Part shown: in pieces, positions 1 through 64,000 of the stretch | Layout of the letters: every line of letters starts with the position of its first letter | Numbering within the stretch: position 1 is the first letter of the stretch | NCBI GenBank assembly: GCA_016930235.1 | Contig: JAFGHI010000030.1 | Location: forward strand, 43,834 to 107,833 | Reading direction: 5' to 3' | Length of the DNA stretch: 64,000 nucleotides | Origin: Candidatus Omnitrophota bacterium | GTDB taxonomy: Bacteria; Omnitrophota; Omnitrophia; Omnitrophales; Aquincolibacteriaceae | The notes under the pieces: model-generated | What the model saw: the letters and a program-made list of their open reading frames with translations, nothing else | Told to the model about the DNA's origin: nothing | Database searches by the model: none | Program-made: the position numbers and the translations under genes

Positions 1-769
1 AATTTCGCTGGAAGAGTATAAGAAGATATTGAGCTCCAGGACCAAGATTATTTCGGTTGCGCATATCTCCAATGCCCTTGGGACTATCCATCCTATCCGT
101 GAAATGATACGCTTGGGCCATAACGCAGGGGCGGTCGTTGTGATTGACGGGGCTCAAGGGGCGGCTCATCAGAGAACGGATGTCCAAGAGCTGGATTGTG
201 ATTTTTACTGTTTTTCGGGGCATAAGATCTACGGACCGACCGGTGTCGGTGTCCTTTACGGCAAACGCGAACTCCTTGAAAAAATGGATCCTTATCAGTT
301 CGGCGGCGAGATGATTGAAAGGGTGACATTTGAAAAAACCACTTTTGCCAAGCCTCCGCTCAAATTTGAAGCGGGAACTCCTGCCATTGCTCAGATTGTG
401 GGCTTAGGGCCTGCGCTTGATTATGTTGAGAAAATCGGTTTTGAAAAGATCGCGGCGTATGAAAAAGAACTTCTCACCGAGGCCACAAAGAAGATATCTC
501 AGGTTAAAGGGGTCCGGATTATCGGACAGGCTTCTGAGAAGGCCGCGATTATTTCTTTTGTGATGGAGGATGTGCACCCTCATGATATCGGAACGATTGT
601 CGATCAATCGGGTGTGGCGATCCGAACCGGACATCATTGTGCTCAACCGGCCATGCGGCGTTTCGGCATCCCGGCAACGGCGCGTGCCTCGTTTACCTTT
701 TATAACCTCAAAGAGGAGATTGATGTTTTAATCGGAGCTCTTCATCATGTTTACGAGGTGTTGAAATGA
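1..769 (+). CDS. sufS: Cysteine desulfurase SufS/NifS, C-terminal part (5' end lies outside the window)
   Basis: The translation has the class V aminotransferase C-terminal domain with a GHHCAQP catalytic-Cys motif and HKIYGPTGVGVLYG. The ORF runs to the window edge, and a SUF-type partner gene follows it. Confidence 0.85.
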   Translation, partial: ISLEEYKKILSSRTKIISVAHISNALGTIHPIREMIRLGHNAGAVVVIDGAQGAAHQRTDVQELDCDFYCFSGHKIYGPTGVGVLYGKRELLEKMDPYQFGGEMIERVTFEKTTFAKPPLKFEAGTPAIAQIVGLGPALDYVEKIGFEKIAAYEKELLTEATKKISQVKGVRIIGQASEKAAIISFVMEDVHPHDIGTIVDQSGVAIRTGHHCAQPAMRRFGIPATARASFTFYNLKEEIDVLIGALHHVYEVLK

Positions 770-1203
770 TTCCGGAACCCAAACTTAACGATCTTTATCA
801 GGAAGTGATCTTAGACCACAATCGCCGTCCCAGGAATTTCAAGGAGATCCCAAACCCGAGTCATTATTCTCACGGGTACAATCCACTTTGCGGAGATGAT
901 TTCCATCTTTATCTTCGGGTCGAAGGGGGAATCATCCAGGATGTCGGCTTTAAGGGACAGGGATGTGCTATCTCCAAATCAAGCGCTTCGATTCTGACTT
1001 CGATGATAAAAGGTAAGTCGCTTGAAGATGCAAGAAAACTTGCAGGCGATTTTATTGATTTTATGGTTGAAGAAAACAAGGGTGATTTAAAATCCCGGAT
1101 CGGGCGGCTTTCCATTTATGAAGGGGTTAAAGAGTTTCCGGTCCGCGTCAAATGTACAACCCTTATCTTTCATGCGCTTCAGGATGCAGCGAAGGATTCC
1201 TAA
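766..1203 (+). CDS. sufU: SufU/IscU-like Fe-S cluster assembly scaffold
   Basis: It carries the NPLCGD motif and GCAISKSSAS, and at 145 aa has a typical SufU length. Its start overlaps the sufS stop by 4 bp. Confidence 0.8.
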   Translation: MIPEPKLNDLYQEVILDHNRRPRNFKEIPNPSHYSHGYNPLCGDDFHLYLRVEGGIIQDVGFKGQGCAISKSSASILTSMIKGKSLEDARKLAGDFIDFMVEENKGDLKSRIGRLSIYEGVKEFPVRVKCTTLIFHALQDAAKDS

Positions 1204-1212
1204 GATGAGCTT

Positions 1213-1238
1213 GAATTTTCCGAACGTTCGGAAAATTC
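1213..1238. repeat. Perfect 26-nt palindrome GAATTTTCCGAAC|GTTCGGAAAATTC, 10 bp after the sufU stop
   Basis: The inverted repeat is read directly from the sequence. No U-tract follows it. Confidence 0.5.
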
Positions 1239-1290
1239 AAGGATAGAAAACGTTGATCTTTTATACCATGAAGTTTGCTCCTGAAGAAAT

Positions 1291-2382
1291 GTGAGGTGGA
1301 AAATGAAAAAAAACTTTTTGATTTCGACTTTGTGGATGATTTTGTTGTGTTTTTGTTTCATATTTTCGGGCCAGGCTTATGCGGATGGAGTACCGAATCT
1401 TGCGCATCAATCCCCGACGGGATTGACGGGGATGGAAGACGGTGTCAAGACAACCGCCGAGGGCGGCACGACGACGCAGACACAAACCACGAGTGAAACC
1501 GAAACGCATCCCAGCGGGACGAAGGTCAAAACGACGACGGTCACCAAAGTCAAGGTTACCCATAAGGATGGTTCCAATACGGATACGACAACCACAAAGA
1601 AGGAACTGGAGAATCAAGAGACCACGAAAGACGGTAAAACCTATACGAAAACCAAGACGACGACAATTACCAAAACCGAGCGCGAAACCAGTGCCAACGG
1701 TGAAACGGATACAACAACGACAAAAACGGTTGGCCGTACGACCTATTCGGAGCCCGATCAAGATGGTGTTTCAAAAGCAACCAGCGTGGAGACAAGGCCT
1801 ACGGTAGTCCGGGAAACAGATAGTGAGGGGAATGAATTTACGACTTACACCGATTCCGAAGGCAATCGGGTGACTGTTAAAGAGTGGGCGGATGGGGAAC
1901 AGGTCGATACACATACGGAATATCCGAGTGGGACTCTGCAGTCGCATACGGATTTTAAAGACGGTTCATCGACAACATATACGACATATCCGGATAGCAG
2001 CAGTCACGAATTCAGCACGGATAAAGACGGCAATACGACCGAGGTCGACCGCTATCAGGACGGACGTCAGAAGTGGGAATACCGGGACAAGAATGAAAAG
2101 CTGACCAAAAAAATCCTTGTCTACAAGGACGGCCGGACCAAAGTGATTGAATATGATGAAAATGAAGAGCCGGTCAAGGTCGAGAAGTATGACAAAGACG
2201 GAAAATTGATTAAAACCGAGTACCCCCAAAAGGAAGATGATATCAGTTGGGGGGATTTCGGGGATGATGTGGGACTCGTGGCCGGCGGTGGGGCTGGGGC
2301 ATTGGGCCGTGAGATTGCGGTGATGCCGGACACCTCTGCTGTGGGGGATCACGATCCGTTTCAGGACGACATGATGAGTTGA
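1291..2382 (+). CDS. Secreted low-complexity protein with a signal peptide, a Thr/Lys-rich region and ~11-12-aa Y-x-D/K-D-G repeats
   Basis: The N-terminus is hydrophobic and ends in AYA|DG. It is followed by long TTTT/KT runs and then repeated xYxDGxxxxxx units (TYTDSEGN..., VYKDGRTKVIEY, KYDKDGKLIKTEY). The gene is convergent with metH. Confidence 0.6.
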   Translation: MRWKMKKNFLISTLWMILLCFCFIFSGQAYADGVPNLAHQSPTGLTGMEDGVKTTAEGGTTTQTQTTSETETHPSGTKVKTTTVTKVKVTHKDGSNTDTTTTKKELENQETTKDGKTYTKTKTTTITKTERETSANGETDTTTTKTVGRTTYSEPDQDGVSKATSVETRPTVVRETDSEGNEFTTYTDSEGNRVTVKEWADGEQVDTHTEYPSGTLQSHTDFKDGSSTTYTTYPDSSSHEFSTDKDGNTTEVDRYQDGRQKWEYRDKNEKLTKKILVYKDGRTKVIEYDENEEPVKVEKYDKDGKLIKTEYPQKEDDISWGDFGDDVGLVAGGGAGALGREIAVMPDTSAVGDHDPFQDDMMS

Positions 2383-2400
2383 CTTTTTTCGGGTAACGTT

Positions 2401-5400
2401 CTAAACGGTAAAATATTTTGCTTGGGGATGATAAACAACAATTGCTGAAGTCGATTGTTCGGGGACCAATTGAAATTCTTCGGTGAGGGAAACCCCAATT
2501 TTTTCCGCAGGAAGAATCTGAAATAGTTTCTTCTGATCTTCGAGATTTGGGCACGCCGGATATCCGAAGCTGTAACGCGATCCCTGATAACCCTGCTTAA
2601 AGATTTCCTCTTTGCTTGCTTGATCTAAGGTGTGAATACCCAAGTCACGCCGAATCAGAAAATGGACGTATTCGGCCAGGGCCTCAGCGGTTTCGACCGA
2701 TAATCCGTGAAGATGAAAATATTCCGAATATTGATCCTTGGAAAATTTTTCTCGAGAAAATTCCGATGCGCGCGGACCGATGGTGACGATCTGGAAAGCT
2801 ACGACGTCCGGCTTGCCGGAATCTTTGGAACGGAAAAAGTCCGGAATCGAAAGGTAAGGCGATTTCTTCTGCCGCGGGAATTCAAAACGTATGATTTCTT
2901 TTTTCTTCGATTCATCCAGAATGATAAGACTATTTCCCTCGCTCAAACAGGGGTAAAAGCCATAAATTACGCGCGGCTCCAGGATTTTTTCCTTAATGCA
3001 TTTTCGCTTCAACTCTTCAAAAAGCGGTTCGACCTTCTCTTTAAGCAGCTTTTCGTAATCCGTTTTCGAGGTATTTCCTTGCCGGAACTGCCACTGCCCC
3101 TTAAAAAGCGCAATTTTGTTGATCCAGGGATAAACATCCTCCAAGCGGATATTTTTAAGAATTTGGTAGCCCCAAAAAGGCGGTTTGGGAACCGGATCCC
3201 GGTGAACCATATTTGAGAAAACGCGAGGAGCCTTTGTGCTTTCTAGAATTCCTTCCATTTTTTTCCCGCGGACCCGGATCGTTTTTGTTGCTTTTTCATT
3301 CCAATCGGGATCCGTGATCTGATCCATGATGCGGAGTCCTGAAAAAGCATCCTGGCCGTAAAAGACGTTTCCACGGTAAAGGCCGGCAAGGTCATCCTCG
3401 ACATATTTCTTGGTCAGCGCGGCACCCCCGCAGATGACGGGCAAGGTGATGTTGCGATCATTCATTTCTTCCAGGTCCTGCTTCATGACGAGTGTTGACT
3501 TGACAAGCAGACCCGACAAACCGATGGCATCAGCCTTATGTTCTTCCGCGGCTTTCAAAATGACATCAATGGGCTGTTTGATTCCTAGATTGATGACCCG
3601 GTAACCGTTATTGGTGAGAATAATGTCGACAAGATTTTTTCCGATATCATGGACGTCGCCTTTTACCGTTGCCAAAACCATCGTGCCTTTTTCTTTGCCC
3701 GAGATCTTATCCATGTAAGGTTCAAGATGAGAGACGGCTTTCTTCATGACCTCGGCAGATTTCAGGACAAAGGGAAGCTGCATCTTTCCCGCCCCAAAAA
3801 GTTCACCGACCGTTTTCATAGCAACCAAAAGCAAGTTGTTAATGATCTCAAGGGGTGAATACTTTTTTCTTGCTTCTTCGAGCAGTTTTTCAAGTCCTTG
3901 GGCATCACCATCGATAATTTTGTTTTTAAGTCCGTCTTCCGGGCAGAGGGTTTCTTTTTTCTCTCCGGGGCTTAGAGTTTTTGACTGGACGGCGTCAAAA
4001 TGCTTGATAAGTTCAAGTAAGGGATCCCGTTGGGATGTCCGTTTGTTATGGATCAAGTTCTTTGCCAGTTCCAATGCCGCCGGGTTGATTTTGTAGGGCG
4101 GCAAAATTCGTTTGGCATGTACGATCGCGGCATCCAAGCCCGCCTGAATGGCTTCGTTGAGGAAAACGCTATTGACGGTTTGCCGGGCCAAAGGAGATAA
4201 GCCGAAGGAGATATTGCTGACCCCCAGAATTGTCCGGGCCCCCGGAATTTTGGATTTGATCAGCTTGATGGCTTCAAGTGTTTCAATGGCTGCCCCATAA
4301 AATTCAGGGTCTCCGCTTCCCAAAGTGAATGTCAGTGTGTCAAAGAAAATATCTTCAGGCGAAATTCCGTATTTTTGTGTAGTGAGATCGAAAATCCTTT
4401 TGGCGATCTCGAATTTTTTGTCTTTGGTTTTTGCCATTCCTTCTTCGTCAATCGTGAGAGCAATTAAAGCGGCGCCATATTTTTTGGCGAGCGGGCAGAT
4501 TGCTTCCAGGCGTTTTTCGCCGTCCTCGAGATTGATGGAGTTGATCATGGTCTTGCCGCCGATCAATTTGAGGGCGGCTTCGATTGCAGGAGGTTCTGTC
4601 GAATCAATGACCAGGGGAGCCGTGATCTGCTGTTGAAACCGGAAGATCGTTTCGTGCATATCCTTGATCTCATCGCGGCCGGTCAGGGCGACACAGACAT
4701 CAATCATGTGCGCGCCTTCCTTGACGGCTTCCCGGGCGACGCTGATTAGGTTATCGTAATCATTTCGTTCAAGGATTTGCTTGAATTTTCGGCTTCCATT
4801 TGCATTGGTCTGCTCACCGATTAAAAGAGGGGGCGGTTCCTGCTGGAAGCTGACACTCGTATAAAGGCTTGCGCAGCCGGGTTGAAATATCGGGGCCCGC
4901 TTTTTGGGTTTGAGAGACCGGACACGATTGACAACCTCACGGAGGTGATCGGCTGTTGTCCCACAGCACCCGCCGACAATGTTGACTCCGAATTCTTTGA
5001 CGAAACGCTCATGATAATCGGCGAATTCCTTCGGTGTGAGTTTGTAGTGGGCAACCCCGCCAATATTTTCCGGCAAGCCGGCATTCGGAACAGCTGAAAT
5101 AGGTTTTGTTGAATTGTCACAAAGGAATCGAAGGGGGTCTGCCATTTCTTGAGGTCCCGTTGCGCAATTCATCCCTAAGGTGATTACAGGCAGCATCTCG
5201 AGGGATTGAATGACCGCGCTCATTTCCGTTCCCAGCAGCATCGATCCCGTTTGTTCAAACGTGACTTGCACCATGACGGGAAGTCGTTTGTTCTTTTTCT
5301 TAAAACATTCCTCGGCGGCTAGAACAGCAATTTTTGCTTGAAGAAGATCTTGGCATGTTTCAATGATAAGCGCATCCACACCGCCTTGTATAAGGCCGTC

Positions 5401-5832
5401 GATCTGCTCCTGATAAACAGGCAGGAGTTGATCAAAATGAATGTGTCCGAGGGAGGGAAGTTTCGTTCCGGGACCGATGGAGCCCAGGACAAACCTTGGT
5501 TTGGATTCCGAGCTATATGCGTCAGCCGCTTCTCGTGCCAGCCGGGCGGCTTTTTCGTTGATTTCAAAGGTCCGGTCCTGAAGGCCATATTCTGCGAGTG
5601 TGATGCTGGCGGCTCCAAAGGTGTTTGTCTCAATGGCATCACAACCTGCCTCGAGAAAGCCATTGTGGATATCACGAATGACAGCAGGCTTGGTGATGGC
5701 AAGGTATTCGTTGCAGCCATCCTTATGGCCGTAGTCTTCAGGCCGTAGTTTGAGGCGCTGGATGTTGGTCCCCATCGCTCCGTCAAGAACCACGACTTTT
5801 TCTTTAATCGCATCTAAAAAAGGACATGACAT
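2401..5832 (-). CDS. metH: Cobalamin-dependent methionine synthase MetH (Hcy-binding, pterin-binding, B12-binding and AdoMet-activation modules)
   Basis: It is 1143 aa. The N-terminus LDGAMGTNIQ matches the Hcy S-methyltransferase domain. A GDVHDIGKN B12-binding motif is present. The C-terminal reactivation domain is also present. Confidence 0.9.
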   Translation of the reverse strand: MSCPFLDAIKEKVVVLDGAMGTNIQRLKLRPEDYGHKDGCNEYLAITKPAVIRDIHNGFLEAGCDAIETNTFGAASITLAEYGLQDRTFEINEKAARLAREAADAYSSESKPRFVLGSIGPGTKLPSLGHIHFDQLLPVYQEQIDGLIQGGVDALIIETCQDLLQAKIAVLAAEECFKKKNKRLPVMVQVTFEQTGSMLLGTEMSAVIQSLEMLPVITLGMNCATGPQEMADPLRFLCDNSTKPISAVPNAGLPENIGGVAHYKLTPKEFADYHERFVKEFGVNIVGGCCGTTADHLREVVNRVRSLKPKKRAPIFQPGCASLYTSVSFQQEPPPLLIGEQTNANGSRKFKQILERNDYDNLISVAREAVKEGAHMIDVCVALTGRDEIKDMHETIFRFQQQITAPLVIDSTEPPAIEAALKLIGGKTMINSINLEDGEKRLEAICPLAKKYGAALIALTIDEEGMAKTKDKKFEIAKRIFDLTTQKYGISPEDIFFDTLTFTLGSGDPEFYGAAIETLEAIKLIKSKIPGARTILGVSNISFGLSPLARQTVNSVFLNEAIQAGLDAAIVHAKRILPPYKINPAALELAKNLIHNKRTSQRDPLLELIKHFDAVQSKTLSPGEKKETLCPEDGLKNKIIDGDAQGLEKLLEEARKKYSPLEIINNLLLVAMKTVGELFGAGKMQLPFVLKSAEVMKKAVSHLEPYMDKISGKEKGTMVLATVKGDVHDIGKNLVDIILTNNGYRVINLGIKQPIDVILKAAEEHKADAIGLSGLLVKSTLVMKQDLEEMNDRNITLPVICGGAALTKKYVEDDLAGLYRGNVFYGQDAFSGLRIMDQITDPDWNEKATKTIRVRGKKMEGILESTKAPRVFSNMVHRDPVPKPPFWGYQILKNIRLEDVYPWINKIALFKGQWQFRQGNTSKTDYEKLLKEKVEPLFEELKRKCIKEKILEPRVIYGFYPCLSEGNSLIILDESKKKEIIRFEFPRQKKSPYLSIPDFFRSKDSGKPDVVAFQIVTIGPRASEFSREKFSKDQYSEYFHLHGLSVETAEALAEYVHFLIRRDLGIHTLDQASKEEIFKQGYQGSRYSFGYPACPNLEDQKKLFQILPAEKIGVSLTEEFQLVPEQSTSAIVVYHPQAKYFTV

Positions 5833-5952
5833 AAGTCGTTATTCTAACATAGCATGGGAAATCGAACAGGGGATATTTTATCCCAGCCGGGAGGGAGACG
5901 GACGATATTAAGCTTTGCAAGCTCTTCAAGCTAAGATATTATTCGTGACCAT

Positions 5953-6834
5953 ATGAAGATATCGGAATGTTATCAAACGGCGAAGCCGGCGATTTCATTT
6001 GAGTTATTTCCGCCCAAAACGGAGGAAGGGGAGAAAAAACTCTATGAAACCGTCGCTCAGCTGAAGACCTTAGATCCTGCTTTTGTGTCCGTGACTTACG
6101 GTGCTATGGGAACGACGCGCGTCAATACGCTCAGGATCGTTTCCGCCATCAAGAATAAAATCGGACTCGAAACGGCGGCCCACTTGACCTGTGTCGGCCA
6201 CAGTCAGGACGAGATCGAAAAAATATTAGAGGAGCTCAAAGAAAATCATATCGAAAATATCATGGCCTTACGGGGTGATCCTCCCGAAGGTGAAAAGGAA
6301 TACAAGAGCGTTCAAAACGGTTTTCGTTACGCTTCCGAACTTGTCCGTTTTATCCGCCGGCATCCTGTGTACGGAAAGGTTTTCTCACTCGCTGTAGCAG
6401 GTTATCCGGAAGGTCATTTGGAATGCCGTGACAAAAAAAAGGATCTAGAGCATTTAAAAAAGAAAGTGGATGAGGGCGCGGATGTTATCATCACACAACT
6501 TTTTTTCCAAAACCGGGATTATTTTGATTTTGTTGAGCGCTCACGGAGCGTGGGCATTCACATTCCGATTGTGCCGGGGATTATGCCCGTGACTCACGGT
6601 CCGCAAATTGAAAAATTTGCGTCCATGTGCGGGTCTGCGATTCCTGCTGTCATGAAAGAAGCGATTCTCAAATTCGGAGAAGATCAAACAGCGATCGAAG
6701 CCTTTGGCATTGATTACGCGACCCGGCAATGCGAGGAATTATTAAATCACCAAGTCCCCGGACTTCATTTTTATACCCTCAATAAATCGTGGTCGACTCA
6801 AAAGATCACACGCAACCTGGGTTTGGGACGCTAG
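5953..6834 (+). CDS. metF: 5,10-methylenetetrahydrofolate reductase
   Basis: FELFPPKT...VSVTYGAMGTTR is typical of MetF, and the gene is divergent from metH. Confidence 0.9.
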   Translation: MKISECYQTAKPAISFELFPPKTEEGEKKLYETVAQLKTLDPAFVSVTYGAMGTTRVNTLRIVSAIKNKIGLETAAHLTCVGHSQDEIEKILEELKENHIENIMALRGDPPEGEKEYKSVQNGFRYASELVRFIRRHPVYGKVFSLAVAGYPEGHLECRDKKKDLEHLKKKVDEGADVIITQLFFQNRDYFDFVERSRSVGIHIPIVPGIMPVTHGPQIEKFASMCGSAIPAVMKEAILKFGEDQTAIEAFGIDYATRQCEELLNHQVPGLHFYTLNKSWSTQKITRNLGLGR

Positions 6835-6840
6835 GACTTT

Positions 6841-7302
6841 CTACTTCTTTCCCGATAGGGCTTCAGTCACTTCCACTTGGTGATAGGATTCTTCGATGGC
6901 TTTGCGGATCGCTGTCGGAACGCAGAGGACGGTATCGATTTGGGTGACTTTTGCGAGTTGTTTGATTTCTTCTTCCGGCCAAAGGTGAATCGGATTTCCA
7001 ATACCAAGGGTGAGCTTATCGCGATAAAGTTCAATCGGAAGGATATTATATTTTTGAGCCACACTTTTAGGAATAAGGGCAACCGCCTTAGGATTAATGC
7101 GCGTACGGCTTAAATCCACAAACCGCATGACATATTGTTCTGCAAGTGCTTTGTAGAGAAGATGTTCGTGAACCAGACCTTTACGGATTAGGATCTCACC
7201 GATTAATTCCTTTGTGCGCTCCTGCTCCTCAAGGGCGTCCTTTAATTGATCCCAAGTTAGGAGTTTCTTTTGGATGAGAATTTCACCGATTCGCCATGAC
7301 AT
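6841..7302 (-). CDS. Standalone MshEN / GspE-N-terminal domain protein, a putative c-di-GMP receptor
   Basis: It carries two tandem 24-residue MshEN motifs, RIGEILIQKKLLTWDQLKDALEEQ and LIGEILIRKGLVHEHLLYKALAEQ. The rest of the protein resembles the T2SE N-terminal domain. It has no ATPase domain. Confidence 0.7.
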   Translation of the reverse strand: MSWRIGEILIQKKLLTWDQLKDALEEQERTKELIGEILIRKGLVHEHLLYKALAEQYVMRFVDLSRTRINPKAVALIPKSVAQKYNILPIELYRDKLTLGIGNPIHLWPEEEIKQLAKVTQIDTVLCVPTAIRKAIEESYHQVEVTEALSGKK

Positions 7303-7391
7303 AATGTTAGTAACCTATTTTGCTTGCTGATTTTACGTGGGATATTCATTTTTGGCAAGCTTCTTCATCCGGAGAGGTTCTCTGCCTTTGA

Positions 7392-7421
7392 TTGACACTT
7401 CTGATCTGCCTGTAATATAAT
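7392..7421 (+). promoter_or_regulatory. Sigma70-like promoter upstream of lysS (TTGACA-N18-TATAAT)
   Basis: TTGACA lies at 7392-7397 and TATAAT at 7416-7421, about 45 nt before the lysS start. Confidence 0.4.
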
Positions 7422-7467
7422 TCACGTTTAGTTTATAACCCGTTAAAAATGAACATGTAAGGAAAAA

Positions 7468-8895
7468 ATGAAACATAAAGAATGTGCCTACGGCGGGCGG
7501 TTTCTGCCTATGGAGTCTATTGAGACCCTCAGAAAAGAGTTCAAAGAAGGCCGCCAAGTCAAAATTGCGGGGCGTTTGATGTCCCGGCGGATCATGGGAA
7601 AAAGTACTTTTTCGGACTTAAAGGATCAGAATGGCCGTATTCAAATCTACGCCAAGAAAGATGTGCTCGGGGAAGAACTCTATCATGTCTTCACCTCTTT
7701 GAATATCGGGGATATCCTGGGCATTGAGGGAATTTTGTTCACTTCCAAAACAGGTGAACCTACGGTGCGCATTGAAAATTTCAAGGTCCTCTCGACGATT
7801 GTCCGGACTTTACCTGAAAAATGGCACGGCCTGAAGGATATTGAGACACGCTACCGTCACCGGTATGTTGATTTGATTGTCAATGATGATGTCCGCAAGA
7901 TTTTCAAAAAACGCAGTGATATCATCCGGGGGATACGCCAATTTTTAGACGACCGCGGATTTATGGAAGTGGAAACTCCCATGATGCAGCCGATTCCAGG
8001 CGGCGCTCGAGCAAAACCCTTCGTGACGCATCATAACGCACTTCATACCGATTTATATCTGCGAGTCGCTCCAGAACTTTATCTCAAAAGGCTCTTAGTC
8101 GGCGGGTTTGAGAAAGTCTATGAAATTAACCGGAACTTTCGCAATGAAGGGGTCTCCGTGCGCCATAATCCGGAATTTACGATGCTGGAAGTTTATCAGG
8201 CTTATGCGGATTACACGGACATGATGGAAATCACCGAAGAACTGATTTCCGGTTTGGTCAAGGAATGCTACGGCAAAGAGGAAATTCCTTTCGGTGACAA
8301 GACCCTTAACTTTAAGCGGCCGTGGAAGAGGATCTCTTTCTATGATGCGATTCAAGAAAAAACGGGTATTGATTTCCGCAAGATAAAGATTCGTGAAGGG
8401 GCCAAGAAATTAAAGATCGAAAGGTTGAGCGAGCTCAATGAAATGGAAGAGGTCGACATCTTAAATGAAATCTTTGATGAGGTGCTCCAAGACGAATTGT
8501 GGCATCCGACCTTTGTGATTGATTATCCGACGGTGATGACGCCTTTGGCCAAGGCCAAAGAAGAGGACCCCGATCTTGTTTACCGATTTGAGCTTTTCAT
8601 TGCCAAGATGGAGTTAGCGAATGCCTTTTCGGAACTTAATGACCCGATGATCCAAAGGGAACGTTTGACGGTTCAAAAAGAGATGATCGGAGAACACAAG
8701 GTGATTGATGAGGACTTCCTTATGGCTCTTGAATATGGGATGCCTTCAGCGGGTGGTTTGGGGATCGGAATTGACCGCTTGGTGATGCTGTTGACAAATC
8801 AGCATTCGATCCGGGAAGTGATTTTATTTCCGCAGCTGAAACCGGAAAAACCGGTCGCTGATTTGGACGGTGATGATGACGAAGGAAAAAAATAA
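7468..8895 (+). CDS. lysS: Lysyl-tRNA synthetase, class II
   Basis: It has an OB anticodon-binding domain (GRLMSRRIMGKSTFSDLKDQNGRIQIY) and class II motifs. The N-terminal extension is short. Confidence 0.9.
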   Translation: MKHKECAYGGRFLPMESIETLRKEFKEGRQVKIAGRLMSRRIMGKSTFSDLKDQNGRIQIYAKKDVLGEELYHVFTSLNIGDILGIEGILFTSKTGEPTVRIENFKVLSTIVRTLPEKWHGLKDIETRYRHRYVDLIVNDDVRKIFKKRSDIIRGIRQFLDDRGFMEVETPMMQPIPGGARAKPFVTHHNALHTDLYLRVAPELYLKRLLVGGFEKVYEINRNFRNEGVSVRHNPEFTMLEVYQAYADYTDMMEITEELISGLVKECYGKEEIPFGDKTLNFKRPWKRISFYDAIQEKTGIDFRKIKIREGAKKLKIERLSELNEMEEVDILNEIFDEVLQDELWHPTFVIDYPTVMTPLAKAKEEDPDLVYRFELFIAKMELANAFSELNDPMIQRERLTVQKEMIGEHKVIDEDFLMALEYGMPSAGGLGIGIDRLVMLLTNQHSIREVILFPQLKPEKPVADLDGDDDEGKK

Positions 8896-8928
8896 GAAAA
8901 ACGGGTCAGGGATTTTAAAAGAGGTTTT

Positions 8929-10230
8929 ATGGGGTTCGAAAGCTTTATTGCAAGCAAACATCTGACGCACCGGAGAAAGACGGGTTTTATTTCGCTGATT
9001 TCCGTTATTTCCATGGGGGGTGTGGCGGTCGGTGTGATGGCCCTCATCGTTGTCTTGGCGGTGATGAGCGGTTTTGACCGGGAGTTGAAACAAAAGATTG
9101 TCAACGTCCAGCCGCATATCCGGATCGAAAAAATGGGCGGATTAGACGATTATTGGCAAGTGGCCGAACGCATTGAATCCCTCCGGCTTCCAGGTTTGGA
9201 AAGTCTTTCTCCTTTTATTGAAGGTCAAGCCATTGTTCGTTCAGCGAAGAACGCAACCGGTGTTCTCTTAAAGGGGGTTGATGATACCAGCGAGAATTTG
9301 ACGATCTTTGAAAATCACATGGTCTATGGCAATGCGGATATGAGCGATGAGGTGACGATTAAAGTCAAGAGGAGTTTTCTTTTCCGCAAAAAAGAGATTG
9401 AGGAACGTCAAGGCGGGATTTTAATCGGTGAGGTTTTAGCTGCCCGTTTAGGTGTGCGGGTCGGAGATGATGTCATGCTGATTTCCCCTTTTCAAAAGAA
9501 GACGGGTTCCTTTACCTTTTCTGAAGCCGAAAGCCGGCCGTTTAGAGTCAAAGGCATCTTCCGCGTCGGCATGAGTGATTTTGATTCGACGTTAGCGCTC
9601 ATCAGCCTTGAGCAGGCACAGAACATGTATCATCTCGAAGGCCGTGTGACGGGTTTGAGCCTTCGATTTTTTGATGTGGACGATGCTGAGAAATGGAAAT
9701 GGGTTTTAAGAGGAGAATTTCCAGGCAATTATGTTGTTCGATCGTGGTATGACATGAACCACAATTTTTTTCAGGCGCTCAAGGTTGAGAAATCCGTGAT
9801 GACCATTCTCTTGGCCCTCATTATTTTGGTTGCCGTTTTTAATATCGTTTCGACCCTGACCATGACGGTTATGGAAAAGACCAAGGATATAGGTATTCTT
9901 CGTGCGATTGGTGCGACCAAGGCAAGCATCCGTAAAATATTTGTGATGGAGGGATTCGGAATCGGCTTTGTAGGAATTGCAGCGGGGGCGATTTTGGGGC
10001 TTGCCTTAGCCTTCAATCTGAATGAGGTGTCCGAATTTTTGAAAAGAACGACGGGACTCGAGGTCTTTCCAAGTGATATTTATTACTTTGATAAAATTCC
10101 CGTTGAGATCCATTCTCAAGATGTTTTATGGACGGTGACGCTGGGCTTGATTGCTTCGGTTTTGGCCGGTCTTTATCCTGCTCATCGTGCGGCCAATCTT
10201 AAACCCGTGGAGGCATTACGGTATGAATAA
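8929..10230 (+). CDS. Lipoprotein-releasing system permease, LolC/E (FtsX) family
   Basis: It has an N-terminal TM segment, a periplasmic domain and a C-terminal FtsX-like 3-TM bundle. It overlaps the following lolD by 8 bp. Confidence 0.8.
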   Translation: MGFESFIASKHLTHRRKTGFISLISVISMGGVAVGVMALIVVLAVMSGFDRELKQKIVNVQPHIRIEKMGGLDDYWQVAERIESLRLPGLESLSPFIEGQAIVRSAKNATGVLLKGVDDTSENLTIFENHMVYGNADMSDEVTIKVKRSFLFRKKEIEERQGGILIGEVLAARLGVRVGDDVMLISPFQKKTGSFTFSEAESRPFRVKGIFRVGMSDFDSTLALISLEQAQNMYHLEGRVTGLSLRFFDVDDAEKWKWVLRGEFPGNYVVRSWYDMNHNFFQALKVEKSVMTILLALIILVAVFNIVSTLTMTVMEKTKDIGILRAIGATKASIRKIFVMEGFGIGFVGIAAGAILGLALAFNLNEVSEFLKRTTGLEVFPSDIYYFDKIPVEIHSQDVLWTVTLGLIASVLAGLYPAHRAANLKPVEALRYE

Positions 10231-10936
10231 TTCGACCCATGATCTCCTGAAGGTTTATGATTTACGGAAGAATTATGAAATGCCGAGTGATGTCCTGCAG
10301 GTTTTGAAGGGAGTCGGTTTTTCAATGAAAGCCGGAGAGGTGACTTTTATCGTTGGGCGATCCGGGTCCGGAAAATCGACATTGCTTCATTTAATCGGAG
10401 GATTAGACCAGCCGACCTCCGGCAAGATCCTTTTTGAGGGCGAAGACATCGTTACGATGAAGGAAAAAACGCTCACGAAGATTAGAAACCGGCGTTTGGG
10501 GTATGTCTTTCAGTTTTATCATCTGCTGCCGGAACTGACGGTTTATGAGAATGTTATTCTGCCCAGTATGATTGCGGGCAGGTGCGAAAAGAAATGGGTC
10601 CGTGAAATTTTGAGGCGTGTCAAATTGCTGAGCCGGCAGAATCATTATCCCTCAGAGCTGTCGGGCGGAGAACAGCAGCGTGTTGCGATCGCGAGAGCTT
10701 TAGTCAATCAGCCGGCGCTGGTGTTGTGTGATGAACCGACGGGGAATCTTGATGTTGAAACCTCCGAGGAAGTCTTTTCGTTGATCGGCGATTTGAACCG
10801 GGAACATCACCAGTCTTTTTTGATTATTACGCACGACGAAGCTGTGGCTTGGCGTTACGAGCGGGTTTACCGTTTGGTGGACGGGATTTTGTTGAAGGTT
10901 GACCGGAATCAGGAGCATGCACGTTCAACCGTTTAA
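10223..10936 (+). CDS. lolD: Lipoprotein-releasing system ATP-binding protein LolD
   Basis: It has a Walker A (GRSGSGKST), an LSGGEQQR signature and a Walker B (LVLCDEPTGNLD). The ATG at 10223 is in frame and overlaps the permease stop. Confidence 0.8.
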   Translation: MNNSTHDLLKVYDLRKNYEMPSDVLQVLKGVGFSMKAGEVTFIVGRSGSGKSTLLHLIGGLDQPTSGKILFEGEDIVTMKEKTLTKIRNRRLGYVFQFYHLLPELTVYENVILPSMIAGRCEKKWVREILRRVKLLSRQNHYPSELSGGEQQRVAIARALVNQPALVLCDEPTGNLDVETSEEVFSLIGDLNREHHQSFLIITHDEAVAWRYERVYRLVDGILLKVDRNQEHARSTV

Positions 10937-10952
10937 AGAATAGAATTACGGA

Positions 10953-11891
10953 ATGGGTTTTAAAAAAATATTAAAAGAGGAGAGATCCATGGCGCTTCAA
11001 GTTTATTTGAATGGGAAATGGGTGGCAAAAGAGGAAGCAAAAATATCAGTCTTTGATCATGGGCTTCTTTACGGAGACGGGGTTTTTGAAGGCATACGGT
11101 CTTATCAGGGGTTGGTTTTTAGATTGCAGGAGCATCTTGACCGGTTATGGGAGTCTGCACATACGTTGATGCTCAAAATTCCCATGAGCAAGCGTGAGAT
11201 GGAAAAGGCCATTGTGGAAACCTTGCGCATCAATAAACTTCTTGATGCCTATATTCGTGTTGTGATTACACGGGGTGTCGGGGATCTCGGACTGGACCCT
11301 GACAAGTGTAAGCAACCCACGATTTTTATTATTACGGATAAGATTGTGCTTTATCCGAAGTCTTTTTACCAGAAAGGGCTTGAGATTATTACCGTGCCAA
11401 CAGTGCGGAATTTGCCGGAAGCGGTTAATCCGTCGATTAAGAGCCTAAATTACCTTAATAATATTCTGGCGAAGATCGAAGCGAAGAATTCAGGCTGTGC
11501 GGAAGCCTTGATGCTGAACCACCAGGGATATGTGGCGGAATGTACGGGAGACAATGTTTTTATGGTGAAAGCCCCCAAGTCTTCGAAGGGGATGAGTCAA
11601 GTCGTGACGCCGCCTGTTTATTTAGGGGCCCTCAAAGGGATTACACGCCAAGCGATCATGGATTTAGCGGAGGCCAGGAAATATGAGGTTACGGAAACGA
11701 TTATGACGCGGCATGATCTTTTTAATGCCGATGAGGTTTTTCTGACGGGAACGGCGGCTGAAATTATCCCTGTTGTGAAAATTGACGGGCGTGTGATCGG
11801 GACGGGAAAACCGGGAAAAGTGACCGAAGCGCTTTTACGCGATTTCCATCGTTTAACGCGAACGGACGGAGTCCGGTATAAAATCGGATAA
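10953..11891 (+). CDS. ilvE: Branched-chain amino acid aminotransferase (class IV PLP fold)
   Basis: VYLNGKWV...KISVFDHGLLYGDGVFEGIRSY is typical of class IV BCAT. The true start may be the internal MALQ at ~10989. Confidence 0.7.
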   Translation: MGFKKILKEERSMALQVYLNGKWVAKEEAKISVFDHGLLYGDGVFEGIRSYQGLVFRLQEHLDRLWESAHTLMLKIPMSKREMEKAIVETLRINKLLDAYIRVVITRGVGDLGLDPDKCKQPTIFIITDKIVLYPKSFYQKGLEIITVPTVRNLPEAVNPSIKSLNYLNNILAKIEAKNSGCAEALMLNHQGYVAECTGDNVFMVKAPKSSKGMSQVVTPPVYLGALKGITRQAIMDLAEARKYEVTETIMTRHDLFNADEVFLTGTAAEIIPVVKIDGRVIGTGKPGKVTEALLRDFHRLTRTDGVRYKIG

Positions 11892-11921
11892 CTATTTTTT
11901 GTTTGAAGGAGTCCAAAGAGA

Positions 11922-12440
11922 ATGGTTTGTAATCTTTGCGGGACAAAAGAAGCGACGATCCATTTGACGGAAATCATCAACAATCAAATGATCGAGATCC
12001 ATATTTGTGAAGAGTGCGCAAATGAAAAAGGCACGGATTTTAAGACTCATTTTAGTTTCGGCGATCTTTTAGGGGGAATACCGGAATCCGGAAAGTCGCC
12101 AAAAACCGGCGAGAAGAAACTACCCAACCGGTGCCCTTCCTGCGGCTTGACTTATGAACAGTTCGGGAAAACGGGACGTTTAGGGTGCGGTGCCTGCTAT
12201 GACAGCTTTGCGCGTTTGTTGATCCCTTTGATTAAACGGATTCAGCGCTCGATTCGTCATGTGGGCAAAAAACCCGGTAAGGTCCTGAGCGAGCAAAAAA
12301 GTCCGCAAACTCTCAAAGATTTACAGGAGCGTTTAAGGAAATGCATTCAAGGTGAGGAATTTGAAGAGGCGGCAAGGTTGAGGGATGTGATTCGGCAAGT
12401 GGAAGAGAAACAGAAGAAACCTAAAAGGGGTAAAGAATGA
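11922..12440 (+). CDS. mcsA: Protein-arginine kinase activator McsA (four CxxC zinc fingers plus a UVR motif)
   Basis: It has four CxxC pairs, CNLCG, CEEC, CPSCG and CGAC. A C-terminal UVR motif (EEFEEAARLRDVIRQ) is present. It sits immediately upstream of mcsB and clpC. Confidence 0.75.
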   Translation: MVCNLCGTKEATIHLTEIINNQMIEIHICEECANEKGTDFKTHFSFGDLLGGIPESGKSPKTGEKKLPNRCPSCGLTYEQFGKTGRLGCGACYDSFARLLIPLIKRIQRSIRHVGKKPGKVLSEQKSPQTLKDLQERLRKCIQGEEFEEAARLRDVIRQVEEKQKKPKRGKE

Positions 12441-13501
12441 ATCCGCTGGATGCATTGGTCGAACAACCGGTCGAATGGCTGCGTGTCAGCGGGCCCGAGA
12501 GTGATATTGTCGTCAGTTCCCGTTTGCGGCTGGCCCGGAATCTTTTTGGGGTCCCTTTTTTGCAAAAGCTGGAGAATGAGCAAAAAGTCGAGGTTATTGA
12601 AACCGTCGAAAAGGCCATCCGAAGAAGCCCCCGGATGAAAGATGCACACTATCTTAAACGCGCGCAGTTAAGTGAGTTGGATCTGCAGTTCCTTCTTGAA
12701 CGGCATTTAATCAGCCGGGAACATGTCGAGGAGAAGGGAGAAAAGGCCGTTGCGATTACCTCCAACGAAGTGGTAAGCCTGATGGTGCTTGAAGAGGATC
12801 ATCTGAGACTCCAGGCTTTTCAGGCGGGGTTTAGTCTTATGGATACATGGAGGATTATCAATCAAATCGATGATGATCTGGAAAAAAATTTAAATTATTC
12901 CTTTAGTGCTTCACTGGGTTATTTGACGGCATGTCCGACCAATGTCGGGACGGGATTAAGAGCTTCTTGCATGTTGCATTTACCGGGCCTTGTTTTAACG
13001 AAACAAGTTCACAAGGTCCTTCAAGCGTTAGCTAAATTGAATTTAACAGCGCGCGGTTTATACGGTGAAGGAACTCAAGCCACGGGGAATTTTTTTCAAT
13101 TTTCGAATCAAACAACGCTGGGACAAAACGAGGATGAAATTATTGATAATCTCGCTGCGGTCATCCGGCAGGTCATTGAACATGAAAAGGAAGCACGGCG
13201 TTACTTGGTTGAAAAAAAGAGAGTGAAATTTCAGGATCAAGTCTGGCGTGCTCTGGGAACTTTGAGGTCAGCCCATGTCATTTCATCCACGGAGGCGACA
13301 CAGTTGCTTTCGTTGGTGCAATTGGGCCTCCAATTAGAGATTTTGAAAGGGGCCCTGACGAAACAGGAGTTAAATCTTTTGTTTCTCCTGATTCAGCCTG
13401 CTCATTTGCAGAAATTATCCCGCAAGGCCTTGAGTGCGCCGGAACGGGACATCCGAAGGGCAGAGCTGATTCGTCAGAAATTCCAGAAAATCTCACTTTA
13501 G
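12437..13501 (+). CDS. mcsB: Protein arginine kinase McsB (ATP:guanido phosphotransferase)
   Basis: It carries the CPTNVGTGLRAS phosphagen-kinase active-site motif. It overlaps the mcsA stop by 4 bp. Confidence 0.85.
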   Translation: MNPLDALVEQPVEWLRVSGPESDIVVSSRLRLARNLFGVPFLQKLENEQKVEVIETVEKAIRRSPRMKDAHYLKRAQLSELDLQFLLERHLISREHVEEKGEKAVAITSNEVVSLMVLEEDHLRLQAFQAGFSLMDTWRIINQIDDDLEKNLNYSFSASLGYLTACPTNVGTGLRASCMLHLPGLVLTKQVHKVLQALAKLNLTARGLYGEGTQATGNFFQFSNQTTLGQNEDEIIDNLAAVIRQVIEHEKEARRYLVEKKRVKFQDQVWRALGTLRSAHVISSTEATQLLSLVQLGLQLEILKGALTKQELNLLFLLIQPAHLQKLSRKALSAPERDIRRAELIRQKFQKISL

Positions 13502-13575
13502 TCGATGCATTAAATGATTTGTCAATAGTGTCATCATCAATAGGTCAAGAATAGGCCATAGGAGCCTTTGGGAGG

Positions 13576-16035
13576 TTGAGAATGTTCGATCGTTTTACGG
13601 AAAGAGCAAGGAAAGTCATCATTTTAGCGAAGGAAGAAGCAAAACGGTTTAATCACGATTATATCGGGACTGAACACATCTTGCTGGGATTGATCAAGGA
13701 AGGGGAAAGTGTTGCTGCGGCGGTTTTGCAGAATCTTGGGTTGTCCCTTGATACGATTCGATTGGAAGTCGAAAAACTGGTCCAGTTTGGACCCAGTACC
13801 ATCGTTTCCGGAGATATTCCGTTTACTCCGAAAGCCAAGAAAGTGATTGAACTGGCAATGGATGAGGCGAGACGGCTGGGGCATAACTATATCGGGACAG
13901 AACATCTTTTGCTGGGCTTGATCAAGGAAGGCGAAGGCGTAGCGAGTCATGTTTTAATGAATGTCGGCCTTGATTTAAACAAGGTTCGTGCAGAAGTCAT
14001 TAAGCTTCTGGGTTCGTCAACTCCCAGCGGGTCGGGGGGCGGACCCGGCGGGGGAGGCGGGGTTGGAACGGCGCGCGGCAAGACAAAAACTCCGGCATTG
14101 GATTCCTTCGGTCGTGATTTGTCCACTTTGGCACGGGACGGCAAGCTGGATCCGGTTGTCGGACGTTCGGATGAAATCGAGCGTGTGATTCAAATCCTTG
14201 CGCGCCGTACGAAGAACAATCCGGTCCTTTTAGGCGAGGCAGGTGTGGGAAAGACGGCCATTGTGGAAGGTCTTGCTCAAAAAATTATCGCGGGGGATGT
14301 TCCCGAAATCTTAGCGGACAAGAGGATTGTTGTTTTGGATCTCGCGCTGATGGTTGCCGGAACAAAATACCGTGGTCAATTTGAAGAACGTATTAAAGCC
14401 GTGATGGATGAAATCCGTCGTACAGAGAATGTGATGATTTTTGTCGATGAGATCCATACCTTGGTAGGAGCAGGGGGAGCGGAAGGCGCAATCGATGCTT
14501 CGAATATCCTGAAGCCGGCCCTCGCACGCGGTGAAATACAATGCATTGGTGCAACGACGTTGGATGAATACCGCAAATATATTGAAAAAGATGCGGCGTT
14601 GGCCCGGAGATTTCAAACAATCATGGTGGATCCGCCTTCGGTGGATGAGTCCGTGCAGATTTTGAAGGGTTTGCGGGACCGATACGAAGCGCATCATCGA
14701 GTCAAGATAACCGATGAGGCCATTGAGGCTTCGGTGAAACTTTCGGATCGCTATATTTCGGGGCGTTTTCTGCCGGATAAAGCGATTGATATCATCGATG
14801 AAGCAGCCTCTCGTGCGAGGTTATCCGTAACGACGCTTCCTAAAGATCTCAAAAAGATTGAAACGGAGATCGAGGCCTTCAAAAGAGAAAAAGAAGCTGC
14901 CATTAAAGCACAGGATTTTGAGAAGGCGGCCAAGCTTCGTGATCAAGAGCGTCAGGCCAAAGAAGAATTGACGCGCGTCAAAAAGAATTGGAAAGAATCG
15001 AAATCGGAAGTTGAAGTCCAAGTCACCGAAGAAGACATTTCGCATATCGTATCGAAATGGACAGGGGTTCCTCTGGCCCGGCTGGAAGAAAAGGAAACGG
15101 CGCGGCTCCTCAGGATGGAAGATGAACTCCATCGCCGGATTATCGGCCAGGATGAAGCGATCCGGGTCATTTCCCATGCGGTTCGCCGCTCACGTTCGGG
15201 TTTGAGAAATCCGAGGCGTCCGATCGGTGCGTTTATTTTCCTGGGGCCGACCGGCGTTGGCAAAACGCTTCTCGCACGGGGGCTTGCGGAATTTATGTTT
15301 GGTGACGAGGATGCCATGGTGGCTATTGATTGTTCAGAATATGGAGAGAAGTTTAATGTTTCGCGTTTAGTGGGTGCCCCTCCCGGGTATGTGGGGTATG
15401 AAGAGGGAGGACAATTGACTGAAAAGGTACGTCGGCGGCCTTATTCTGTGGTGTTGTTTGATGAGATTGAGAAAGCCCATCCCGATGTTTTTAACATCAT
15501 GCTTCAAGTGATGGAGGAAGGGCGTCTCACCGATTCTTACGGTCGGAAAGTTGATTTTAGAAATACCATTTTGATCATGACTTCGAACGTAGGGGCGTCT
15601 CTTATCAAACGCGACGGTGATTTAGGGTTCAAACCTCAGATGGAAGATATTAATTATGAATCATTAAAGCGAAAGCTGCTTGATGAGACAAAAAAGGTCT
15701 TCCGTCCTGAATTTTTGAACCGTGTGGATGATACGATCGTTTTTCATCCGCTCACTCGCCAGGATCTCGAGCAGATTATCATGATCGAATTGCGGGAAGT
15801 GACTGACCGGTTGAAAGATAAGAAACTGGACTTGGATCTCTCTCCCGAGGTCATGAAATTCTTGATCGACAAAGGCTATGACCCTATCTTCGGTGCACGA
15901 CCGCTTAGACGTACCATTCAACGGTATATCGAAAATATTTTGGCTGAGGAGATCCTTTCCGGGAAGTTCAAGGAAGGGGATAAAATTCAGGCGGTTTTGC
16001 GGGGAGAGCAGATTCAATTTGAGAAAACATCTTAA
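13576..16035 (+). CDS. clpC: ATP-dependent Clp protease ATP-binding subunit ClpC
   Basis: It has doubled Clp_N repeats, two AAA+ modules ([16 protein letters not shown]) and a UVR linker ([10 protein letters not shown]). Confidence 0.9.
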
Positions 16036-16051
16036 TTCCGAAGAGGGGTTT

Positions 16052-17965
16052 ATGCGGTTTGGTTTTTGGCGTGTCTTCATAGGAAGTTTTTTGCTTCTTT
16101 CATGCCTTGCGGGGATTCCCTACCTTTGGGTGACTTCGGAAGTTCAAAAAGACGAGTTTAAGGCGCTTGCTGAAAAAAAAGCAAGCGAATTTCTAAGCGC
16201 CCATGTCGAGATCGATCGCATTCGTGTCGGGATGATCAACCGTGTGGCCTTGAGCGGGCTTAGGATCCGGTCGCAAGCGAAGGACGATGACGCTTACCGG
16301 ATTCATGTTGATCAAATTGTTTTTCGGTATCATCCCCTTGCGTTTTTAAGCCGCAAGCTGTCGGTTCCCTCGGGGATCATTTTGCAGGCCCCGAAACTGC
16401 TGGTCAAACAGACGGAGTTCTCCTATGACCTGCTTAAGGATTTTAAATTCGGTACGGGTGCGGAAAGTGTCTCGTCGCTTGAGTTTAAAGGGGGCGAGAT
16501 ATTTATCTCGGTTCCGGGATTCCGATCCAATATTCATGTGCAGAATATCAATGGGGTGTTAAGACCGCAAATGAATGGCGAAATTCGTGTGAATTTAAAA
16601 GGCCATTTAAAGGGTTTGCTTAACGGTGAAGCGAAATTGCGCGGGATTGTCGCGCCCTTTGAGAGGCGTCATGATTTGGATCTTGAATTGGATTCAGTCA
16701 GTTTAAATGATGAACTTTCGATCCCGCTCAAGGATATGAAGGGCAAGATTCGATGGGTGAATCAGGAGTTTTATTTTGATGGTGTCCAGGCATCCGTTTA
16801 TGGGTGGGATACCTTGATTAAAGGAGAGCTCAAAAATCTTCGAACGGCACCCGTTCTTGCTTTCAGTTGGTCAGCGGGCAAGAAATATCCGGCTTTGATG
16901 CTGACCTTCTTGGCGGATTTTTCAAATGAATATGTTGAAGGCAGCTTGCAGTGGTTGAAAGAAGACAAGCATGTTTTTCGAGGGAATATCAAGCGAGAAA
17001 AATGGAATTTTATATTTAACGATGTTTTGGTAGATGACCAATATTCAGGTAGCGGCCATCTGGATGTGGAATCCGGATACTCCCGTTTTCAATTTCAAAG
17101 AGGGGCGCAGCGTTTCGCCGCGCAGACAAATTTGCGTGATTTGAACTTCCATCTTGCTTTTAATCTGGAGCACGCCAAAATTTACGGACTCGATTTTGTT
17201 ACCTCAGCCGAGATTGAACTCAAGCCGACGAGATCTTGGGAAGAGGGAAGGCTATGGAGTTTCGACGGTCTTTTCCGAACGGATTATTTTGTCCTGGAGT
17301 ATGCGCCATTTTCGGATCTCCAAGGCCGTTTTCAAATTAACTCGTTTGGGGTTCATGATATTTTTTGTTCTTGGGGGCACGCTTTTGAAATGAACGGTGA
17401 TATTTCATTTACATCAAAACGTCCCGAGGGAAAATTCGTGCTTCAGGTTAATGGGTTTGATTTAGCGGGCGTCAAGAATTTTGCTTCAAAACCTTTACCG
17501 AAAACGTTGGGAGGGTATTTGGAGGGTAAGTTGAAGATGGAAGGTGTTTTATCAAAACCGGAGATCTCCGGTTCTTTCAGTGTCAAAGACGGCGTTCTAG
17601 GAAAACTGGAATACGACCGCGGGATGATTCATTTTCATGGTTTTGCGCCTTATCTGCCGTTAGAAGATTCGCGAATTTTAAGGGGCAGAACCGAGCTTTA
17701 CTTAAGGGGGGCCTTGGATCTTTCGCTTGCCAATATGTTTCACGGCATTAGGATTGAAACGGCCGACCATTTTGTTTTGTGGAAAGGTTGGGAATTTACG
17801 ACCAGTGATACAGAAGGGGATCTTGAAATCGATCATATCATTTCGAGACTTCCCAAGATTGCTGTCAAGGCTGGCCTGACGACCGGAGGGGCTACTTTAG
17901 GCGATACGGATAATATGCAGCAGGATGAGGGGTATGTTGCCATTGGACCGAAGGTCCGGTTCTAA
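16052..17965 (+). CDS. Membrane-anchored periplasmic protein, AsmA/TamB-like (putative)
   Basis: It has a single N-terminal TM segment followed by a long beta-rich region. The C-terminal G-x-L-x-G periodic repeats (GGYLEGKLKMEGVLSKPEISGSFSVKDGVLGKL) are reminiscent of the AsmA_2/DUF490 domain. It sits directly upstream of mlaEFD. Confidence 0.4.
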   Translation: MRFGFWRVFIGSFLLLSCLAGIPYLWVTSEVQKDEFKALAEKKASEFLSAHVEIDRIRVGMINRVALSGLRIRSQAKDDDAYRIHVDQIVFRYHPLAFLSRKLSVPSGIILQAPKLLVKQTEFSYDLLKDFKFGTGAESVSSLEFKGGEIFISVPGFRSNIHVQNINGVLRPQMNGEIRVNLKGHLKGLLNGEAKLRGIVAPFERRHDLDLELDSVSLNDELSIPLKDMKGKIRWVNQEFYFDGVQASVYGWDTLIKGELKNLRTAPVLAFSWSAGKKYPALMLTFLADFSNEYVEGSLQWLKEDKHVFRGNIKREKWNFIFNDVLVDDQYSGSGHLDVESGYSRFQFQRGAQRFAAQTNLRDLNFHLAFNLEHAKIYGLDFVTSAEIELKPTRSWEEGRLWSFDGLFRTDYFVLEYAPFSDLQGRFQINSFGVHDIFCSWGHAFEMNGDISFTSKRPEGKFVLQVNGFDLAGVKNFASKPLPKTLGGYLEGKLKMEGVLSKPEISGSFSVKDGVLGKLEYDRGMIHFHGFAPYLPLEDSRILRGRTELYLRGALDLSLANMFHGIRIETADHFVLWKGWEFTTSDTEGDLEIDHIISRLPKIAVKAGLTTGGATLGDTDNMQQDEGYVAIGPKVRF

Positions 17966-17979
17966 TTGAGGATGATGAT

Positions 17980-18798
17980 GTGGAAAAGGTAAATTTTAAA
18001 ACATTGAAACGACTGATATCCGTAAAACGGTGGCTTCAAGCTATCGGACATCAGTCGATTGTTTTGGCGACGAATGCAGGAGGGATTTCTTACCTTTTTG
18101 TGGACACGGTTAGGACATTCGCCAAAACGCGGTTGCGTTGGAAATCAACGATGGACCAAATGATGAAGATGAGCGTGACTTCTTTGCCTTTGGTTTTCCT
18201 GACAGCGTTATTTACCGGGATGGTTTTGACCCTGCAGTCTGCTTATCAGCTCCGTTTATTTGCCGCAGAACAATTTACATCGGATCTGGTGGCTCTTTCG
18301 ATGACACGCGAATTGGGGCCTGTCTTGACGGCGATGGTAGTTGCGGGCCGGGTTGGGGCCTCCATTGCTGCGGAATTAGGGACCATGAAAGTGACGGAGC
18401 AGATTGATGCCTTGAAGGCATCGGCGGTGGACCCCGTTCGCTATTTGGTGGTTCCGCGTTTCGTGGCGGGTGTCATCGGTCTTTTTGTCTTAACCATCTA
18501 TGCCGATTGCATTGGGATTTTCGGAGGTTACGTCATTGCGGTTTTCAAATTGGGTATCAGCTCGCATCAATACATCAAACGAAGCATTGATGTTTTGATG
18601 ATCAAGGACGTGATTACCGGATTGATTAAAGCTTTTTTCTTTGGAGGCATTATTGCGACGGTTGGCTGTTATTTTGGCTTTAAAGCACAAGGGGGCGCCG
18701 AAGGGGTCGGGAGGGCGACGACCATAGCGGTGGTGACGGCCTTAGTGATGATTATTGCTTCGGATGCCCTTTTCACGGCTATTTTTTACTTTTTCTAA
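17980..18798 (+). CDS. mlaE: Phospholipid ABC transporter permease MlaE
   Basis: Its conserved core (MTRELGPVLTAMVVAGRVGASIAAELGTMKVTEQIDAL) is typical of MlaE. Confidence 0.85.
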   Translation: MEKVNFKTLKRLISVKRWLQAIGHQSIVLATNAGGISYLFVDTVRTFAKTRLRWKSTMDQMMKMSVTSLPLVFLTALFTGMVLTLQSAYQLRLFAAEQFTSDLVALSMTRELGPVLTAMVVAGRVGASIAAELGTMKVTEQIDALKASAVDPVRYLVVPRFVAGVIGLFVLTIYADCIGIFGGYVIAVFKLGISSHQYIKRSIDVLMIKDVITGLIKAFFFGGIIATVGCYFGFKAQGGAEGVGRATTIAVVTALVMIIASDALFTAIFYFF

Positions 18799-18803
18799 AA
18801 AAG

Positions 18804-19556
18804 ATGATTGAGATACGCGGTCTCTTTAAAAGTTTTGGAGTGAGTCCAGTTTTGAAAGGATTAGATTTGTCCATTCGAGACGGGGAGACCCTTGTGATTA
18901 TCGGACGATCGGGTTGCGGAAAGAGTGTCCTTTTGAAGCATATTATGGGACTCTTGGAACCTGATCAGGGGCAGGTCTTAATCGACGATGTCGATATCTT
19001 TTCTCTCGACGATCGCCAGCTTGAAGGGTTCCGGCTCCGGTTGGGCATGCTCTTTCAAGGGGCAGCCCTTTTTGATTCCTTGTCGGTCGAAGAGAATGTC
19101 GGATTTTCGCTTTATGAACATACAAGGCTGCCGATTCCCGTCATTCGAAAGAAAGTGGCGGAGAAGTTGGACTTAGTGAACCTTAGCGGAATCGAAGATC
19201 TAATGCCTTCGGAGCTTTCCGGAGGCATGAAAAAGAGAGTTGGTTTGGCCCGAGCTATTTGTAATGAACCGAAAATTATTCTTTATGATGAGCCCACAAC
19301 GGGGCTGGACCCGATCACGGCGGATGCGATCAACGATTTAATTTTACGCATGCAGGAGAAACTCAAAGTGACCTCGGTGGTTGTGACTCATGATATGACC
19401 AGCGCCTATAAAGTTGCTAACCGGATTGCGATGCTTTATGGTGGGCGGATTGTCGGCATTGGAACGCCCGAGGAAATTCGTCAGACGAATAATCCTATTA
19501 TTAAACAATTTGTGACTGGGTCGGCAGAGGGACCCATTACGGATAAACATAAGTGA
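18804..19556 (+). CDS. mlaF: Phospholipid ABC transporter ATP-binding protein MlaF
   Basis: It has a Walker A (GRSGCGKS), an LSGGMKKRV signature and a Walker B. Confidence 0.85.
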   Translation: MIEIRGLFKSFGVSPVLKGLDLSIRDGETLVIIGRSGCGKSVLLKHIMGLLEPDQGQVLIDDVDIFSLDDRQLEGFRLRLGMLFQGAALFDSLSVEENVGFSLYEHTRLPIPVIRKKVAEKLDLVNLSGIEDLMPSELSGGMKKRVGLARAICNEPKIILYDEPTTGLDPITADAINDLILRMQEKLKVTSVVVTHDMTSAYKVANRIAMLYGGRIVGIGTPEEIRQTNNPIIKQFVTGSAEGPITDKHK

Positions 19557-19562
19557 GGCGTT

Positions 19563-20369
19563 ATGAGAAAATCGAGAAATGAAACCCTCGTGGGTATGTT
19601 TGTTATCTTAGGTTTTATCTTGTTAACAACCGTTGTTTTCTTTGTCAGCGGTGTTTATTTCTTCCGCTCGGGGTATTCGTTGAATGTGATGTACGATTTT
19701 ATCAGTATTCTGGATAAGGGTGCTCCTGTGCGTTTGGCAGGGGTCCGTGTCGGAGAAGTAAGCCGTGTCGATCTTATCTATGATCAAAACAAAGAAAGAT
19801 CGCGGGTCAAAGTAAAACTTTTTATTGAAAAGGGGGTGGAAATTAAAGAAAACTATTTGTTTAAGATTCAAGGGACTCACATTTTAAGTGAGCCGCATAT
19901 TGAAGTCGAACCCCAGCCCGGAAATGCCCCATTGGTTCGTGATGGGCATCTGATGGAGGGGTACGATCCGGTCCCTGTTGAAGCCTTGATTGAGCGCGGG
20001 CATCGAATTGCCGATAATTTTAATGAGATTATTGAGAGGTTACGGGATGCCCTTCGCGATGAGGAAACCGGACGTGCCATGAAAGACATTGTAACTCATC
20101 TGGCGGGCGTGACGGGATCTTTGGATAAGGTTTTAAAGGGATCCGAGGATGATCTAACAGGTGCGGTGAAGGATCTTCAGGCGTCGACAGAGTCCCTTCG
20201 TAACATTCTTGATACGATTGAAAAGGGAGAAGGAACTGCGGGAAAACTTCTCGTCAAAGACGAGCTTTATCAGGAAATCCGAGAATTTGTCGCGGAGATC
20301 AAAGCTCATCCCTGGAAATTAATGAAACGGGATGACAAAGACGATAAGAAAGGGTTCCTCTTTTTTTAA
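19563..20369 (+). CDS. mlaD: MCE-domain protein MlaD
   Basis: It has an N-terminal TM segment followed by an MCE domain, and follows mlaEF. Confidence 0.8.
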   Translation: MRKSRNETLVGMFVILGFILLTTVVFFVSGVYFFRSGYSLNVMYDFISILDKGAPVRLAGVRVGEVSRVDLIYDQNKERSRVKVKLFIEKGVEIKENYLFKIQGTHILSEPHIEVEPQPGNAPLVRDGHLMEGYDPVPVEALIERGHRIADNFNEIIERLRDALRDEETGRAMKDIVTHLAGVTGSLDKVLKGSEDDLTGAVKDLQASTESLRNILDTIEKGEGTAGKLLVKDELYQEIREFVAEIKAHPWKLMKRDDKDDKKGFLFF

Positions 20370-20414
20370 TAAAATTTTAATTTTATTTCATGTGAGCGAT
20401 ATTCAAAAAGGAGT

Positions 20415-21509
20415 TTGATTATGGTAGCGATTATTCGAATTTTATTTGTTCTGGGCTGTGCGGGATATGGTTATGTTGCCAATATCTCGTGGCTCCCGGA
20501 TTTGGGAGATCCCTTCACGGCTTATGCGGGGGCTGGGATTGGATTTTTCATTGGAATGTTGGTGATCTTGATTGATATATTTTTCAAGCAGTTTACGGTT
20601 CGAAATATCTTATCAATCTTGATCGGAGCAGGGCTGGGTCTTTTGGTGCACCGCCTTTTCATGATGGTGATTGTGTACGCGGATTTTCCCCTTGCCTCAG
20701 AAAGGCAACTCGGGATTGCCACGGCGATTATCTTCACCTATCTGGGGGTCATCACGGTTCTAAGAGGCCAGGATGAATTTTCTCTGATGCTTCCGTTTGT
20801 GACCTTAGACAAGAAAGGTGCTAAGGAAGAACTGATTTTGCTTGATACGAGCGTCATTATTGACGGGCGCATTGCGGATATCTGCAAGACCCATTTTCTT
20901 CCGGGTAAACTTATCTTACCCCGTTTTGTTTTAAAAGAGCTTCAATTGATCTCGGATTCTTCGGATCCCTTAAAACGGAACCGGGGGCGGCGGGGATTGG
21001 ATGTTCTCAATAAGATCAAAGAAAATCCGAATTTGATTGTCAAAATCAATGAGATGGATTTCCCTGAATTTTCCACCGTCGATGCCAAACTGGTCAAGAT
21101 GGCTCAGGTTCTGGATGCCAAGATTTTTACCAACGATTTTAACCTGAACAAAGTTGCTGAGCTTCAGGGTGTGAAGGTTCTCAATATTAATGAACTTGCG
21201 AATGCTTTGAAACCGATTGTGATGCCCGGGGAAATGATGCAGGTCAAGATCCTTAAAGAGGGCAAAGAGCATGACCAAGGTGTCGCATACCTGGATGACG
21301 GAACGATGGTGGTCGTTGACAATGGAAGACGCCGAATTGGGCAAACCATGAATGTATCCATCACCAGTGTTCTTCAAACACAAGCAGGCCGAATGATTTT
21401 TGCGAAGATACCTGAAAATGGCGACAGACCGGATCGCAATAATGACCAACGGCGAGACCGGCATCAACGGCATGATCAGCGCCGTTTCGGGCAGGGCGGT
21501 GGGAGGTAA
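20415..21509 (+). CDS. PIN/TRAM domain protein with N-terminal TM segments (YacL-like)
   Basis: It has 3-4 N-terminal TM helices, a PIN domain (LLDTSVIIDGR) and a C-terminal TRAM-like region. It sits upstream of ispDF, as in Bacillus. Confidence 0.7.
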   Translation: MIMVAIIRILFVLGCAGYGYVANISWLPDLGDPFTAYAGAGIGFFIGMLVILIDIFFKQFTVRNILSILIGAGLGLLVHRLFMMVIVYADFPLASERQLGIATAIIFTYLGVITVLRGQDEFSLMLPFVTLDKKGAKEELILLDTSVIIDGRIADICKTHFLPGKLILPRFVLKELQLISDSSDPLKRNRGRRGLDVLNKIKENPNLIVKINEMDFPEFSTVDAKLVKMAQVLDAKIFTNDFNLNKVAELQGVKVLNINELANALKPIVMPGEMMQVKILKEGKEHDQGVAYLDDGTMVVVDNGRRRIGQTMNVSITSVLQTQAGRMIFAKIPENGDRPDRNNDQRRDRHQRHDQRRFGQGGGR

Positions 21510-21514
21510 GGTGG

Positions 21515-22711
21515 ATGCGTGTCAGCCTCATCGTCGCGGCAGGGGGAAGCAGCCTTCGATTCCGTGAAAGTTTAATTCGTCGCGGGACAAAACACGGGAA
21601 GGAATCAGAGGCAGGGAAACTGTTTCAATGGCTCGCAGGTAAACCTGTTCTGGTGCACAGCCTTTTAGCCTTCAAGAAGATACCCCAGATCCAAGAGACC
21701 TTTGTTGCCATTGCTCCGGCCCTCAAGAAGCCGTTGGAGAAGGTGCTTAAGCAAGAAGGGCTTGTTCACGTACGAGTTGTCCGGGGCGGAAAGACGAGGG
21801 CCGAATCTGTTTGGAATGCACTCCGGCGAACGAGAACAAACCATGATTGGGTGATGGTTCATGACGGGGCGAGGCCTCTTGTGAACTCCGAGACTATCCG
21901 GAAGGTTTTACGGGCAGCCAAACACGCAGATGGTGTTGTCTTAGCCAGCAAGGTTGTTCCTACCATTAAGGAAGTGGATTCCGCAGGGACTATACAACAG
22001 ACGGTTGATCGTACGGTTTTGCGTGAAGCCGAAACACCGCAGCTCGTGAAAAGAGATTTATTGATAAGGGCCTACCGGAAGGTGCCAAACGCTATGAAAG
22101 CGACTGACGAAGCCTCTTTGCTTGAATTGATCGGCAGATGCGTCAAAGTCATTACTCATGAGGATTGGAACCCTAAAATTACGACCCTTGCGGATTTGGA
22201 GCGTGCGAAGGGATATATCGAAGGCGAGGAGAACCCGATCTTTTATGGGTTAGGCTTTGACTCCCACAAACTGGCGCTTGGGCGTCCCTTTTATCTTGGA
22301 GGCGTGCGGATCCCATATGCAAAAGGAGCGCTAGGCCATTCCGATGGGGATGCGCTTCTCCATGCGATTACCGATGCAATTTTAGGTGCCATCGGAGAGG
22401 GTGATATCGGAGAATGGTTTTCGGATCGAGATCCCCGCTGGAAGAATGTTCGAAGCGGCCGATTGTTGAGAAAAGTTGTTGCGAGGGCGGATGAAAAAGG
22501 ATGGCGGACAGAGCATGTAGATTCCGTCATTATCCTCCAAAAACCAAAATTAAGTCCCTACAAAGAGAAGATCCGGAAAAAGATTGCATCGGACCTCTCA
22601 ATCCCTCCTGCCCGGGTTTCTGTGAAGGCCAAAACGATGGAAGGCCTTGAGAGCATGGAAGGCGGTGATGTTGTTATTTGCGAGGCCATTGTTTCGATGA
22701 GGAGAAAATAG
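21515..22711 (+). CDS. ispDF: Bifunctional IspD/IspF (MEP cytidylyltransferase / MEcPP synthase)
   Basis: The N-terminus VSLIVAAGGSSLRF matches IspD. The C-terminus YGLGFDSH...GHSDGDALLHAITDAILGA matches IspF. Confidence 0.9.
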   Translation: MRVSLIVAAGGSSLRFRESLIRRGTKHGKESEAGKLFQWLAGKPVLVHSLLAFKKIPQIQETFVAIAPALKKPLEKVLKQEGLVHVRVVRGGKTRAESVWNALRRTRTNHDWVMVHDGARPLVNSETIRKVLRAAKHADGVVLASKVVPTIKEVDSAGTIQQTVDRTVLREAETPQLVKRDLLIRAYRKVPNAMKATDEASLLELIGRCVKVITHEDWNPKITTLADLERAKGYIEGEENPIFYGLGFDSHKLALGRPFYLGGVRIPYAKGALGHSDGDALLHAITDAILGAIGEGDIGEWFSDRDPRWKNVRSGRLLRKVVARADEKGWRTEHVDSVIILQKPKLSPYKEKIRKKIASDLSIPPARVSVKAKTMEGLESMEGGDVVICEAIVSMRRK

Positions 22712-22712
22712 G

Positions 22713-24134
22713 ATGGTTCGAGTTCGGTTTGCACCTTCACCTACGGGGTATCTGCATTTGGGAAATATTCGCACGGCACTTTTTAATTTCCTTTTTGCGC
22801 GGCATCACGGGGGCAAATTTATTTTCCGCGTGGAAGATACGGACCGGGAAAGGTCCCGGCCTGAGTTTGAGAAAGCTCAAATCGACGATCTGTTATGGAT
22901 GGGAGTGGTGCCGGATGAAGGGCCGGGGTTCGGAGGAGATTTTGGGCCTTATCGCCAATCCGAACGGCTTGGGATTTATCGAGACGCGATTCGGAAGCTA
23001 ATCGACCAAGGGCATGCTTATGATTGTTATGTGACCGAAGAAGAAGTTGAAGAGATGAGGCAAAACGCGCGAGCGGAAAAAAGGTCGTTTCATTTCGATA
23101 ATCGGGGAAGGTCTTTCAGTCAGGGAGAGATTGCCCAGAGGAAGGCGAAGGGCATACGGCCTGCCGTGCGTTTCAAGATTGAGAACCCGCACTTGGAAGT
23201 CCATGACCTTATCCGGGGGAAGGTTTCCTTCAACTTAGATGACATGGTTGGGGATTTTATCATTCAGCGTGCTGATGGGATGCCGACCTTCCATTTGGTT
23301 GTTTGTGTCGATGATGCGAGGATGGAGATTACGCATGTTATCCGCGGGGAGGATCATCTTTCCAATACGCCGAAACATTTGCTTCTTTTTCAAGCGTTGG
23401 GGGCCGAATCGCCGCAATTCGGTCATTTGCCGCTCGTTCAAGGCGAGGGGGGGCAAACCCTTTCCAAACGTTTAGACTCCGTATCGATGCGCGCCTTCCG
23501 TGGAAAAGGTTATTTGCCTCACGCGCTTGCCAATTATATGGCGTTGCTGGGGTGGTCCCCGGGAAATGATCAGGAGATTTTTACCTTGGAAGAGCTTCAG
23601 CGGGCGTTTGATTTAGGACGCGTTGGACGGTCTAGCGCCATCTTTGATCCCCAGAAACTTGATTGGATGAATGGGGAACATTTGAGGAGACTGTCGGGGG
23701 AAGAGTTTGCCGAGTCGGCTTTGCGGTATTTGGAGGAGCAAGGTTCCATGGATCTTAATCCCGGTTTGCTGAAGAATGTCCTTGCGATCTTTCAAGATAA
23801 GATTGAACGTTTCGATCAATTGCCCGAGGCCTTAAAGATTCTTCAAGACGAATTTGATTACGAGGATGAAGCCTTGATGAAGGCGGATGAATCCAAGATG
23901 ATTTTTCGTGCTGCACTTGAAATTTTAGACGAATGGTCTAAAGAACCGTCTGATTTATATCAAGGACTCGTTGAGGAATTGAAGAAGAAGGTCCCGGCAA
24001 AAGGCAAGAGCCTCTTTCATCCGATCAGGATGGCGGTAACGGGCAGAGTCCATGGCCCGGAATTAAAACGGGTTATCCCTGTCCTTGGGCGTGATAAAAT
24101 AAAAGGCCGTTTCCGGCGGGCGCTTCAAATCTAA
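22713..24134 (+). CDS. gltX: Glutamyl-tRNA synthetase
   Basis: RFAPSPTGYLHLGN gives the HIGH motif, and LSKR gives the KMSKS motif. Confidence 0.9.
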   Translation: MVRVRFAPSPTGYLHLGNIRTALFNFLFARHHGGKFIFRVEDTDRERSRPEFEKAQIDDLLWMGVVPDEGPGFGGDFGPYRQSERLGIYRDAIRKLIDQGHAYDCYVTEEEVEEMRQNARAEKRSFHFDNRGRSFSQGEIAQRKAKGIRPAVRFKIENPHLEVHDLIRGKVSFNLDDMVGDFIIQRADGMPTFHLVVCVDDARMEITHVIRGEDHLSNTPKHLLLFQALGAESPQFGHLPLVQGEGGQTLSKRLDSVSMRAFRGKGYLPHALANYMALLGWSPGNDQEIFTLEELQRAFDLGRVGRSSAIFDPQKLDWMNGEHLRRLSGEEFAESALRYLEEQGSMDLNPGLLKNVLAIFQDKIERFDQLPEALKILQDEFDYEDEALMKADESKMIFRAALEILDEWSKEPSDLYQGLVEELKKKVPAKGKSLFHPIRMAVTGRVHGPELKRVIPVLGRDKIKGRFRRALQI

Positions 24135-24143
24135 GGAGTCGAT

Positions 24144-25646
24144 GTGACGATTCGGTTAACAAATACCTTAACGGGAGAAATTGAGGAATTTCAGCCTTTA
24201 AAGAAAGGCGAGGTGGGGATCTATACCTGCGGACCCACGGTCTATGATTATGCCCATATCGGCAATTTCAGGACTTTTGTTTTCGAGGATCTTCTCAGGC
24301 GGTTCCTGGAATTTCAGGGGTTTCGGGTCAAACACGTCATGAATGTGACGGATGTCGATGACAAAACCATTGCCGGGGCCGTCCGTGAACATAAAAGCCT
24401 CAAGGAATACACCGAATTTTATACCCGGGCTTTTTTAGAAGACTTGAAGGTGCTGAATATCCTACCTCCGACCCTTCAACCGAAGGCGACCGATGAGATT
24501 CATGGTTCAGGGGGGATGATTGAATTGATCAAGGGACTTGTCGATAAAGGCTTCGCTTATGAAAGTGACGGGTCGGTTTATTACCGCGTTTCAAAATTTT
24601 CCGATTATGGAAAATTGTCCGGTAAGGACATCGACCGGAATATCGTCGGGGCCCGGGTGGATTCCGATGAGTATGAGAAAGAGGCCGGAACCGATTTTGT
24701 GTTATGGAAGAAGTCAAAAGAAGGGGAACCGGGCTGGGATTCTCCCTGGGGCATGGGAAGGCCCGGCTGGCATATTGAGTGCTCGGCGATGAGTATGAAA
24801 TATTTGGGCAAGACGTTTGATATCCATGCAGGGGGCGAAGACCTTATTTTCCCGCATCATGAAAATGAGATTGCCCAGTCCGAGGCCTTCAGCCAAACGA
24901 AACCCTTCGTCCGTTACTGGCTTCATTGCAAGTTTCTTCTCGTGAACGGCGAAAAGATGTCCAAATCGAAAGGGAACTTCTATACTCTGCGTGATTTATT
25001 GAAGCAGGGAGCGGATCCGATGGCCATTCGTTTTGCTCTTTTAGCTGTCAGCTACCGGATGCCGCTTAATTTTACCTTCGAGGGCCTCGAGGCTGTTAGC
25101 GAGATCATTAAGAAGTTGGATGACTGCTATTTTGATTGTCTCTCCAGGTTCTGTGATAAGACCTACGAGCCGCAACGCGAACCTGATGCCCAGGAAAAAG
25201 AGCGCATGCAGGTCAGTTTAAAGAAATCGTTGGAATCTTACATGAATAAAATTATCGGGGCCTTCAGTAATGATCTTGCTATTTCTATTGCCGTTGCCGA
25301 AATCTTGACAGCGGTCAGTCATATCAACAGCGACTTGACCTTGCCGTATTCGACGTCAAGGAATGAGGAGAATGTTCGAGCAGCCATCGGTTTCTTTGGA
25401 GACATTGATCGTCTCTTGGGTCTCGATATTTCTTCTGTGAAAGATATCCCGGCCGATGTTCAAAAACGCGTGATCGAACGTAATAAGGTCAGACAACATT
25501 CTGATTTTAAAAAGGACAAGACATTGCAGGCAAAGTCGGATGTGATGCGTGGTGAGATCGAAAAAATGGGATGGCTCGTGAAGGATTCAAGGCCGGGGGA
25601 AGCATCGCGTTTAAAAAAGAAACGCCGGACGTGGGAGTCTAACTAA
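24144..25646 (+). CDS. cysS: Cysteinyl-tRNA synthetase
   Basis: It has CGPTVYDYAHIGN (HIGH), KMSKS and the CysRS zinc ligands. Confidence 0.9.
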   Translation: MTIRLTNTLTGEIEEFQPLKKGEVGIYTCGPTVYDYAHIGNFRTFVFEDLLRRFLEFQGFRVKHVMNVTDVDDKTIAGAVREHKSLKEYTEFYTRAFLEDLKVLNILPPTLQPKATDEIHGSGGMIELIKGLVDKGFAYESDGSVYYRVSKFSDYGKLSGKDIDRNIVGARVDSDEYEKEAGTDFVLWKKSKEGEPGWDSPWGMGRPGWHIECSAMSMKYLGKTFDIHAGGEDLIFPHHENEIAQSEAFSQTKPFVRYWLHCKFLLVNGEKMSKSKGNFYTLRDLLKQGADPMAIRFALLAVSYRMPLNFTFEGLEAVSEIIKKLDDCYFDCLSRFCDKTYEPQREPDAQEKERMQVSLKKSLESYMNKIIGAFSNDLAISIAVAEILTAVSHINSDLTLPYSTSRNEENVRAAIGFFGDIDRLLGLDISSVKDIPADVQKRVIERNKVRQHSDFKKDKTLQAKSDVMRGEIEKMGWLVKDSRPGEASRLKKKRRTWESN

Positions 25647-26275
25647 TGTCCAAGTCCAAGGGGCTTTTTATTACCTTTGAAGGGACGGAAGGAAGCGGTA
25701 AAAGCACTCAAATCAAGAGGGCTGTTCAATTTCTGAAAAACCGGGGACACCGCGTTTTGATTTTGAGGGAGCCGGGGGGTACGAGGATCAGCGAATCGGT
25801 TCGCAAAGTGATCTTAAATAAGAAATTTCGTGAAATGACTCAGGAAACGGAACTCCTTCTTTATTTGGCTTGCCGGGCCCAAATTTTGCGAGAGAAGATT
25901 TTACCCGCTTTATCTAAAGGAGTGGTCGTTATTTGTGACCGGTTCGAAGATTCCACGCTGGCCTATCAAGGCTATGGGCGCGGGATTCCACTGGCGAAAA
26001 TAAGAGAAGTGAGCCGTTTATTTGTTCGCGGGAATCTCCGTCCGGATCTTATTTTTCTTTTGGACATGGATCCCGTCGAAGGAATGAAACGGGGAGGCCG
26101 CAATGACCGGATCGAAAAAGAATCGATACGGTTTCATCAAAGGGTTCGAAGGGGATACTTGGCCATGGCGAAGAAAGAACGAAACCGGTATGTTGTGTTG
26201 AAAGCGTCTGAATCCAAAGATGCCCTTACGAAGAAAATCAAGGAGCGATTGATCGATGCCGTGGGAAAGTCTTAG
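25646..26275 (+). CDS. tmk: Thymidylate kinase
   Basis: FITFEGTEGSGKSTQ is a P-loop. Its start overlaps the cysS stop by 1 nt (TAATG). Confidence 0.9.
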   Translation: MSKSKGLFITFEGTEGSGKSTQIKRAVQFLKNRGHRVLILREPGGTRISESVRKVILNKKFREMTQETELLLYLACRAQILREKILPALSKGVVVICDRFEDSTLAYQGYGRGIPLAKIREVSRLFVRGNLRPDLIFLLDMDPVEGMKRGGRNDRIEKESIRFHQRVRRGYLAMAKKERNRYVVLKASESKDALTKKIKERLIDAVGKS

Positions 26276-27083
26276 AAATCAGGATTTTGCGGTTCGTGTT
26301 TTGCGCGCTCATTTGGAGGCGAAAAGGATTGCGCCGACTTATTTACTTTCCGGTAAACATTCCTCGGACAAGGAAGCTTTGGCCGAGGCCTTTGCGTCGG
26401 CTTTAAATTGCGAACGGGGGCAATTCTTTTCGGAATGTTCATGCCTGCAATGTCACAAGGTCCAAAGCGGGAATCATCCGGATGTCTTATGGATCGGGTG
26501 GGATCTAAAAGAGCGTTCCATCAAGATTGAGGAGATGCGTCAATTGGTCAGCGGGGCATCGCTCAAGCCTTATGAAGGCAAATGGAAGGTTTTCATCCTT
26601 TGTGGAGCCGAGCGACTTACAACGGATGCGGCTAATTCGCTTCTAAAATCCTTGGAAGAACCTCCGCCCAACTCTGTCTTTCTTTTGCTGGTGGAAAGCA
26701 AGTCCCATCTGATGGAAACGATCCAGTCGCGTGTTTTTGAAATTCGCTTAAAACCATGTGATTCGAAAACAGAGTTTGAGAAGTCCTATCCTCAGGAATG
26801 GCAGAGCGAGGATTGGATCGATATTCTTGAGGCTTATCAAAAGACGCCCCGTGAAGAGTTGAAAGATGTTTTGGACCAACTCATGAGCTACTACCGGGAA
26901 AAGATTCATCAGGGTATCAATTCGAGCCAATTGAGCCATCAACACCTTGAAGCTTGCCTCGATGCAATTGATAAGATCCGCGAAACAAAAGATGCGGTGG
27001 CCGCTAACGTCAATCAAAAATTGGCGCTGACAAGATTAACGATTCATCTCAGAAACAGATTGAAAGAGAAGGTAGCTCCATGA
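26256..27083 (+). CDS. holB: DNA polymerase III delta-prime subunit
   Basis: Its AAA+-like N-terminus contains a zinc module (CLQCHKVQSGNHPD). Confidence 0.8.
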   Translation: MPWESLRNQDFAVRVLRAHLEAKRIAPTYLLSGKHSSDKEALAEAFASALNCERGQFFSECSCLQCHKVQSGNHPDVLWIGWDLKERSIKIEEMRQLVSGASLKPYEGKWKVFILCGAERLTTDAANSLLKSLEEPPPNSVFLLLVESKSHLMETIQSRVFEIRLKPCDSKTEFEKSYPQEWQSEDWIDILEAYQKTPREELKDVLDQLMSYYREKIHQGINSSQLSHQHLEACLDAIDKIRETKDAVAANVNQKLALTRLTIHLRNRLKEKVAP

Positions 27084-28627
27084 GCCGTCAAACGCGTTAT
27101 ATCACTTCTCCCATTTACTATGTGAACGCCAAACCTCATATCGGGCACGCCTATACGAATATTCTTTGCGATACCTTCTCGCGCTATTACCGTTTTCTGG
27201 GAGAGAAGACTTTCTTTATTACGGGGACCGATGAGCACGGTGCCAAGATGGAAAAAACCGCCAAAGAAAAAAATATGGATCCCAAAGCTTATGCCGATCT
27301 TATTTCCCCAACGTTTAAAGAGCTTTGGCGGTTATTGGGGATTCGCTATGATTATTTTATTCGCACCACAGACGACTATCACAAGCAGGTGGTTTGTAAT
27401 ATCCTCAAAAGGCTGGAAGCCAAGGGAGATATTTATCCTTCCAGCTATACTGGCTGGTATTGTGTCCCTTGTGAGACCTTTTGGACGAAGCTTCAATTGA
27501 TCGACGGGAAATGTCCGGAATGTCGCCGGGAAGTTCAGGAATTGAGCGAGGATAATTACTTCTTCCGGTTGTCAAAGTATCAGGACTGGCTTATTCAGTA
27601 TATCGAAGATCATCCGGCGTTTATTCGTCCCGATTTCCGCCGGAATGAAATCCTGTCTTTTTTGAAACAGCCTCTTGAAGATCTGTGCATTACGCGTTCG
27701 AAAAAACGTTTAAGCTGGGGCATTGAATATCCCAATTCGAAGGATCATGTGGTCTATGTGTGGTTTGACGCTCTGATCAATTACCTGAGTGGTATTGGTT
27801 ACACCACGGATGAAAAGAAATTCGAAACGTATTGGCCGGCCGATATCCAATTGATCGGCAAGGACATTTTGAGGCATCATGCGATTTATTGGCCCATTAT
27901 GTTGAAGGCTTGCGATGTCGAACCGCCGGTTGTGATCTTGGCCCATGGATGGTGGACTGTGTCAGGGGCCAAGATGTCCAAGACGGCGGGAAATGTGGTG
28001 GATCCTCTAGAACTTGTTAAAATTTATGGGGTAGATGCTTTCCGCTACTTTCTTTTGCGTGAAGTCACGGTTGGGCATGACGGAGCTTTTTCAGAAGAAC
28101 TATTAAAAGAAAGATATACCAGTGATTTAGCCAATGATTTGGGTAATTTGTGGTTTCGGTTTGCTTCGATGCTGGGGAAATATTTTCATGGAACGATCCC
28201 TAAAGTGCCGGTTAAAATTATGGGGTCGAAATTAATGCAAGAAACATTCCTAACGTGGGATCGTGTTCGGGAATCGATGGAGTGCTATGACCCGCGGGAA
28301 GCCCTGAGTGCAATTTTTCGCGTTATTACACTCGCCAATCAATATGTGGAAGAACAAAAGCCCTGGGTGTTGGCAAAAGATAAAAAGCAAAATGAAAAAC
28401 TTGCCCAAGTCTTGGTGATCCTCGGAGAATGTCTTGCGCATTTGGCGGTACTCCTTCAATCCTTCTTGCCCGATTCGTCCAAAAAGATTCTCGACCGGCT
28501 CAAGATCACGGGTATGGAAATAATTCCCCATAAAGAAGATTTTGAAAAACGGATGATCCGGACGGATACGGGGATCGAACGGGGAGAGGTTCTCTTTCCT
28601 CGTTTGGACGAAAAAAAGACAGACTGA
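27080..28627 (+). CDS. metG: Methionyl-tRNA synthetase (short MetG1 form)
   Basis: It has PHIGH, KMSKT and a CxxC...CxxC zinc knuckle. Confidence 0.9.
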   Translation: MSRQTRYITSPIYYVNAKPHIGHAYTNILCDTFSRYYRFLGEKTFFITGTDEHGAKMEKTAKEKNMDPKAYADLISPTFKELWRLLGIRYDYFIRTTDDYHKQVVCNILKRLEAKGDIYPSSYTGWYCVPCETFWTKLQLIDGKCPECRREVQELSEDNYFFRLSKYQDWLIQYIEDHPAFIRPDFRRNEILSFLKQPLEDLCITRSKKRLSWGIEYPNSKDHVVYVWFDALINYLSGIGYTTDEKKFETYWPADIQLIGKDILRHHAIYWPIMLKACDVEPPVVILAHGWWTVSGAKMSKTAGNVVDPLELVKIYGVDAFRYFLLREVTVGHDGAFSEELLKERYTSDLANDLGNLWFRFASMLGKYFHGTIPKVPVKIMGSKLMQETFLTWDRVRESMECYDPREALSAIFRVITLANQYVEEQKPWVLAKDKKQNEKLAQVLVILGECLAHLAVLLQSFLPDSSKKILDRLKITGMEIIPHKEDFEKRMIRTDTGIERGEVLFPRLDEKKTD

Positions 28628-28662
28628 GAAGCCATGGCTCACAGGAAATCATTAATTCATTC

Positions 28663-29436
28663 ATGATGAACTCTTGGATTGATACCCACACACACCTGGA
28701 TTTTGACGATTTCCGTGATGATTTGAAGGATGTTATCGGGCGTGCCAAGGCGGTTGGCATTCAGTGCATGATTAATGTGGGTGCTGACCTGGCGAGTTCG
28801 GAGAAATCTTTGAGATTAACGCAACTTTATGATTGTCTTTATGCAACGGCCGGTATTCATCCGCACGAAGCCCAAGCGGTGACCCCTGAAGTTATTTTAA
28901 AAATCGAGGAAATATTACAGGAGCGGCATGTCGTAGGGATCGGTGAAGTCGGACTTGATTATTTTCGTGATCATTCTCCCCGTGAAAAACAAAGGGAGGT
29001 CTTCGGCCTATTTCTTGAAATGCATCAAAAATATTCTAAGCCTCTTGTCATCCATTGCCGCGAAGCTTATGAGGATTTACAGGCCATGATGAAGGAGTAC
29101 CTCATGCCTCCTTTTCAGGCAATCAGCCATTGTTTTTCATCCGATAAAGACACCATGAAGGATCTTCTCGATCTCGGATTTTATATCGCTTTCGGAGGGG
29201 CTCTGACTTATAAAAAAAATGATGTGCTTCGAGAAGCCCTCAAGTTTTGTCCGTTGGACCGTCTTTTGCTTGAAACCGATGCTCCGTATTTGCCGCCTCA
29301 AGCCTTTCGGGGGAAAAGGAATGAACCAGCGTATCTGATTGAAACGGCGAAATTGGCTGCCGAGATTAAGAGGATTCATTCCGAAGAACTCGCCCGCCAT
29401 ACAACCGAGAATGCCAAGAAGATTTTTCGGCTATGA
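28663..29436 (+). CDS. tatD: TatD-family metal-dependent hydrolase
   Basis: It has IDTHTHLDFDDF together with conserved His/Asp ligands. Confidence 0.85.
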   Translation: MMNSWIDTHTHLDFDDFRDDLKDVIGRAKAVGIQCMINVGADLASSEKSLRLTQLYDCLYATAGIHPHEAQAVTPEVILKIEEILQERHVVGIGEVGLDYFRDHSPREKQREVFGLFLEMHQKYSKPLVIHCREAYEDLQAMMKEYLMPPFQAISHCFSSDKDTMKDLLDLGFYIAFGGALTYKKNDVLREALKFCPLDRLLLETDAPYLPPQAFRGKRNEPAYLIETAKLAAEIKRIHSEELARHTTENAKKIFRL

Positions 29437-30524
29437 TGCGGGCCCTCCTTGAATGGATCAAGAAAGAAAAGTTTTATGTCATCCTTTTCTTGTTGGTTGG
29501 CGCCTACCTGTTTTACGAAAGGGTTCATTTCGGGAGCGCTCCTTCCGAGATGCCTGTCTCCCAAGAAGTTATTGCTTATCAACAGGCTGAGGGGGAACTT
29601 CAACAAAAGGTTCAGACTTCCGGTTCCCTGGAGGTCTTCTTGAAAGACCGCCCTGATTTAGCCGCGCTTTTTGGTTTTTTTACCTCGTTTATTCTGTTAG
29701 CTCTTTTGATCGGACTCGCGATTGATATTGGCTATTCAATCAATAAGCGTTTTCGCTCCCATCTTGTTTTTCAATTCCACGAACCCAGTTTTTCGGATTG
29801 GCGACTGTCCATGCTTTTTAAGGTTGTCGTTCTTTTTTTTGCTGCCGGACTCATGGCAAGTTTTATCTTGGGTTATTTTAGAAGGGTTGTTTTTGAAGGG
29901 CCTTCCGATAATTTTTATATCTTGATGCACACAACGCTAGTCGACGTTTTATGTTTTCTTTTTATTTGGCACGTCATGAACCGTTCGGGCGGGGGACTCC
30001 GGGACATCGGGTTTAGAGTCCCGGACGGGAAGATCCTGAGGGAGTTGGTGATTGGGTGGTTAGGATATCTTGCAATCCTTCCTGCTTTTGCAATTGTTCT
30101 TATCGCTGTCGTTTTCATTTCGGAGTGGTTGGCCCAGGAGCCGCCGCTTCATCCCATCATCAATGTTTTTTTGGAAGAAGAAAAACGGAATCCGTTTCTG
30201 GTTCAATACTCTGTGTTGCTGGCAGCCGTGATCGGGCCTTTTTTCGAAGAGATATTTTTTCGCGGATTCTGCTATTCGATCATTAAAAAGAAGTGGGGGA
30301 AAATATGGGGAATGCTTGCGAGCTCGGCCCTTTTTGCCTGGATCCATGAAAGCAGTTTCGCCTTCTGGCCCATTTTTGTCTTGGGACTGGGGCTGGCTTA
30401 TCTTTATGAAAAAAGACAGTCCCTGATTGCCCCCATGGTTCTTCATATTACCCACAATAGTGTTTTTCTGGCGTATTTTTTTCTAACCAAGCAGGTCCTA
30501 GCTCAGGAAGCGGGTCTTTTCTGA
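29433..30524 (+). CDS. CPBP-family intramembrane metalloprotease (CAAX protease / Abi)
   Basis: It is multi-TM and carries the motifs EEIFFR, FAWIHE and HITHN. Confidence 0.75.
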   Translation: MMRALLEWIKKEKFYVILFLLVGAYLFYERVHFGSAPSEMPVSQEVIAYQQAEGELQQKVQTSGSLEVFLKDRPDLAALFGFFTSFILLALLIGLAIDIGYSINKRFRSHLVFQFHEPSFSDWRLSMLFKVVVLFFAAGLMASFILGYFRRVVFEGPSDNFYILMHTTLVDVLCFLFIWHVMNRSGGGLRDIGFRVPDGKILRELVIGWLGYLAILPAFAIVLIAVVFISEWLAQEPPLHPIINVFLEEEKRNPFLVQYSVLLAAVIGPFFEEIFFRGFCYSIIKKKWGKIWGMLASSALFAWIHESSFAFWPIFVLGLGLAYLYEKRQSLIAPMVLHITHNSVFLAYFFLTKQVLAQEAGLF

Positions 30525-31132
30525 TGGAGATAGCTCTTCTTATTTTCTTGTTTTTAATGACGATTGTAATTCACGAAGTAAGTCATGGGTATGTGGCCTA
30601 TCGACTGGGGGATCCCACAGCGAAAGCGAGAGGACGGCTGAGTCTTAATCCGCTTAAACACATTGATATGTTTTGGACTGTTCTCTTGCCGGCATTGCTT
30701 TTCATTTCAACGCGCGGGAAATTTGCCATCGGGATGGCCAAACCGGTTCCGGTCAATTTTGCCTTACTTCATCACCCGAAACGGGATATGGTGAAGGTGG
30801 CGGCGGCAGGGCCCTTGGCGAATATCCTTATCTCGATCGTTTTGGCTTTTGTCATCAGGTTTTATCCCCATACGATTATCCTTTATGTGATTTGGTTTAA
30901 CTTGGGCTTGGCGATGTTTAATCTGATACCGATCCCGCCTTTAGACGGGTCGCGTATCCTGGCGGGCCTTTTGCCCATCGCCTTGGCGAGACTCTTCTTT
31001 AAAATCGAACGGTTTGGATTTATGATTATTTTGCTTTTATATTTCACCGGGATGCTTTTTTATCTTATTGTCCCGGGGGTTGATTTCTTTTGTGTTTTGT
31101 TGGGAGTGCCGTCTTTACCCGTTCGTTTTTAA
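30524..31132 (+). CDS. Site-2 protease (M50)-like small intramembrane metalloprotease
   Basis: HEVSHG gives the HExxH motif within a TM segment. It also has LNPLKHID and a PLDGSRIL LDG motif. Confidence 0.7.
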   Translation: MEIALLIFLFLMTIVIHEVSHGYVAYRLGDPTAKARGRLSLNPLKHIDMFWTVLLPALLFISTRGKFAIGMAKPVPVNFALLHHPKRDMVKVAAAGPLANILISIVLAFVIRFYPHTIILYVIWFNLGLAMFNLIPIPPLDGSRILAGLLPIALARLFFKIERFGFMIILLLYFTGMLFYLIVPGVDFFCVLLGVPSLPVRF

Positions 31133-31164
31133 ACAATCGTTAGGTTTCGAAGGAGAGTGTTTCG

Positions 31165-32202
31165 ATGATTTTTGCGCCGATGCGTTTTCGACACAATGTT
31201 TTGGAACTGCTTGATCAGAGAAAATTACCCCTGCAGGAGAAATGGCTGCGCTGCCGGAATTCCAAGGATGTTTATTGGGCGATCAAAAATATGGTGGTAC
31301 GGGGAGCGCCCGCCATCGGTATTGTCGGGGGATACGGCTTGTACCTGGGGATTGCGCGGTATCGGGGATCCCGGAAAGGTTTTTTCGGTTTATTACGAAA
31401 GCAAGCCGTTTATCTAAAGGGTGCGCGTCCTACAGGAGTTAATTTAAGAAACGTGATTGATGAGATTGTCAAGGGAACGGGCAAAAGCAAAGATCGGAAT
31501 ATTTCGATCCTGAAGCGTTTGGTGTTGCGCCAAGCCCAGGCTGCTCATCATCTCGATGAAAAACTTTGCAGACGGATGGGCGCCCATGGGGCAAAACTTT
31601 TGAGATCCGGGGATACGGTTCTCACCCATTGCAATGCAGGAGGACTTGCGACATCGGGCTTTGGAACGGCTCTGGGTGTCTTCTATGCTGCCAAAGGGCA
31701 GGGGAAGAAGATTGCTGTCTTTGCGGATGAAACGAGGCCCCTTTTGCAGGGGGCACGTCTTACAGCCTGGGAGCTTACGAAAAGCAAAATCCCGTGTACG
31801 CTTATCTGCGATAATATGGCGGCGTGTATGATGAAGGCAGGAAGGATCGATGCTGTTATTGTCGGTGCCGACCGTATTGCCGCCAATGGTGATACCGCCA
31901 ATAAAATCGGAACATATAATCTCGCCGTTTTAGCGCGTGCTCATCGGATTCCTTTTTATATTGCGGCACCTGTTACCACCTTCGATTTTTCGATCCGAAA
32001 TGGGAAAGGAATTCCGATTGAATACCGGGACCCTCAGGAAGTGACGGAGGGGCTGGGGAAAAGGATTGCTCCAAGGAGAGTGAAGGTGCTGAATCCGGCC
32101 TTTGACGTGACGCCTCATTTGCTGATCACCTCCTTTATCACCGAAGCGGGAGTGCTCAAGAAACCCTTTCGCCGATCCTTTCTGAAATTGAGGAAGAAGT
32201 AG
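31165..32202 (+). CDS. mtnA: S-methyl-5-thioribose-1-phosphate isomerase (eIF-2B/MtnA family)
   Basis: It has the THCNAGGLATSGFGTALGV and GADRIAANGDTANKIGTY motifs. Confidence 0.75.
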   Translation: MIFAPMRFRHNVLELLDQRKLPLQEKWLRCRNSKDVYWAIKNMVVRGAPAIGIVGGYGLYLGIARYRGSRKGFFGLLRKQAVYLKGARPTGVNLRNVIDEIVKGTGKSKDRNISILKRLVLRQAQAAHHLDEKLCRRMGAHGAKLLRSGDTVLTHCNAGGLATSGFGTALGVFYAAKGQGKKIAVFADETRPLLQGARLTAWELTKSKIPCTLICDNMAACMMKAGRIDAVIVGADRIAANGDTANKIGTYNLAVLARAHRIPFYIAAPVTTFDFSIRNGKGIPIEYRDPQEVTEGLGKRIAPRRVKVLNPAFDVTPHLLITSFITEAGVLKKPFRRSFLKLRKK

Positions 32203-32208
32203 AAGACA

Positions 32209-33141
32209 ATGAGGATTTCAGAGTTTCAATTGATTGAAATGCTTAAAAGGGGAGTTCCTAAATCCCTTCAAGGGGATATTGGACTGGGGGATGATGCTGC
32301 GGTGTTATCTTTTCGCCGCGGACGGAAGGTTTTATTCTCAGCCGATACGGTTGTTGAGGGCGTCGATTTCAAGATGGGGCAAATTCAACCGGAAATGGCA
32401 GGGCGTAAGGCGCTTGCAGTCAATTTGAGTGATATCGCAGCGATGGGAGGTACACCTTTTGCTTTTGTTTCAGCCCTTGGTTTGCCCCGTAAAGTCTCTG
32501 AGCGATGGATAAAAGAATTTCATGTCGGGATGGTGAGGTTGGCAAGACAATTTCAGGTCTCATTTGTCGGGGGCGATGTAACCGCTTCAAAGCAATTTTT
32601 CGCTTCCATTGCCATTTTAGGATATGCCCGCAAAGCCATTCTCAGACGGGGAGCAAAACCGGGTGATCTGATCGGTGTGACAGGGGATCTCGGGGGGTCC
32701 ATCCTCGAACATCATTACCGGTTTATGCCGCGTTTGCGAGAGGGCCAGTATCTCGCCAGACATTTTCATCCGTCTGCGATGATTGATATCTCCGATGGAT
32801 TATGGCAGGATTGCGAACACATGATGAAAGCGTCGGGCGTTTGTGCAAAACTTGATGCCGATAAGGTACCGGTTTCGAAAGCAGCTTTAACGCTTTCGAA
32901 AAATAACCGCAAAAAAGCTTTGGGACATGCCTTGGGCGATGGCGAAGATTTTGAGCTTCTCTTTACCCTTCCGCAGAAATCAGCCCATCGGTTAGACAGG
33001 CATTGGAAAAAGAGGTTCCCGAATGTCAGACTTAGCTGGATTGGCCGAGTCTTGCCTGGCAAGGCTAAACAAGGGATTGTTCAATGCTCGGTTAATGAGT
33101 TCAATCGCAAGACAATCAGGAAAGGTTACAGCCATTTTTGA
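32209..33141 (+). CDS. thiL: Thiamine-monophosphate kinase
   Basis: It shows the AIR-synthase-related fold, with LGDDAAVL and FSADTVVEGVDF. Confidence 0.85.
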   Translation: MRISEFQLIEMLKRGVPKSLQGDIGLGDDAAVLSFRRGRKVLFSADTVVEGVDFKMGQIQPEMAGRKALAVNLSDIAAMGGTPFAFVSALGLPRKVSERWIKEFHVGMVRLARQFQVSFVGGDVTASKQFFASIAILGYARKAILRRGAKPGDLIGVTGDLGGSILEHHYRFMPRLREGQYLARHFHPSAMIDISDGLWQDCEHMMKASGVCAKLDADKVPVSKAALTLSKNNRKKALGHALGDGEDFELLFTLPQKSAHRLDRHWKKRFPNVRLSWIGRVLPGKAKQGIVQCSVNEFNRKTIRKGYSHF

Positions 33142-33142
33142 G

Positions 33143-33595
33143 ATGATGACGCAAAAAGAGTACCTCAGTCAGTCGACCGAAGAAACTTTAGAGTTTGCCA
33201 GCCGGTTAGCCAAGCAGCTCAAGCCCGGAAGTGTGATCGGCCTTGTGGGGGACTTGGGTTCCGGGAAGACAACTTTCATCAAGGGAATTGCCCATGGACT
33301 TGGTTTAGCCAATGCCGATGAGGTCAAAAGTCCGACATTTGTACTGATGCATATCTATAAAACGACGATTCCGCTTTATCATTTTGACTTGTACCGCTTG
33401 GAAAGCGCTGAGGATTTTCAAGCGATCGGTTTTGAAGAATTTACAGCCGATTCAAAGGCGATATCATGTATCGAATGGGCCGATAAGGCGGGTTCTCTTT
33501 TGCCCGCGCATACGGTTTTTGTCCATCTGGAGCATCTGGGGCTGGATCGCCGCCGGATCATCATCATACCCCGTCATTCTGCTAAGCCCTACTGA
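33143..33595 (+). CDS. tsaE: tRNA t6A biosynthesis ATPase TsaE (YjeE)
   Basis: It has GDLGSGKTTF and VKSPTFVLMHIY. The in-frame ATG lies 2 nt after the thiL stop. Confidence 0.8.
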   Translation: MMTQKEYLSQSTEETLEFASRLAKQLKPGSVIGLVGDLGSGKTTFIKGIAHGLGLANADEVKSPTFVLMHIYKTTIPLYHFDLYRLESAEDFQAIGFEEFTADSKAISCIEWADKAGSLLPAHTVFVHLEHLGLDRRRIIIIPRHSAKPY

Positions 33596-33621
33596 GACTC
33601 TTCCGAACCTATTGCCTTGCA

Positions 33622-33630
33622 TGGTACAAT
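33622..33630 (+). promoter_or_regulatory. Extended -10 element (TGgTACAAT) upstream of the ClpX-like gene
   Basis: This is a sequence motif only. Confidence 0.3.
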
Positions 33631-33664
33631 ACACTTCTTTTATACAATTAAATGAGGGGGCGTT

Positions 33665-35221
33665 ATGGCTGAACCCAGGGATCCGAATCAGGCACAGAGG
33701 GATATGATGGAAAACATGAGGAGGATGATGAGCCAATTTGGCACACGTCCGGATCCTCAGGCTGAACGGGTCAGGGAACAAGAGGAAGAGAAACAGAGGC
33801 AGAAACGCAAAGAAGTCCTTTCCTTTGATCTCAAACCCAAAGATGTCAAAAAGTATTTGGATCGGTACGTCATCAAGCAAGAAGATGCCAAACGGGTTTT
33901 GGCCACGGCGGTTTGTGACCATTACAACCATGTCAAACGCCAGCGGGAGAAAGGCAAAAGCCGGCACTATGTCAAACAAAACGTTTTGATGCTGGGTAAG
34001 ACGGGGGTTGGGAAGACTTTCCTTATTCGGAGTTTATCCGAACTTATCGGTGTCCCTTTTATAAAAGCGGATGCGACGAAATTCAGCGAAACGGGTTATG
34101 TCGGAGGTGACGTTGATGATCTTGTGCGGGACCTAGTTCACAAGGCCGATGGGGATATGGAGCTTGCCGAATGCGGTATGATCTATATCGACGAAATCGA
34201 TAAGATTGCAGCTCCCTCGAATGTTCAGGGGCGTGATGTCAGCGGGAGCGGTGTTCAAAGGGGACTTTTGAAAATTATGGAGGAAACCGAAGTGCCGCTT
34301 CGTAATCCCCAGGACATTCAATCTCAGATTCAATCGCTTGTTGAGTTCCAACAAAAAGGCAAAACGACACGCCCGATGATTAATACGCGGAATATCCTTT
34401 TCATTGTCAGCGGTGCCTTTGAGGGGCTTGCGGCCATTACGGAGAAAAGAGTCAAATCTTTAGAGATCGGTTTTTCGTCATCGGCCCCGAAACATATCCC
34501 CAAAGAGGACCTTTTCAGGGCATCGAAAACGGAAGATTTTATACAGTTTGGGTTTGAACCGGAATTTATCGGCCGCCTTCCTGTCCGTGTGATCTGTGAT
34601 CCATTGAGTGCACAGGACCTTTATACTATTTTGACCGTCTCGGAAGGCTCCATTTTGAGGCAATACGAGGAATCTTTCCGCGCGTACGGCATTGAAATCC
34701 AGTTCAATGATGATGCCTTATGGGAAATCGCCAAAAGGGCCTCAAATGAAGGAACGGGTGCACGGGGTTTGGTCACGATCTGCGAAAAGATCTTCCGGGA
34801 CTTGAAATATGAGCTTCCTTCCAGCAGGCTGAAGTCGTTCCGGCTCACCCGCGAGATGGTGGCTTCGCCGAAGAAAGGAATGGAGGAATTGCTCCAGGAG
34901 GAAAGGGAGGAAAAGATTCGAGAAATAGAGCTTGAGATTACCGAATTCGAAAAGATTTTTTCCGACAAAAATGGCATTGCTATTGAGTTCGATCCAAAAG
35001 GGCGTCGAGCCATTCAAGAACACGTGTTAGAAGAGAGTGTTCAAGTGAAACCTTTCTTAGAAAATCTGCTTTCAAATTATCCCCATGGTTTAGAGCTAAT
35101 TCGCAAAAAGGAGCCGCGTCATAAGTATGTGTTAAATCAGGACGTGGTTAAGGACCCCAACCATTTTCTGGAAGAGTGGATTAAGAATACTTATGAAACC
35201 GGGCCTATAAAGCAGCGGTAG
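33665..35221 (+). CDS. ClpX-like AAA+ ATPase lacking the N-terminal zinc-binding domain, with a ~140-aa C-terminal extension
   Basis: It has a Walker A (LGKTGVGKTF), a Walker B (MIYIDEIDKIA), a VQRGLLKIMEET box, an IGF-like loop (SLEIGFSS) and a sensor-2 (GARGL). The first 70 aa contain no Cys. Confidence 0.7.
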   Translation: MAEPRDPNQAQRDMMENMRRMMSQFGTRPDPQAERVREQEEEKQRQKRKEVLSFDLKPKDVKKYLDRYVIKQEDAKRVLATAVCDHYNHVKRQREKGKSRHYVKQNVLMLGKTGVGKTFLIRSLSELIGVPFIKADATKFSETGYVGGDVDDLVRDLVHKADGDMELAECGMIYIDEIDKIAAPSNVQGRDVSGSGVQRGLLKIMEETEVPLRNPQDIQSQIQSLVEFQQKGKTTRPMINTRNILFIVSGAFEGLAAITEKRVKSLEIGFSSSAPKHIPKEDLFRASKTEDFIQFGFEPEFIGRLPVRVICDPLSAQDLYTILTVSEGSILRQYEESFRAYGIEIQFNDDALWEIAKRASNEGTGARGLVTICEKIFRDLKYELPSSRLKSFRLTREMVASPKKGMEELLQEEREEKIREIELEITEFEKIFSDKNGIAIEFDPKGRRAIQEHVLEESVQVKPFLENLLSNYPHGLELIRKKEPRHKYVLNQDVVKDPNHFLEEWIKNTYETGPIKQR

Positions 35222-35249
35222 CGGTTCATAACAGTAAATGTGAAGACAG

Positions 35250-36371
35250 ATGAAAACGGGTATTGCGCATTTGCCGCTCCACGGCGGAAAAGCACCGCGC
35301 TGGCTTTTTGACAGAATGACAAAATTGGCCCGTGGAATGGTCATGGTCATTATCGAAGAATATGGCCCTGAAGAGATGCTCAAACGGTTATCGGACCCTT
35401 ATTGGTTTCAGGCGTTCGGGTGTGTGCTGGGTTTCGACTGGCATTCAAGCGGTTTGACGACGACCGTCGGAGGTGCTTTGAAGGAGGGCCTCCGTGATGT
35501 CGAGCTTGAGATTGGCTTCTTTGTGGCGGGCGGAAAAGGGGGAACGTCGAGAAAGACACCTCAGGAAATCGAAACGGTGTCAGAAAGAACAGGGATCGAT
35601 GCGAAACCTTTGGTCTATGCAAGCCGGATGGCGGCTAAAGTCGATTCCGCGGCTTTACAGGATGGTTTCGAGTTGTACCACCATAATTTCTTTCACACAT
35701 CGAGCGGCCGGTGGTGTGTTGTTCAGCAGGGAATGAATAAAGAAAACCGTTATGCGAGGCGATATCATTGGCTCGGGGATAAGGTTTCTGATTTCGTTTG
35801 TGAACCTCACGCAGCGGTTTGTTGTGATTTCCAGACCGCGGTCTTGAATATGGTTCACCGCGAGAGTGAAAAAGCCAGACAGAGGTCGGTTGTGATTTCA
35901 AGACATGATCCCGACAGAACATTCCATGAGCTTGAGGCCATAGTTCGTTTGGATATGCCCAGACGCCATGGGATTCGGGAGGAATTCGATATCGACCCTA
36001 AACGATTTCATAAGGTCTTGCTCAAAACCTATGAATATCAGCCGAATGGTTTTGAGACATTATTAAGTATGCAGGGGATAGGACCGAAAACAATACGGGC
36101 GCTGACCTTGATGAGCGAACTTATTTACGGGGAACGGCCGAGTTATCAAGATCCGGTCCGCTATAGTTATGCCCATGGGGGAAAAGACGGGTTTCCCTAT
36201 CCCGTTGATCGTAAAACTTATGATCAATCGATTGATTGTCTTCGATTGGCCCTTGATCGGTCAAAAATCGACCGATCCGAACGCATTCATGCTCTTAAAC
36301 GTTTAGTCGCATTTTATGACAGCAGATCACCCCAACGAAATCAGAATAGGGTGACGGGAGGATTGCCATGA
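35250..36371 (+). CDS. Conserved hypothetical protein (possibly the DUF763 family)
   Basis: It has a conserved-looking N-terminus (LPLHGGKAPRWL...DWHSSGLTT). No catalytic motif was recognised. Confidence 0.4.
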   Translation: MKTGIAHLPLHGGKAPRWLFDRMTKLARGMVMVIIEEYGPEEMLKRLSDPYWFQAFGCVLGFDWHSSGLTTTVGGALKEGLRDVELEIGFFVAGGKGGTSRKTPQEIETVSERTGIDAKPLVYASRMAAKVDSAALQDGFELYHHNFFHTSSGRWCVVQQGMNKENRYARRYHWLGDKVSDFVCEPHAAVCCDFQTAVLNMVHRESEKARQRSVVISRHDPDRTFHELEAIVRLDMPRRHGIREEFDIDPKRFHKVLLKTYEYQPNGFETLLSMQGIGPKTIRALTLMSELIYGERPSYQDPVRYSYAHGGKDGFPYPVDRKTYDQSIDCLRLALDRSKIDRSERIHALKRLVAFYDSRSPQRNQNRVTGGLP

Positions 36372-36760
36372 AAAAAGAAGGTCCTTTTTCGTTTCTTGAA
36401 TGGTTTAAATCATTTCGTTATGCAGCGGTCGGGATGTGGGATATGTTGCGGACTGAACATAACGCATGGGTGCATGCCATTGTGACCGTGTTTGTCTTGG
36501 GCTTTTCAGTGTGGTTGCGGATTAGCGGTTTGGAATTTAGCATGATCGTCATGGCGGTTGTCGGGGTATGGGCCGCTGAAGCTTTCAACACGGTTCTGGA
36601 AATTGTGATGAATATGATCTCACCGGAGTATTCGCGGGCGGCGCAGAGAGCAAAAGATATTGCTGCTGGCGGAGTTTTGATCGCATCGATCGGTTCTGCT
36701 ATTATTGGGCTCTTTATTTTGGGACCTCCGCTTTGGGCGAAATTGCAAATATTATTCTAA
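36368..36760 (+). CDS. dgkA: Diacylglycerol kinase / undecaprenol kinase (DgkA family)
   Basis: It is 130 aa with 3 TM segments, and has NTVLE and AKDIAAGGVL motifs. Confidence 0.8.
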   Translation: MKKEGPFSFLEWFKSFRYAAVGMWDMLRTEHNAWVHAIVTVFVLGFSVWLRISGLEFSMIVMAVVGVWAAEAFNTVLEIVMNMISPEYSRAAQRAKDIAAGGVLIASIGSAIIGLFILGPPLWAKLQILF

Positions 36761-36784
36761 GTCAAACAGGAAAACTAAAGGGTC

Positions 36785-38533
36785 ATGAATCCTGAAGAAT
36801 TTGAATCCCTCAGCTCTGAAGAGCAAATTAAAATTTTTCATAAGAGCTCGTTTAAAGAAAAAGGAGAGCTTATCCTGCATTCCCATCATCCGGAGGCTTT
36901 GACTCATTCCCTGTCTCAGGAAGAACTTTATCTGACGACTCGCGAAATGGATATTGAGGAAAGAAGCGAGATCATCCGTTTTGCTTCAAGACCTCAACTG
37001 TATTTTGTTACGGATGTTGATTGCTGGGAAAAAGACAGGATTAGTACGAGCGGATTTACCACATGGATGGAGATTCTCCTGAAATCCGGGGATCATCAGC
37101 TCTTGGCATGGCTGACAGGGATGGATTACGAGACGATCGTTGCGGGTTTGAAACGGATGATTCGGGTTGAGAAACCCGAGCGCGAATATGCGATGGATGA
37201 TGTTTTGGGGGATGTGCCCTATTTTACAATCGATAACTATTATTTTATTTTTGTGAAAGAGGAACAGCTTGAAACCATGCGGAGGACCTTTGAGATTTTG
37301 TTCGAAAATTACCGGGGGCGGTATGTGGCGCTTTTAGAAGGCGTTCTTAGCGAGATTGAGGATGACCTGGAGGAAGAGGCGTATCAGAAACGTGAGCAGC
37401 GTTTAGCCGAGAGGGGATTCCCGGAACCTGAAATTGCTCACCGGATTTACCGGCCGATGACACCCGAGGAATTTCGTGAGTCTCCGCTTAAATCAAAGGA
37501 AGGCGATAAAGCCGAAGGGGCTATCGTCTCGGAAGTTTCATTGCCTCCCAATTATCTGCGCATGTGGTCGGAGAACAGGCTCTTTCTGGATGATGTTTTG
37601 TTGTCTCTCAGAGGCGAGGAGATAGAAATTCAGGAGGGTATTCAGGAAGAATTGGCCTGGCTGTCCAATAAAACCATTGCTTGCGAGGGGTTGGTCTTTT
37701 CTTCAGAAGAAAATGTGAAGCGGGGAGTTGAAAGGGCGCGGAATTTTGTGAATTTGGGGCTTGAGATAGTAAGCGGGAAGGATCTTGAGGTTGCCAAAAA
37801 AATTGTGAAAACAAGGTGGCTTGAAAACATCTTCCGTGTAGGGGCCGGGGCCCTTATCCCATTACGCGAAAAGAGCATGAAATTAGTCCGCATACTATGG
37901 AAAGGTGACCAGGAGGGTTTTCTGAGATTTCTTGACTCTCCGTATGGATCGATTTTGAAGGGATTGCTTTTGCGTGTTCCCGATCATTACGATGATCAAG
38001 AAAAAAACAACCTGGATCATTTGCGTGATTTTCGGACGGCTGAAGATATTCAAAAGGATGAGCATAGTCTTGAACAGATTCGGTTGGTTATGACGTTTTT
38101 ATCCAAGCGTTTTCCTGTGTTATGGAATGATGTTTTGAACGGGCGAGGTCCAGAATCCCTGTTTCAATTATTGGGAACACTTTATGCGCAGTTTGTGCTC
38201 TGGGGGCAAGTCAAGAATCATGTTCTAAGCTCTCAGGAAGTGATTCAATTTATCCGGTCAGCCTTTGACCCAGAAGGAGCTCGAAGAGTATTGAAGCATG
38301 AGATGAAAAAGAAATTCATGGATACCTTTTTTAATGAGGAGGATCAAAATTCCTTAAAGTCGTTTTGGGGGATCATTTTCAGTGAGATGGAAGATGAATT
38401 AGGCAGATTAAATATCGAGAAGGGTTTGCGGCCTGAATATATCGGGATTCTATCGGTGGCTTCGGGGACGAAACCGGCAACAAAAAAAATCGAAAAGAGA
38501 AAAAAGAAAAAACTCTCGGGGAGCACGAATTAG
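36785..38533 (+). CDS. Hypothetical 582-aa soluble protein with a Lys-rich C-terminal tail
   Basis: It is a long ORF with coding-like composition. No domain was recognised. Confidence 0.5.
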   Translation: MNPEEFESLSSEEQIKIFHKSSFKEKGELILHSHHPEALTHSLSQEELYLTTREMDIEERSEIIRFASRPQLYFVTDVDCWEKDRISTSGFTTWMEILLKSGDHQLLAWLTGMDYETIVAGLKRMIRVEKPEREYAMDDVLGDVPYFTIDNYYFIFVKEEQLETMRRTFEILFENYRGRYVALLEGVLSEIEDDLEEEAYQKREQRLAERGFPEPEIAHRIYRPMTPEEFRESPLKSKEGDKAEGAIVSEVSLPPNYLRMWSENRLFLDDVLLSLRGEEIEIQEGIQEELAWLSNKTIACEGLVFSSEENVKRGVERARNFVNLGLEIVSGKDLEVAKKIVKTRWLENIFRVGAGALIPLREKSMKLVRILWKGDQEGFLRFLDSPYGSILKGLLLRVPDHYDDQEKNNLDHLRDFRTAEDIQKDEHSLEQIRLVMTFLSKRFPVLWNDVLNGRGPESLFQLLGTLYAQFVLWGQVKNHVLSSQEVIQFIRSAFDPEGARRVLKHEMKKKFMDTFFNEEDQNSLKSFWGIIFSEMEDELGRLNIEKGLRPEYIGILSVASGTKPATKKIEKRKKKKLSGSTN

Positions 38534-38536
38534 CTT

Positions 38537-38905
38537 ATGTCTGATTTTGAAATCCGTTTTTTTGAAAAGATTATTAAAGAGAAACCCGATCATATCGATG
38601 CGCTTAAGTTATTAGCGGAGGCCTATACAAGAAAGAAACACTATAGCGAAGGGCTGGACATGGATCAACGGTTGTCTGTATTGTGTCCGGAAGACCCCGT
38701 CGTCCATTATAACTTAGCCTGCAGTCTGGCCTTGGTGGGTAAAAAAGAACAGGCCATTCAAGCTTTAAAGCTAAGCATGAAAATGGGTTATGTCGATCTC
38801 GAACACCTCAAAAAGGACCCCGATCTGGATGTTTTGCGGGAGGACCCCTCCTTTCACGAATTGATCAAATCTTTAGAGAAATCAAAAAATTCTAACTCGC
38901 GATGA
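38537..38905 (+). CDS. Small TPR-like repeat protein
   Basis: It has helical TPR-like repeats (ALKLLAEAY..., VHYNLACSLALVGKKEQAIQAL). It is spaced 3 bp from the upstream ORF. Confidence 0.55.
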   Translation: MSDFEIRFFEKIIKEKPDHIDALKLLAEAYTRKKHYSEGLDMDQRLSVLCPEDPVVHYNLACSLALVGKKEQAIQALKLSMKMGYVDLEHLKKDPDLDVLREDPSFHELIKSLEKSKNSNSR

Positions 38906-39016
38906 CATCTAGGGGATCAGTAGAATTATTTGTTCATGGTTTCAAGAAATTATGCCGTTAGGTAAATTGGTACTCTGCGAATGGGGGTATCTATCTCATA
39001 AGCTCAAAGGGGAATA

Positions 39017-40633
39017 ATGACGACTTATTCGTATGATGCAGTCATATTTGATTTAGATGGTGTGATCACAAAAACGGCCCGCGTTCATGCTCAGTCGTGG
39101 AAGGTTGTTTTTGACGATTACTTGCTCTACCGATCGAAACGATACAAGGAGCCGCTCCGGGAATTCGATATAAGTTCTGATTACCTGACTTATGTCGATG
39201 GGAAACCTAGGTATCAGGGCGTTAAGAGTTACCTTCAGTCGATCGATATCGAAGTCCCTTTTGGAGATCCTTCAGATCCGCCTGATAAAGAGACGATTTG
39301 CGGGATCGGTAACCGTAAAAACTCGATCTTCAGTGAGGTTTTAAGGAAACGCGGCGTTGAAGTTTTTCCCAAGACGATAGAGCTGGTCAAAGCCCTTCAT
39401 GAGAAGAAGATTCGCGTGGGTGTCGCGTCATCATCAAAGAATTGCCAGCTCATCTTAAAGTCGGCCAATATCGACCATTTATTTGAGACGCGTGTGGACG
39501 GAGAGGTTTCCATGGAACTGGGGCTTACGGGAAAACCCGAAGGCGATATCTTTGTGAAGGCAGCAGAAAATTTGGGGGTCTTGCCGGCGAGGTCGGTTGT
39601 GGTGGAGGACGCCACCTCAGGTGTTCAGGCCGGACGAAACGGCGGATTCGGTTTTGTTCTGGGTGTTGCAAGAAAAGAAAATGAAAATGAGCTGCTCGCC
39701 AATGGTGCCGACATCGTGGTGAAGGATTTGGGTGATATCAATATGGAAATCATCGAGCAATGGTTTCAAAAGAAAGCGCGGCCGCTTTTTCAGGAATGGG
39801 AGCACCCAACATCGAAATCGGATTCTCTGCCACCGAAAGGGCCTGCCGGAGGGGAGATTTTTATCAACCCGTGCCAATTAAGAGCAGGCAAAGACCTTTT
39901 TTCTTCCGGGAAAAAATTTGTTTTCTTTTTAGATTATGATGGGACCTTGACCCCGATTGTCTCAAGGCCTGATCTGGCGGTTTTATCCCCTTCGATGAAA
40001 GAAGTCCTGGAGCGTTTGATGAAGAAACATATGGTATCGATTGTGAGCGGCCGGATGAGAGAGGATGTCCAAAAACTTGTTGGGATTCAGGGTATTTTTT
40101 ATGCAGGGAGTCACGGATTTGATATTTTGGGGCCGGGTTTCTCGATGATCCAGCCGAAAGCAAAAGAGACCATCCCGGTTATTTCTACGATCATCAAGAA
40201 GCTTCATAAAGAATTAGGCGATATTCCGGGGGCCTTGATTGAAGAAAAGAAATTTAGTGTGGCTGTTCATTACAGACTGGTAGAAGGGCAATCCCTTGCG
40301 CGCATTCAAACAACGGTGGAGCGGATCGTCAGCAAACACGAGAATGTACGCATGATGAGCGGGAAGAAGGTATATGAAATCTTACCCAATATTGAATGGA
40401 ACAAAGGCAAGGCGATTCGGTGGATCATGAAGGCGCTCAAGTTATCTTGGGAAGAATGCTCCGTTTTTTACATCGGGGATGATGTAACCGATGAATTTGC
40501 CTTCAGAACAATACGGACACGCGGAACCGGAATTTTGGTTTCGGACGAATCGAAACCATCTTCAGCCGATTTTCAAATCCAGACACCTGATGATGTCAAA
40601 AAACTCTTCGAGAAAATCATTGCGGCGGCATAA
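39017..40633 (+). CDS. Fusion of a beta-phosphoglucomutase-like HAD domain with a trehalose-6-phosphate phosphatase (OtsB-like) domain
   Basis: The N-terminal domain has VIFDLDGVIT and KPEGDIF, consistent with beta-PGM. The C-terminal domain has FFLDYDGTLTP and GDDVTDE, the trehalose_PPase motifs. Confidence 0.75.
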   Translation: MTTYSYDAVIFDLDGVITKTARVHAQSWKVVFDDYLLYRSKRYKEPLREFDISSDYLTYVDGKPRYQGVKSYLQSIDIEVPFGDPSDPPDKETICGIGNRKNSIFSEVLRKRGVEVFPKTIELVKALHEKKIRVGVASSSKNCQLILKSANIDHLFETRVDGEVSMELGLTGKPEGDIFVKAAENLGVLPARSVVVEDATSGVQAGRNGGFGFVLGVARKENENELLANGADIVVKDLGDINMEIIEQWFQKKARPLFQEWEHPTSKSDSLPPKGPAGGEIFINPCQLRAGKDLFSSGKKFVFFLDYDGTLTPIVSRPDLAVLSPSMKEVLERLMKKHMVSIVSGRMREDVQKLVGIQGIFYAGSHGFDILGPGFSMIQPKAKETIPVISTIIKKLHKELGDIPGALIEEKKFSVAVHYRLVEGQSLARIQTTVERIVSKHENVRMMSGKKVYEILPNIEWNKGKAIRWIMKALKLSWEECSVFYIGDDVTDEFAFRTIRTRGTGILVSDESKPSSADFQIQTPDDVKKLFEKIIAAA

Positions 40634-43082
40634 AAAGAAAAAGTCAAAAGGGGAAGTCCTTTCTCCGTGGTCGATTACCTATTTAGGGTTTGATCCTTGC
40701 CAAGAAGGATTGAGGGAAGCCCTTTGTACTTTGGGTAACGGGTACATGGGGGTTCGTGGGGCCTCACCGCAGGTGGATGCTTCGGATGATCACTATCCGG
40801 GCATGTATTTGGCGGGACTTTACAATAAGACACCTACCAAGATTGCAGGGCGGACCATTTACAATGAAGATATGGTGAATTGTCCGAATTGGATCCATAT
40901 TACGTTTCGGATTGGTGAGGGGGAGTGGTTTACTCCGAAATCCGAGAATATTCTTGAATATTCCCAGGAACTTGACATGCGCGCGGGGTGTTTGAAAAGG
41001 AAAATGCGGGTCAAGGATAGTCGCGGACGGATTACGCTTGTTGAAACGGAGCGGATTGTTTCGATGAAGGATCCCCATCTTGCGGCCATCCGCCATCGAA
41101 TGACACCCCTTAATTATGATGGCTATCTGAGTATCAAGTCGACCCTTGACGGGACCGTCAAGAATTGGGGGGTTAAGCGATACCGGGAGCTCAATTGCCA
41201 ACATCTCAAACACAAACGGGCTAAACGAATCGGCAGGGATGGCATTGCTCTTTCTGTCATGACGACTCAATCCAAGGTCGAGATTGCCGAGGCATCTGTC
41301 CTGCGATGTTTTTCGAACGGAAGAGAAATTAAGCCAAAGTTTAAATTTTCGCTCGATAGAAAAGCGCCGATCTCACAGGAGTTGTGGGTTCGCGCTAAGC
41401 GCAAGAAGAAGTACGATTTTGAAAAGGTCGTAGCGGTTTATACTTCGAGAGATGCCGGCGTCCAAGACCCGTTCCGCGCGGCTATTAGGGCCGTCCGTCA
41501 AGGAAATCGTTTCGAGACCTTGAAAAAAGAGCACGCTGAATGCTGGAATGAATTATGGCGGAAGTTTGACGTCGAAATTGAGGGGGACCTTTTTTCTCAA
41601 GCCGTTCTTCGTTTACATATTTTCCATTTACTCCAGACCGCATCTTTGCATAATTCAAAGATCGATGCAGGATTACCTGCAAGAGGACTGCATGGTGAGG
41701 CCTATCGAGGGCATGTCTTTTGGGATGAGCTTTTTGTGATGTCTCTCTTTGACCTTCATGCCCCCGAAATTTCGAAGGCGTTGTTGAGGTATCGCTACGA
41801 AAGGCTGCCCAAATCCAGGAAATATGCTACCCAAAACGGGTATCGCGGCGCGATGTTTGCTTGGCAGAGCGGCTCGACAGGTGTGGAGGAAACACAGATT
41901 GTTCATCTTAATCCTATGTCGGGTGAGTGGGGACCGGACGCCAGCCGGATTCAACGACATGTTTCGTTCGCGATTGCTTACAACATGTGGGCTTATTGGC
42001 AAAGGACGGGTGATCTTAAGTTTTTTTCTTCCTGCGGCGCAGAGGTATTGTTGTCCATTGCTCAATTTGGGGCGAGTCTGGCGAAGTTCGACAAAGGTGA
42101 CCGCCGTTATCATACCGACGGCATTATGGGGCCCGATGAATTTCATGAGTACCTCCCCGGGGCTAAAAAGCCCGGTTTTCGTGATAATGCCTACACAAAT
42201 TTAATGATTGTATGGACGCTTTTGCGTTCAAGGGAAGCCTTGGAGATTCTCCCGGCATCTGATCGCAAACGTTTAATTAAAAAACTCGGGATTACCCGCA
42301 AGGAATTAACGCGGTGGGATAACATTATACATCAAATGAATGTTTATGTTGCCTCCGACGGCGTTATTAGCCAGTTTGACGGTTATTTCCGGTTAAAGGA
42401 ATTAAACTGGGATGCTTACCGGAAGAAGTACGGCAAGATCGGACGGCTGGATCGCATCTTGAAAGCTGAGGGCAAATCGCCGGATGATTATAAGGTGTCA
42501 AAACAGGCCGATCTCTTAATGCTTTTTTATATCCTGCCCATCGGTGAGATTGAAGAATTGTTTAATCGATTGGGATATGTCTTTGATCCAAAGTTGCTTA
42601 CGATCAATTATCATTATTATGAACCCCGGACCTCCCACGGTTCAACGCTCAGCAAAGTGGTTCACGGGTATTGTGCGCATTTGATGGGAAAATCCAAGGT
42701 TTCGTGGGATTGGTTTCTTGAAGTTTGCCGCTCCGATATCCATGACACACAGGGCGGAACAACCCCCGAAGGTATTCACTGCGGGGTGATGGGAGGATCG
42801 CTGGATATGGTTCAGCGGGCATTTGCAGGTGTCCATATTTTAAGCGACCGGGTCAAGATTAATCCAAGATTGCCGAAAGCCTGGCGCAAACTGCATCTGA
42901 AGCTCTTCTGCCGCGGGCATTGGATGGAATTTTGGATCAACCATCATCGGATCACTTGTGTGTTGGAGAGTTCTCCTCAGAAACCTTTTCCTCTTCCTGT
43001 GGAAATTGGTGGAAAGCGCGTGGATGGAATAGGGAATCAAAAGAGATCTTTTTCCTACCGCTCGCATATTGAGTCGATTTAA
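40590..43082 (+). CDS. Glycoside hydrolase family 65 disaccharide phosphorylase (trehalose, trehalose-6-P or kojibiose phosphorylase type)
   Basis: The N-terminus WSITYLGFDP...LGNGYMGVRG is typical of GH65, as is the (alpha/alpha)6 core. The start is uncertain: the ORF opens at 40491, 40590 is the likelier start, and either way it overlaps the upstream gene. Confidence 0.8.
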   Translation: MMSKNSSRKSLRRHKKKKSKGEVLSPWSITYLGFDPCQEGLREALCTLGNGYMGVRGASPQVDASDDHYPGMYLAGLYNKTPTKIAGRTIYNEDMVNCPNWIHITFRIGEGEWFTPKSENILEYSQELDMRAGCLKRKMRVKDSRGRITLVETERIVSMKDPHLAAIRHRMTPLNYDGYLSIKSTLDGTVKNWGVKRYRELNCQHLKHKRAKRIGRDGIALSVMTTQSKVEIAEASVLRCFSNGREIKPKFKFSLDRKAPISQELWVRAKRKKKYDFEKVVAVYTSRDAGVQDPFRAAIRAVRQGNRFETLKKEHAECWNELWRKFDVEIEGDLFSQAVLRLHIFHLLQTASLHNSKIDAGLPARGLHGEAYRGHVFWDELFVMSLFDLHAPEISKALLRYRYERLPKSRKYATQNGYRGAMFAWQSGSTGVEETQIVHLNPMSGEWGPDASRIQRHVSFAIAYNMWAYWQRTGDLKFFSSCGAEVLLSIAQFGASLAKFDKGDRRYHTDGIMGPDEFHEYLPGAKKPGFRDNAYTNLMIVWTLLRSREALEILPASDRKRLIKKLGITRKELTRWDNIIHQMNVYVASDGVISQFDGYFRLKELNWDAYRKKYGKIGRLDRILKAEGKSPDDYKVSKQADLLMLFYILPIGEIEELFNRLGYVFDPKLLTINYHYYEPRTSHGSTLSKVVHGYCAHLMGKSKVSWDWFLEVCRSDIHDTQGGTTPEGIHCGVMGGSLDMVQRAFAGVHILSDRVKINPRLPKAWRKLHLKLFCRGHWMEFWINHHRITCVLESSPQKPFPLPVEIGGKRVDGIGNQKRSFSYRSHIESI

Positions 43083-43159
43083 CGTAAAATACCCCCTTTC
43101 GACATCGGTTGGTACAAAATCATGGATCTGGATAAGATGAAGGAGAAGAGTTAAATTTT

Positions 43160-43765
43160 ATGGATGAACCATCGGAGTTAAGACAAAAGACAATCGCAAT
43201 TGCCAAAAAACATAAGGCGTCCTGGATCGAGCTGGGGCAGTATCTTTATACCATCCATAAGGATAAGCACTATAAAAGTTGGGGCTATCTTAGTTTCCAA
43301 ACTTATTGCAAGAAGGAGCTCAGCATCAAAGAAACCACGGCGGCAAAACTTATGAAGTCCTATCATTTTTTGGAAAAGGAAGAACCCAGAATGGTTTCCC
43401 CGACTTTTCTGGAAAAGGAGGAATCGGCCAAGATCCCTGATTATGAAGCCGTGAACGTCCTAAGATTGGCTAAGCAGAATCAGAAAATTAACACGGGCGA
43501 TTTTTCGGATTTGCGGGAAGCCGTTTTAAACGCTGCCAAAGAACCCCAGGAGATTCGGGCCCAAATCAAACAGATTCTTGAGGATCGCGATGAGAGGGAA
43601 CCCGATGAGATTCAGAGGTCCAAAAGAAATGCTTCGATTAAACGTTTGGTGACGATGCTGTCCTCGATGAAAAAGCAGATGGAAAGCGAAAAACTTTTGC
43701 CCGCTTATTTGATTAAGCAGATGGCCGATTTGGCGGGGAAACTTGAAGATCAGCTGGAGGAATAA
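43160..43765 (+). CDS. Hypothetical 201-aa charged helical protein
   Basis: It is an ORF only, located upstream of the histidine kinase. Confidence 0.45.
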   Translation: MDEPSELRQKTIAIAKKHKASWIELGQYLYTIHKDKHYKSWGYLSFQTYCKKELSIKETTAAKLMKSYHFLEKEEPRMVSPTFLEKEESAKIPDYEAVNVLRLAKQNQKINTGDFSDLREAVLNAAKEPQEIRAQIKQILEDRDEREPDEIQRSKRNASIKRLVTMLSSMKKQMESEKLLPAYLIKQMADLAGKLEDQLEE

Positions 43766-43779
43766 AGGCGGGTTGGACC

Positions 43780-45156
43780 GTGGATGATAGGCTCAAAAAG
43801 ATACTGGAAGCGATGAAAGCGATTGAGGTCGGAAATTTTCATTCGGTGAAGCCGGTGGAAGGGTCGGACGAACTCGCGAAGATTTCCAGAAAACTTTGTG
43901 AATTAGGACGACATTTTGATGTGAAGCTTCAGGGATTCCAAAAGATTGCCAGGATCACTGAAGAGATCAATCAAGGGCTTACCTTGGAAGAAATCCTGAA
44001 CCATGTTTATGATTCTTTCAGGACGATGATTCCTTATGATCGGATCGGGTTTGCGCTCCTTGAAGATCATGAGACAATCGTCAGATCCAAATGGCAGCGT
44101 TCCGAGGCTCCGGATTTGCGTATTACGGCAGGTTATTCGGCAAGACTTGAAGGGAGCAGCCTTGAGAAGATCATACGGACAAACCGTCCAAGGATCTTAA
44201 ATGACTTAGAGGACTATCTTAAAAATCATCCCAAGTCGGATTCGACCCAACGCATTGTTGAGGAGGGGATGAGGTCAAGCCTGACTTGTCCTTTGATTGC
44301 TTTGGGAAAACCGCTTGGTTTCATCTTTTTTTCAAGCATGAAGAAAAAGACGTATCAGGATATTCATGTGGATTTATTTATGCAGATTGCGGGGCAGCTG
44401 GCCGTGATCGCCGAGAAGGGCAAACTCTATGAAGAACTCGTGATCTTAAATGAGCAAAAGAACCGGTTTCTCGGTATTGTGGCACATGATTTGCGCGCCC
44501 CTTTGGCTACCATCAAAGGGTACTTGGGAATCCTGTTGGGTGGATTACTGGGTGAGATCCCGGATAATCAAAAGCACCCCTTGGAAAAGATGACGATCAC
44601 ATCGGACAAAATGCTTTCTTTGATCAAGAATCTTTTGGATGTCAGCGTGATTGAGTCCGGGGTATTGAATTTGGATAAGAAGACGGTTGATTTGACGGAA
44701 TATCTCAACGAAAGCCTTTCGTTTAATACCTTGATTGCGAAGGGCAGAAATTTCTCGCTACGGGCAGACATCGGCCCGGATCTTCCGAAGGTTGTGATCG
44801 ATCCGGATAAAATGGACCAGGTCATCAATAATCTGGTTGGGAATGCCATCAAATTTTCGAAACCGGGGACGGCGATTACCTTAAGGGCCAGGGTGGAAGG
44901 GCAAGAGGTGCATATTTCTGTTCAGGATGAGGGGCAGGGGATACCTCCGGGTGAGATTGCGAAACTTTTCAAGGATTTCGGCAAGACAATCATTAAACCG
45001 ACCACTCGCGAAGCCAGCACGGGTTTGGGATTGGCGATAGCCAAAAAGATGGTTGAAGCCCATCATGGACGAATTTGGGTTGAAAGTGTTCCCGGGAAAG
45101 GCTCTACCTTTACTTTCTCAATTCCCTTAGAGCAAGTTGCAGAAAAGGCAATTTAA
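43780..45156 (+). CDS. Cytoplasmic GAF-domain sensor histidine kinase
   Basis: The H-box is VAHDLRAPL. The N and G boxes (NLVGNAIKFS, GTGLGLAI) are present. It has no TM segment. Confidence 0.8.
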   Translation: MDDRLKKILEAMKAIEVGNFHSVKPVEGSDELAKISRKLCELGRHFDVKLQGFQKIARITEEINQGLTLEEILNHVYDSFRTMIPYDRIGFALLEDHETIVRSKWQRSEAPDLRITAGYSARLEGSSLEKIIRTNRPRILNDLEDYLKNHPKSDSTQRIVEEGMRSSLTCPLIALGKPLGFIFFSSMKKKTYQDIHVDLFMQIAGQLAVIAEKGKLYEELVILNEQKNRFLGIVAHDLRAPLATIKGYLGILLGGLLGEIPDNQKHPLEKMTITSDKMLSLIKNLLDVSVIESGVLNLDKKTVDLTEYLNESLSFNTLIAKGRNFSLRADIGPDLPKVVIDPDKMDQVINNLVGNAIKFSKPGTAITLRARVEGQEVHISVQDEGQGIPPGEIAKLFKDFGKTIIKPTTREASTGLGLAIAKKMVEAHHGRIWVESVPGKGSTFTFSIPLEQVAEKAI

Positions 45157-45184
45157 GACCGGATCTTGCCTCAGAGAGGATATT

Positions 45185-45898
45185 CTATCCTGAGGGTTTT
45201 TCCTGAAAACGAAAACCGTAGCCGTGCACGGTTTCGATGTTCATCCCATAAGGTCCCAATTCCTTGCGAAGCCTTTGGATGGCCGAATCAATCGCCCGTG
45301 ATTGGGAGGACCCTCTTTTTTTCCAGACGGCCTTTCCCAGGTCTTCCTTGGTGAAGGTCTTACCTTTCTCTTCGAGGAAGAGTTTCAGTAAGGCGAATTC
45401 TTTCGGTCGTAGATTCATCACCTGGCCGTCAATCCGGCATTCGTGCTTGGGCAAATCTAACTCCAAGGTTTCGAATTTCAGGACGGACGGTAGAGCGGTA
45501 TCAGGTTTGCTGACATCTTGCCGGCGTCTTAAGAGAGCTTCAATTCGAGCAACAAGTTCATTGGTTGCAAATGGCTTTGGCAAATAGTCATCCCCCCCAA
45601 GTTTTAATCCTAAGACCTTGTCTTCAATCTCCTGTTTTGAGGAAAGGAAGAGAATTGGGATTAATTTCGTGCGGTCTTGGTTTCTCAACTCATGGCAGAG
45701 CTCGAGGCCGTCTCCGTCCGGTAAAACACGGTCCAAGAGGATAAGATCGGGTATTGTCTTCGTCAGGGTTTCTCTTGCTTCAGCAAGATTGAATGCCGAA
45801 ATAGCACGGTATTTTTGAAAGGTCAGGATATCGTTCAGAAGGGATTGTATCCCCGGCTCATCGTCAACGACCAGAACGACTGATGCTTTGGATGTCAT
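45185..45898 (-). CDS. OmpR-family response regulator (REC plus winged helix)
   Basis: The REC domain has VVDDE...D...K. The C-terminus (YGFRF) is an OmpR/PhoB-type DNA-binding domain. Confidence 0.85.
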   Translation of the reverse strand: MTSKASVVLVVDDEPGIQSLLNDILTFQKYRAISAFNLAEARETLTKTIPDLILLDRVLPDGDGLELCHELRNQDRTKLIPILFLSSKQEIEDKVLGLKLGGDDYLPKPFATNELVARIEALLRRRQDVSKPDTALPSVLKFETLELDLPKHECRIDGQVMNLRPKEFALLKLFLEEKGKTFTKEDLGKAVWKKRGSSQSRAIDSAIQRLRKELGPYGMNIETVHGYGFRFQEKPSG

Positions 45899-45954
45899 GA
45901 TTTGATTTGTCTCCCGCTTATTTTGACCTTGATTCTAGGGGAACGCTTGATATT

Positions 45955-46518
45955 TTAAAACAGATATTTTTTGTAGTAGCGGAGCTCTTCAATGGATTCA
46001 AGGATGTCGGTTTTTGCGCGGTGGGCTTCCTTTTTTGATGGATGAGAGGGCAGAGATATTGCCCATCGGGAGCAAAGTTCTTTTAATGTGCTGACATCGA
46101 TAAGGCGGTAGTGCAAGTACCGATGAATGAGGGGCATGTGTTTTGCCAAAAATCTCCGGTCATGGTGGATGGAATTACCGCAGAGGGGGGATTGCCCTTG
46201 CGGAGTGTAAGACTTGAGAAATCGCAAGATGGCCTGTTCGGCTTTTTTGACCGATAACCGGGATCTTTTGACTTCTTGAAGAAGTCCCGATGTCTGATGA
46301 TGTTGTCGATTCCAGGCGTCCATTTTTCTGAGGACACTTTCTGGATGATGAATCACGAGTTCGGGGCCTTCGGCGATGATCGTGAGCTGGTTATCCGTGA
46401 TCAAAACGGCAATCTCGAGGATCTTGTCTTGATCGGGATCGAGTCCCGTCATTTCCATATCGATCCAGACGAGATATTTCGAAGGTTTATTTTTTTTCCG
46501 GTGATGTTTCGGCATCAT
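45955..46518 (-). CDS. orn: Oligoribonuclease (DEDDh 3'-5' exonuclease)
   Basis: It has LVWIDMEMTGLDP, and the DEDDh residues are present. Confidence 0.85.
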   Translation of the reverse strand: MMPKHHRKKNKPSKYLVWIDMEMTGLDPDQDKILEIAVLITDNQLTIIAEGPELVIHHPESVLRKMDAWNRQHHQTSGLLQEVKRSRLSVKKAEQAILRFLKSYTPQGQSPLCGNSIHHDRRFLAKHMPLIHRYLHYRLIDVSTLKELCSRWAISLPSHPSKKEAHRAKTDILESIEELRYYKKYLF

Positions 46519-46641
46519 GATTTTATAGCGCCAATGAACGGGAATTGCAAGCTTTGTCCTTGCACGGCTAATTTTTTGTTGGAAAGTGGGGGCATAAATG
46601 CTTTATGATAGAAGCCTTTACGGTCAATAAGCGGGGAATCC

Positions 46642-47874
46642 ATGGGACAAAAGGGAAAACAAAAAGCACTTATCGGGAAGGCCGTTGTGGGGCAGTCCGG
46701 TGGCTGTACGGCTGTCATCAACCAAAGTTTGGCTGGGGTGATTGACGGCGCCTGCGGGCGCTCATGTATTACGGATCTTTGGGGCACCCGGCATGGGGTG
46801 ATGGGCATTTTGAAAGGCGAGTATATTGACCTCCAATGCCAACCCAAAGGTATTGTCAAAGCCGTTGCCAATCAACCCTCGTCCGCTCTAGGGTCGGCGC
46901 GGTACAAACTTGGCGAAGGTGAAGAATACCGGGTCATCCGGAATTTTTCGAAATCGAATATCCGGTATGTCTTTTTTATCGGGGGCAATGACACGGCAGA
47001 GACCATTCTTAGGATTGCTCATGCGGCAAAAAAGGAAAAATATGAGTTGCGAGCCATCCACATCCCAAAAACGATTGACAATGATTTGATGGAAACGGAC
47101 CATTGCCCTGGGTACGGGTCCGTTGCACGTTTTGTGGCCATTACGACCCAAGAGGCTGGTTTGGATACAAGGGCGATGCGCCATGTGGATCCGGTCAAAA
47201 TTATCGAAGTGATGGGAAGAAATTCGGGTTGGATTACCGCTGCTTCGGCACTGCTCAAGCAAAGCGAATTGGATCCTCCGCATCTTCTTTTAGTCCCCGA
47301 GATTCCATTCGTCGAGGCGAGATTTATTCAGCAAGTCCGGGAAACCATTCAAAAAGCGGGATATTGCGTTGTGGTGATCTCAGAAACAATCAGAAATGAA
47401 CAGGGTGAAAAAATTGGAGCACGCAAAGAAGGAATCCTTAAAGACTCCTTTGGTCACCAATATGTTGAAGGCGCATCCAGCGTTTTAGTCCGTCTGATTG
47501 AAAACAATCTGAAGATCCGGGCACGCTATGATAAACCGGGGACCATCCAGAGAATGTCGATGCCATACGTTTCGGAAGTGGATCAGCGTGAAGCCTACGA
47601 AGCTGGAGTTTATGCGGTGAAATGGGCTTGCGAAGGGGTGAGCGAAGTCATGGTCTCTTTTGCCCGGGTTCCGGGAAAACGTTACAGGATTCAATGCCGG
47701 ATGGTCCCTCTTAAAAATATTCCTCACCGTGAACGATATTTGCCCAACAACTTTCTCAACAAAGAGAAAACGAATGTGAGCAAGGCTTTTATGAAGTATG
47801 CTTTGCCCTTAATCGGAAAAAATCTTCCTCAATTTCCATTTCTGAGATCGGTGCAGCCACGCATCGTTGAATGA
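46642..47874 (+). CDS. Phosphofructokinase, likely pyrophosphate-dependent type
   Basis: The PFK fold is present. PKTIDND has K in place of the G found in ATP-PFKs, and GGNDT replaces GGDGS. Confidence 0.75.
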   Translation: MGQKGKQKALIGKAVVGQSGGCTAVINQSLAGVIDGACGRSCITDLWGTRHGVMGILKGEYIDLQCQPKGIVKAVANQPSSALGSARYKLGEGEEYRVIRNFSKSNIRYVFFIGGNDTAETILRIAHAAKKEKYELRAIHIPKTIDNDLMETDHCPGYGSVARFVAITTQEAGLDTRAMRHVDPVKIIEVMGRNSGWITAASALLKQSELDPPHLLLVPEIPFVEARFIQQVRETIQKAGYCVVVISETIRNEQGEKIGARKEGILKDSFGHQYVEGASSVLVRLIENNLKIRARYDKPGTIQRMSMPYVSEVDQREAYEAGVYAVKWACEGVSEVMVSFARVPGKRYRIQCRMVPLKNIPHRERYLPNNFLNKEKTNVSKAFMKYALPLIGKNLPQFPFLRSVQPRIVE

Positions 47875-47919
47875 TAGCGGGGGCTGCCGGCCGACGGTCA
47901 GAAATTTGAAAGGTGGGGC

Positions 47920-48570
47920 GTGGATAAAGAGTTTTATCAAGCCGTTCCGGGGACTTCCTACGATGATTTGTTGAAAAGCCGAAATCCTTTTCGAAGGTGG
48001 TTTCATGTCAGTCGCTACCGCAATATTCAAAACCTTGTGGACACATGTCCTAAGCCTCATGGCAGGATTCTTGATTTGGGCTCCGCCAGTTGCTGCTGGA
48101 ATACAAAAAAATTACCGGTGGTCGGGCTTGATTTTAATGAGGCCTTATTGAAACAAGGAAAACAATGCGGCCGGTTGGTGGATTATCGGGTGGCCGATGC
48201 GGCCCATACGGGATTTGAGGACAAGAGTTTTGATGTGGTCGTCGGTGCTGAAGTTTTAGAGCACATGAAGAGTCCAGACTTGATACTCCGGGAAGTCCAT
48301 CGCGTTCTCAAAGATGACGGACGTTTTGTCATTTCGGTTCCTGATGACGGTTCTTGGACCGCTTGGAAGGCGCTCTTTTCCTTGGTGACTTTTTACTACG
48401 GGTATCTTTTAGGAGACCCGTATATGAAAAGTCAATGCGGCCACATTCATCATTTTTCCGCCAAAGATTTAAAAAAAATTTTAGTGCATAATGGATTTGA
48501 GATCGAAAAATATTTTACTTTTTGGACCCTGACGTTGTATTGTGTCGTGCGTAAATCCCCAAATTCTTAA
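47920..48570 (+). CDS. Class I SAM-dependent methyltransferase
   Basis: Motif I is ILDLGSASC. The VVVGAEVLEHM post-II motif is present. Confidence 0.75.
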   Translation: MDKEFYQAVPGTSYDDLLKSRNPFRRWFHVSRYRNIQNLVDTCPKPHGRILDLGSASCCWNTKKLPVVGLDFNEALLKQGKQCGRLVDYRVADAAHTGFEDKSFDVVVGAEVLEHMKSPDLILREVHRVLKDDGRFVISVPDDGSWTAWKALFSLVTFYYGYLLGDPYMKSQCGHIHHFSAKDLKKILVHNGFEIEKYFTFWTLTLYCVVRKSPNS

Positions 48571-48571
48571 G

Positions 48572-49555
48572 ATGATGTCTAAAATAATTTCGAATCTCCA
48601 GTATGTCCCGGCCAAGCCAATGCTGCTCGGCCGTATCTTTGTCAACTATCTTTCTCAGATAGTTCTCAGAAGGCCTCTTTTGCGAGTGGTCAATTTTGCT
48701 GTCAATTATGCCTGCCAATTGTCCTGTCAACACTGCTCGGCCGAAGGGATCAAGGATCAGAACGAGGGTCAGGGGAAGTTGACCTTAGACGAGATCAAGA
48801 AATTCTTTAAAGAAGCCGAACAGTGCGGGACAATCAATTATCATTTCACGGGAGGGGAACCTCTGCTTGAGAAGCGGTTTTATGATATTGTTTTACTCAT
48901 CCGAAAAGACAGGAATATCCTGAGTATGGTGACGAATGGTCTATTACTGGCCGAAGAAGCGGGTCGTCTGAAAGATGCAGGTTTTGATTTGATTCAAGTG
49001 AGTATTGACAGCCCTGATCCGGATGTCCATGACAAGATCCGAGGTTATCCAGGGGCTCATCAAAAGTCCTGGGAAGGTGTCGAAGCTGCGCTTGACCAGA
49101 AATTAAAAGTAATGCTTTGCATGGTGGCCACCAATGAGAACCTTGAAAACGGTGAAGTCGAAAAGCAAATTGAGATATGCCGCAAGAAGGGCATTGTCCT
49201 TCAAATTCTTCCGGCCAGGAATGTCGGAAAGTGGGAAGGCGAATCTTCGGCCCTACTTAGCGAAGAAAATAAAACTAAATTTTACAGGCTTGTCCAAGGT
49301 TTTTATGCCCGGTGGGACGGGCAGTCCAGTTATTTTCCTCCCTGCTGTTTGGCCGGAAGAGAGCGTCTCTACATTAGTCCGACAGGCGATGTCTATCCTT
49401 GCGATTTTATCCAGGAATCTTATGGAAATGTCCGAGAAGAAAGTTTGAAAAAGATATGGGAACGCATTTTAAGTACCCATCCTTATCAACAAAAAAACAG
49501 AGAATGCCTAACGGCTTTCAATGAGGAATTCATTCGACGTCCTAAACAATCTTAG
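48572..49555 (+). CDS. Radical SAM enzyme with a C-terminal SPASM/twitch-like Cys cluster
   Basis: CQLSCQHC gives the CxxxCxxC motif. The C-terminus has CCLAGRER...YPCDF. Confidence 0.75.
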   Translation: MMSKIISNLQYVPAKPMLLGRIFVNYLSQIVLRRPLLRVVNFAVNYACQLSCQHCSAEGIKDQNEGQGKLTLDEIKKFFKEAEQCGTINYHFTGGEPLLEKRFYDIVLLIRKDRNILSMVTNGLLLAEEAGRLKDAGFDLIQVSIDSPDPDVHDKIRGYPGAHQKSWEGVEAALDQKLKVMLCMVATNENLENGEVEKQIEICRKKGIVLQILPARNVGKWEGESSALLSEENKTKFYRLVQGFYARWDGQSSYFPPCCLAGRERLYISPTGDVYPCDFIQESYGNVREESLKKIWERILSTHPYQQKNRECLTAFNEEFIRRPKQS

Positions 49556-49563
49556 CCGGCATT

Positions 49564-50667
49564 TTGTCCGTTGAAAGAGAACCCTTGATGCTGAAATATG
49601 CCTTTGGAGCGTTACGAACGCTCCTTTTTCGAACTCCTTTAAATGTTCGCCTATGGGTGACGATGCGGTGTAATTACCGCTGTCAGACCTGCGGAATTCC
49701 AGAGGTCAAACCAATACCTGAAATGGGGCTAGACGAGTTTGATCAAGTTGCAGCCAATTTATCCCGCCTGGGTGTCAGCCAAGTTGTCCTCACAGGCGGC
49801 GAGGCTTTTTTAAGGAGTGATATTGTCGAAATTATTCGTTTGTTCGCGGATCGTCATTTTATTGTCCGGATTCAAACGAACGGAGGAGCGCATGTGACCG
49901 AAGATCTGCTCCGCAGAAGTTATAAGGCCGGTCTTCAGGACATCGGGATTTCGCTGGATACTTTGGATGAAGAGGCCTATGACAAATTTTGTGGGACAAA
50001 AGATGCGGTGAAAAACGCTTTACGTGTCCTCAGGTTATGTTTATCAAAATACCCCAGCCGTGGCGTCATCAGCGCCAATGTTGTCATCTCGAAAAAGAAT
50101 TTCTATGATTTACCCGCCATGATGGATTTTGTCCAGGATTTGGGGGCCTGTTTTGTGCCTTGTATCATGACCGGAAAATTCTCCGAGCTTGGGAAAAGTG
50201 AGCCAGATTATTTTCAGAGTTTTGGCCTACCTGATTTATATCAAGCAGATCCGAGTCGAGCGGAACAAATCTTTGCCGAAATCGATACACGGGTCCAGAA
50301 AGGTTATCGGATCTTGACGACCTCCCGGATTTGGGATGACCTAAGACGCTATATGAGGACAGGAGATTGCCGATGGCGTTGTTTAGCAGGAGAGATTTCT
50401 TTTGATATTACTCCGGACGGAGCCATTGCACCTTGCAGTGATACCCTTCAGGCCGCTTATGAACAGCCTGTCCTGAATGCTAAAAGCAGTGATTTTATTG
50501 AACGATTTAAGGGTTCCGGATATAGGGAGAAATGCCGGTCCTACCAGAATGAATGCCAGGGATGCCTCTACGGCTGTTACCGGGATCCTTTTTATTTAGT
50601 GACTGATCTTCGCATCCCTTTTGAGGTTTTTTTAAAATCCATTCGGTTTAAAAAGTTTCTTCATTGA
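49564..50667 (+). CDS. Radical SAM enzyme with a C-terminal SPASM domain (second copy)
   Basis: It has CNYRCQTC. The C-terminal Cys cluster is CRWRC...APCSD...CRSYQNECQGCLYGC. Confidence 0.75.
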   Translation: MSVEREPLMLKYAFGALRTLLFRTPLNVRLWVTMRCNYRCQTCGIPEVKPIPEMGLDEFDQVAANLSRLGVSQVVLTGGEAFLRSDIVEIIRLFADRHFIVRIQTNGGAHVTEDLLRRSYKAGLQDIGISLDTLDEEAYDKFCGTKDAVKNALRVLRLCLSKYPSRGVISANVVISKKNFYDLPAMMDFVQDLGACFVPCIMTGKFSELGKSEPDYFQSFGLPDLYQADPSRAEQIFAEIDTRVQKGYRILTTSRIWDDLRRYMRTGDCRWRCLAGEISFDITPDGAIAPCSDTLQAAYEQPVLNAKSSDFIERFKGSGYREKCRSYQNECQGCLYGCYRDPFYLVTDLRIPFEVFLKSIRFKKFLH

Positions 50668-50668
50668 T

Positions 50669-50851
50669 ATGAGAAAAACTTTTTTGGGGCTCCTTTTCAT
50701 TGTCGCGCTGCACGCGGTTTACACGTTTCGCGCCTTTCCTGTCTTGGATTTGGCGTTTTCGACGCCCCTCCTGAGCATTGATTACGGAACTCATTATTTT
50801 CAAACTCGGCAAACCTTAGGATTCGAGAAGATACGAATTTATCTCTCATGA
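50669..50851 (+). pseudogene. Decayed N-terminal remnant (~50 aa) of a third paralog of the downstream membrane-protein genes
   Basis: FRAFPVLDLAFSTPLLSIDYGTHYFQTRQTL aligns to the N-termini of the two downstream proteins (VFPVYQLDPGTPILINDFSIHHYQTEQML and VFPVQKLDLQTPILTHDMAFHHYQTQQAL). It then diverges and stops. Its stop overlaps the next ATG (ATGA). Confidence 0.45.
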
Positions 50852-52722
50852 AAAAAACGATTCTTTTGCTGCTTTTACTCGTTCTTGCGCAAGGATTATT
50901 TATTTATCGAGTATTTCCCGTTTATCAATTGGATCCCGGGACGCCGATTTTGATTAATGACTTTTCGATTCATCATTATCAAACCGAGCAGATGCTCTAT
51001 TTATTGAAACATTTCGGCAAGGTTTCGGGGTACGATCCTTTCTTTATGGCGGGTTATCCCGGCGTTGTGGTGAATTTGACGGATAATTACGGAGTGGCTT
51101 TCACCCTTGGTTTGTTGTCGATGTGGCTTCCTTTGGCGATTGCCGAAAAGTTATTTCTTATCGGCATGCTGTTCCTATTTCCCATTATTATTTATCTGGC
51201 AGCCGTTTGCTTAGGGCTGAGCCGGTCTCAGAGTTTTTTAGCCGGGATCCTGTTAGTCGTGGTGATGCAATATCATGAGTATTACCGGTCTTTGATGAAC
51301 TGGGGGCTTTATAGCTTTGTGATCTCTATCTTTCTATCGATCCTTTGGTTTTCGCTGATTGTCCGGTATTTTAAAGAACGAAGTCGGAGAAAATGGCTGG
51401 CCGCGCTTCTGGTGGGGGCTTATACCGTATCGGTTCATCCGCTTTCGGTGCCCATGTTTTTGAGCTTCCTTGGACCGTATCTTATCTTCGATGCCAAGAA
51501 ATTGACACGCCGCTTCTTTAACGGTCTTTTGGTGATGATGCTGTTAATCGTTCTGGCCAACAGTTATTGGATCGTCCCGTTATTGCTTCACAGCGGTTAT
51601 TATCATCAGGAAGCGATCTATCAAAAGGCGTTTGGGTTTGAAAAATTCATCAAAGATTTAATGAGTGTTGACCAAGCCATCTTTCATATCCTGATGGTCC
51701 TATCCGTGATCGGAACGCTTATTTCATTGCGAAAGAAAAAAATAGAAGCTCCGGTCGTCCTGGCTCTTTGGTGTGCCTTTTTTATTTTCTACGGCATCAG
51801 TTATTTCGGGGAACATTCGCTGGTTCAGAATTACTTTTCACATATCGAACCCGCAAGGTTTATCACCGCGGCTGTTTTTTTGATCCCGCTCTTGACGGTT
51901 TATGGGATCTCCGGTTGGGGGGAGGAGCGGATCCGGAATCTAGCTGTTCTCTTGATCTTCTCGATGATCGCGATGCAGGCATATTGCTTAAGTTCGATTC
52001 AACATCAGGATAACTGTACGGCAAGTCGTATCAAGAGGGTTCTGTGCGGGAACATGTGCCAACCGACGGAATGGGGAAAGGATATTATGGCTGAAGGAGG
52101 AGACAGGCTCGTGCGTCGAATTCGCGAGGTCACAGATCCGAGTGCGCGAATCTTATTGGAAGATCACATTTGGGACTTTGTGTATTGGGATTCACGTTTA
52201 CCGGCTTTAATGTCGATGCTAACAGAGCGAAGCTATATCGGGGGCCCTTTCCCGCACTTGTCGACAAAATATAATTTTGCGAACTTCTCAAGCGGGATGA
52301 TCTTTGGAAGGGCCATCCAGGAGATCCCGATCGGTGAGTTGATGGAGTATATGAAGCTCTACAATGTCGGATGGGCTGTTATTCATAGCCCCGAGGCCAC
52401 TCGATATTTTCAAATGCATGGAGTTCGATTCCGGTTTCTCGGCAAGGTACCGGGCCCCGAGGGGTGGGAGTTTAGATTTTATCGAGTAGCCTCTGAGAGG
52501 AATTATTTTGTTCGAGGCAAGGGCAAGGTTACGATGGAATGGAACGAATTAAAATTATCCGGATTAAGTGAGGGTGAAATTATTTTAAAGTTTCATTACG
52601 CAAGGGACCTTCGGACGAAGCCGCCCGTTTTAATCCAAAAGGTCGATTATTTGGATGATCCCATGGGGTTTATCAGATTGGAGAACCGTGAGGGCTATGA
52701 CACGATCCGGATTACTCAATGA
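50848..52722 (+). CDS. Large polytopic membrane protein with a C-terminal soluble domain (unknown family, GT-C-like architecture)
   Basis: It has ~9-10 predicted TM helices in the first ~370 aa, followed by a ~250-aa hydrophilic domain. Confidence 0.6.
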   Translation: MKKTILLLLLLVLAQGLFIYRVFPVYQLDPGTPILINDFSIHHYQTEQMLYLLKHFGKVSGYDPFFMAGYPGVVVNLTDNYGVAFTLGLLSMWLPLAIAEKLFLIGMLFLFPIIIYLAAVCLGLSRSQSFLAGILLVVVMQYHEYYRSLMNWGLYSFVISIFLSILWFSLIVRYFKERSRRKWLAALLVGAYTVSVHPLSVPMFLSFLGPYLIFDAKKLTRRFFNGLLVMMLLIVLANSYWIVPLLLHSGYYHQEAIYQKAFGFEKFIKDLMSVDQAIFHILMVLSVIGTLISLRKKKIEAPVVLALWCAFFIFYGISYFGEHSLVQNYFSHIEPARFITAAVFLIPLLTVYGISGWGEERIRNLAVLLIFSMIAMQAYCLSSIQHQDNCTASRIKRVLCGNMCQPTEWGKDIMAEGGDRLVRRIREVTDPSARILLEDHIWDFVYWDSRLPALMSMLTERSYIGGPFPHLSTKYNFANFSSGMIFGRAIQEIPIGELMEYMKLYNVGWAVIHSPEATRYFQMHGVRFRFLGKVPGPEGWEFRFYRVASERNYFVRGKGKVTMEWNELKLSGLSEGEIILKFHYARDLRTKPPVLIQKVDYLDDPMGFIRLENREGYDTIRITQ

Positions 52723-54616
52723 AATAAAACCGCCTAAAGTGTCAGCGATCTTCATGATCGTTCTCCTGATGGGTTTGCAGATTATCTTTGTGGTGAAGGT
52801 TTTCCCGGTGCAGAAACTTGATCTTCAAACGCCGATCTTAACCCATGACATGGCTTTCCATCATTATCAGACGCAACAGGCACTTTATTTGCTGAAACAT
52901 TTCGGCAAAACTTGGGGATATGATCCTTTTTACATGGCCGGTTATCCCACGGCGGTCGTGAATATGACGGATAATTTCGGGGCTGCCTTTGCGGTCGGAT
53001 TTCTTGCGTTTTTTCTGCCCTTGGCTTTGGCCGAAAAGGTTTTTCTGTTGGGGATAATGATTTTATTTCCCGTATGGATCTTTTGGGCAGCTAAAAATTT
53101 CGGATGCAGCGACCAGGAATCCTTCCTTTCAGGAATAATAGTGACATTGGTTTTACAACATCATCCTTTCTATGTCAGCATGATGAACTGGGGACTCTAT
53201 AGTTTTGTGCTTGCGGCGGCATTCTCGGTATGTTGTTTTTCGCTCATCGTTCGTTTTGTTGAAAGGCAGGATAATAGGGCTTGGTTATGGATGACCATCC
53301 TCGGGAGCTATCTGGTGTCGGTTCATCCGCTTTCGGTGCCGCTCCTTTTTTTGTTTCTCATACCGTATCTTATTCTTTCGAAAGAGGCTTGCCAGTTTAA
53401 TAATTTGATTCGAATAACGGCATCTTTTCTCGTGATGTTTTTCATGAACTTATACTGGATCTTGCCCCTTCTAAAGGCAAGCCCTCTGTACAAGCATGTC
53501 CCGACATATGTTCAGGCATTCGGAATAGAACAGTGGATGGCGGATGTCAAAGATTTGAAGCTTGTCCTCTTCCATGTATTTGCCCTCATCGGTGTCATGG
53601 CACCTATTTTTGTGTGCAAATCAGAAAAAACAAGCCGAAATTGGGTCTTATCGCTGGGGACGGCCTTCATGATCTTTTATGGTTTATCTTATTTTGGGTT
53701 TTACGGGCCTTTCAAATATTCATTAGCCCATATTGAACCGGGGCGGTTCATCGTTGTCGCCATATTTGTGATTCCCTTGCTATCGGCTGTGACCCTAAGC
53801 GAAATTGCCCGGAGCCATATTCGGAAAATGAATATATTGTTAATTGCTTTTGTTTTTTTGTCCCAACTGTTTTGTCTTTATTCCGCGGGAAAGATCAAGA
53901 AAGGGGATTTTATTTATCAAAAATGCGATCTATTGTTTTGTTCGAGTTATCGTGAGCATTCAAGATGGGGAGACGATGTCATGGCCGAGGGCGGCCAGGC
54001 TTTAGTGGATGCGATTAAACAATACACCGATTCTTCTGCCCGTATCTTATTGGAAGATCACACATGGGCTTGGGCTTATTGGGAATCGAGATTGCCGGCA
54101 TTGTTGGCGGGATTGACCGGACGGGAGTATATCGGAGGCCCGCTTAATCTTAGGATCCAACATCAGTTCGCGCATTTTGAAATCGGGAAATTATTTGGCC
54201 GATCTATTTTAAGTCTTCCGGTTGCGAAATTCTTAGATTATGTAAGGCTCTATAATATCGGCTGGGCTGTCATCCATAGTGATGAAGCCAAAATGTATGT
54301 CAGGCGGCATCCGAAAAGGTTTACCTACTTAACAAGTCTACAAGGCGCTTACGGTATAAGATTTGATCTTTATCGGATCGCAAATCATGAATCTTATTTT
54401 GTTAAGGGTGAAGGTAAAATCGAGCGTGTCGGATGGAACGAGATTGTCCTGAGCAATCTATCCAAGGGACCCGTAGTCATCAAGTATCACTACTTTGAGG
54501 GTTTGAAGACGGATCCAAAGGTGGAAATATCCCGAGTAGAAGTTTTGGATGACCCTATAGGATTTATCTCATTAGATAATTCGAAAGGGTATGCCCGGAT
54601 TCGTATAACCACATAA
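52697..54616 (+). CDS. Paralog of the preceding polytopic membrane protein
   Basis: It is collinear with the upstream protein at ~45% identity across both the TM and C-terminal domains. The start is uncertain (52655, 52697 or 52739). Confidence 0.6.
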   Translation: MTRSGLLNEIKPPKVSAIFMIVLLMGLQIIFVVKVFPVQKLDLQTPILTHDMAFHHYQTQQALYLLKHFGKTWGYDPFYMAGYPTAVVNMTDNFGAAFAVGFLAFFLPLALAEKVFLLGIMILFPVWIFWAAKNFGCSDQESFLSGIIVTLVLQHHPFYVSMMNWGLYSFVLAAAFSVCCFSLIVRFVERQDNRAWLWMTILGSYLVSVHPLSVPLLFLFLIPYLILSKEACQFNNLIRITASFLVMFFMNLYWILPLLKASPLYKHVPTYVQAFGIEQWMADVKDLKLVLFHVFALIGVMAPIFVCKSEKTSRNWVLSLGTAFMIFYGLSYFGFYGPFKYSLAHIEPGRFIVVAIFVIPLLSAVTLSEIARSHIRKMNILLIAFVFLSQLFCLYSAGKIKKGDFIYQKCDLLFCSSYREHSRWGDDVMAEGGQALVDAIKQYTDSSARILLEDHTWAWAYWESRLPALLAGLTGREYIGGPLNLRIQHQFAHFEIGKLFGRSILSLPVAKFLDYVRLYNIGWAVIHSDEAKMYVRRHPKRFTYLTSLQGAYGIRFDLYRIANHESYFVKGEGKIERVGWNEIVLSNLSKGPVVIKYHYFEGLKTDPKVEISRVEVLDDPIGFISLDNSKGYARIRITT

Positions 54617-54713
54617 AATTAAGGTATCAGTTCAAAATCGCGACAATAAGTAACATTCCTATCATCGACACCTGAATCATCCAATGCCCAAAGAAAAAAC
54701 GAATGGACGATTA

Positions 54714-54742
54714 TTGACATTTCAAACATCGTATGGTATATT
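54714..54742 (+). promoter_or_regulatory. Near-consensus sigma70 promoter, TTGACA-N17-(TGg)TATATT
   Basis: TTGACA lies at 54714-54719 and TATATT at 54737-54742, with an extended -10 TG at 54734-54735. It sits in a 300-bp AT-rich gap. Confidence 0.5.
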
Positions 54743-54754
54743 TTAAGCATTATA

Positions 54755-54784
54755 AATGTATTATAAAGTAATTTATAATACATT
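54755..54784. promoter_or_regulatory. Perfect 13-bp inverted repeat AATGTATTATAAA-gtaa-TTTATAATACATT just downstream of the predicted TSS
   Basis: It is read directly from the sequence, at about +6 to +35 relative to the predicted TSS. Confidence 0.45.
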
Positions 54785-54910
54785 GTGTCGATCGTAAAGT
54801 TGAAAATTTAGAGTTTTCCTCCGCGGGTGAGGGAGTGCTGAAGACTAAAGATCATCTCTTTAGAGGAAGGCATTTCCTCTCCCCTTTTTAGAGTGTAGTC
54901 GGATCTTTGC

Positions 54911-55138
54911 ATGAAGGCCGACTGTTGCCGGTTGAAAAGAAGTGGAGAGGGAATTCAAAGAATGGGGTTAACGGCAATGTCACGAAATATCAGAAAAGTC
55001 ATCTCATTGATTTCGAATCTGTATCGATTGGAAAAGAAACTCACCGAGATAAAGTCCAAATGCGTCAATAAAAAAGAAGGCAAATGCACGATGGAATTTC
55101 TCGGCGATAACTATCCCGTCTTCGGTCATCTATCATAG
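54911..55138 (+). CDS. Putative small Cys-containing peptide of 75 aa, or 58 aa from the internal ATG at ~54962 which has a GGAGAGGG RBS
   Basis: The ORF is bracketed by the strong promoter and a strong terminator. A helical region is followed by ...SKCVNKKEGKCTMEF... The RBS for the first ATG is weak. Confidence 0.25.
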   Translation: MKADCCRLKRSGEGIQRMGLTAMSRNIRKVISLISNLYRLEKKLTEIKSKCVNKKEGKCTMEFLGDNYPVFGHLS

Positions 55139-55161
55139 TTTAAAATTGGGACGGCAATCCG

Positions 55162-55210
55162 GGGTTAGAAATCGATGGAGTATAGGCCTTGATTTCTAAC
55201 CCTTTTTCTT
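55162..55210 (+). terminator. Rho-independent terminator (12-bp stem GGGTTAGAAATC/GATTTCTAACCC followed by TTTTTCTTT)
   Basis: A perfect 12-bp inverted repeat is followed immediately by a T-tract. Confidence 0.6.
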
Positions 55211-55463
55211 TGCAGCCCCAAAAGTTATCCGAAGATATCATCCCGATAGGACCGAGGATGCTATGGCCGAGAGTGACGGCATCTATGGGTTCTATTCTGT
55301 AAACCCCTGAGAGAGTAAGGGATTGAGAAGAAAGTCTCGATGAGTCAATAAAATACTGAATAAGTCGATGATATAGAGGATAGATTCGAAGCATTGATGG
55401 GGAGGAAAAGAAGTTTAAACCGCAAGAGTATGAACAAAGTGTCCGGACGAAAGGGGGATCTCA

Positions 55464-55646
55464 TTGCTTGAATCGGTTACGGATTCCATAGGGCAAATAG
55501 TCAATCAGCTGACGGAAATATTCAGAAGTACCGTTAGTTACCTGGGATATAACTATGGGTTAACAGAGGGGCAAAGCAACGCTTTGATAATGGGAATCCT
55601 GGGGATTTTGATCTTTATCATTCTCAGGAGCTTTTGGGGGAAATAG
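55464..55646 (+). CDS. Putative small membrane peptide of 60 aa with a TTG start
   Basis: An RBS-like AAGGGGGA lies 5 nt upstream. The C-terminus is a hydrophobic helix. Confidence 0.25.
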   Translation: MLESVTDSIGQIVNQLTEIFRSTVSYLGYNYGLTEGQSNALIMGILGILIFIILRSFWGK

Positions 55647-55767
55647 CCTGCTATTTCCCTGGGGTGCGCCGCTCTTTCCCTAGATTCAGAAAATTCCTTC
55701 CGCAGTCGGGTTAAACTAGCCAATTCATTCCTAACATGTTACAATGCAATTCTTTAAGGAGGAAATT

Positions 55768-56049
55768 GTGCCTACCTACGAATATATTTGCGATCATTGC
55801 GAACATGAATTCGAGCTGTTTCAATCGATGAAAGATAAGCCGGTTAAGAAATGCCCTTCTTGCGGGAATCTAAAGGCAAGAAGACTGATCGGACGGGGAG
55901 CCGGGATTCTATTTAAGGGAAGCGGTTTTTACCAAACGGATTATCGATCCAAAGGTTATCGTGAAAAATCAAAGGAGGAAAAATCCGGAAAGAGCCCTTC
56001 GAAGTGTTCTCCGGACTCATGTCCTTCATGTCCTCATGCGAAATCCTGA
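55768..56049 (+). CDS. FmdB-family zinc-ribbon protein
   Basis: A GTG start is preceded by AAGGAGG. The sequence is (M)PTYEYICDHCEHEFE...CPSCG. The Cys-rich tail is CSPDSCPSCPH. Confidence 0.7.
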   Translation: MPTYEYICDHCEHEFELFQSMKDKPVKKCPSCGNLKARRLIGRGAGILFKGSGFYQTDYRSKGYREKSKEEKSGKSPSKCSPDSCPSCPHAKS

Positions 56050-56100
56050 GGGATTCAATTTTCTCCATTTGAATCCAACGATGCTTATAAGGAAAACAAG

Positions 56101-56637
56101 ATGAAACCAGGAATTTATATCCCCATCGTATTTATTGCCTTTTCATTCATCATTCCAGAGTCCAGAGGAGAAACGGCTATGAAGATTACGAGCACGGCAT
56201 TTCAAGACGGAGAAATGATTCCGGTTCAATATACCTGCGATGGCGAGGATGTATCACCTCCGCTTGAGTGGCAGGATATTCCGTACGGGACTGAAAGTTT
56301 GGCCTTAATCTCGGATGATCCTGATGCCCCCATGGGGACTTGGGTCCACTGGGTGATTTATAATATTCCCGCATCCGTGGCCAATCTGCCCAAGGGAATG
56401 CCCCGGACAGGTAAATTGATGAACGGTGAAAGGCAGGGAACGACCGATTTCGGCCGCGTTGGATATGGGGGGCCGTGTCCTCCCGGAGGTACCCATCGTT
56501 ACTATTTTAAACTTTACGCCTTAGACCGGGGGTTGGATCTTAAACCCGGAATTACCAAGGAAGAACTTTTGAAGGCGATGGACGGTCATATTTTAGCCGA
56601 GGCCCAGTTGATGGGCCGATACGAGCGGTCACGATAA
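56101..56637 (+). CDS. YbhB/YbcL-family PEBP (Raf-kinase-inhibitor-like) protein with a signal peptide
   Basis: DDPDAP...WVHWVIYNIP is the PEBP signature. Confidence 0.8.
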   Translation: MKPGIYIPIVFIAFSFIIPESRGETAMKITSTAFQDGEMIPVQYTCDGEDVSPPLEWQDIPYGTESLALISDDPDAPMGTWVHWVIYNIPASVANLPKGMPRTGKLMNGERQGTTDFGRVGYGGPCPPGGTHRYYFKLYALDRGLDLKPGITKEELLKAMDGHILAEAQLMGRYERSR

Positions 56638-56644
56638 GATTTTA

Positions 56645-59290
56645 ATGGCAAAGACGACAGAAGAAGTCCCAAAGTACACACCGATGATGGAACAGTACCG
56701 TTCCATCAAACGCACACTACCCCGTGACACAATTCTCTTTTTCCGCTTAGGGGATTTTTATGAGATGTTCTTTGAGGATGCGCTGAAGGCCTCAGAAATT
56801 TTAAACATCACGTTGACCGGGAGAGAAGCCGGGGTCGGTCGGGTTCCCATGTGCGGCATCCCTCATCATGCCTTCCAAGGTTATGTCCGGACCTTAATCG
56901 AAAATAATTTAAAGGTTGCCATCTGTGAGCAAATCGGAGATCCCAAAGCGGCGAAAGGAATTGTTGAGCGAAAGATCACCCGTATCATTTCCCCGGCGAC
57001 CTATTTGGATGATCAAGAACCCAAAGGCCGAAGTTTGGAATATATGGTTGCCGTGGCCCAGGACAAGGGGGACTGTGCCCTTTCATATCTGGAATTGAGT
57101 ACGGGCGAATTTTTTGTGCGGGAGGTTGACCGCAACCGGTTGCTTGGGGAACTTTCCCTTTTGGCCCCCCGGGAAGTGATCCTCCCGAAAGAATTAGCGG
57201 AGGACGAGGATTTTGTTTCCTTTGTACGCGATAATCTTAAGGCGGCTTTGACCGTTTATGAAGATTGGGTGTTTGAATATGAAGAAGCGTTGAGGCTTCT
57301 TATCGAAAATTTTAAACTCGGGTCTCCGAAAGGGATTGCCTTTCACGAACGGACGCTGGCCATTCAAGCCTCGGGGGCTGTTCTTTATTACCTCAGGGAT
57401 CACTTACACTCGGCCCTGGGGCATATCCGTTTACCCCACTTGCTGGATGCCAGTGAATTTATGATCCTGGACCGTCAAACCCAGCGGAGTCTTGAACTTG
57501 TCGAGACCATGAGCGGACAAAAAGAGAGCGGGACACTTTTGAGCTGTCTGGACGAAACGCTGACGTCGATGGGAGCAAGGACACTATATCAATGGATCAC
57601 GCATCCTCTTTTGTCCATCCCCGATATTGAGAAGCGGTTGGCAAGCGTTGAAGAGCTTGTCCGGAATACTGAAATGTCGCAAACCTTGCGCGGACTCTTC
57701 AAAGGTGTCAAAGATATGGAACGCACGCTCAGCCGTCTCAATTACGGCGTCGCCAATGCCCGGGACTTGGTCAATCTCGGGATCTTTCTTTCCCGTGTTC
57801 CTGAAATACAAAAAACGCTTTCCCTGGCGAAGAACAAATTACTCAAAGAAAATTTAGCGGATCTCAAACCGTTTCCTGAAATCAAAGATCTGGTCTCAAC
57901 GGCCATTGTTGAAACACCGCCCCTCGGCTTAAAGGACGGCGGCATGATCCGGACAGGCTATTCGCCTGAATTGGATGAATTGCGCGAGATCTCGAAGAAG
58001 GGCAAGACGTGGATTTTGGAATTTGAAAAAAAAGAGATCGAAAGGACCGGGATCAGATCCCTCAAAATCAAATATTCCCAGGTTTTCGGATATACGATCG
58101 ATATCAGCAAGGCCAACCTCCATCTTGTGCCGGAAGATTATATCCGCCGCCAGACTTTGGCGAATGCCGAACGTTTTATCGTTCCGGAACTGAAGGAATG
58201 GGATGAAAAGATCTCCGGCGCTCAGGACAAGATTAAGGCGATGGAATATGATCTTTTCAACGATGTGCGCGAACAGGTTTTGAAAGAATTGATGCCTCTT
58301 CAGACGATGGCGAGGGCCATTGGGATTCTGGATGCGTTGCGCTCGCTTGCTTCCCAGGCGGTCAAAAGGAACTGGGTGAGACCGACGGTTGACGATGGAA
58401 ATATCCTCCAGATCAAGGAAGGACGGCACCCGGTGGTCGAGGCCATGCTTTCCGCCGGACAGTTTGTCGAGAATGATGTCTCGATCGGAGGCGATACGCA
58501 GCTGATTGTCTTAACGGGACCGAATATGGCGGGTAAATCTACCTATATCCGCCAAGTTGCCCACATTGTCCTTCTGGCTCAAATGGGTTCCTTTGTGCCC
58601 GCGGCCTCGGCACGCATCGGGCTCGTTGATCGTATCTTCACACGGATTGGAGCGACCGATGACCTTGCGCGCGGGGAAAGTACTTTTATGGTGGAGATGC
58701 TCGAGACCGCCCATATTCTGCAGCGTGCTACCGGCCGGAGCCTTCTCATTTTGGATGAGGTCGGGCGGGGGACATCGACCTTTGACGGAGTCAGTATTGC
58801 GTGGGCCATTTGCGAATATCTCGTGAGCGCTCGTGAGAAGCCAAGGACCCTTTTCGCAACGCATTATCATGAGCTGACCCAACTGGAAGAGCATTTTCCC
58901 CCGATCAAGAATTTTAATATCAAGGTGCGTGAAACCAAGGAAGGCATTATTTTCTTAAGAAAAGTCGTGCCCGGCGGGTCGGATCGAAGTTACGGGATTC
59001 ATGTGGCGAAGCTGGCGGGGATCCCCGAAAGGGTTCTCCAAAGGGCCCACGAGATCCTGGCGATTTTGGAAAACGAAAGCACGGAAGCCACGCAAATCAT
59101 TGAAGGCAAGGGACGGGAAAAGAAAAAAGAGAAGGTTTCGCCTTTACAGCAGAACCTCTTTGAGATCCGCGAGGTCCGGCACCCGCTCCTGGATGAAGTC
59201 CGTGCCCTCGTGGTCGAAAACCTGAAACCCTTGGAAGCGCTCAATAAAATTGCCGAGTGGAAGGAAAGACTTAAGAAAGAAGGAGACTAG
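56645..59290 (+). CDS. mutS: DNA mismatch repair protein MutS
   Basis: It has the mismatch-binding N-terminus and a Walker A (GPNMAGKST), and is 881 aa. Confidence 0.9.
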   Translation: MAKTTEEVPKYTPMMEQYRSIKRTLPRDTILFFRLGDFYEMFFEDALKASEILNITLTGREAGVGRVPMCGIPHHAFQGYVRTLIENNLKVAICEQIGDPKAAKGIVERKITRIISPATYLDDQEPKGRSLEYMVAVAQDKGDCALSYLELSTGEFFVREVDRNRLLGELSLLAPREVILPKELAEDEDFVSFVRDNLKAALTVYEDWVFEYEEALRLLIENFKLGSPKGIAFHERTLAIQASGAVLYYLRDHLHSALGHIRLPHLLDASEFMILDRQTQRSLELVETMSGQKESGTLLSCLDETLTSMGARTLYQWITHPLLSIPDIEKRLASVEELVRNTEMSQTLRGLFKGVKDMERTLSRLNYGVANARDLVNLGIFLSRVPEIQKTLSLAKNKLLKENLADLKPFPEIKDLVSTAIVETPPLGLKDGGMIRTGYSPELDELREISKKGKTWILEFEKKEIERTGIRSLKIKYSQVFGYTIDISKANLHLVPEDYIRRQTLANAERFIVPELKEWDEKISGAQDKIKAMEYDLFNDVREQVLKELMPLQTMARAIGILDALRSLASQAVKRNWVRPTVDDGNILQIKEGRHPVVEAMLSAGQFVENDVSIGGDTQLIVLTGPNMAGKSTYIRQVAHIVLLAQMGSFVPAASARIGLVDRIFTRIGATDDLARGESTFMVEMLETAHILQRATGRSLLILDEVGRGTSTFDGVSIAWAICEYLVSAREKPRTLFATHYHELTQLEEHFPPIKNFNIKVRETKEGIIFLRKVVPGGSDRSYGIHVAKLAGIPERVLQRAHEILAILENESTEATQIIEGKGREKKKEKVSPLQQNLFEIREVRHPLLDEVRALVVENLKPLEALNKIAEWKERLKKEGD

Positions 59291-59293
59291 GTT

Positions 59294-61054
59294 GTGGGAG
59301 TGATCAAGGTTCTTCCGGAAAATATTGCCAACCGCATCGCCGCCGGGGAAGTGATTGAACGTCCGGGTTCCATCGCCAAAGAATTAATCGAAAATTCATT
59401 GGATGCCGGAGCCAGAACAATCGAAATCGACATCCGCCACGGCGGGAAGAGCCTGATCCGTGTTTCCGATGACGGTTGCGGGATGAGTGCGGAGGATGCG
59501 GAGCTTGCGTTTAGCCGGCATGCCACAAGCAAGATTTCAGACGTCGAAGATTTGAACAAAATTGCGACCTATGGATTTCGAGGGGAAGCCCTGCCCAGTA
59601 TCGCCGCTGTTTCAAGGACCAAAGTTTTAACGCGGCCGGAGAATCCATCAAACGGGATCGAGATGAGTATCGAAGGCGGGAAGCTCAAATCGGCCAAGGA
59701 AGCCCCGTGCGCCAAGGGGACAACCGTGGAGGTCCGCGATCTTTTTTTTAATACTCCGGCGCGCAGAAAGTTTCTTAAGGCGGACACGACCGAGATGGGA
59801 CATATCCTGGATGTGGTGACGAACATGGCCTTTTCCCGTCTGGATGTCCGGTTCATTTTGAAATCACTCGATAAAGTTTTGCTGGATTTGCCGCAAGCAT
59901 CCTCCGTCAGGGAACGGGCGGTGCTTGTTTATGGAGATAACATCGCAAAACAACTCATCGATATTGAGGGTGAGACCCAAAATCTCAAGGTGAAAGGTGT
60001 GGTGGGGAAACCTGCCATTGCGCGGTCGAACCGCGCGTCCCAAAGTTTTTTTATTAATAAGCGCTGGATCAAGGCTTTTCCTTTTAGTTACGCGCTCCAA
60101 GCGGCCTATCACGGACTCCTGATGCAGGGACAATACCCGTTTGCAATTCTTCACCTGGAAATGGATTTGGAACGTGTGGACGTCAATGTTCATCCCACCA
60201 AACAGGAAGTCCGGATCTCAAGTGAGGCTGCGATTAAATCGTTCTTGAAGGAACTTGTTGCCGGGGCCATTTCCAAAGAAAGAGACAGGGCTCCCCGCTG
60301 GGGGGTTATCGACACGAAAGGCCAGTCCGGGGCCATCCAGCGCGAATCGATTATTTCCTCCGACAGCTTAGGCATCAAACAGGAAGATCTTGTGACCGTA
60401 GCGGAACCCGTGGTTTCTTATACCTCCCGGGAAGCGGCCGAGGGACAGAAACCCATCCGTTTCTCTGATAGGCTCAAGATTACCAAGATACTGGGTCAGA
60501 TTCATCAGACATTTATCGTTGCGGAAACCGAAGAGGGAATGGTTTTGGTGGATCAGCACGCGGCCCACGAGCGTGTCATGTTTGAAGTCCTGATGAAAAA
60601 TTTCGAGTCGGGAAAACCCGCCAAACAGGGGCTTTTGATGGATGAAATACTCGAAGTGAAACCGAAACACCGTGAGTTTTTTGACCAATCACGGCCAACC
60701 CTTGAAGCCATCGGTTTTGAGATCGAAACCTTCGGCGAGGGGAGCTTTGTGATCCGGTCGGTCCCGGCGATCTTGGGAGACGTCCAGCCTTCCGGGCTGC
60801 TCGAGGCATTTTTGGAAGAAAAAGAAGAAGGCAAGGTGCGGACGAGTTTGGAAAATCAAAAAGAAGAGGTGGCTGCTTTGATTGCCTGTAAGCGAAAGTC
60901 CGTCAAGGCGCACGAGGCGATGTCATTGGCTGCGATGGAATCCTTATTGAAGCAGCTTGGGCAGTGTGACAATCCTTTTAATTGTCCTCACGGCCGGCCG
61001 ACCCTGATCAAATATTCTTTCGGGGAAATGGAAAAGCAGTTTAAACGCAAATAG
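59294..61054 (+). CDS. mutL: DNA mismatch repair protein MutL (with the endonuclease motif)
   Basis: It has the GHKL ATPase N-terminus. DQHAAHERV in the C-terminal domain is the endonuclease motif. Confidence 0.9.
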   Translation: MGVIKVLPENIANRIAAGEVIERPGSIAKELIENSLDAGARTIEIDIRHGGKSLIRVSDDGCGMSAEDAELAFSRHATSKISDVEDLNKIATYGFRGEALPSIAAVSRTKVLTRPENPSNGIEMSIEGGKLKSAKEAPCAKGTTVEVRDLFFNTPARRKFLKADTTEMGHILDVVTNMAFSRLDVRFILKSLDKVLLDLPQASSVRERAVLVYGDNIAKQLIDIEGETQNLKVKGVVGKPAIARSNRASQSFFINKRWIKAFPFSYALQAAYHGLLMQGQYPFAILHLEMDLERVDVNVHPTKQEVRISSEAAIKSFLKELVAGAISKERDRAPRWGVIDTKGQSGAIQRESIISSDSLGIKQEDLVTVAEPVVSYTSREAAEGQKPIRFSDRLKITKILGQIHQTFIVAETEEGMVLVDQHAAHERVMFEVLMKNFESGKPAKQGLLMDEILEVKPKHREFFDQSRPTLEAIGFEIETFGEGSFVIRSVPAILGDVQPSGLLEAFLEEKEEGKVRTSLENQKEEVAALIACKRKSVKAHEAMSLAAMESLLKQLGQCDNPFNCPHGRPTLIKYSFGEMEKQFKRK

Positions 61055-61074
61055 TTGCCGGGATAGGTATAGAA

Positions 61075-62664
61075 ATGAAATCTCCGATGAACGCCAAGAA
61101 AGTATCGAAAAAAGTGATGCAAGTTTTGACGCGATGTTCCAAAAGCGTCCGTCAGGGAACGAAGCTGTTTTCGGATTGGGCCCTTGAAAAAGGAATCAGG
61201 AAAACAACCTCCACTTATTTTCTTTCCCGCTGGTTATTCCTGCGTTTATTAGGGCTCATTTACTTCATTGCTTTTGTCTCTCTAGGGGTTCAAATCCTGG
61301 GTCTTTTGGGATCCAACGGCATTCTTCCGGTCGAAAAATTTTTGGAAGTTCTCAAAGAACAGGCGGGGTGGAAGCGTTTCTGGATTGCGCCGAGCCTTCT
61401 TTGGATTTATCCGGGGGATATGGCCTTGCAGCTATTATGCTGGGCCGGTGCAATTCTCTCCGTAGTTCTCATGATCGGTTTCGCTCAAGGTCCGGTGCTT
61501 GCACTCTTATGGTTCCTTTATCTGTCCCTGATCAGTTCCGGGCAGGATTTTCTTTCTTTTCAATGGGACGTTCTTTTATTGGAGGCCGGATTCTTGGCGA
61601 TATGGATTGCCCCCAGCGGTTTTTGGCCCCGTTCGGCATGGAAGACGCCTGTTCCCGACGGGATCCGCCGGTTATTTTATTGGCTGATTTTTCGGGTCAT
61701 CTTTTCTGCCGGTTATGTCAAACTTATCAGTCAAGACCCTTTCTGGGCCAACCTTACGGCGGTGAAATATCATTACCAGTCACAGCCGCTCCCGACCCTT
61801 TTTGCATGGTATCTGTATCAGCTTCCGCTTGGGTTTCACAAAATGACTGTCGTTGCGATTTATCTTTTCGAGCTGGCCGTGCCCTTTCTTATTTTTACCC
61901 CGCGGCGTTTAAGAAGAATCGGGGCTTTGCTTTTGATGCTGTATCAGGTCTTGATCGCACTTACCGGCAATTTTGGTTTTTTCAATTGTCTGATTATTTG
62001 TCTTTGCGTCCTTCTTTTCGATGATGCCGTTTGGCCGCGTGCCTTGGTCAAACAAATCGTCAAGAGACGTTCGCGAGCGGAGGCGAAAAGCGTTTGGTCC
62101 GTCTGGGTTTTAAAGCCTCTTGTCGGGACATTGGTCTTTCTTTCTGCGGTTTCATTTCTGCAGACGGGAAAAAAAGAGAGTATTTTATTTCAGCCTCTTA
62201 AGGGAATTTATAATTTCTTTAAGCCGTTTCGTTCGGTCAATACCTACGGAATTTTTTCGATTATCATTGAACGCCGGCATGAATTAATTTTAGAGGGCTC
62301 CAACAACGGTGAAGTTTGGCGGGCGTATACCTTCCGGTATAAACCCGATGATTTAAAGACGCCGCCCAAATGGATTTCACCCTATCACCCGCGGCTGGAT
62401 TGGCAGATGTGGATCGCCGCTCAAGGGAATCTTCAGCAGAATCCTTGGCTCATCAATTTTTGTGTCCGTTTGCTGGAGGACTCTAAGGACGTCCTCCGGT
62501 TAATTGAAGGGAGCCCCTTTGACGAATGGCCGCCGAGATACATCCGTCCTGTTCTCTATGAGTATGAATTTACGGACGAGGACACGAAGGAAAAGACGGG
62601 AATGTGGTGGGAAAGAAGACGTTTAGGGCTTTACAGTCCGGTGATTTCTCTTCCGGATAAATAA
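61075..62664 (+). CDS. Lipase maturation factor (LMF1)-family polytopic membrane protein
   Basis: It is multi-TM. FQWDVLLLEAGFLAIW is an LMF-like motif. Confidence 0.55.
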   Translation: MKSPMNAKKVSKKVMQVLTRCSKSVRQGTKLFSDWALEKGIRKTTSTYFLSRWLFLRLLGLIYFIAFVSLGVQILGLLGSNGILPVEKFLEVLKEQAGWKRFWIAPSLLWIYPGDMALQLLCWAGAILSVVLMIGFAQGPVLALLWFLYLSLISSGQDFLSFQWDVLLLEAGFLAIWIAPSGFWPRSAWKTPVPDGIRRLFYWLIFRVIFSAGYVKLISQDPFWANLTAVKYHYQSQPLPTLFAWYLYQLPLGFHKMTVVAIYLFELAVPFLIFTPRRLRRIGALLLMLYQVLIALTGNFGFFNCLIICLCVLLFDDAVWPRALVKQIVKRRSRAEAKSVWSVWVLKPLVGTLVFLSAVSFLQTGKKESILFQPLKGIYNFFKPFRSVNTYGIFSIIIERRHELILEGSNNGEVWRAYTFRYKPDDLKTPPKWISPYHPRLDWQMWIAAQGNLQQNPWLINFCVRLLEDSKDVLRLIEGSPFDEWPPRYIRPVLYEYEFTDEDTKEKTGMWWERRRLGLYSPVISLPDK

Positions 62665-62685
62665 TCGCAAGGAGTTTGAGAGACC

Positions 62686-63999
62686 ATGAAGATTCGAAAG
62701 TTGATCTTAATATTTTCCGGCGTTTTTTTATGTTACTCGCTCGGATATGCCGCTTCGCCCAGTGAGGTTCGTGAACCCGCCGTGGCCGGTGCTTTTTATC
62801 CGAAAGACCCCAAGGCCTTAACGGACATGATTGATGGGTTTCTTAAGAATGCCGGCACCGTATCGGTTCACGGTCATATTATCGGGATCATCGTTCCTCA
62901 TGCGGGGTATGTTTACTCCGGCCAGGTGGCCGCTCATGCGTTTAAATTATTGGAAGGAAAAAAATTCGATACGGTGATCTTAATCGGAGGAAGCCACCGT
63001 TTCCAATACGATGGTGCCTCGATTTGGCCGAAGGGCGCTTGGAAAACTCCTTTGGGGACCGTTGAAATTGACGAAGAGCTTGCCGGTCTTATTATCGGAG
63101 AGAATCCGAAGCTGCAATTTCAAAGAGAAAGCCATATCCCCGAACATTCTCTTGAAGTGGAAGTCCCTTTTCTCCAGCGTGTTCTTGGGGATTTCAAATT
63201 GGTCCCGATCTTAATGGGGCATGTTGCCGAAGAAAATGCAACGCTGCTTGCCGAGGCGATCGTCAAGCACAGGAAGGGCCGAAGGGTTCTTATCGTGATC
63301 TCGACGGATATGAGCCATTATCATCCCGCAGACGTTGCTGAGAAAATGGACGCGAAGGCTTTGGAGGCGGTCCAGGAGGGCGATGCCGGTGCGTTTTTAG
63401 AAGCTATCCAAGCGAAAAAATGTGAGTTATGCGGTGTCGCGGCCGTGATGACCATGATGGAAATTGCAAGGCTTGTGGGAAATACCGAACTCGAAATCCT
63501 CAATTACCATCATAGCGGGGATGTAACGGGGGACCGTTCTCAAGTTGTCGGTTATTTTTCGGCTGTTTATGAACAAAAAAATGTTCCACCGGAAGACCCG
63601 GTTGAGAAAGGAGACGATGCCATGTCGTCACTTTTAACTAAGGACCAACAAAAGGAATTATTGAAGATTGCCCGCAAGACCATAGAGACTTATGTCAAAA
63701 CGGGGAAGGTTTTGGACGTGAAGACCCTGGACCCTGTCCTCCAGGAAGAAAAGGCGGCTTTTGTGACGCTCAAAGAGCGCGGAAGATTACGAGGGTGCAT
63801 TGGGCATACGCTTCCGGTCGAGCCACTTTATTTGTCGGTCAGGAATAATGCGATTTCGGCGGCTTCCCGGGACCCGCGATTCCGGCCGGTCGGTGAAAAT
63901 GAATTAGGCGATATCGATCTTGAAATTTCTGTTTTGAGCGTTCCGGAACTTGTGCCCTCAGCGGACCAAGTGGAAATTCCCAAGCACGGGGTCATTATC
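62686..63999 (+). CDS. Fusion of MEMO1-family protein (AmmeMemoRadiSam system protein B) with an AMMECR1 domain (protein A); the 3' end lies outside the window
   Basis: It has a signal peptide. The Memo motifs IVPHAGYVYSG and ISTDMSHYH are present. The C-terminal AMMECR1 core is AAFVTLKERGRLRGCIGH. The ATG at 62686 is preceded by AGGAG. Confidence 0.75.
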   Translation, partial: MKIRKLILIFSGVFLCYSLGYAASPSEVREPAVAGAFYPKDPKALTDMIDGFLKNAGTVSVHGHIIGIIVPHAGYVYSGQVAAHAFKLLEGKKFDTVILIGGSHRFQYDGASIWPKGAWKTPLGTVEIDEELAGLIIGENPKLQFQRESHIPEHSLEVEVPFLQRVLGDFKLVPILMGHVAEENATLLAEAIVKHRKGRRVLIVISTDMSHYHPADVAEKMDAKALEAVQEGDAGAFLEAIQAKKCELCGVAAVMTMMEIARLVGNTELEILNYHHSGDVTGDRSQVVGYFSAVYEQKNVPPEDPVEKGDDAMSSLLTKDQQKELLKIARKTIETYVKTGKVLDVKTLDPVLQEEKAAFVTLKERGRLRGCIGHTLPVEPLYLSVRNNAISAASRDPRFRPVGENELGDIDLEISVLSVPELVPSADQVEIPKHGVII

Positions 64000-64000
64000 A

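Follow-up and report, generated by a model that had tools for sequence, protein, structure and literature searches.

A methyltransferase, two radical-SAM enzymes and paired predicted GT-C membrane proteins in an uncultured Omnitrophica bacterium: a candidate route to a modified envelope sugar

The locus at positions 47920-54616 lies in a 64-kb stretch of DNA from an uncultured Omnitrophica bacterium (the whole stretch is called the window below) and contains six tightly packed ORFs, all on the + strand. These encode a class I methyltransferase (MT), two radical-SAM enzymes (rSAM1 and rSAM2), a 60-aa gene fragment and two polytopic membrane proteins (MemA and MemB). MT (47920-48570, 216 aa) has a GTG start with an AAGGTGG Shine-Dalgarno sequence upstream. 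The ATG of rSAM1 (48572-49555, 327 aa) lies 1 nt past the MT stop, in an ORF that is open from GTG 48542. For rSAM2 (49588-50667, 359 aa) the NCBI start is ATG 49588, yet the ORF is open from TTG 49564, 8 nt past the rSAM1 stop. The 60-aa ORF (50669-50851) begins 1 nt past the rSAM2 stop and shares an ATGA overlap with memA (50848-52722, 624 aa), followed by memB (52697-54616), which encodes 639 aa from an NCBI start that overlaps memA by 26 nt and whose ORF is open from 52655. The co-directional, closely spaced arrangement described in the earlier note was thus confirmed, with gaps of 1-8 nt or overlaps. This spacing argues against a chance juxtaposition, a reading that we regard as very unlikely, in which MT and the two rSAMs would produce some unrelated cofactor or small molecule while the membrane protein pair downstream serves an envelope function of its own. 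Promoter and terminator scans, which came out at chance level, would fit such a juxtaposition but say nothing for or against a single transcript.

The 60-aa ORF had been counted as a gene type of its own, which did not hold. It is 42% identical to MemA over 50 aa (BLASTP, E 6e-9; a DNA alignment was also made) and holds the first transmembrane helix (TM1) and the D..H motif of the membrane protein family, while it has no Pfam or NCBIfam match. It is what remains, in diverged and pseudogene-like form, of the 5' end of a third membrane protein paralog.

MemA and MemB share 46% identity over 627 aa, in line with the ~45% noted before. The AF2 model of MemA shows about 13 helices up to residue ~384 followed by a soluble alpha/beta domain of about 230 aa, so the earlier description of a transmembrane region with a soluble C-terminal domain stands. 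In this model the N-terminal multi-helix transmembrane module with its long extracytoplasmic loops has a predicted GT-C fold, and the resemblance to GT-C glycosyltransferases that had been proposed is therefore upheld for the fold of MemA. GT-C glycosyltransferases use polyprenyl-phosphate sugars as donors in the synthesis or decoration of LPS, teichoic acids, arabinogalactan and glycoproteins, and new GT-C families are still emerging, mostly via structure. We assign MemA as a predicted GT-C-fold membrane glycosyltransferase of an undescribed family. D38, just after TM1, is invariant in all 12 aligned members and H42 is conserved at 90% or more; the conserved motifs are D38-x3-H42, YDPFFMAGYP, EPxRF and RILxED. 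All 20 residues that are invariant in the family are present in MemB, among them D38, Y62-P64, H197, N238, W241, P335, R337, R434 and E438 (MemA numbering). Neither protein matches a Pfam family above the gathering threshold (PMT_2, YfhO, DUF6541 and others), although weak DUF6541 matches occur in 3/12 members, with a best E of 6e-7. The family, which has no Pfam model and is now assigned a GT-C fold, comprises over 1,000 clusters at 50% identity. Even if the rest of the system proves ordinary, the "hypothetical protein" genes JW893_04630 and JW893_04635 gain a GT-C glycosyltransferase annotation.

An oligosaccharyltransferase of the STT3/AglB/PglB type was considered for MemA and rejected: the 12-sequence alignment has no conserved WWDxG-like motif corresponding to WWDYG, and W509, within YNVGW, is the sole Trp that is invariant in the C-terminal domain. 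Identity of the MemA family to AglB/PglB/STT3 is 10-12%, and its conserved motifs are different ones. The neighbourhoods differ as well, since MemA homologs adjoin polyprenyl-phosphate glycosyltransferases (PPGTs) of the monosaccharide type and not oligosaccharide assembly genes. Three of the five independent MemA homologs lie among glycosylation genes: P0004 is near a GT2, PMT_2, YfhO, a DegT aminotransferase and a hexapeptide acyltransferase, P0006 near PMT_2 and a UDP-glucose dehydrogenase, and P0009 near a GT2, an rSAM/SPASM protein, two B12-rSAMs and a second GT2. The GT2s adjoining P0004 and P0009 have GtrB, DPMS and ArnC as their best PDB matches.

Both radical-SAM enzymes carry the N-terminal CxxxCxxC motif reported in the earlier note (CQLSCQHC and CNYRCQTC) and match PF04055 with 89 bits (rSAM1) and 76 bits (rSAM2) against a cut-off of 29.5 bits, which places them by motif and core domain in the radical SAM superfamily. 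The Cys clusters at their C-termini are present too, but the label "SPASM" was too strong. PF13186 exceeds its cut-off of 21.5 bits in rSAM1, with 39.8 bits, but not in rSAM2, with only 16.5 bits. A full SPASM domain has CX9-15GX4C, CX2CX5CX3C and a final Cys, that is 7 Cys and two auxiliary clusters, and it was rejected for both enzymes, which have only three (rSAM1) and four (rSAM2) conserved C-terminal Cys. In 16 rSAM1 orthologs the invariant cysteines are C48/C52/C55 and C259/C277/C312, the C-terminus having CX12GX4C and one more invariant Cys; rSAM2 has C273, C291, C331 and C334, that is CX12GX4C with an invariant CX2C, in one four-Cys auxiliary-cluster motif. The CX12GX4C carried by both points to a twitch or partial SPASM domain, and the two enzymes would fit such a domain with one auxiliary cluster. 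About 17 rSAM1 orthologs were found in Omnitrophica and Elusimicrobiota, at 47-59% identity. None of the curated NCBIfam rSAM equivalogs, including the anSME-type, BlsE, SkfB and AlbA models, reaches its cut-off (AhbD 119 bits against 500, MoaA 114/325, PqqE 89/381, MftC 69/265, Tes 48/450), nor is there any sulfatase/anSME pairing, so the rSAMs do lie outside the well-characterised families.

The characterised SPASM/twitch rSAMs are mostly peptide maturases. By sequence the best PDB match of rSAM1 is SkfB (E 2.5e-12), which counts against a sugar substrate, and SkfB, SuiB, PqqE and CteB are among the top Foldseek matches of rSAM2. One could thus propose that a ribosomal peptide or surface protein is the target of the rSAMs and MT and is also glycosylated by MemA and MemB, acting as OST-, PMT- or DPY19-like enzymes. 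A Cys-rich 63-aa DUF6485 ORF just upstream of the related L175 module would suit this proposal, but it is missing from the window and from the related loci L009 and L172. Scanning the flanks gave no conserved precursor-like small ORF, and a plausible precursor was found neither in nor beside the operon. The operon has no PqqD-like match (Pfam, NCBIfam), and neither a peptidase nor an exporter is encoded. The N-terminal extensions ahead of CxxxCxxC, about 47 and 28 residues in the two rSAMs, are too short for a RiPP recognition element (RRE). A RiPP maturase system was rejected on these grounds, with no precursor gene in the flanks and no RRE or PqqD. As MemA also lacks the oligosaccharyltransferase motif and MT is consistently fused to a DPMS-like GT2 in relatives (see below), peptide or protein modification is unlikely.

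The earlier note had treated the six genes as a candidate unit. Homologs of the membrane proteins adjoin orthologs of these rSAMs in 0/5 independent cases, so the six-gene block is not conserved as such. The conserved unit is MT-rSAM1-rSAM2, which recurs in the same order at L009, L172 and L175/L176 in Omnitrophota and Elusimicrobiota (phmmer E 1e-55 to 1e-119). That MemA-family genes occur without these rSAMs in five independent contexts is what a chance juxtaposition would predict. Against it, a polytopic membrane protein lies near the triad in four independent genomes, the close rSAM orthologs having other such proteins in place of MemA. At L172 a 519-aa, 9-TM protein is directly adjacent and overlaps the rSAM2 stop, at L175 a PMT_2-like protein is encoded two genes downstream of the triad, and L009 has 564-aa and 630-aa polytopic proteins together with Wzy_C and a GT2. 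PMT_2 is the one GT-C family match among these partners, and a weak one. Among the distant rSAM2 homologs, L173 lies beside PMT_2, L092 beside PMT_2 and YfhO, L012 beside a 10-TM protein, and L011 adjoins two paralogous polytopic proteins and an NAD-dependent sugar epimerase. The partners in L172, L009, L011 and L012 show no Pfam match and no detectable similarity to MemA, and we assume their GT-C nature from architecture. In a crude and uninformative enrichment comparison polytopic neighbours were found in 6/10 loci versus 34/73 generic rSAM loci.

MT itself matches Methyltransf_11 (E 5e-18) and Methyltransf_23 (E 2e-16) in Pfam and no NCBIfam family at or above cut-off. It shares 45-49% identity with its orthologs in L009, L172 and L175, each of which is fused to a C-terminal GT2 domain that is missing from the MT of the window. 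In L175, residues 178-402 of this domain align to residues 25-243 of the P. furiosus dolichol-phosphate mannose synthase (DPMS) with E 4e-14. The Pyrococcus enzyme is the only strong PDB match that spans the whole domain; the next GT2 matches have E about 1e-4 and cover the N-terminal half only. The best NCBIfam matches, AglJ and PpgS, are both far below cut-off. Judged by its full-length likeness to DPMS, the fused GT2 is probably a polyprenyl-phosphate glycosyltransferase of the DPM1/GtrB/ArnC type, the canonical donor supplier of GT-C enzymes, and its fusion to MT is a further argument against chance.

Another explanation is membrane-lipid remodelling. Here the substrate of the rSAMs would be a lipid chain, as it is for Tes, GrsA or Mss, or else a phenolic or acyl lipid, which MT would methylate and the GT-C enzymes would glycosylate at its headgroup. 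Several distant rSAM2 homologs do lie in lipid-type contexts, which counts against a sugar substrate: L173 has a type III PKS, an ICMT methyltransferase, an ACP, an AMP-ligase and an FAD monooxygenase, the genes at L174 include two B12-rSAMs, an LpxL-like acyltransferase and a GT2, and at L092 there is an amine-oxidase/desaturase-like flavoprotein. Yet similarity to Tes is confined to the rSAM core, with the score far below cut-off given above, and the close orthologs L009, L172 and L175 have no lipid-synthesis genes by the triad but the PPGT-type GT2 fusion instead. We consider lipid remodelling improbable.

Most likely the operon serves to add an unusual modified sugar to the cell envelope, by an uncharacterised route. 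The earlier suggestion that a membrane-associated substrate is modified by rSAMs and methylation stands in this form, with the substrate more probably a glycan or lipid-linked sugar than a peptide. We lean, if only by a little, towards a pathway of the Arn/Gtr style: radical tailoring and methylation of a sugar, its attachment to polyprenyl phosphate and its transfer outside the membrane by the GT-C pair. Its logic would be that of Arn, Gtr, CsbB-YfhO and DPM1-PMT, plus radical-SAM tailoring; for it we infer what the substrate and acceptor are, in which order the steps run and what chemistry each rSAM performs. A cytoplasmic sugar, as nucleotide sugar or already linked to polyprenyl phosphate, would be modified by the two twitch-type rSAMs through H-atom abstraction from a sugar C-H, with BlsE-like decarboxylation, dehydrogenation and epimerisation as candidates, and MT would then methylate the modified sugar. 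A DPM1/GtrB/ArnC-type GT2, MT-fused in relatives, would load it on polyprenyl phosphate, and the lipid-linked sugar would be flipped across the membrane. MemA and MemB, perhaps as a heterodimer or at two different sites, would transfer the sugar from the putative polyprenyl-linked donor to an envelope acceptor, which may be LPS, another glycan or a surface protein. Neither the operon nor the rest of the window holds a GT2, flippase or sugar-nucleotide gene, nor the DPMS-like domain; the donor-loading step is thus missing locally, and the GT2 must be encoded outside the window.

A more specific and tentative proposal, to which we give a lower probability, is that the triad performs radical-SAM chemistry on a polyprenyl-bound or polyprenyl-destined sugar and feeds a widespread, unrecognised GT-C family that installs a new modified envelope sugar in Omnitrophota and Elusimicrobiota. 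We know of no rSAM that acts on a polyprenyl-linked sugar. If true, the triad would be the first radical-SAM branch of PPGT/GT-C envelope-glycosylation pathways, a conserved cassette coupling GT-C-type glycosylation to two uncharacterised radical-SAM enzymes. Tailoring of the donor sugar would mean new carbohydrate radical chemistry and, for candidate phyla about whose surfaces almost nothing is known, a novel envelope structure.

Within the literature that could be searched, the combination of MT, two rSAMs and membrane proteins is undescribed, as the earlier note had supposed. With BlsE, the cytosylglucuronate decarboxylase of the blasticidin S pathway, there is 17% identity; its model TIGR04466 is not among the top rSAM2 matches and scores 58 bits against a cut-off of 400 for an rSAM1 ortholog, the margin over peptide maturases is small and the genomic context is entirely different. 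The mycofactocin system likewise combines an rSAM-SPASM protein (MftC), a GT2 (MftF) and a sugar methyltransferase (MftM), but the MftC model scores 57-69 bits against 265 and MftM 22 against 200, the operon lacks MftA and MftB (peptide/chaperone), MftD and MftE, and mycofactocin itself has no GT-C enzyme. Closest are the polyprenyl-phosphate-sugar/GT-C systems (GtrA/GtrB/Gtr*, ArnC/ArnT with ArnA/B/D, CsbB/YfhO, DPM1/PMT). They differ in that no described one uses two radical-SAM proteins and a methyltransferase for tailoring, in the MemA family with its weak DUF6541 matches and no Pfam model, and in that the operon here has no GT2 and no flippase gene was identified. Shared with them are the GT-C-fold transferase with a periplasmic C-terminal domain, the DPMS/GtrB/ArnC-like GT2 within the module of relatives and, with the Arn pathway, tailoring enzymes encoded alongside. 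Paralogous GT-C pairs like MemA and MemB follow the pattern of Pmt1/Pmt2 and EmbA/EmbB.

The locus at 47920-54616 consists of six ORFs, all on the forward strand: a methyltransferase (MT; 47920-48570, 216 aa), two radical-SAM enzymes, rSAM1 (48572-49555, 327 aa) and rSAM2 (49588-50667, 359 aa), a fragment ORF of 60 aa (50669-50851) and two polytopic membrane proteins, MemA (50848-52722, 624 aa) and MemB (52697-54616, 639 aa), which are identical to NCBI JW893_04630 and JW893_04635, respectively, on a source contig of 126,764 bp. ORF calling agrees with the earlier note that these ORFs are co-directional and tightly packed; neighbouring ORFs either overlap or lie 1-8 nt apart. This spacing is also the sole basis for reading them as a single operon, since promoter and terminator scans of the locus were at chance level only. 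The block is flanked upstream by a gene for a PPi-type phosphofructokinase (46642-47874) and downstream of memB by an ORF-poor spacer of 1.1 kb (54617-55743). The spacer has a lower GC content (0.417 in the bin 54001-56000), and at 54714-54742 a sigma-70-like site comes close to the consensus, with 11 of 12 positions matched and an extended-10 TG present; no convincing small ORF was found in it and no Rfam family was matched, either there or across the window. The remaining window encodes housekeeping functions (suf, metH, clpC, mla, ispDF, aminoacyl-tRNA synthetases, mutS and mutL). Downstream of mutL, a 529-aa protein with nine transmembrane (TM) helices (61075-62661) strongly matches the lipase maturation factor domains (LMF1 PF06762, E 3e-53; LMF1_C, E 3e-49), a family known chiefly from eukaryotes.

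MT is a generic class I methyltransferase (Pfam Methyltransf_11/23) with no NCBIfam curated family above cut-off. Both radical-SAM enzymes contain the CxxxCxxC motif and a significant PF04055 core, and both miss every NCBIfam cut-off, the best scores being 119 against 500 for AhbD, 114 against 325 for MoaA, 89 against 381 for PqqE and 48 against 450 for Tes. Based on these scores and on the gene context, PqqE and MoaA were rejected, as were an anSME paired with a sulfatase, lipid synthases of the Tes/Grs type and the mycofactocin system. The conserved C-terminal cysteines are C259-X12-G-X4-C277 plus C312 in rSAM1 (16 orthologs) and C273-X12-G-X4-C291 plus C331-X2-C334 in rSAM2 (29 homologs). 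These patterns indicate twitch or partial-SPASM domains and not the canonical seven-cysteine SPASM domain, and each enzyme probably carries one auxiliary cluster. Only ~17 close orthologs of rSAM1 were found, from Omnitrophica and Elusimicrobiota, and ~85 full-length homologs of rSAM2, from Omnitrophota, Deltaproteobacteria, Vicinamibacteria, Thermoanaerobaculia and one Methanosarcinales archaeon; several of the rSAM1 orthologs come from contigs equal in length to those of close rSAM2 homologs.

MemA and MemB are indeed paralogs (46% identical) and do not match any family in Pfam or NCBIfam. Their suggested resemblance to GT-C enzymes, the membrane glycosyltransferase superfamily, was borne out by fold, on which MemA is predicted, together with MemB, to be of the GT-C type. 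A word-indexed search returned only 15 relatives of MemA, and a profile built from 12 of these, run against a library of 1.84 billion proteins, found 3,051 cluster representatives. With 1,053 of them at E<1e-30, nearly all full length (about 600-700 aa), the MemA family is large yet unannotated; among the 12 members in the alignment, just three match DUF6541, and these weakly. The alignment shows an invariant D38 directly after TM1, H42 kept at 90% or more, an invariant YDPFFMAGYP loop, H197, N238, W241 and an EPxRF motif, and a soluble domain that opens with an invariant RILxED. The WWDYG motif is absent from this alignment, which rules out an oligosaccharyltransferase in the strict sense. 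The 60-aa ORF between rSAM2 and memA is 42% identical to the first 50 residues of MemA (E 6e-9) and retains TM1 and the D..H motif in diverged form. As a diverged copy of the MemA N-terminus it is, judging from its sequence, the N-terminal remnant of a third GT-C paralog and not a precursor peptide, and it looks like the leftover of a partial duplication.

The neighbourhoods of five independent MemA homologs were analyzed. One (P0004) has a GT2 protein, PMT_2, YfhO, a DegT aminotransferase, a Gfo/Idh/MocA oxidoreductase and a hexapeptide acyltransferase; a second (P0006) has PMT_2 and UDP-glucose dehydrogenase; a third (P0009) has two GT2 genes, an rSAM/SPASM gene and two B12-rSAMs; the neighbourhoods of P0003 and P0007 are uninformative. 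The small GT2 proteins that adjoin P0004 and P0009 have GtrB, DPMS and ArnC as their best PDB matches. Such enzymes make polyprenyl-phosphate monosaccharides, the donors for GT-C enzymes. Orthologs of rSAM1, rSAM2 or MT appear at none of the five loci, so the six-gene block is not conserved as a unit.

What is conserved is the order MT-rSAM1-rSAM2, which is kept in all three close relatives that could be retrieved (phmmer E 1e-55 to 1e-119): an Omnitrophota genome (L009, GCA_043805415.1), GCA_964579435.1 (L172) and a locus represented by L175 and L176, whose rSAM1 is the ortholog P0295, named Elusimicrobiota by NCBI. In each of the three, a GT2 domain is fused to the C-terminus of MT. Its match to the dolichol-phosphate mannose synthase of Pyrococcus spans the entire domain (E 4e-14, with other GT2 structures at about 1e-4); AglJ and PpgS are the top NCBIfam matches, both below cut-off. 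Each module also has a polytopic membrane protein beside it, a different one every time. In L172 the protein has 519 aa and nine TM helices, and its gene overlaps the stop of rSAM2. In L175 the partner is encoded two genes further downstream and resembles PMT_2, with a score of 25.1 bits where the cut-off is 26.1. L009 has two such proteins, of 564 and 630 aa, and with them Wzy_C, GT2, additional rSAMs and a B12-rSAM fused to a GT2. GT-C support for the partner is limited to the window, by fold, and, weakly, to L175, by the PMT_2 match. Comparison of the MemA family with the partners by hhalign gave no detectable link (probability 0.2% for L009 and 18% for the more distant locus L011), and relaxed Pfam scans of the partners in these two loci found nothing. 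The triad of L009 lies within a cluster (1540-16145) that holds eight radical-SAM genes, among them this fusion and one for a MiaB-like enzyme, and also an asparagine synthase. In L175 a Cys-rich, 63-aa DUF6485 protein with 8 Cys is encoded ~200 bp upstream of the module (7351-7542; also L176 686-877); no such ORF turned up in L009, L172 or the window.

What recurs is a GT2 of the polyprenyl-phosphate glycosyltransferase type, together with a methyltransferase, a pair of twitch rSAMs and a polytopic partner that is interchangeable. We lean, by a small measure, towards a glycosylation pathway in the style of Arn, Gtr and CsbB/YfhO, the chemistry of which we infer throughout. A sugar would first be prepared, with the radical-SAM enzymes among its tailoring steps, then loaded on polyprenyl phosphate, flipped, and transferred by the GT-C enzyme. 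The known pathways follow the same logic and differ from the present cassette in the radical-SAM tailoring enzymes. Abstraction of a sugar C-H by an rSAM, for example in a hexuronate decarboxylation like that of ArnA, is plausible because of a resemblance to BlsE, as a lead and not a result. The window operon does not have the GT2 domain that makes the case in its relatives, and no GT2 glycosyltransferase was found anywhere in the 64-kb window, so either the donor-loading enzyme must be encoded elsewhere or the pathway differs here. Another option is the modification of a protein or peptide, which we consider unlikely: there is no precursor ORF and no N-terminal extension of RRE length, peptidase and exporter are both missing, and the GT2 fusion is conserved. 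That the genes of our locus are adjacent by coincidence is, in our estimate, improbable. No description of the MemA family or of the rSAM cassette was found in the searchable literature. The GT-C assignment contributes a new family to a known superfamily and the cassette a variation on a known pathway type, in which the coupling to rSAMs is new; this coupling would be noteworthy to specialists and can be tested.

Distant rSAM2 homologs were also collected. A scan of genome contigs with rSAM2 alone gave zero relatives, while a second scan and a metagenome scan, made from alignments with generic rSAM patterns (TGGEPLLR and similar), matched nearly always unrelated MoaA-like rSAM loci and gave only L012, L092 and L093 as useful ones. 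Polytopic neighbours, counted up to a distance of 6 kb as proteins of at least 400 aa with at least 7 TM, occur at 6 of 10 rSAM2-family genes and at 34 of 73 generic rSAM loci, an uninformative comparison made with a weak TM predictor (a PMT_2 protein was given only 4 TM) and with a background inflated by transporters. The settings of the distant homologs resemble those of the close relatives. In L092 the rSAM2 homolog lies beside PMT_2, YfhO, rSAM/SPASM and B12-rSAMs, and in L173 it adjoins PMT_2; the neighbourhood of L010 is uninformative. The L173 pair belongs to a phenolic-lipid-type cluster (7968-15522) of a Vicinamibacterales genome with a type III PKS, an ICMT-like methyltransferase, an ACP, an AMP-ligase and an FAD monooxygenase, and in L174 the homolog stands beside B12-rSAMs, an LpxL-like acyltransferase and GT2. 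These PKS and acyltransferase contexts favour lipid remodelling, to which we nevertheless give a low probability. In L012, from a Methanosarcinales MAG, the neighbours are a SPASM rSAM, a 10-TM protein and, at 4405-7848, a 1,148-aa fusion of four domains (HAD phosphatase, NTP transferase, CofD-like phosphotransferase and GT2). Finally, L011 (7107-9984) has two tandem 470-aa polytopic proteins, 85% identical and with no Pfam family, which lie between an NAD-dependent sugar epimerase and the rSAM2 homolog that directly follows them; this pair parallels memA and memB, though it is from a different family.

Follow-up and report, generated by a model that had tools for sequence, protein, structure and literature searches.

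What occupies an exceptionally long gap between two genes of an Omnitrophota bacterium: a precursor of a modified peptide, a regulatory RNA, a small gene of another kind, or nothing of present use? The window, which is the whole 64,000-nucleotide stretch of DNA that was analyzed and to whose first letter all positions refer, is part of a 126,764-bp contig from a metagenome-assembled genome of Candidatus Omnitrophica (Omnitrophota; locus tags JW893_046xx). A first-pass annotation of this DNA had described a self-contained small transcription unit adjacent to a radical SAM (rSAM) locus. It had proposed that the small ORF of this unit encodes a RiPP precursor acted on by the rSAM enzymes, with a small regulatory RNA as the alternative. 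Every gene around the small unit lies on the plus strand, and the neighborhood reads as follows:

47920-48570, plus strand: methyltransferase gene
48542-49555, plus strand: gene of an rSAM/SPASM protein
49564-50667, plus strand: gene of a second rSAM protein
50848-54616, plus strand: two paralogous genes of polytopic membrane proteins (624 and 653 aa, ~1.9 kb each)
54617-55767: gap of 1,151 bp harboring the small unit
from 55768 (true start GTG), plus strand: gene of an FmdB-type Zn-ribbon protein
3' of the Zn-ribbon gene, plus strand: gene of a YbhB/YbcL-type PEBP, then mutS and mutL

The flanking proteins carry the NCBI accessions MBN1688364 to MBN1688368 and the locus tags JW893_04630 and JW893_04635. 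The accessions of the membrane protein and the Zn-ribbon protein run consecutively, and therefore there is no NCBI-annotated protein in the gap. Nor does the gene caller used for the Logan contig L081 place a gene there, the small ORF described below being called by neither. At 1,151 bp, the gap compares with at most 521 bp for any other gap in the window. The first-pass annotation had spoken of a 300-bp AT-rich gap, whereas the AT-rich part comprises only the first ~200 bp (30% GC) of this much longer stretch. The two membrane-protein paralogues upstream of the gap are 46% identical to one another and have no match in Pfam or the PDB. At 50669-50851, an ORF of 60 aa represents a fragment-like copy of their N-terminus, which shows local duplication and decay; an exact look-up found this ORF as no annotated protein anywhere, and a word-index homology search with it came back empty.

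Within the gap, the following signals can be read directly from the DNA:

54714-54742, plus strand: sigma-70-type promoter, TTGACA / 17-nt spacer / TGg-TATATT, matching 11/12 consensus positions and bearing the extended -10 TG
54714-54719, plus strand: -35 element TTGACA
54734-54742, plus strand: extended -10 element TGg-TATATT
54755-54784, plus strand: perfect 13-bp inverted repeat with the arms AATGTATTATAAA (54755-54767) and TTTATAATACATT (54772-54784) and the 4-nt spacer GTAA
55162-55211, plus strand: intrinsic terminator with the perfect 12-bp stem GGGTTAGAAATC (55162-55173) / GATTTCTAACCC (55191-55202), followed by TTTTTCTTT

From the position of the promoter, we infer a transcription start at ~54749. 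When the 64-kb window is scanned on both strands, only six promoter-like sites have at least 10/12 consensus positions. Four of them fall into intergenic DNA, which makes up ~5% of the window; one, a perfect 12/12 site, precedes the gene at 7468 by 76 nt. As such sites are enriched in intergenic DNA, consensus promoters look meaningful—and used—in this genome, and the promoter at 54714-54742 is unlikely to be noise.

The arms of the inverted repeat are complementary in 13/13 positions and lie at ~+6 to +35; in 100 shuffles, no such repeat occurred. On the RNA level, the palindrome corresponds to a 13-bp hairpin with a GUAA (GNRA-type) tetraloop (-11.3 kcal/mol, z = -4.5), which begins six nucleotides from the predicted 5' end. 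On the DNA level, it could be an operator, and it fits none of what we take to be the consensus sequences of the LexA, Fur, NrdR, and CodY boxes. The terminator starts 24 nt past the stop codon of the small ORF, and its stem is extendable to about 14-16 pairs. With a dG of -20.9 kcal/mol and z = -3.5, it is the cleanest combination of hairpin and T-run in the window. Near-consensus -35 and -10 elements in correct spacing, together with a GC-containing hairpin and U-run downstream on the same strand, characterize an independent bacterial transcription unit, and all of these are present here. To this extent the first-pass annotation is borne out: promoter, palindrome or hairpin, ORF, and terminator are real and follow one another in the right order on one strand, and each of the features listed—promoter, palindrome, hairpin with U-run, ORF of 75/58 codons, and terminator—lies where it had been placed.

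Folding of the predicted transcript (54749-55212) yields z = -4.6, and a leader with the shape of a three-way junction stands out. All folds are single-sequence predictions:

54811-54957, plus strand: three-way-junction leader, MFE -63.8 kcal/mol, z = -5.63
~54811-54824 (GAGUUUUCCUCCGC) paired with ~54942-54956, plus strand: closing helix P1 of the predicted fold
54825-54889 (hairpin 54825-54883), plus strand: hairpin P2 with 21 pairs, then C and UUUUU, -29.8 kcal/mol
54884-54939, plus strand: hairpin P3 of the predicted fold

The leader encompasses 55 pairs within ~150 nt (54810-54958) and takes rank 1 of 1162 for z as well as for MFE among the 150-nt windows of both strands, with the window phase set to fit the element. 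Its structure is kept in the centroid of the full transcript. The reverse complement—that is, the minus strand—shows a z of only -0.98 compared with -5.63 on the plus strand. Hence, the fold signal is strand-specific and G-U pairs contribute to it. No unusual folding is predicted for the ORF body (z = -0.35) or for the other 550 bp of the gap (z = -1.3, 0.1, and -0.8), and the 250 nt from P3 to the strong terminator are unstructured. Typically, an mRNA is laid out in this way, with a structured leader, then a coding body that is unstructured, and finally a terminator.

The second hairpin of this junction deserves attention for a further reason. A weak hairpin had been reported at ~54862-54890 in the first-pass annotation. 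The hairpin (54862-54880) and the adjoining CCCCTTTTT, which together span 54862-54889, are indeed present, but they form the tip of the 21-pair P2 within the three-way junction. P2 and its U-run make a possible first, leaky intrinsic terminator, which would give rise to an RNA of ~140 nt. Termination at this site may be weak, as only five U's follow and do so after an intervening C. If transcription proceeds, the U-run of P2 is predicted to turn into the 5' strand of P3. In addition, the leader bears two CU-rich stretches that resemble an anti-Shine-Dalgarno (anti-SD) sequence, UUUUCCUCC at 54814-54822 and UUUCCUCUCCCC at 54873-54884.

These elements bring a purely non-coding sRNA into consideration. 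In that case, the ~140-nt RNA (54749 to ~54890), the 460-nt RNA, or both would act in trans via the CU-rich stretches on the ribosome-binding sites (RBSs) of target mRNAs, and the ORF would be incidental. A promoter, a 5' hairpin, a single-stranded linker, and a 3' end made of a hairpin and a U-run constitute the standard anatomy of bacterial trans-acting sRNAs. All of these are found here, with a promoter that is strong and a leader whose fold signal is exceptional and confined to one strand. However, a search of Rfam 15 with the gathering thresholds gave no match anywhere in the window, and with E<=10 it gave, for 54500-55800, only eukaryotic miRNA and snoRNA models at chance level. A search for tRNA and tmRNA was negative as well. 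A covariance model of the leader found the leader itself as its sole match in 1.87 Mb of fetched loci, i.e., no second copy or relative, and termination at P2 may be weak. The structure analysis makes the regulatory RNA that had been named as the alternative somewhat more plausible; taken as the whole explanation of the unit, we regard such an sRNA as possible but doubtful.

The same transcript can be read as the mRNA of a small protein, for which these elements are relevant:

54962-55138, plus strand: candidate small ORF, 58 aa from the internal ATG at 54962
54911-55138, plus strand: longer form of the ORF, 75 aa, with a start at 54911 that has no SD
from 54977, plus strand: shorter form of the ORF, 53 aa, with an accessible start site (6.4 kcal/mol)
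54944-54951, plus strand: SD-like GGAGAGGG, about 9-10 nt before the ATG at 54962 and paired in P1

The peptide quoted in the first-pass annotation is the exact translation from the internal ATG at 54962. With -7.6 kcal/mol to the anti-SD and a spacer of 9, the SD-like GGAGAGGG is comparable in strength and spacing to the SD of about half of the genome's genes. It is base-paired in both the MFE and the centroid structure. Opening of the ribosome-binding region at 54962 costs 13.4-14.3 kcal/mol in comparison with 8.4 +/- 3.5 kcal/mol for 42 genes of the window, which belongs to the top ~15% of genes, yet is still inside the range of ordinary genes. The open frame spans the space between leader and terminator, and shuffles of this 271-nt spacer give probabilities of 0.015 for at least 75 codons and 0.11 for at least 58 codons. 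The codon-usage log-likelihood ratio of the ORF is 0.055. True genes have a mean of 0.265 and a 5th percentile of 0.091, and spurious ORFs have a 95th percentile of 0.071; the real Zn-ribbon gene next door scores -0.005 and thus below the ORF, so that the test is without power here. The positional composition of the ORF is uninformative. Most of the region is open in a second frame (54907-55071) as well; hence, stop codons are scarce there. These ambiguous coding statistics, the open second frame, and the lack of a homologue all suit a purely non-coding sRNA. On the contrary, the unstructured 250 nt before the terminator hold an SD-preceded ORF that fits the available space, which is more in line with a translated RNA.

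The predicted peptide of 58 aa is basic (11 K/R vs 5 D/E by residue count), has no hydrophobic stretch, and contains two Cys only. In an AlphaFold2 single-sequence model, residues 3-32 form a confident amphipathic helix, followed by a weak beta-hairpin (residues 34-44) that bears both Cys and by a disordered tail. A sequence search of the PDB returned GCN4-zipper-like similarity only (E>=0.03), which indicates an amphipathic helix with heptad character. Being hydrophilic and without a transmembrane segment, the peptide, if made, would not be membrane-embedded.

This last point bears on the idea of a type-I-toxin-like module, in which the folded leader would keep the RBS of a small toxic peptide hidden, to be released by processing or refolding of the RNA. 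Toxin mRNAs of the hok, tisB, and aapA type are built from a strong promoter, a long folded 5' UTR that pairs the SD, a small ORF, and a strong terminator. The unit matches this layout and shares the orphan distribution of these systems. Nevertheless, its peptide is basic and hydrophilic and lacks the transmembrane segment, PADLOC yields no match, and no promoter-like site of at least 9/12 on the minus strand faces the ORF or the leader—the sole minus-strand site in the unit (54767-54740, 9/12) is directed away from both. A toxin of this type is, hence, very unlikely.

For a sacti- or ranthipeptide-like RiPP precursor modified by the rSAM/SPASM enzymes encoded at 48542-50667, the appeal lies in the small size of the peptide, the helical character of its N-terminal half, and the two Cys in its C-terminal half, together with two rSAM genes that share its strand at a distance of no more than 4.3 kb and of which one encodes a SPASM domain. 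However, contrary to what had been assumed, the unit does not adjoin the rSAM locus. The rSAM genes end at 50667 and thus 4.3 kb upstream of the ORF, the two large membrane-protein genes lie between them and the gap, and the unit is bounded by a promoter and a terminator of its own. Nor do the enzymes show a leader-recognition domain. In both rSAM proteins, Pfam detects Radical_SAM, SPASM, and Fer4_12 only, with SPASM in one of the two and no PqqD/RRE domain in either. With radical-SAM cores that start at residue 57 in one and residue 33 in the other, the two proteins offer no space for an RRE at the N-terminus. No RiPP-maturase model of NCBIfam reaches its cut-off with these proteins, the peptide has no SCIFF or other precursor-family match in NCBIfam and Pfam, and no peptidase or exporter gene is seen among the genes of the cluster.

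Homologous loci give a further test of this relation. Two homologous modules were found, L082 (JGI 3300009431) and L083 (Omnitrophica GCA_016931215.1), whose rSAM proteins are about 47-53% identical—48-53% for the rSAM/SPASM protein and 49-53% for the second rSAM protein—and whose large membrane protein is 35-39% identical. Both modules carry a methyltransferase-GT2 fusion and a further GT2 gene, and L082 additionally encodes a B12-binding rSAM. In L082, a GT2 gene starts 4 nt after the membrane-protein gene; in L083, a gap of 500 bp follows, which is without comparable signals. In these two modules, the peptide and the gap DNA are both without a relative, and a cross-comparison of the intergenic segments of all three modules yielded no common small ORF or DNA element. 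A search for homologous small ORFs beside rSAM homologues, as proposed in the first-pass annotation, thus finds none in either module. The constant partners of the rSAM pair are a methyltransferase, GT2, and a large polytopic membrane protein, and hence its substrate is probably not a peptide but a glycan or lipid. As far as two distant loci can show, the absence of a small ORF or RNA from the homologous loci largely refutes the RiPP reading, which we now consider extremely improbable. The small unit, as judged from its position and signals, appears to be independent of the rSAM genes.

Relatives of the unit were sought far beyond these modules. Exact look-ups of the 75-, 58-, and 53-aa forms found no annotated protein anywhere, and a word-index homology search of 5.8 G clustered proteins found no homologue of the peptide. 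Full HMMER searches of 1.84 G representatives returned two matches, which are repeat artefacts: LYRRERKLTEF-like units match one helix turn 10-12 times. The peptide has no match in Pfam, NCBIfam, PHROGs, or PADLOC, and six-frame scans of JGI metagenome contigs and IMG/VR revealed nothing. The peptide has no counterpart in plasmids, and the gap DNA has none in the phage and plasmid collections, which were searched in DNA and protein modes; two exact-pattern scans of viral contigs were likewise empty. Blastn, nhmmer, and tblastn found no relative of the gap in 162 fetched loci. The only other copy of the gap that was found is that of L081 (Logan SRR13394437), which is 100% identical over the whole gap. 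The flanking genes lead to the same picture. Among 185,579 species genomes, the nearest MutS is 66% identical and not syntenic, with other neighbors; the 653-aa neighbor has nine homologues in all, and a genome-contig scan with it gave nothing. A metagenome scan anchored on the Zn-ribbon gene yielded 80 loci with <=72% identity, none of them syntenic and none with the unit. The source lineage is thinly sampled, and, hence, the comparative tests suggested by the first-pass annotation are feasible at long range only.

Such an orphan might also have no present function and be a chance constellation in a long gap, or the decaying remnant of a gene or mobile element that was lost. In favor of this, none of the searches found any conservation, the gap stands out by its length in so compact a genome, and the duplicated and decayed ORF at 50669-50851 shows that such processes take place nearby. 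Yet four strong signals—promoter, palindrome, top-ranked fold, and best terminator—occur in order on one strand, which is hard to obtain by chance, and those six-frame ORFs of the gap that entered the Pfam, NCBIfam, PHROGs, and PADLOC searches match no protein family. A functionless stretch is therefore an explanation that we deem unlikely.

The explanation we prefer, and to which we assign about even chances, is that of an orphan, lineage-specific transcription unit, whose leader can stop transcription early or lock the RBS of a 53-58-codon ORF. Transcription, partial termination, translation, and gating are here deduced from one sequence. The near-consensus extended -10 promoter would start transcription at ~54749. 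The 13-bp GUAA-capped hairpin would stabilize the 5' end of the RNA, with the same palindrome as a possible operator in the DNA. P2 with its 21 pairs and U5 might then terminate part of the transcripts and release the ~140-nt RNA, in which the anti-SD-like UUUUCCUCC would be exposed. In the read-through RNA, this stretch would instead take part in P1, which pairs the SD of the 53-58-codon ORF. Because of this proposed pairing, translation of the small basic, coiled-coil-like protein would be gated by the leader. Finally, the hairpin and U-run of the terminator would end the ~460-nt transcript at ~55210. A bolder version of this explanation holds that the 150-nt junction is an undescribed regulatory RNA of the Omnitrophota—responsive to a ligand or signal, or a dual-function sRNA—that switches between the ~140-nt RNA with an exposed anti-SD and the read-through mRNA with a locked RBS; this we view as quite unlikely.

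If the unit is transcribed, it would represent an unannotated small gene or sRNA of the Omnitrophota, an almost entirely uncultured phylum from which, to our knowledge, no regulatory RNA or small protein has been characterized experimentally. The practical value of the analysis is mainly a negative one, as the equation of a Cys-containing small ORF near a SPASM rSAM with a RiPP cluster fails here. Precursors of rSAM/SPASM RiPPs, such as sactipeptides and ranthipeptides/SCIFF, are likewise small, with a helical N-terminal part, C-terminal Cys, and a SPASM enzyme in the same region. In contrast to them, the ORF described here is neither adjacent to nor co-transcribed with the enzymes, the enzymes bear no RRE according to Pfam, enzymes and ORF are not conserved together, the Cys are two only, and the ORF matches no family model.

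Among known systems, folded leaders that pair the SD—riboregulators, RNA thermometers, and translational riboswitch platforms—resemble the unit in their architecture, with a 5' UTR of ~210 nt, the SD in the 3' strand of a long closing helix, and a promoter and terminator of its own. The unit differs from them in that it has no recognizable ligand-binding or thermosensing motif and no Rfam family, and in that the regulated gene is an orphan small ORF and not a metabolic or stress gene. Moreover, the junction (-64 kcal/mol) is far more stable than known RNA thermometers. Type I toxin mRNAs (hok, tisB, aapA) share the strong promoter, the RBS-sequestering leader, the small ORF, the strong terminator, and a patchy or orphan distribution. 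Their membrane helix is replaced here by a hydrophilic, basic peptide, and there is no recognizable antisense RNA gene. Dual-function sRNAs like SgrS/SgrT, RNAIII/delta-haemolysin, and SR1/SR1P are also short independent transcripts that combine structured parts, in which potential pairing motifs occur, with an ORF of <60 codons. To these the unit has no relationship in sequence or family, and the likeness is one of layout only. Categorically, the small unit is nothing new, and it is best described as a candidate member of well-known kinds, namely a small gene or sRNA with a folded leader. With its promoter, folded leader, small ORF, and terminator, it would make a compact and clonable test case for these.

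The 1,151-bp gap between the gene of the 653-aa membrane protein and the Zn-ribbon gene (54617-55767) also holds a second candidate small gene, a 60-aa ORF, accompanied by an inverted repeat:

55464-55646, plus strand: candidate small gene, 60-aa ORF with TTG start, sequence MLESVTDSIGQIVNQLTEIFRSTVSYLGYNYGLTEGQSNALIMGILGILIFIILRSFWGK
55638-55659: perfect 10-bp inverted repeat across the stop codon of this ORF

The ORF is preceded by the strongest Shine–Dalgarno sequence of the window (GAAAGGGGG, -12.9 kcal/mol, spacer 6), bears a hydrophobic helix at its C-terminal side and reaches a codon score of 0.153—higher than all spurious ORFs tested. The NCBI annotation has no gene at this position, a search for homologues of the ORF returned none, and no promoter of its own is recognisable.

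Gene starts and promoter-like sites in the window were also assessed:

55717-55767: range containing the promoter-like site of the Zn-ribbon (FmdB-type) gene; TAGCCA, 17-nt spacer, TGt-TACAAT, 9/12 plus TG
56101-56637: PEBP (YbhB/YbcL) gene, open frame beginning at ATG 56101
-35 at 7392: 12/12 consensus promoter upstream of the gene at 7468; TTGACA, 18-nt spacer, TATAAT
-35 at 7358, minus strand: divergent 10/12 promoter site facing the gene at 6841-7302

The Zn-ribbon gene starts with GTG at 55768, with a strong AAGGAGG Shine–Dalgarno sequence 5 nt upstream; the mechanical ORF list, which puts this start at 55744, is 24 nt too early. For the PEBP gene, the NCBI and Logan annotations both give a protein of 152 aa with its start at 56179. 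A start at ATG 56101 would add 26 residues (MKPGIYIPIVFIAFSFIIPESRGETA), which look like a signal peptide. Export of the protein is possible, and the annotated start may be wrong. Judged by its motifs, the stretch 7358-7420 is a predicted textbook divergent promoter region.

A further short ORF and a conserved gene module lie upstream of the gap:

50669-50851, plus strand: 60-aa ORF within the 180 bp that separate the second rSAM gene from the first of the membrane-protein genes
47920-54616 of the window, 4201-12066 of L082 (a JGI 3300009431 contig) and 6500-13061 of L083 (an Omnitrophica GCA_016931215.1 contig): conserved gene module on three Omnitrophota-like contigs

Compared by eye, the ORF (MRKTFLGLLFIVALHAVYTFRAFPVLDL...) is similar to the 624/653-aa paralogues at their N-terminus (MKKTILLLLLLVLAQGLFIYRVFPVYQLD...), and it looks like a truncated third paralogue copy or a duplication scar. 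The module itself comprises a methyltransferase, an rSAM/SPASM protein, an rSAM protein and GT2 genes, together with a large membrane protein, polytopic and ~620 aa long. This membrane protein has no match in Pfam, NCBIfam or PDB and only nine homologues among 5.8 G proteins. It is present as a duplicate in the window, and the methyltransferase is fused to GT2 in the relatives.
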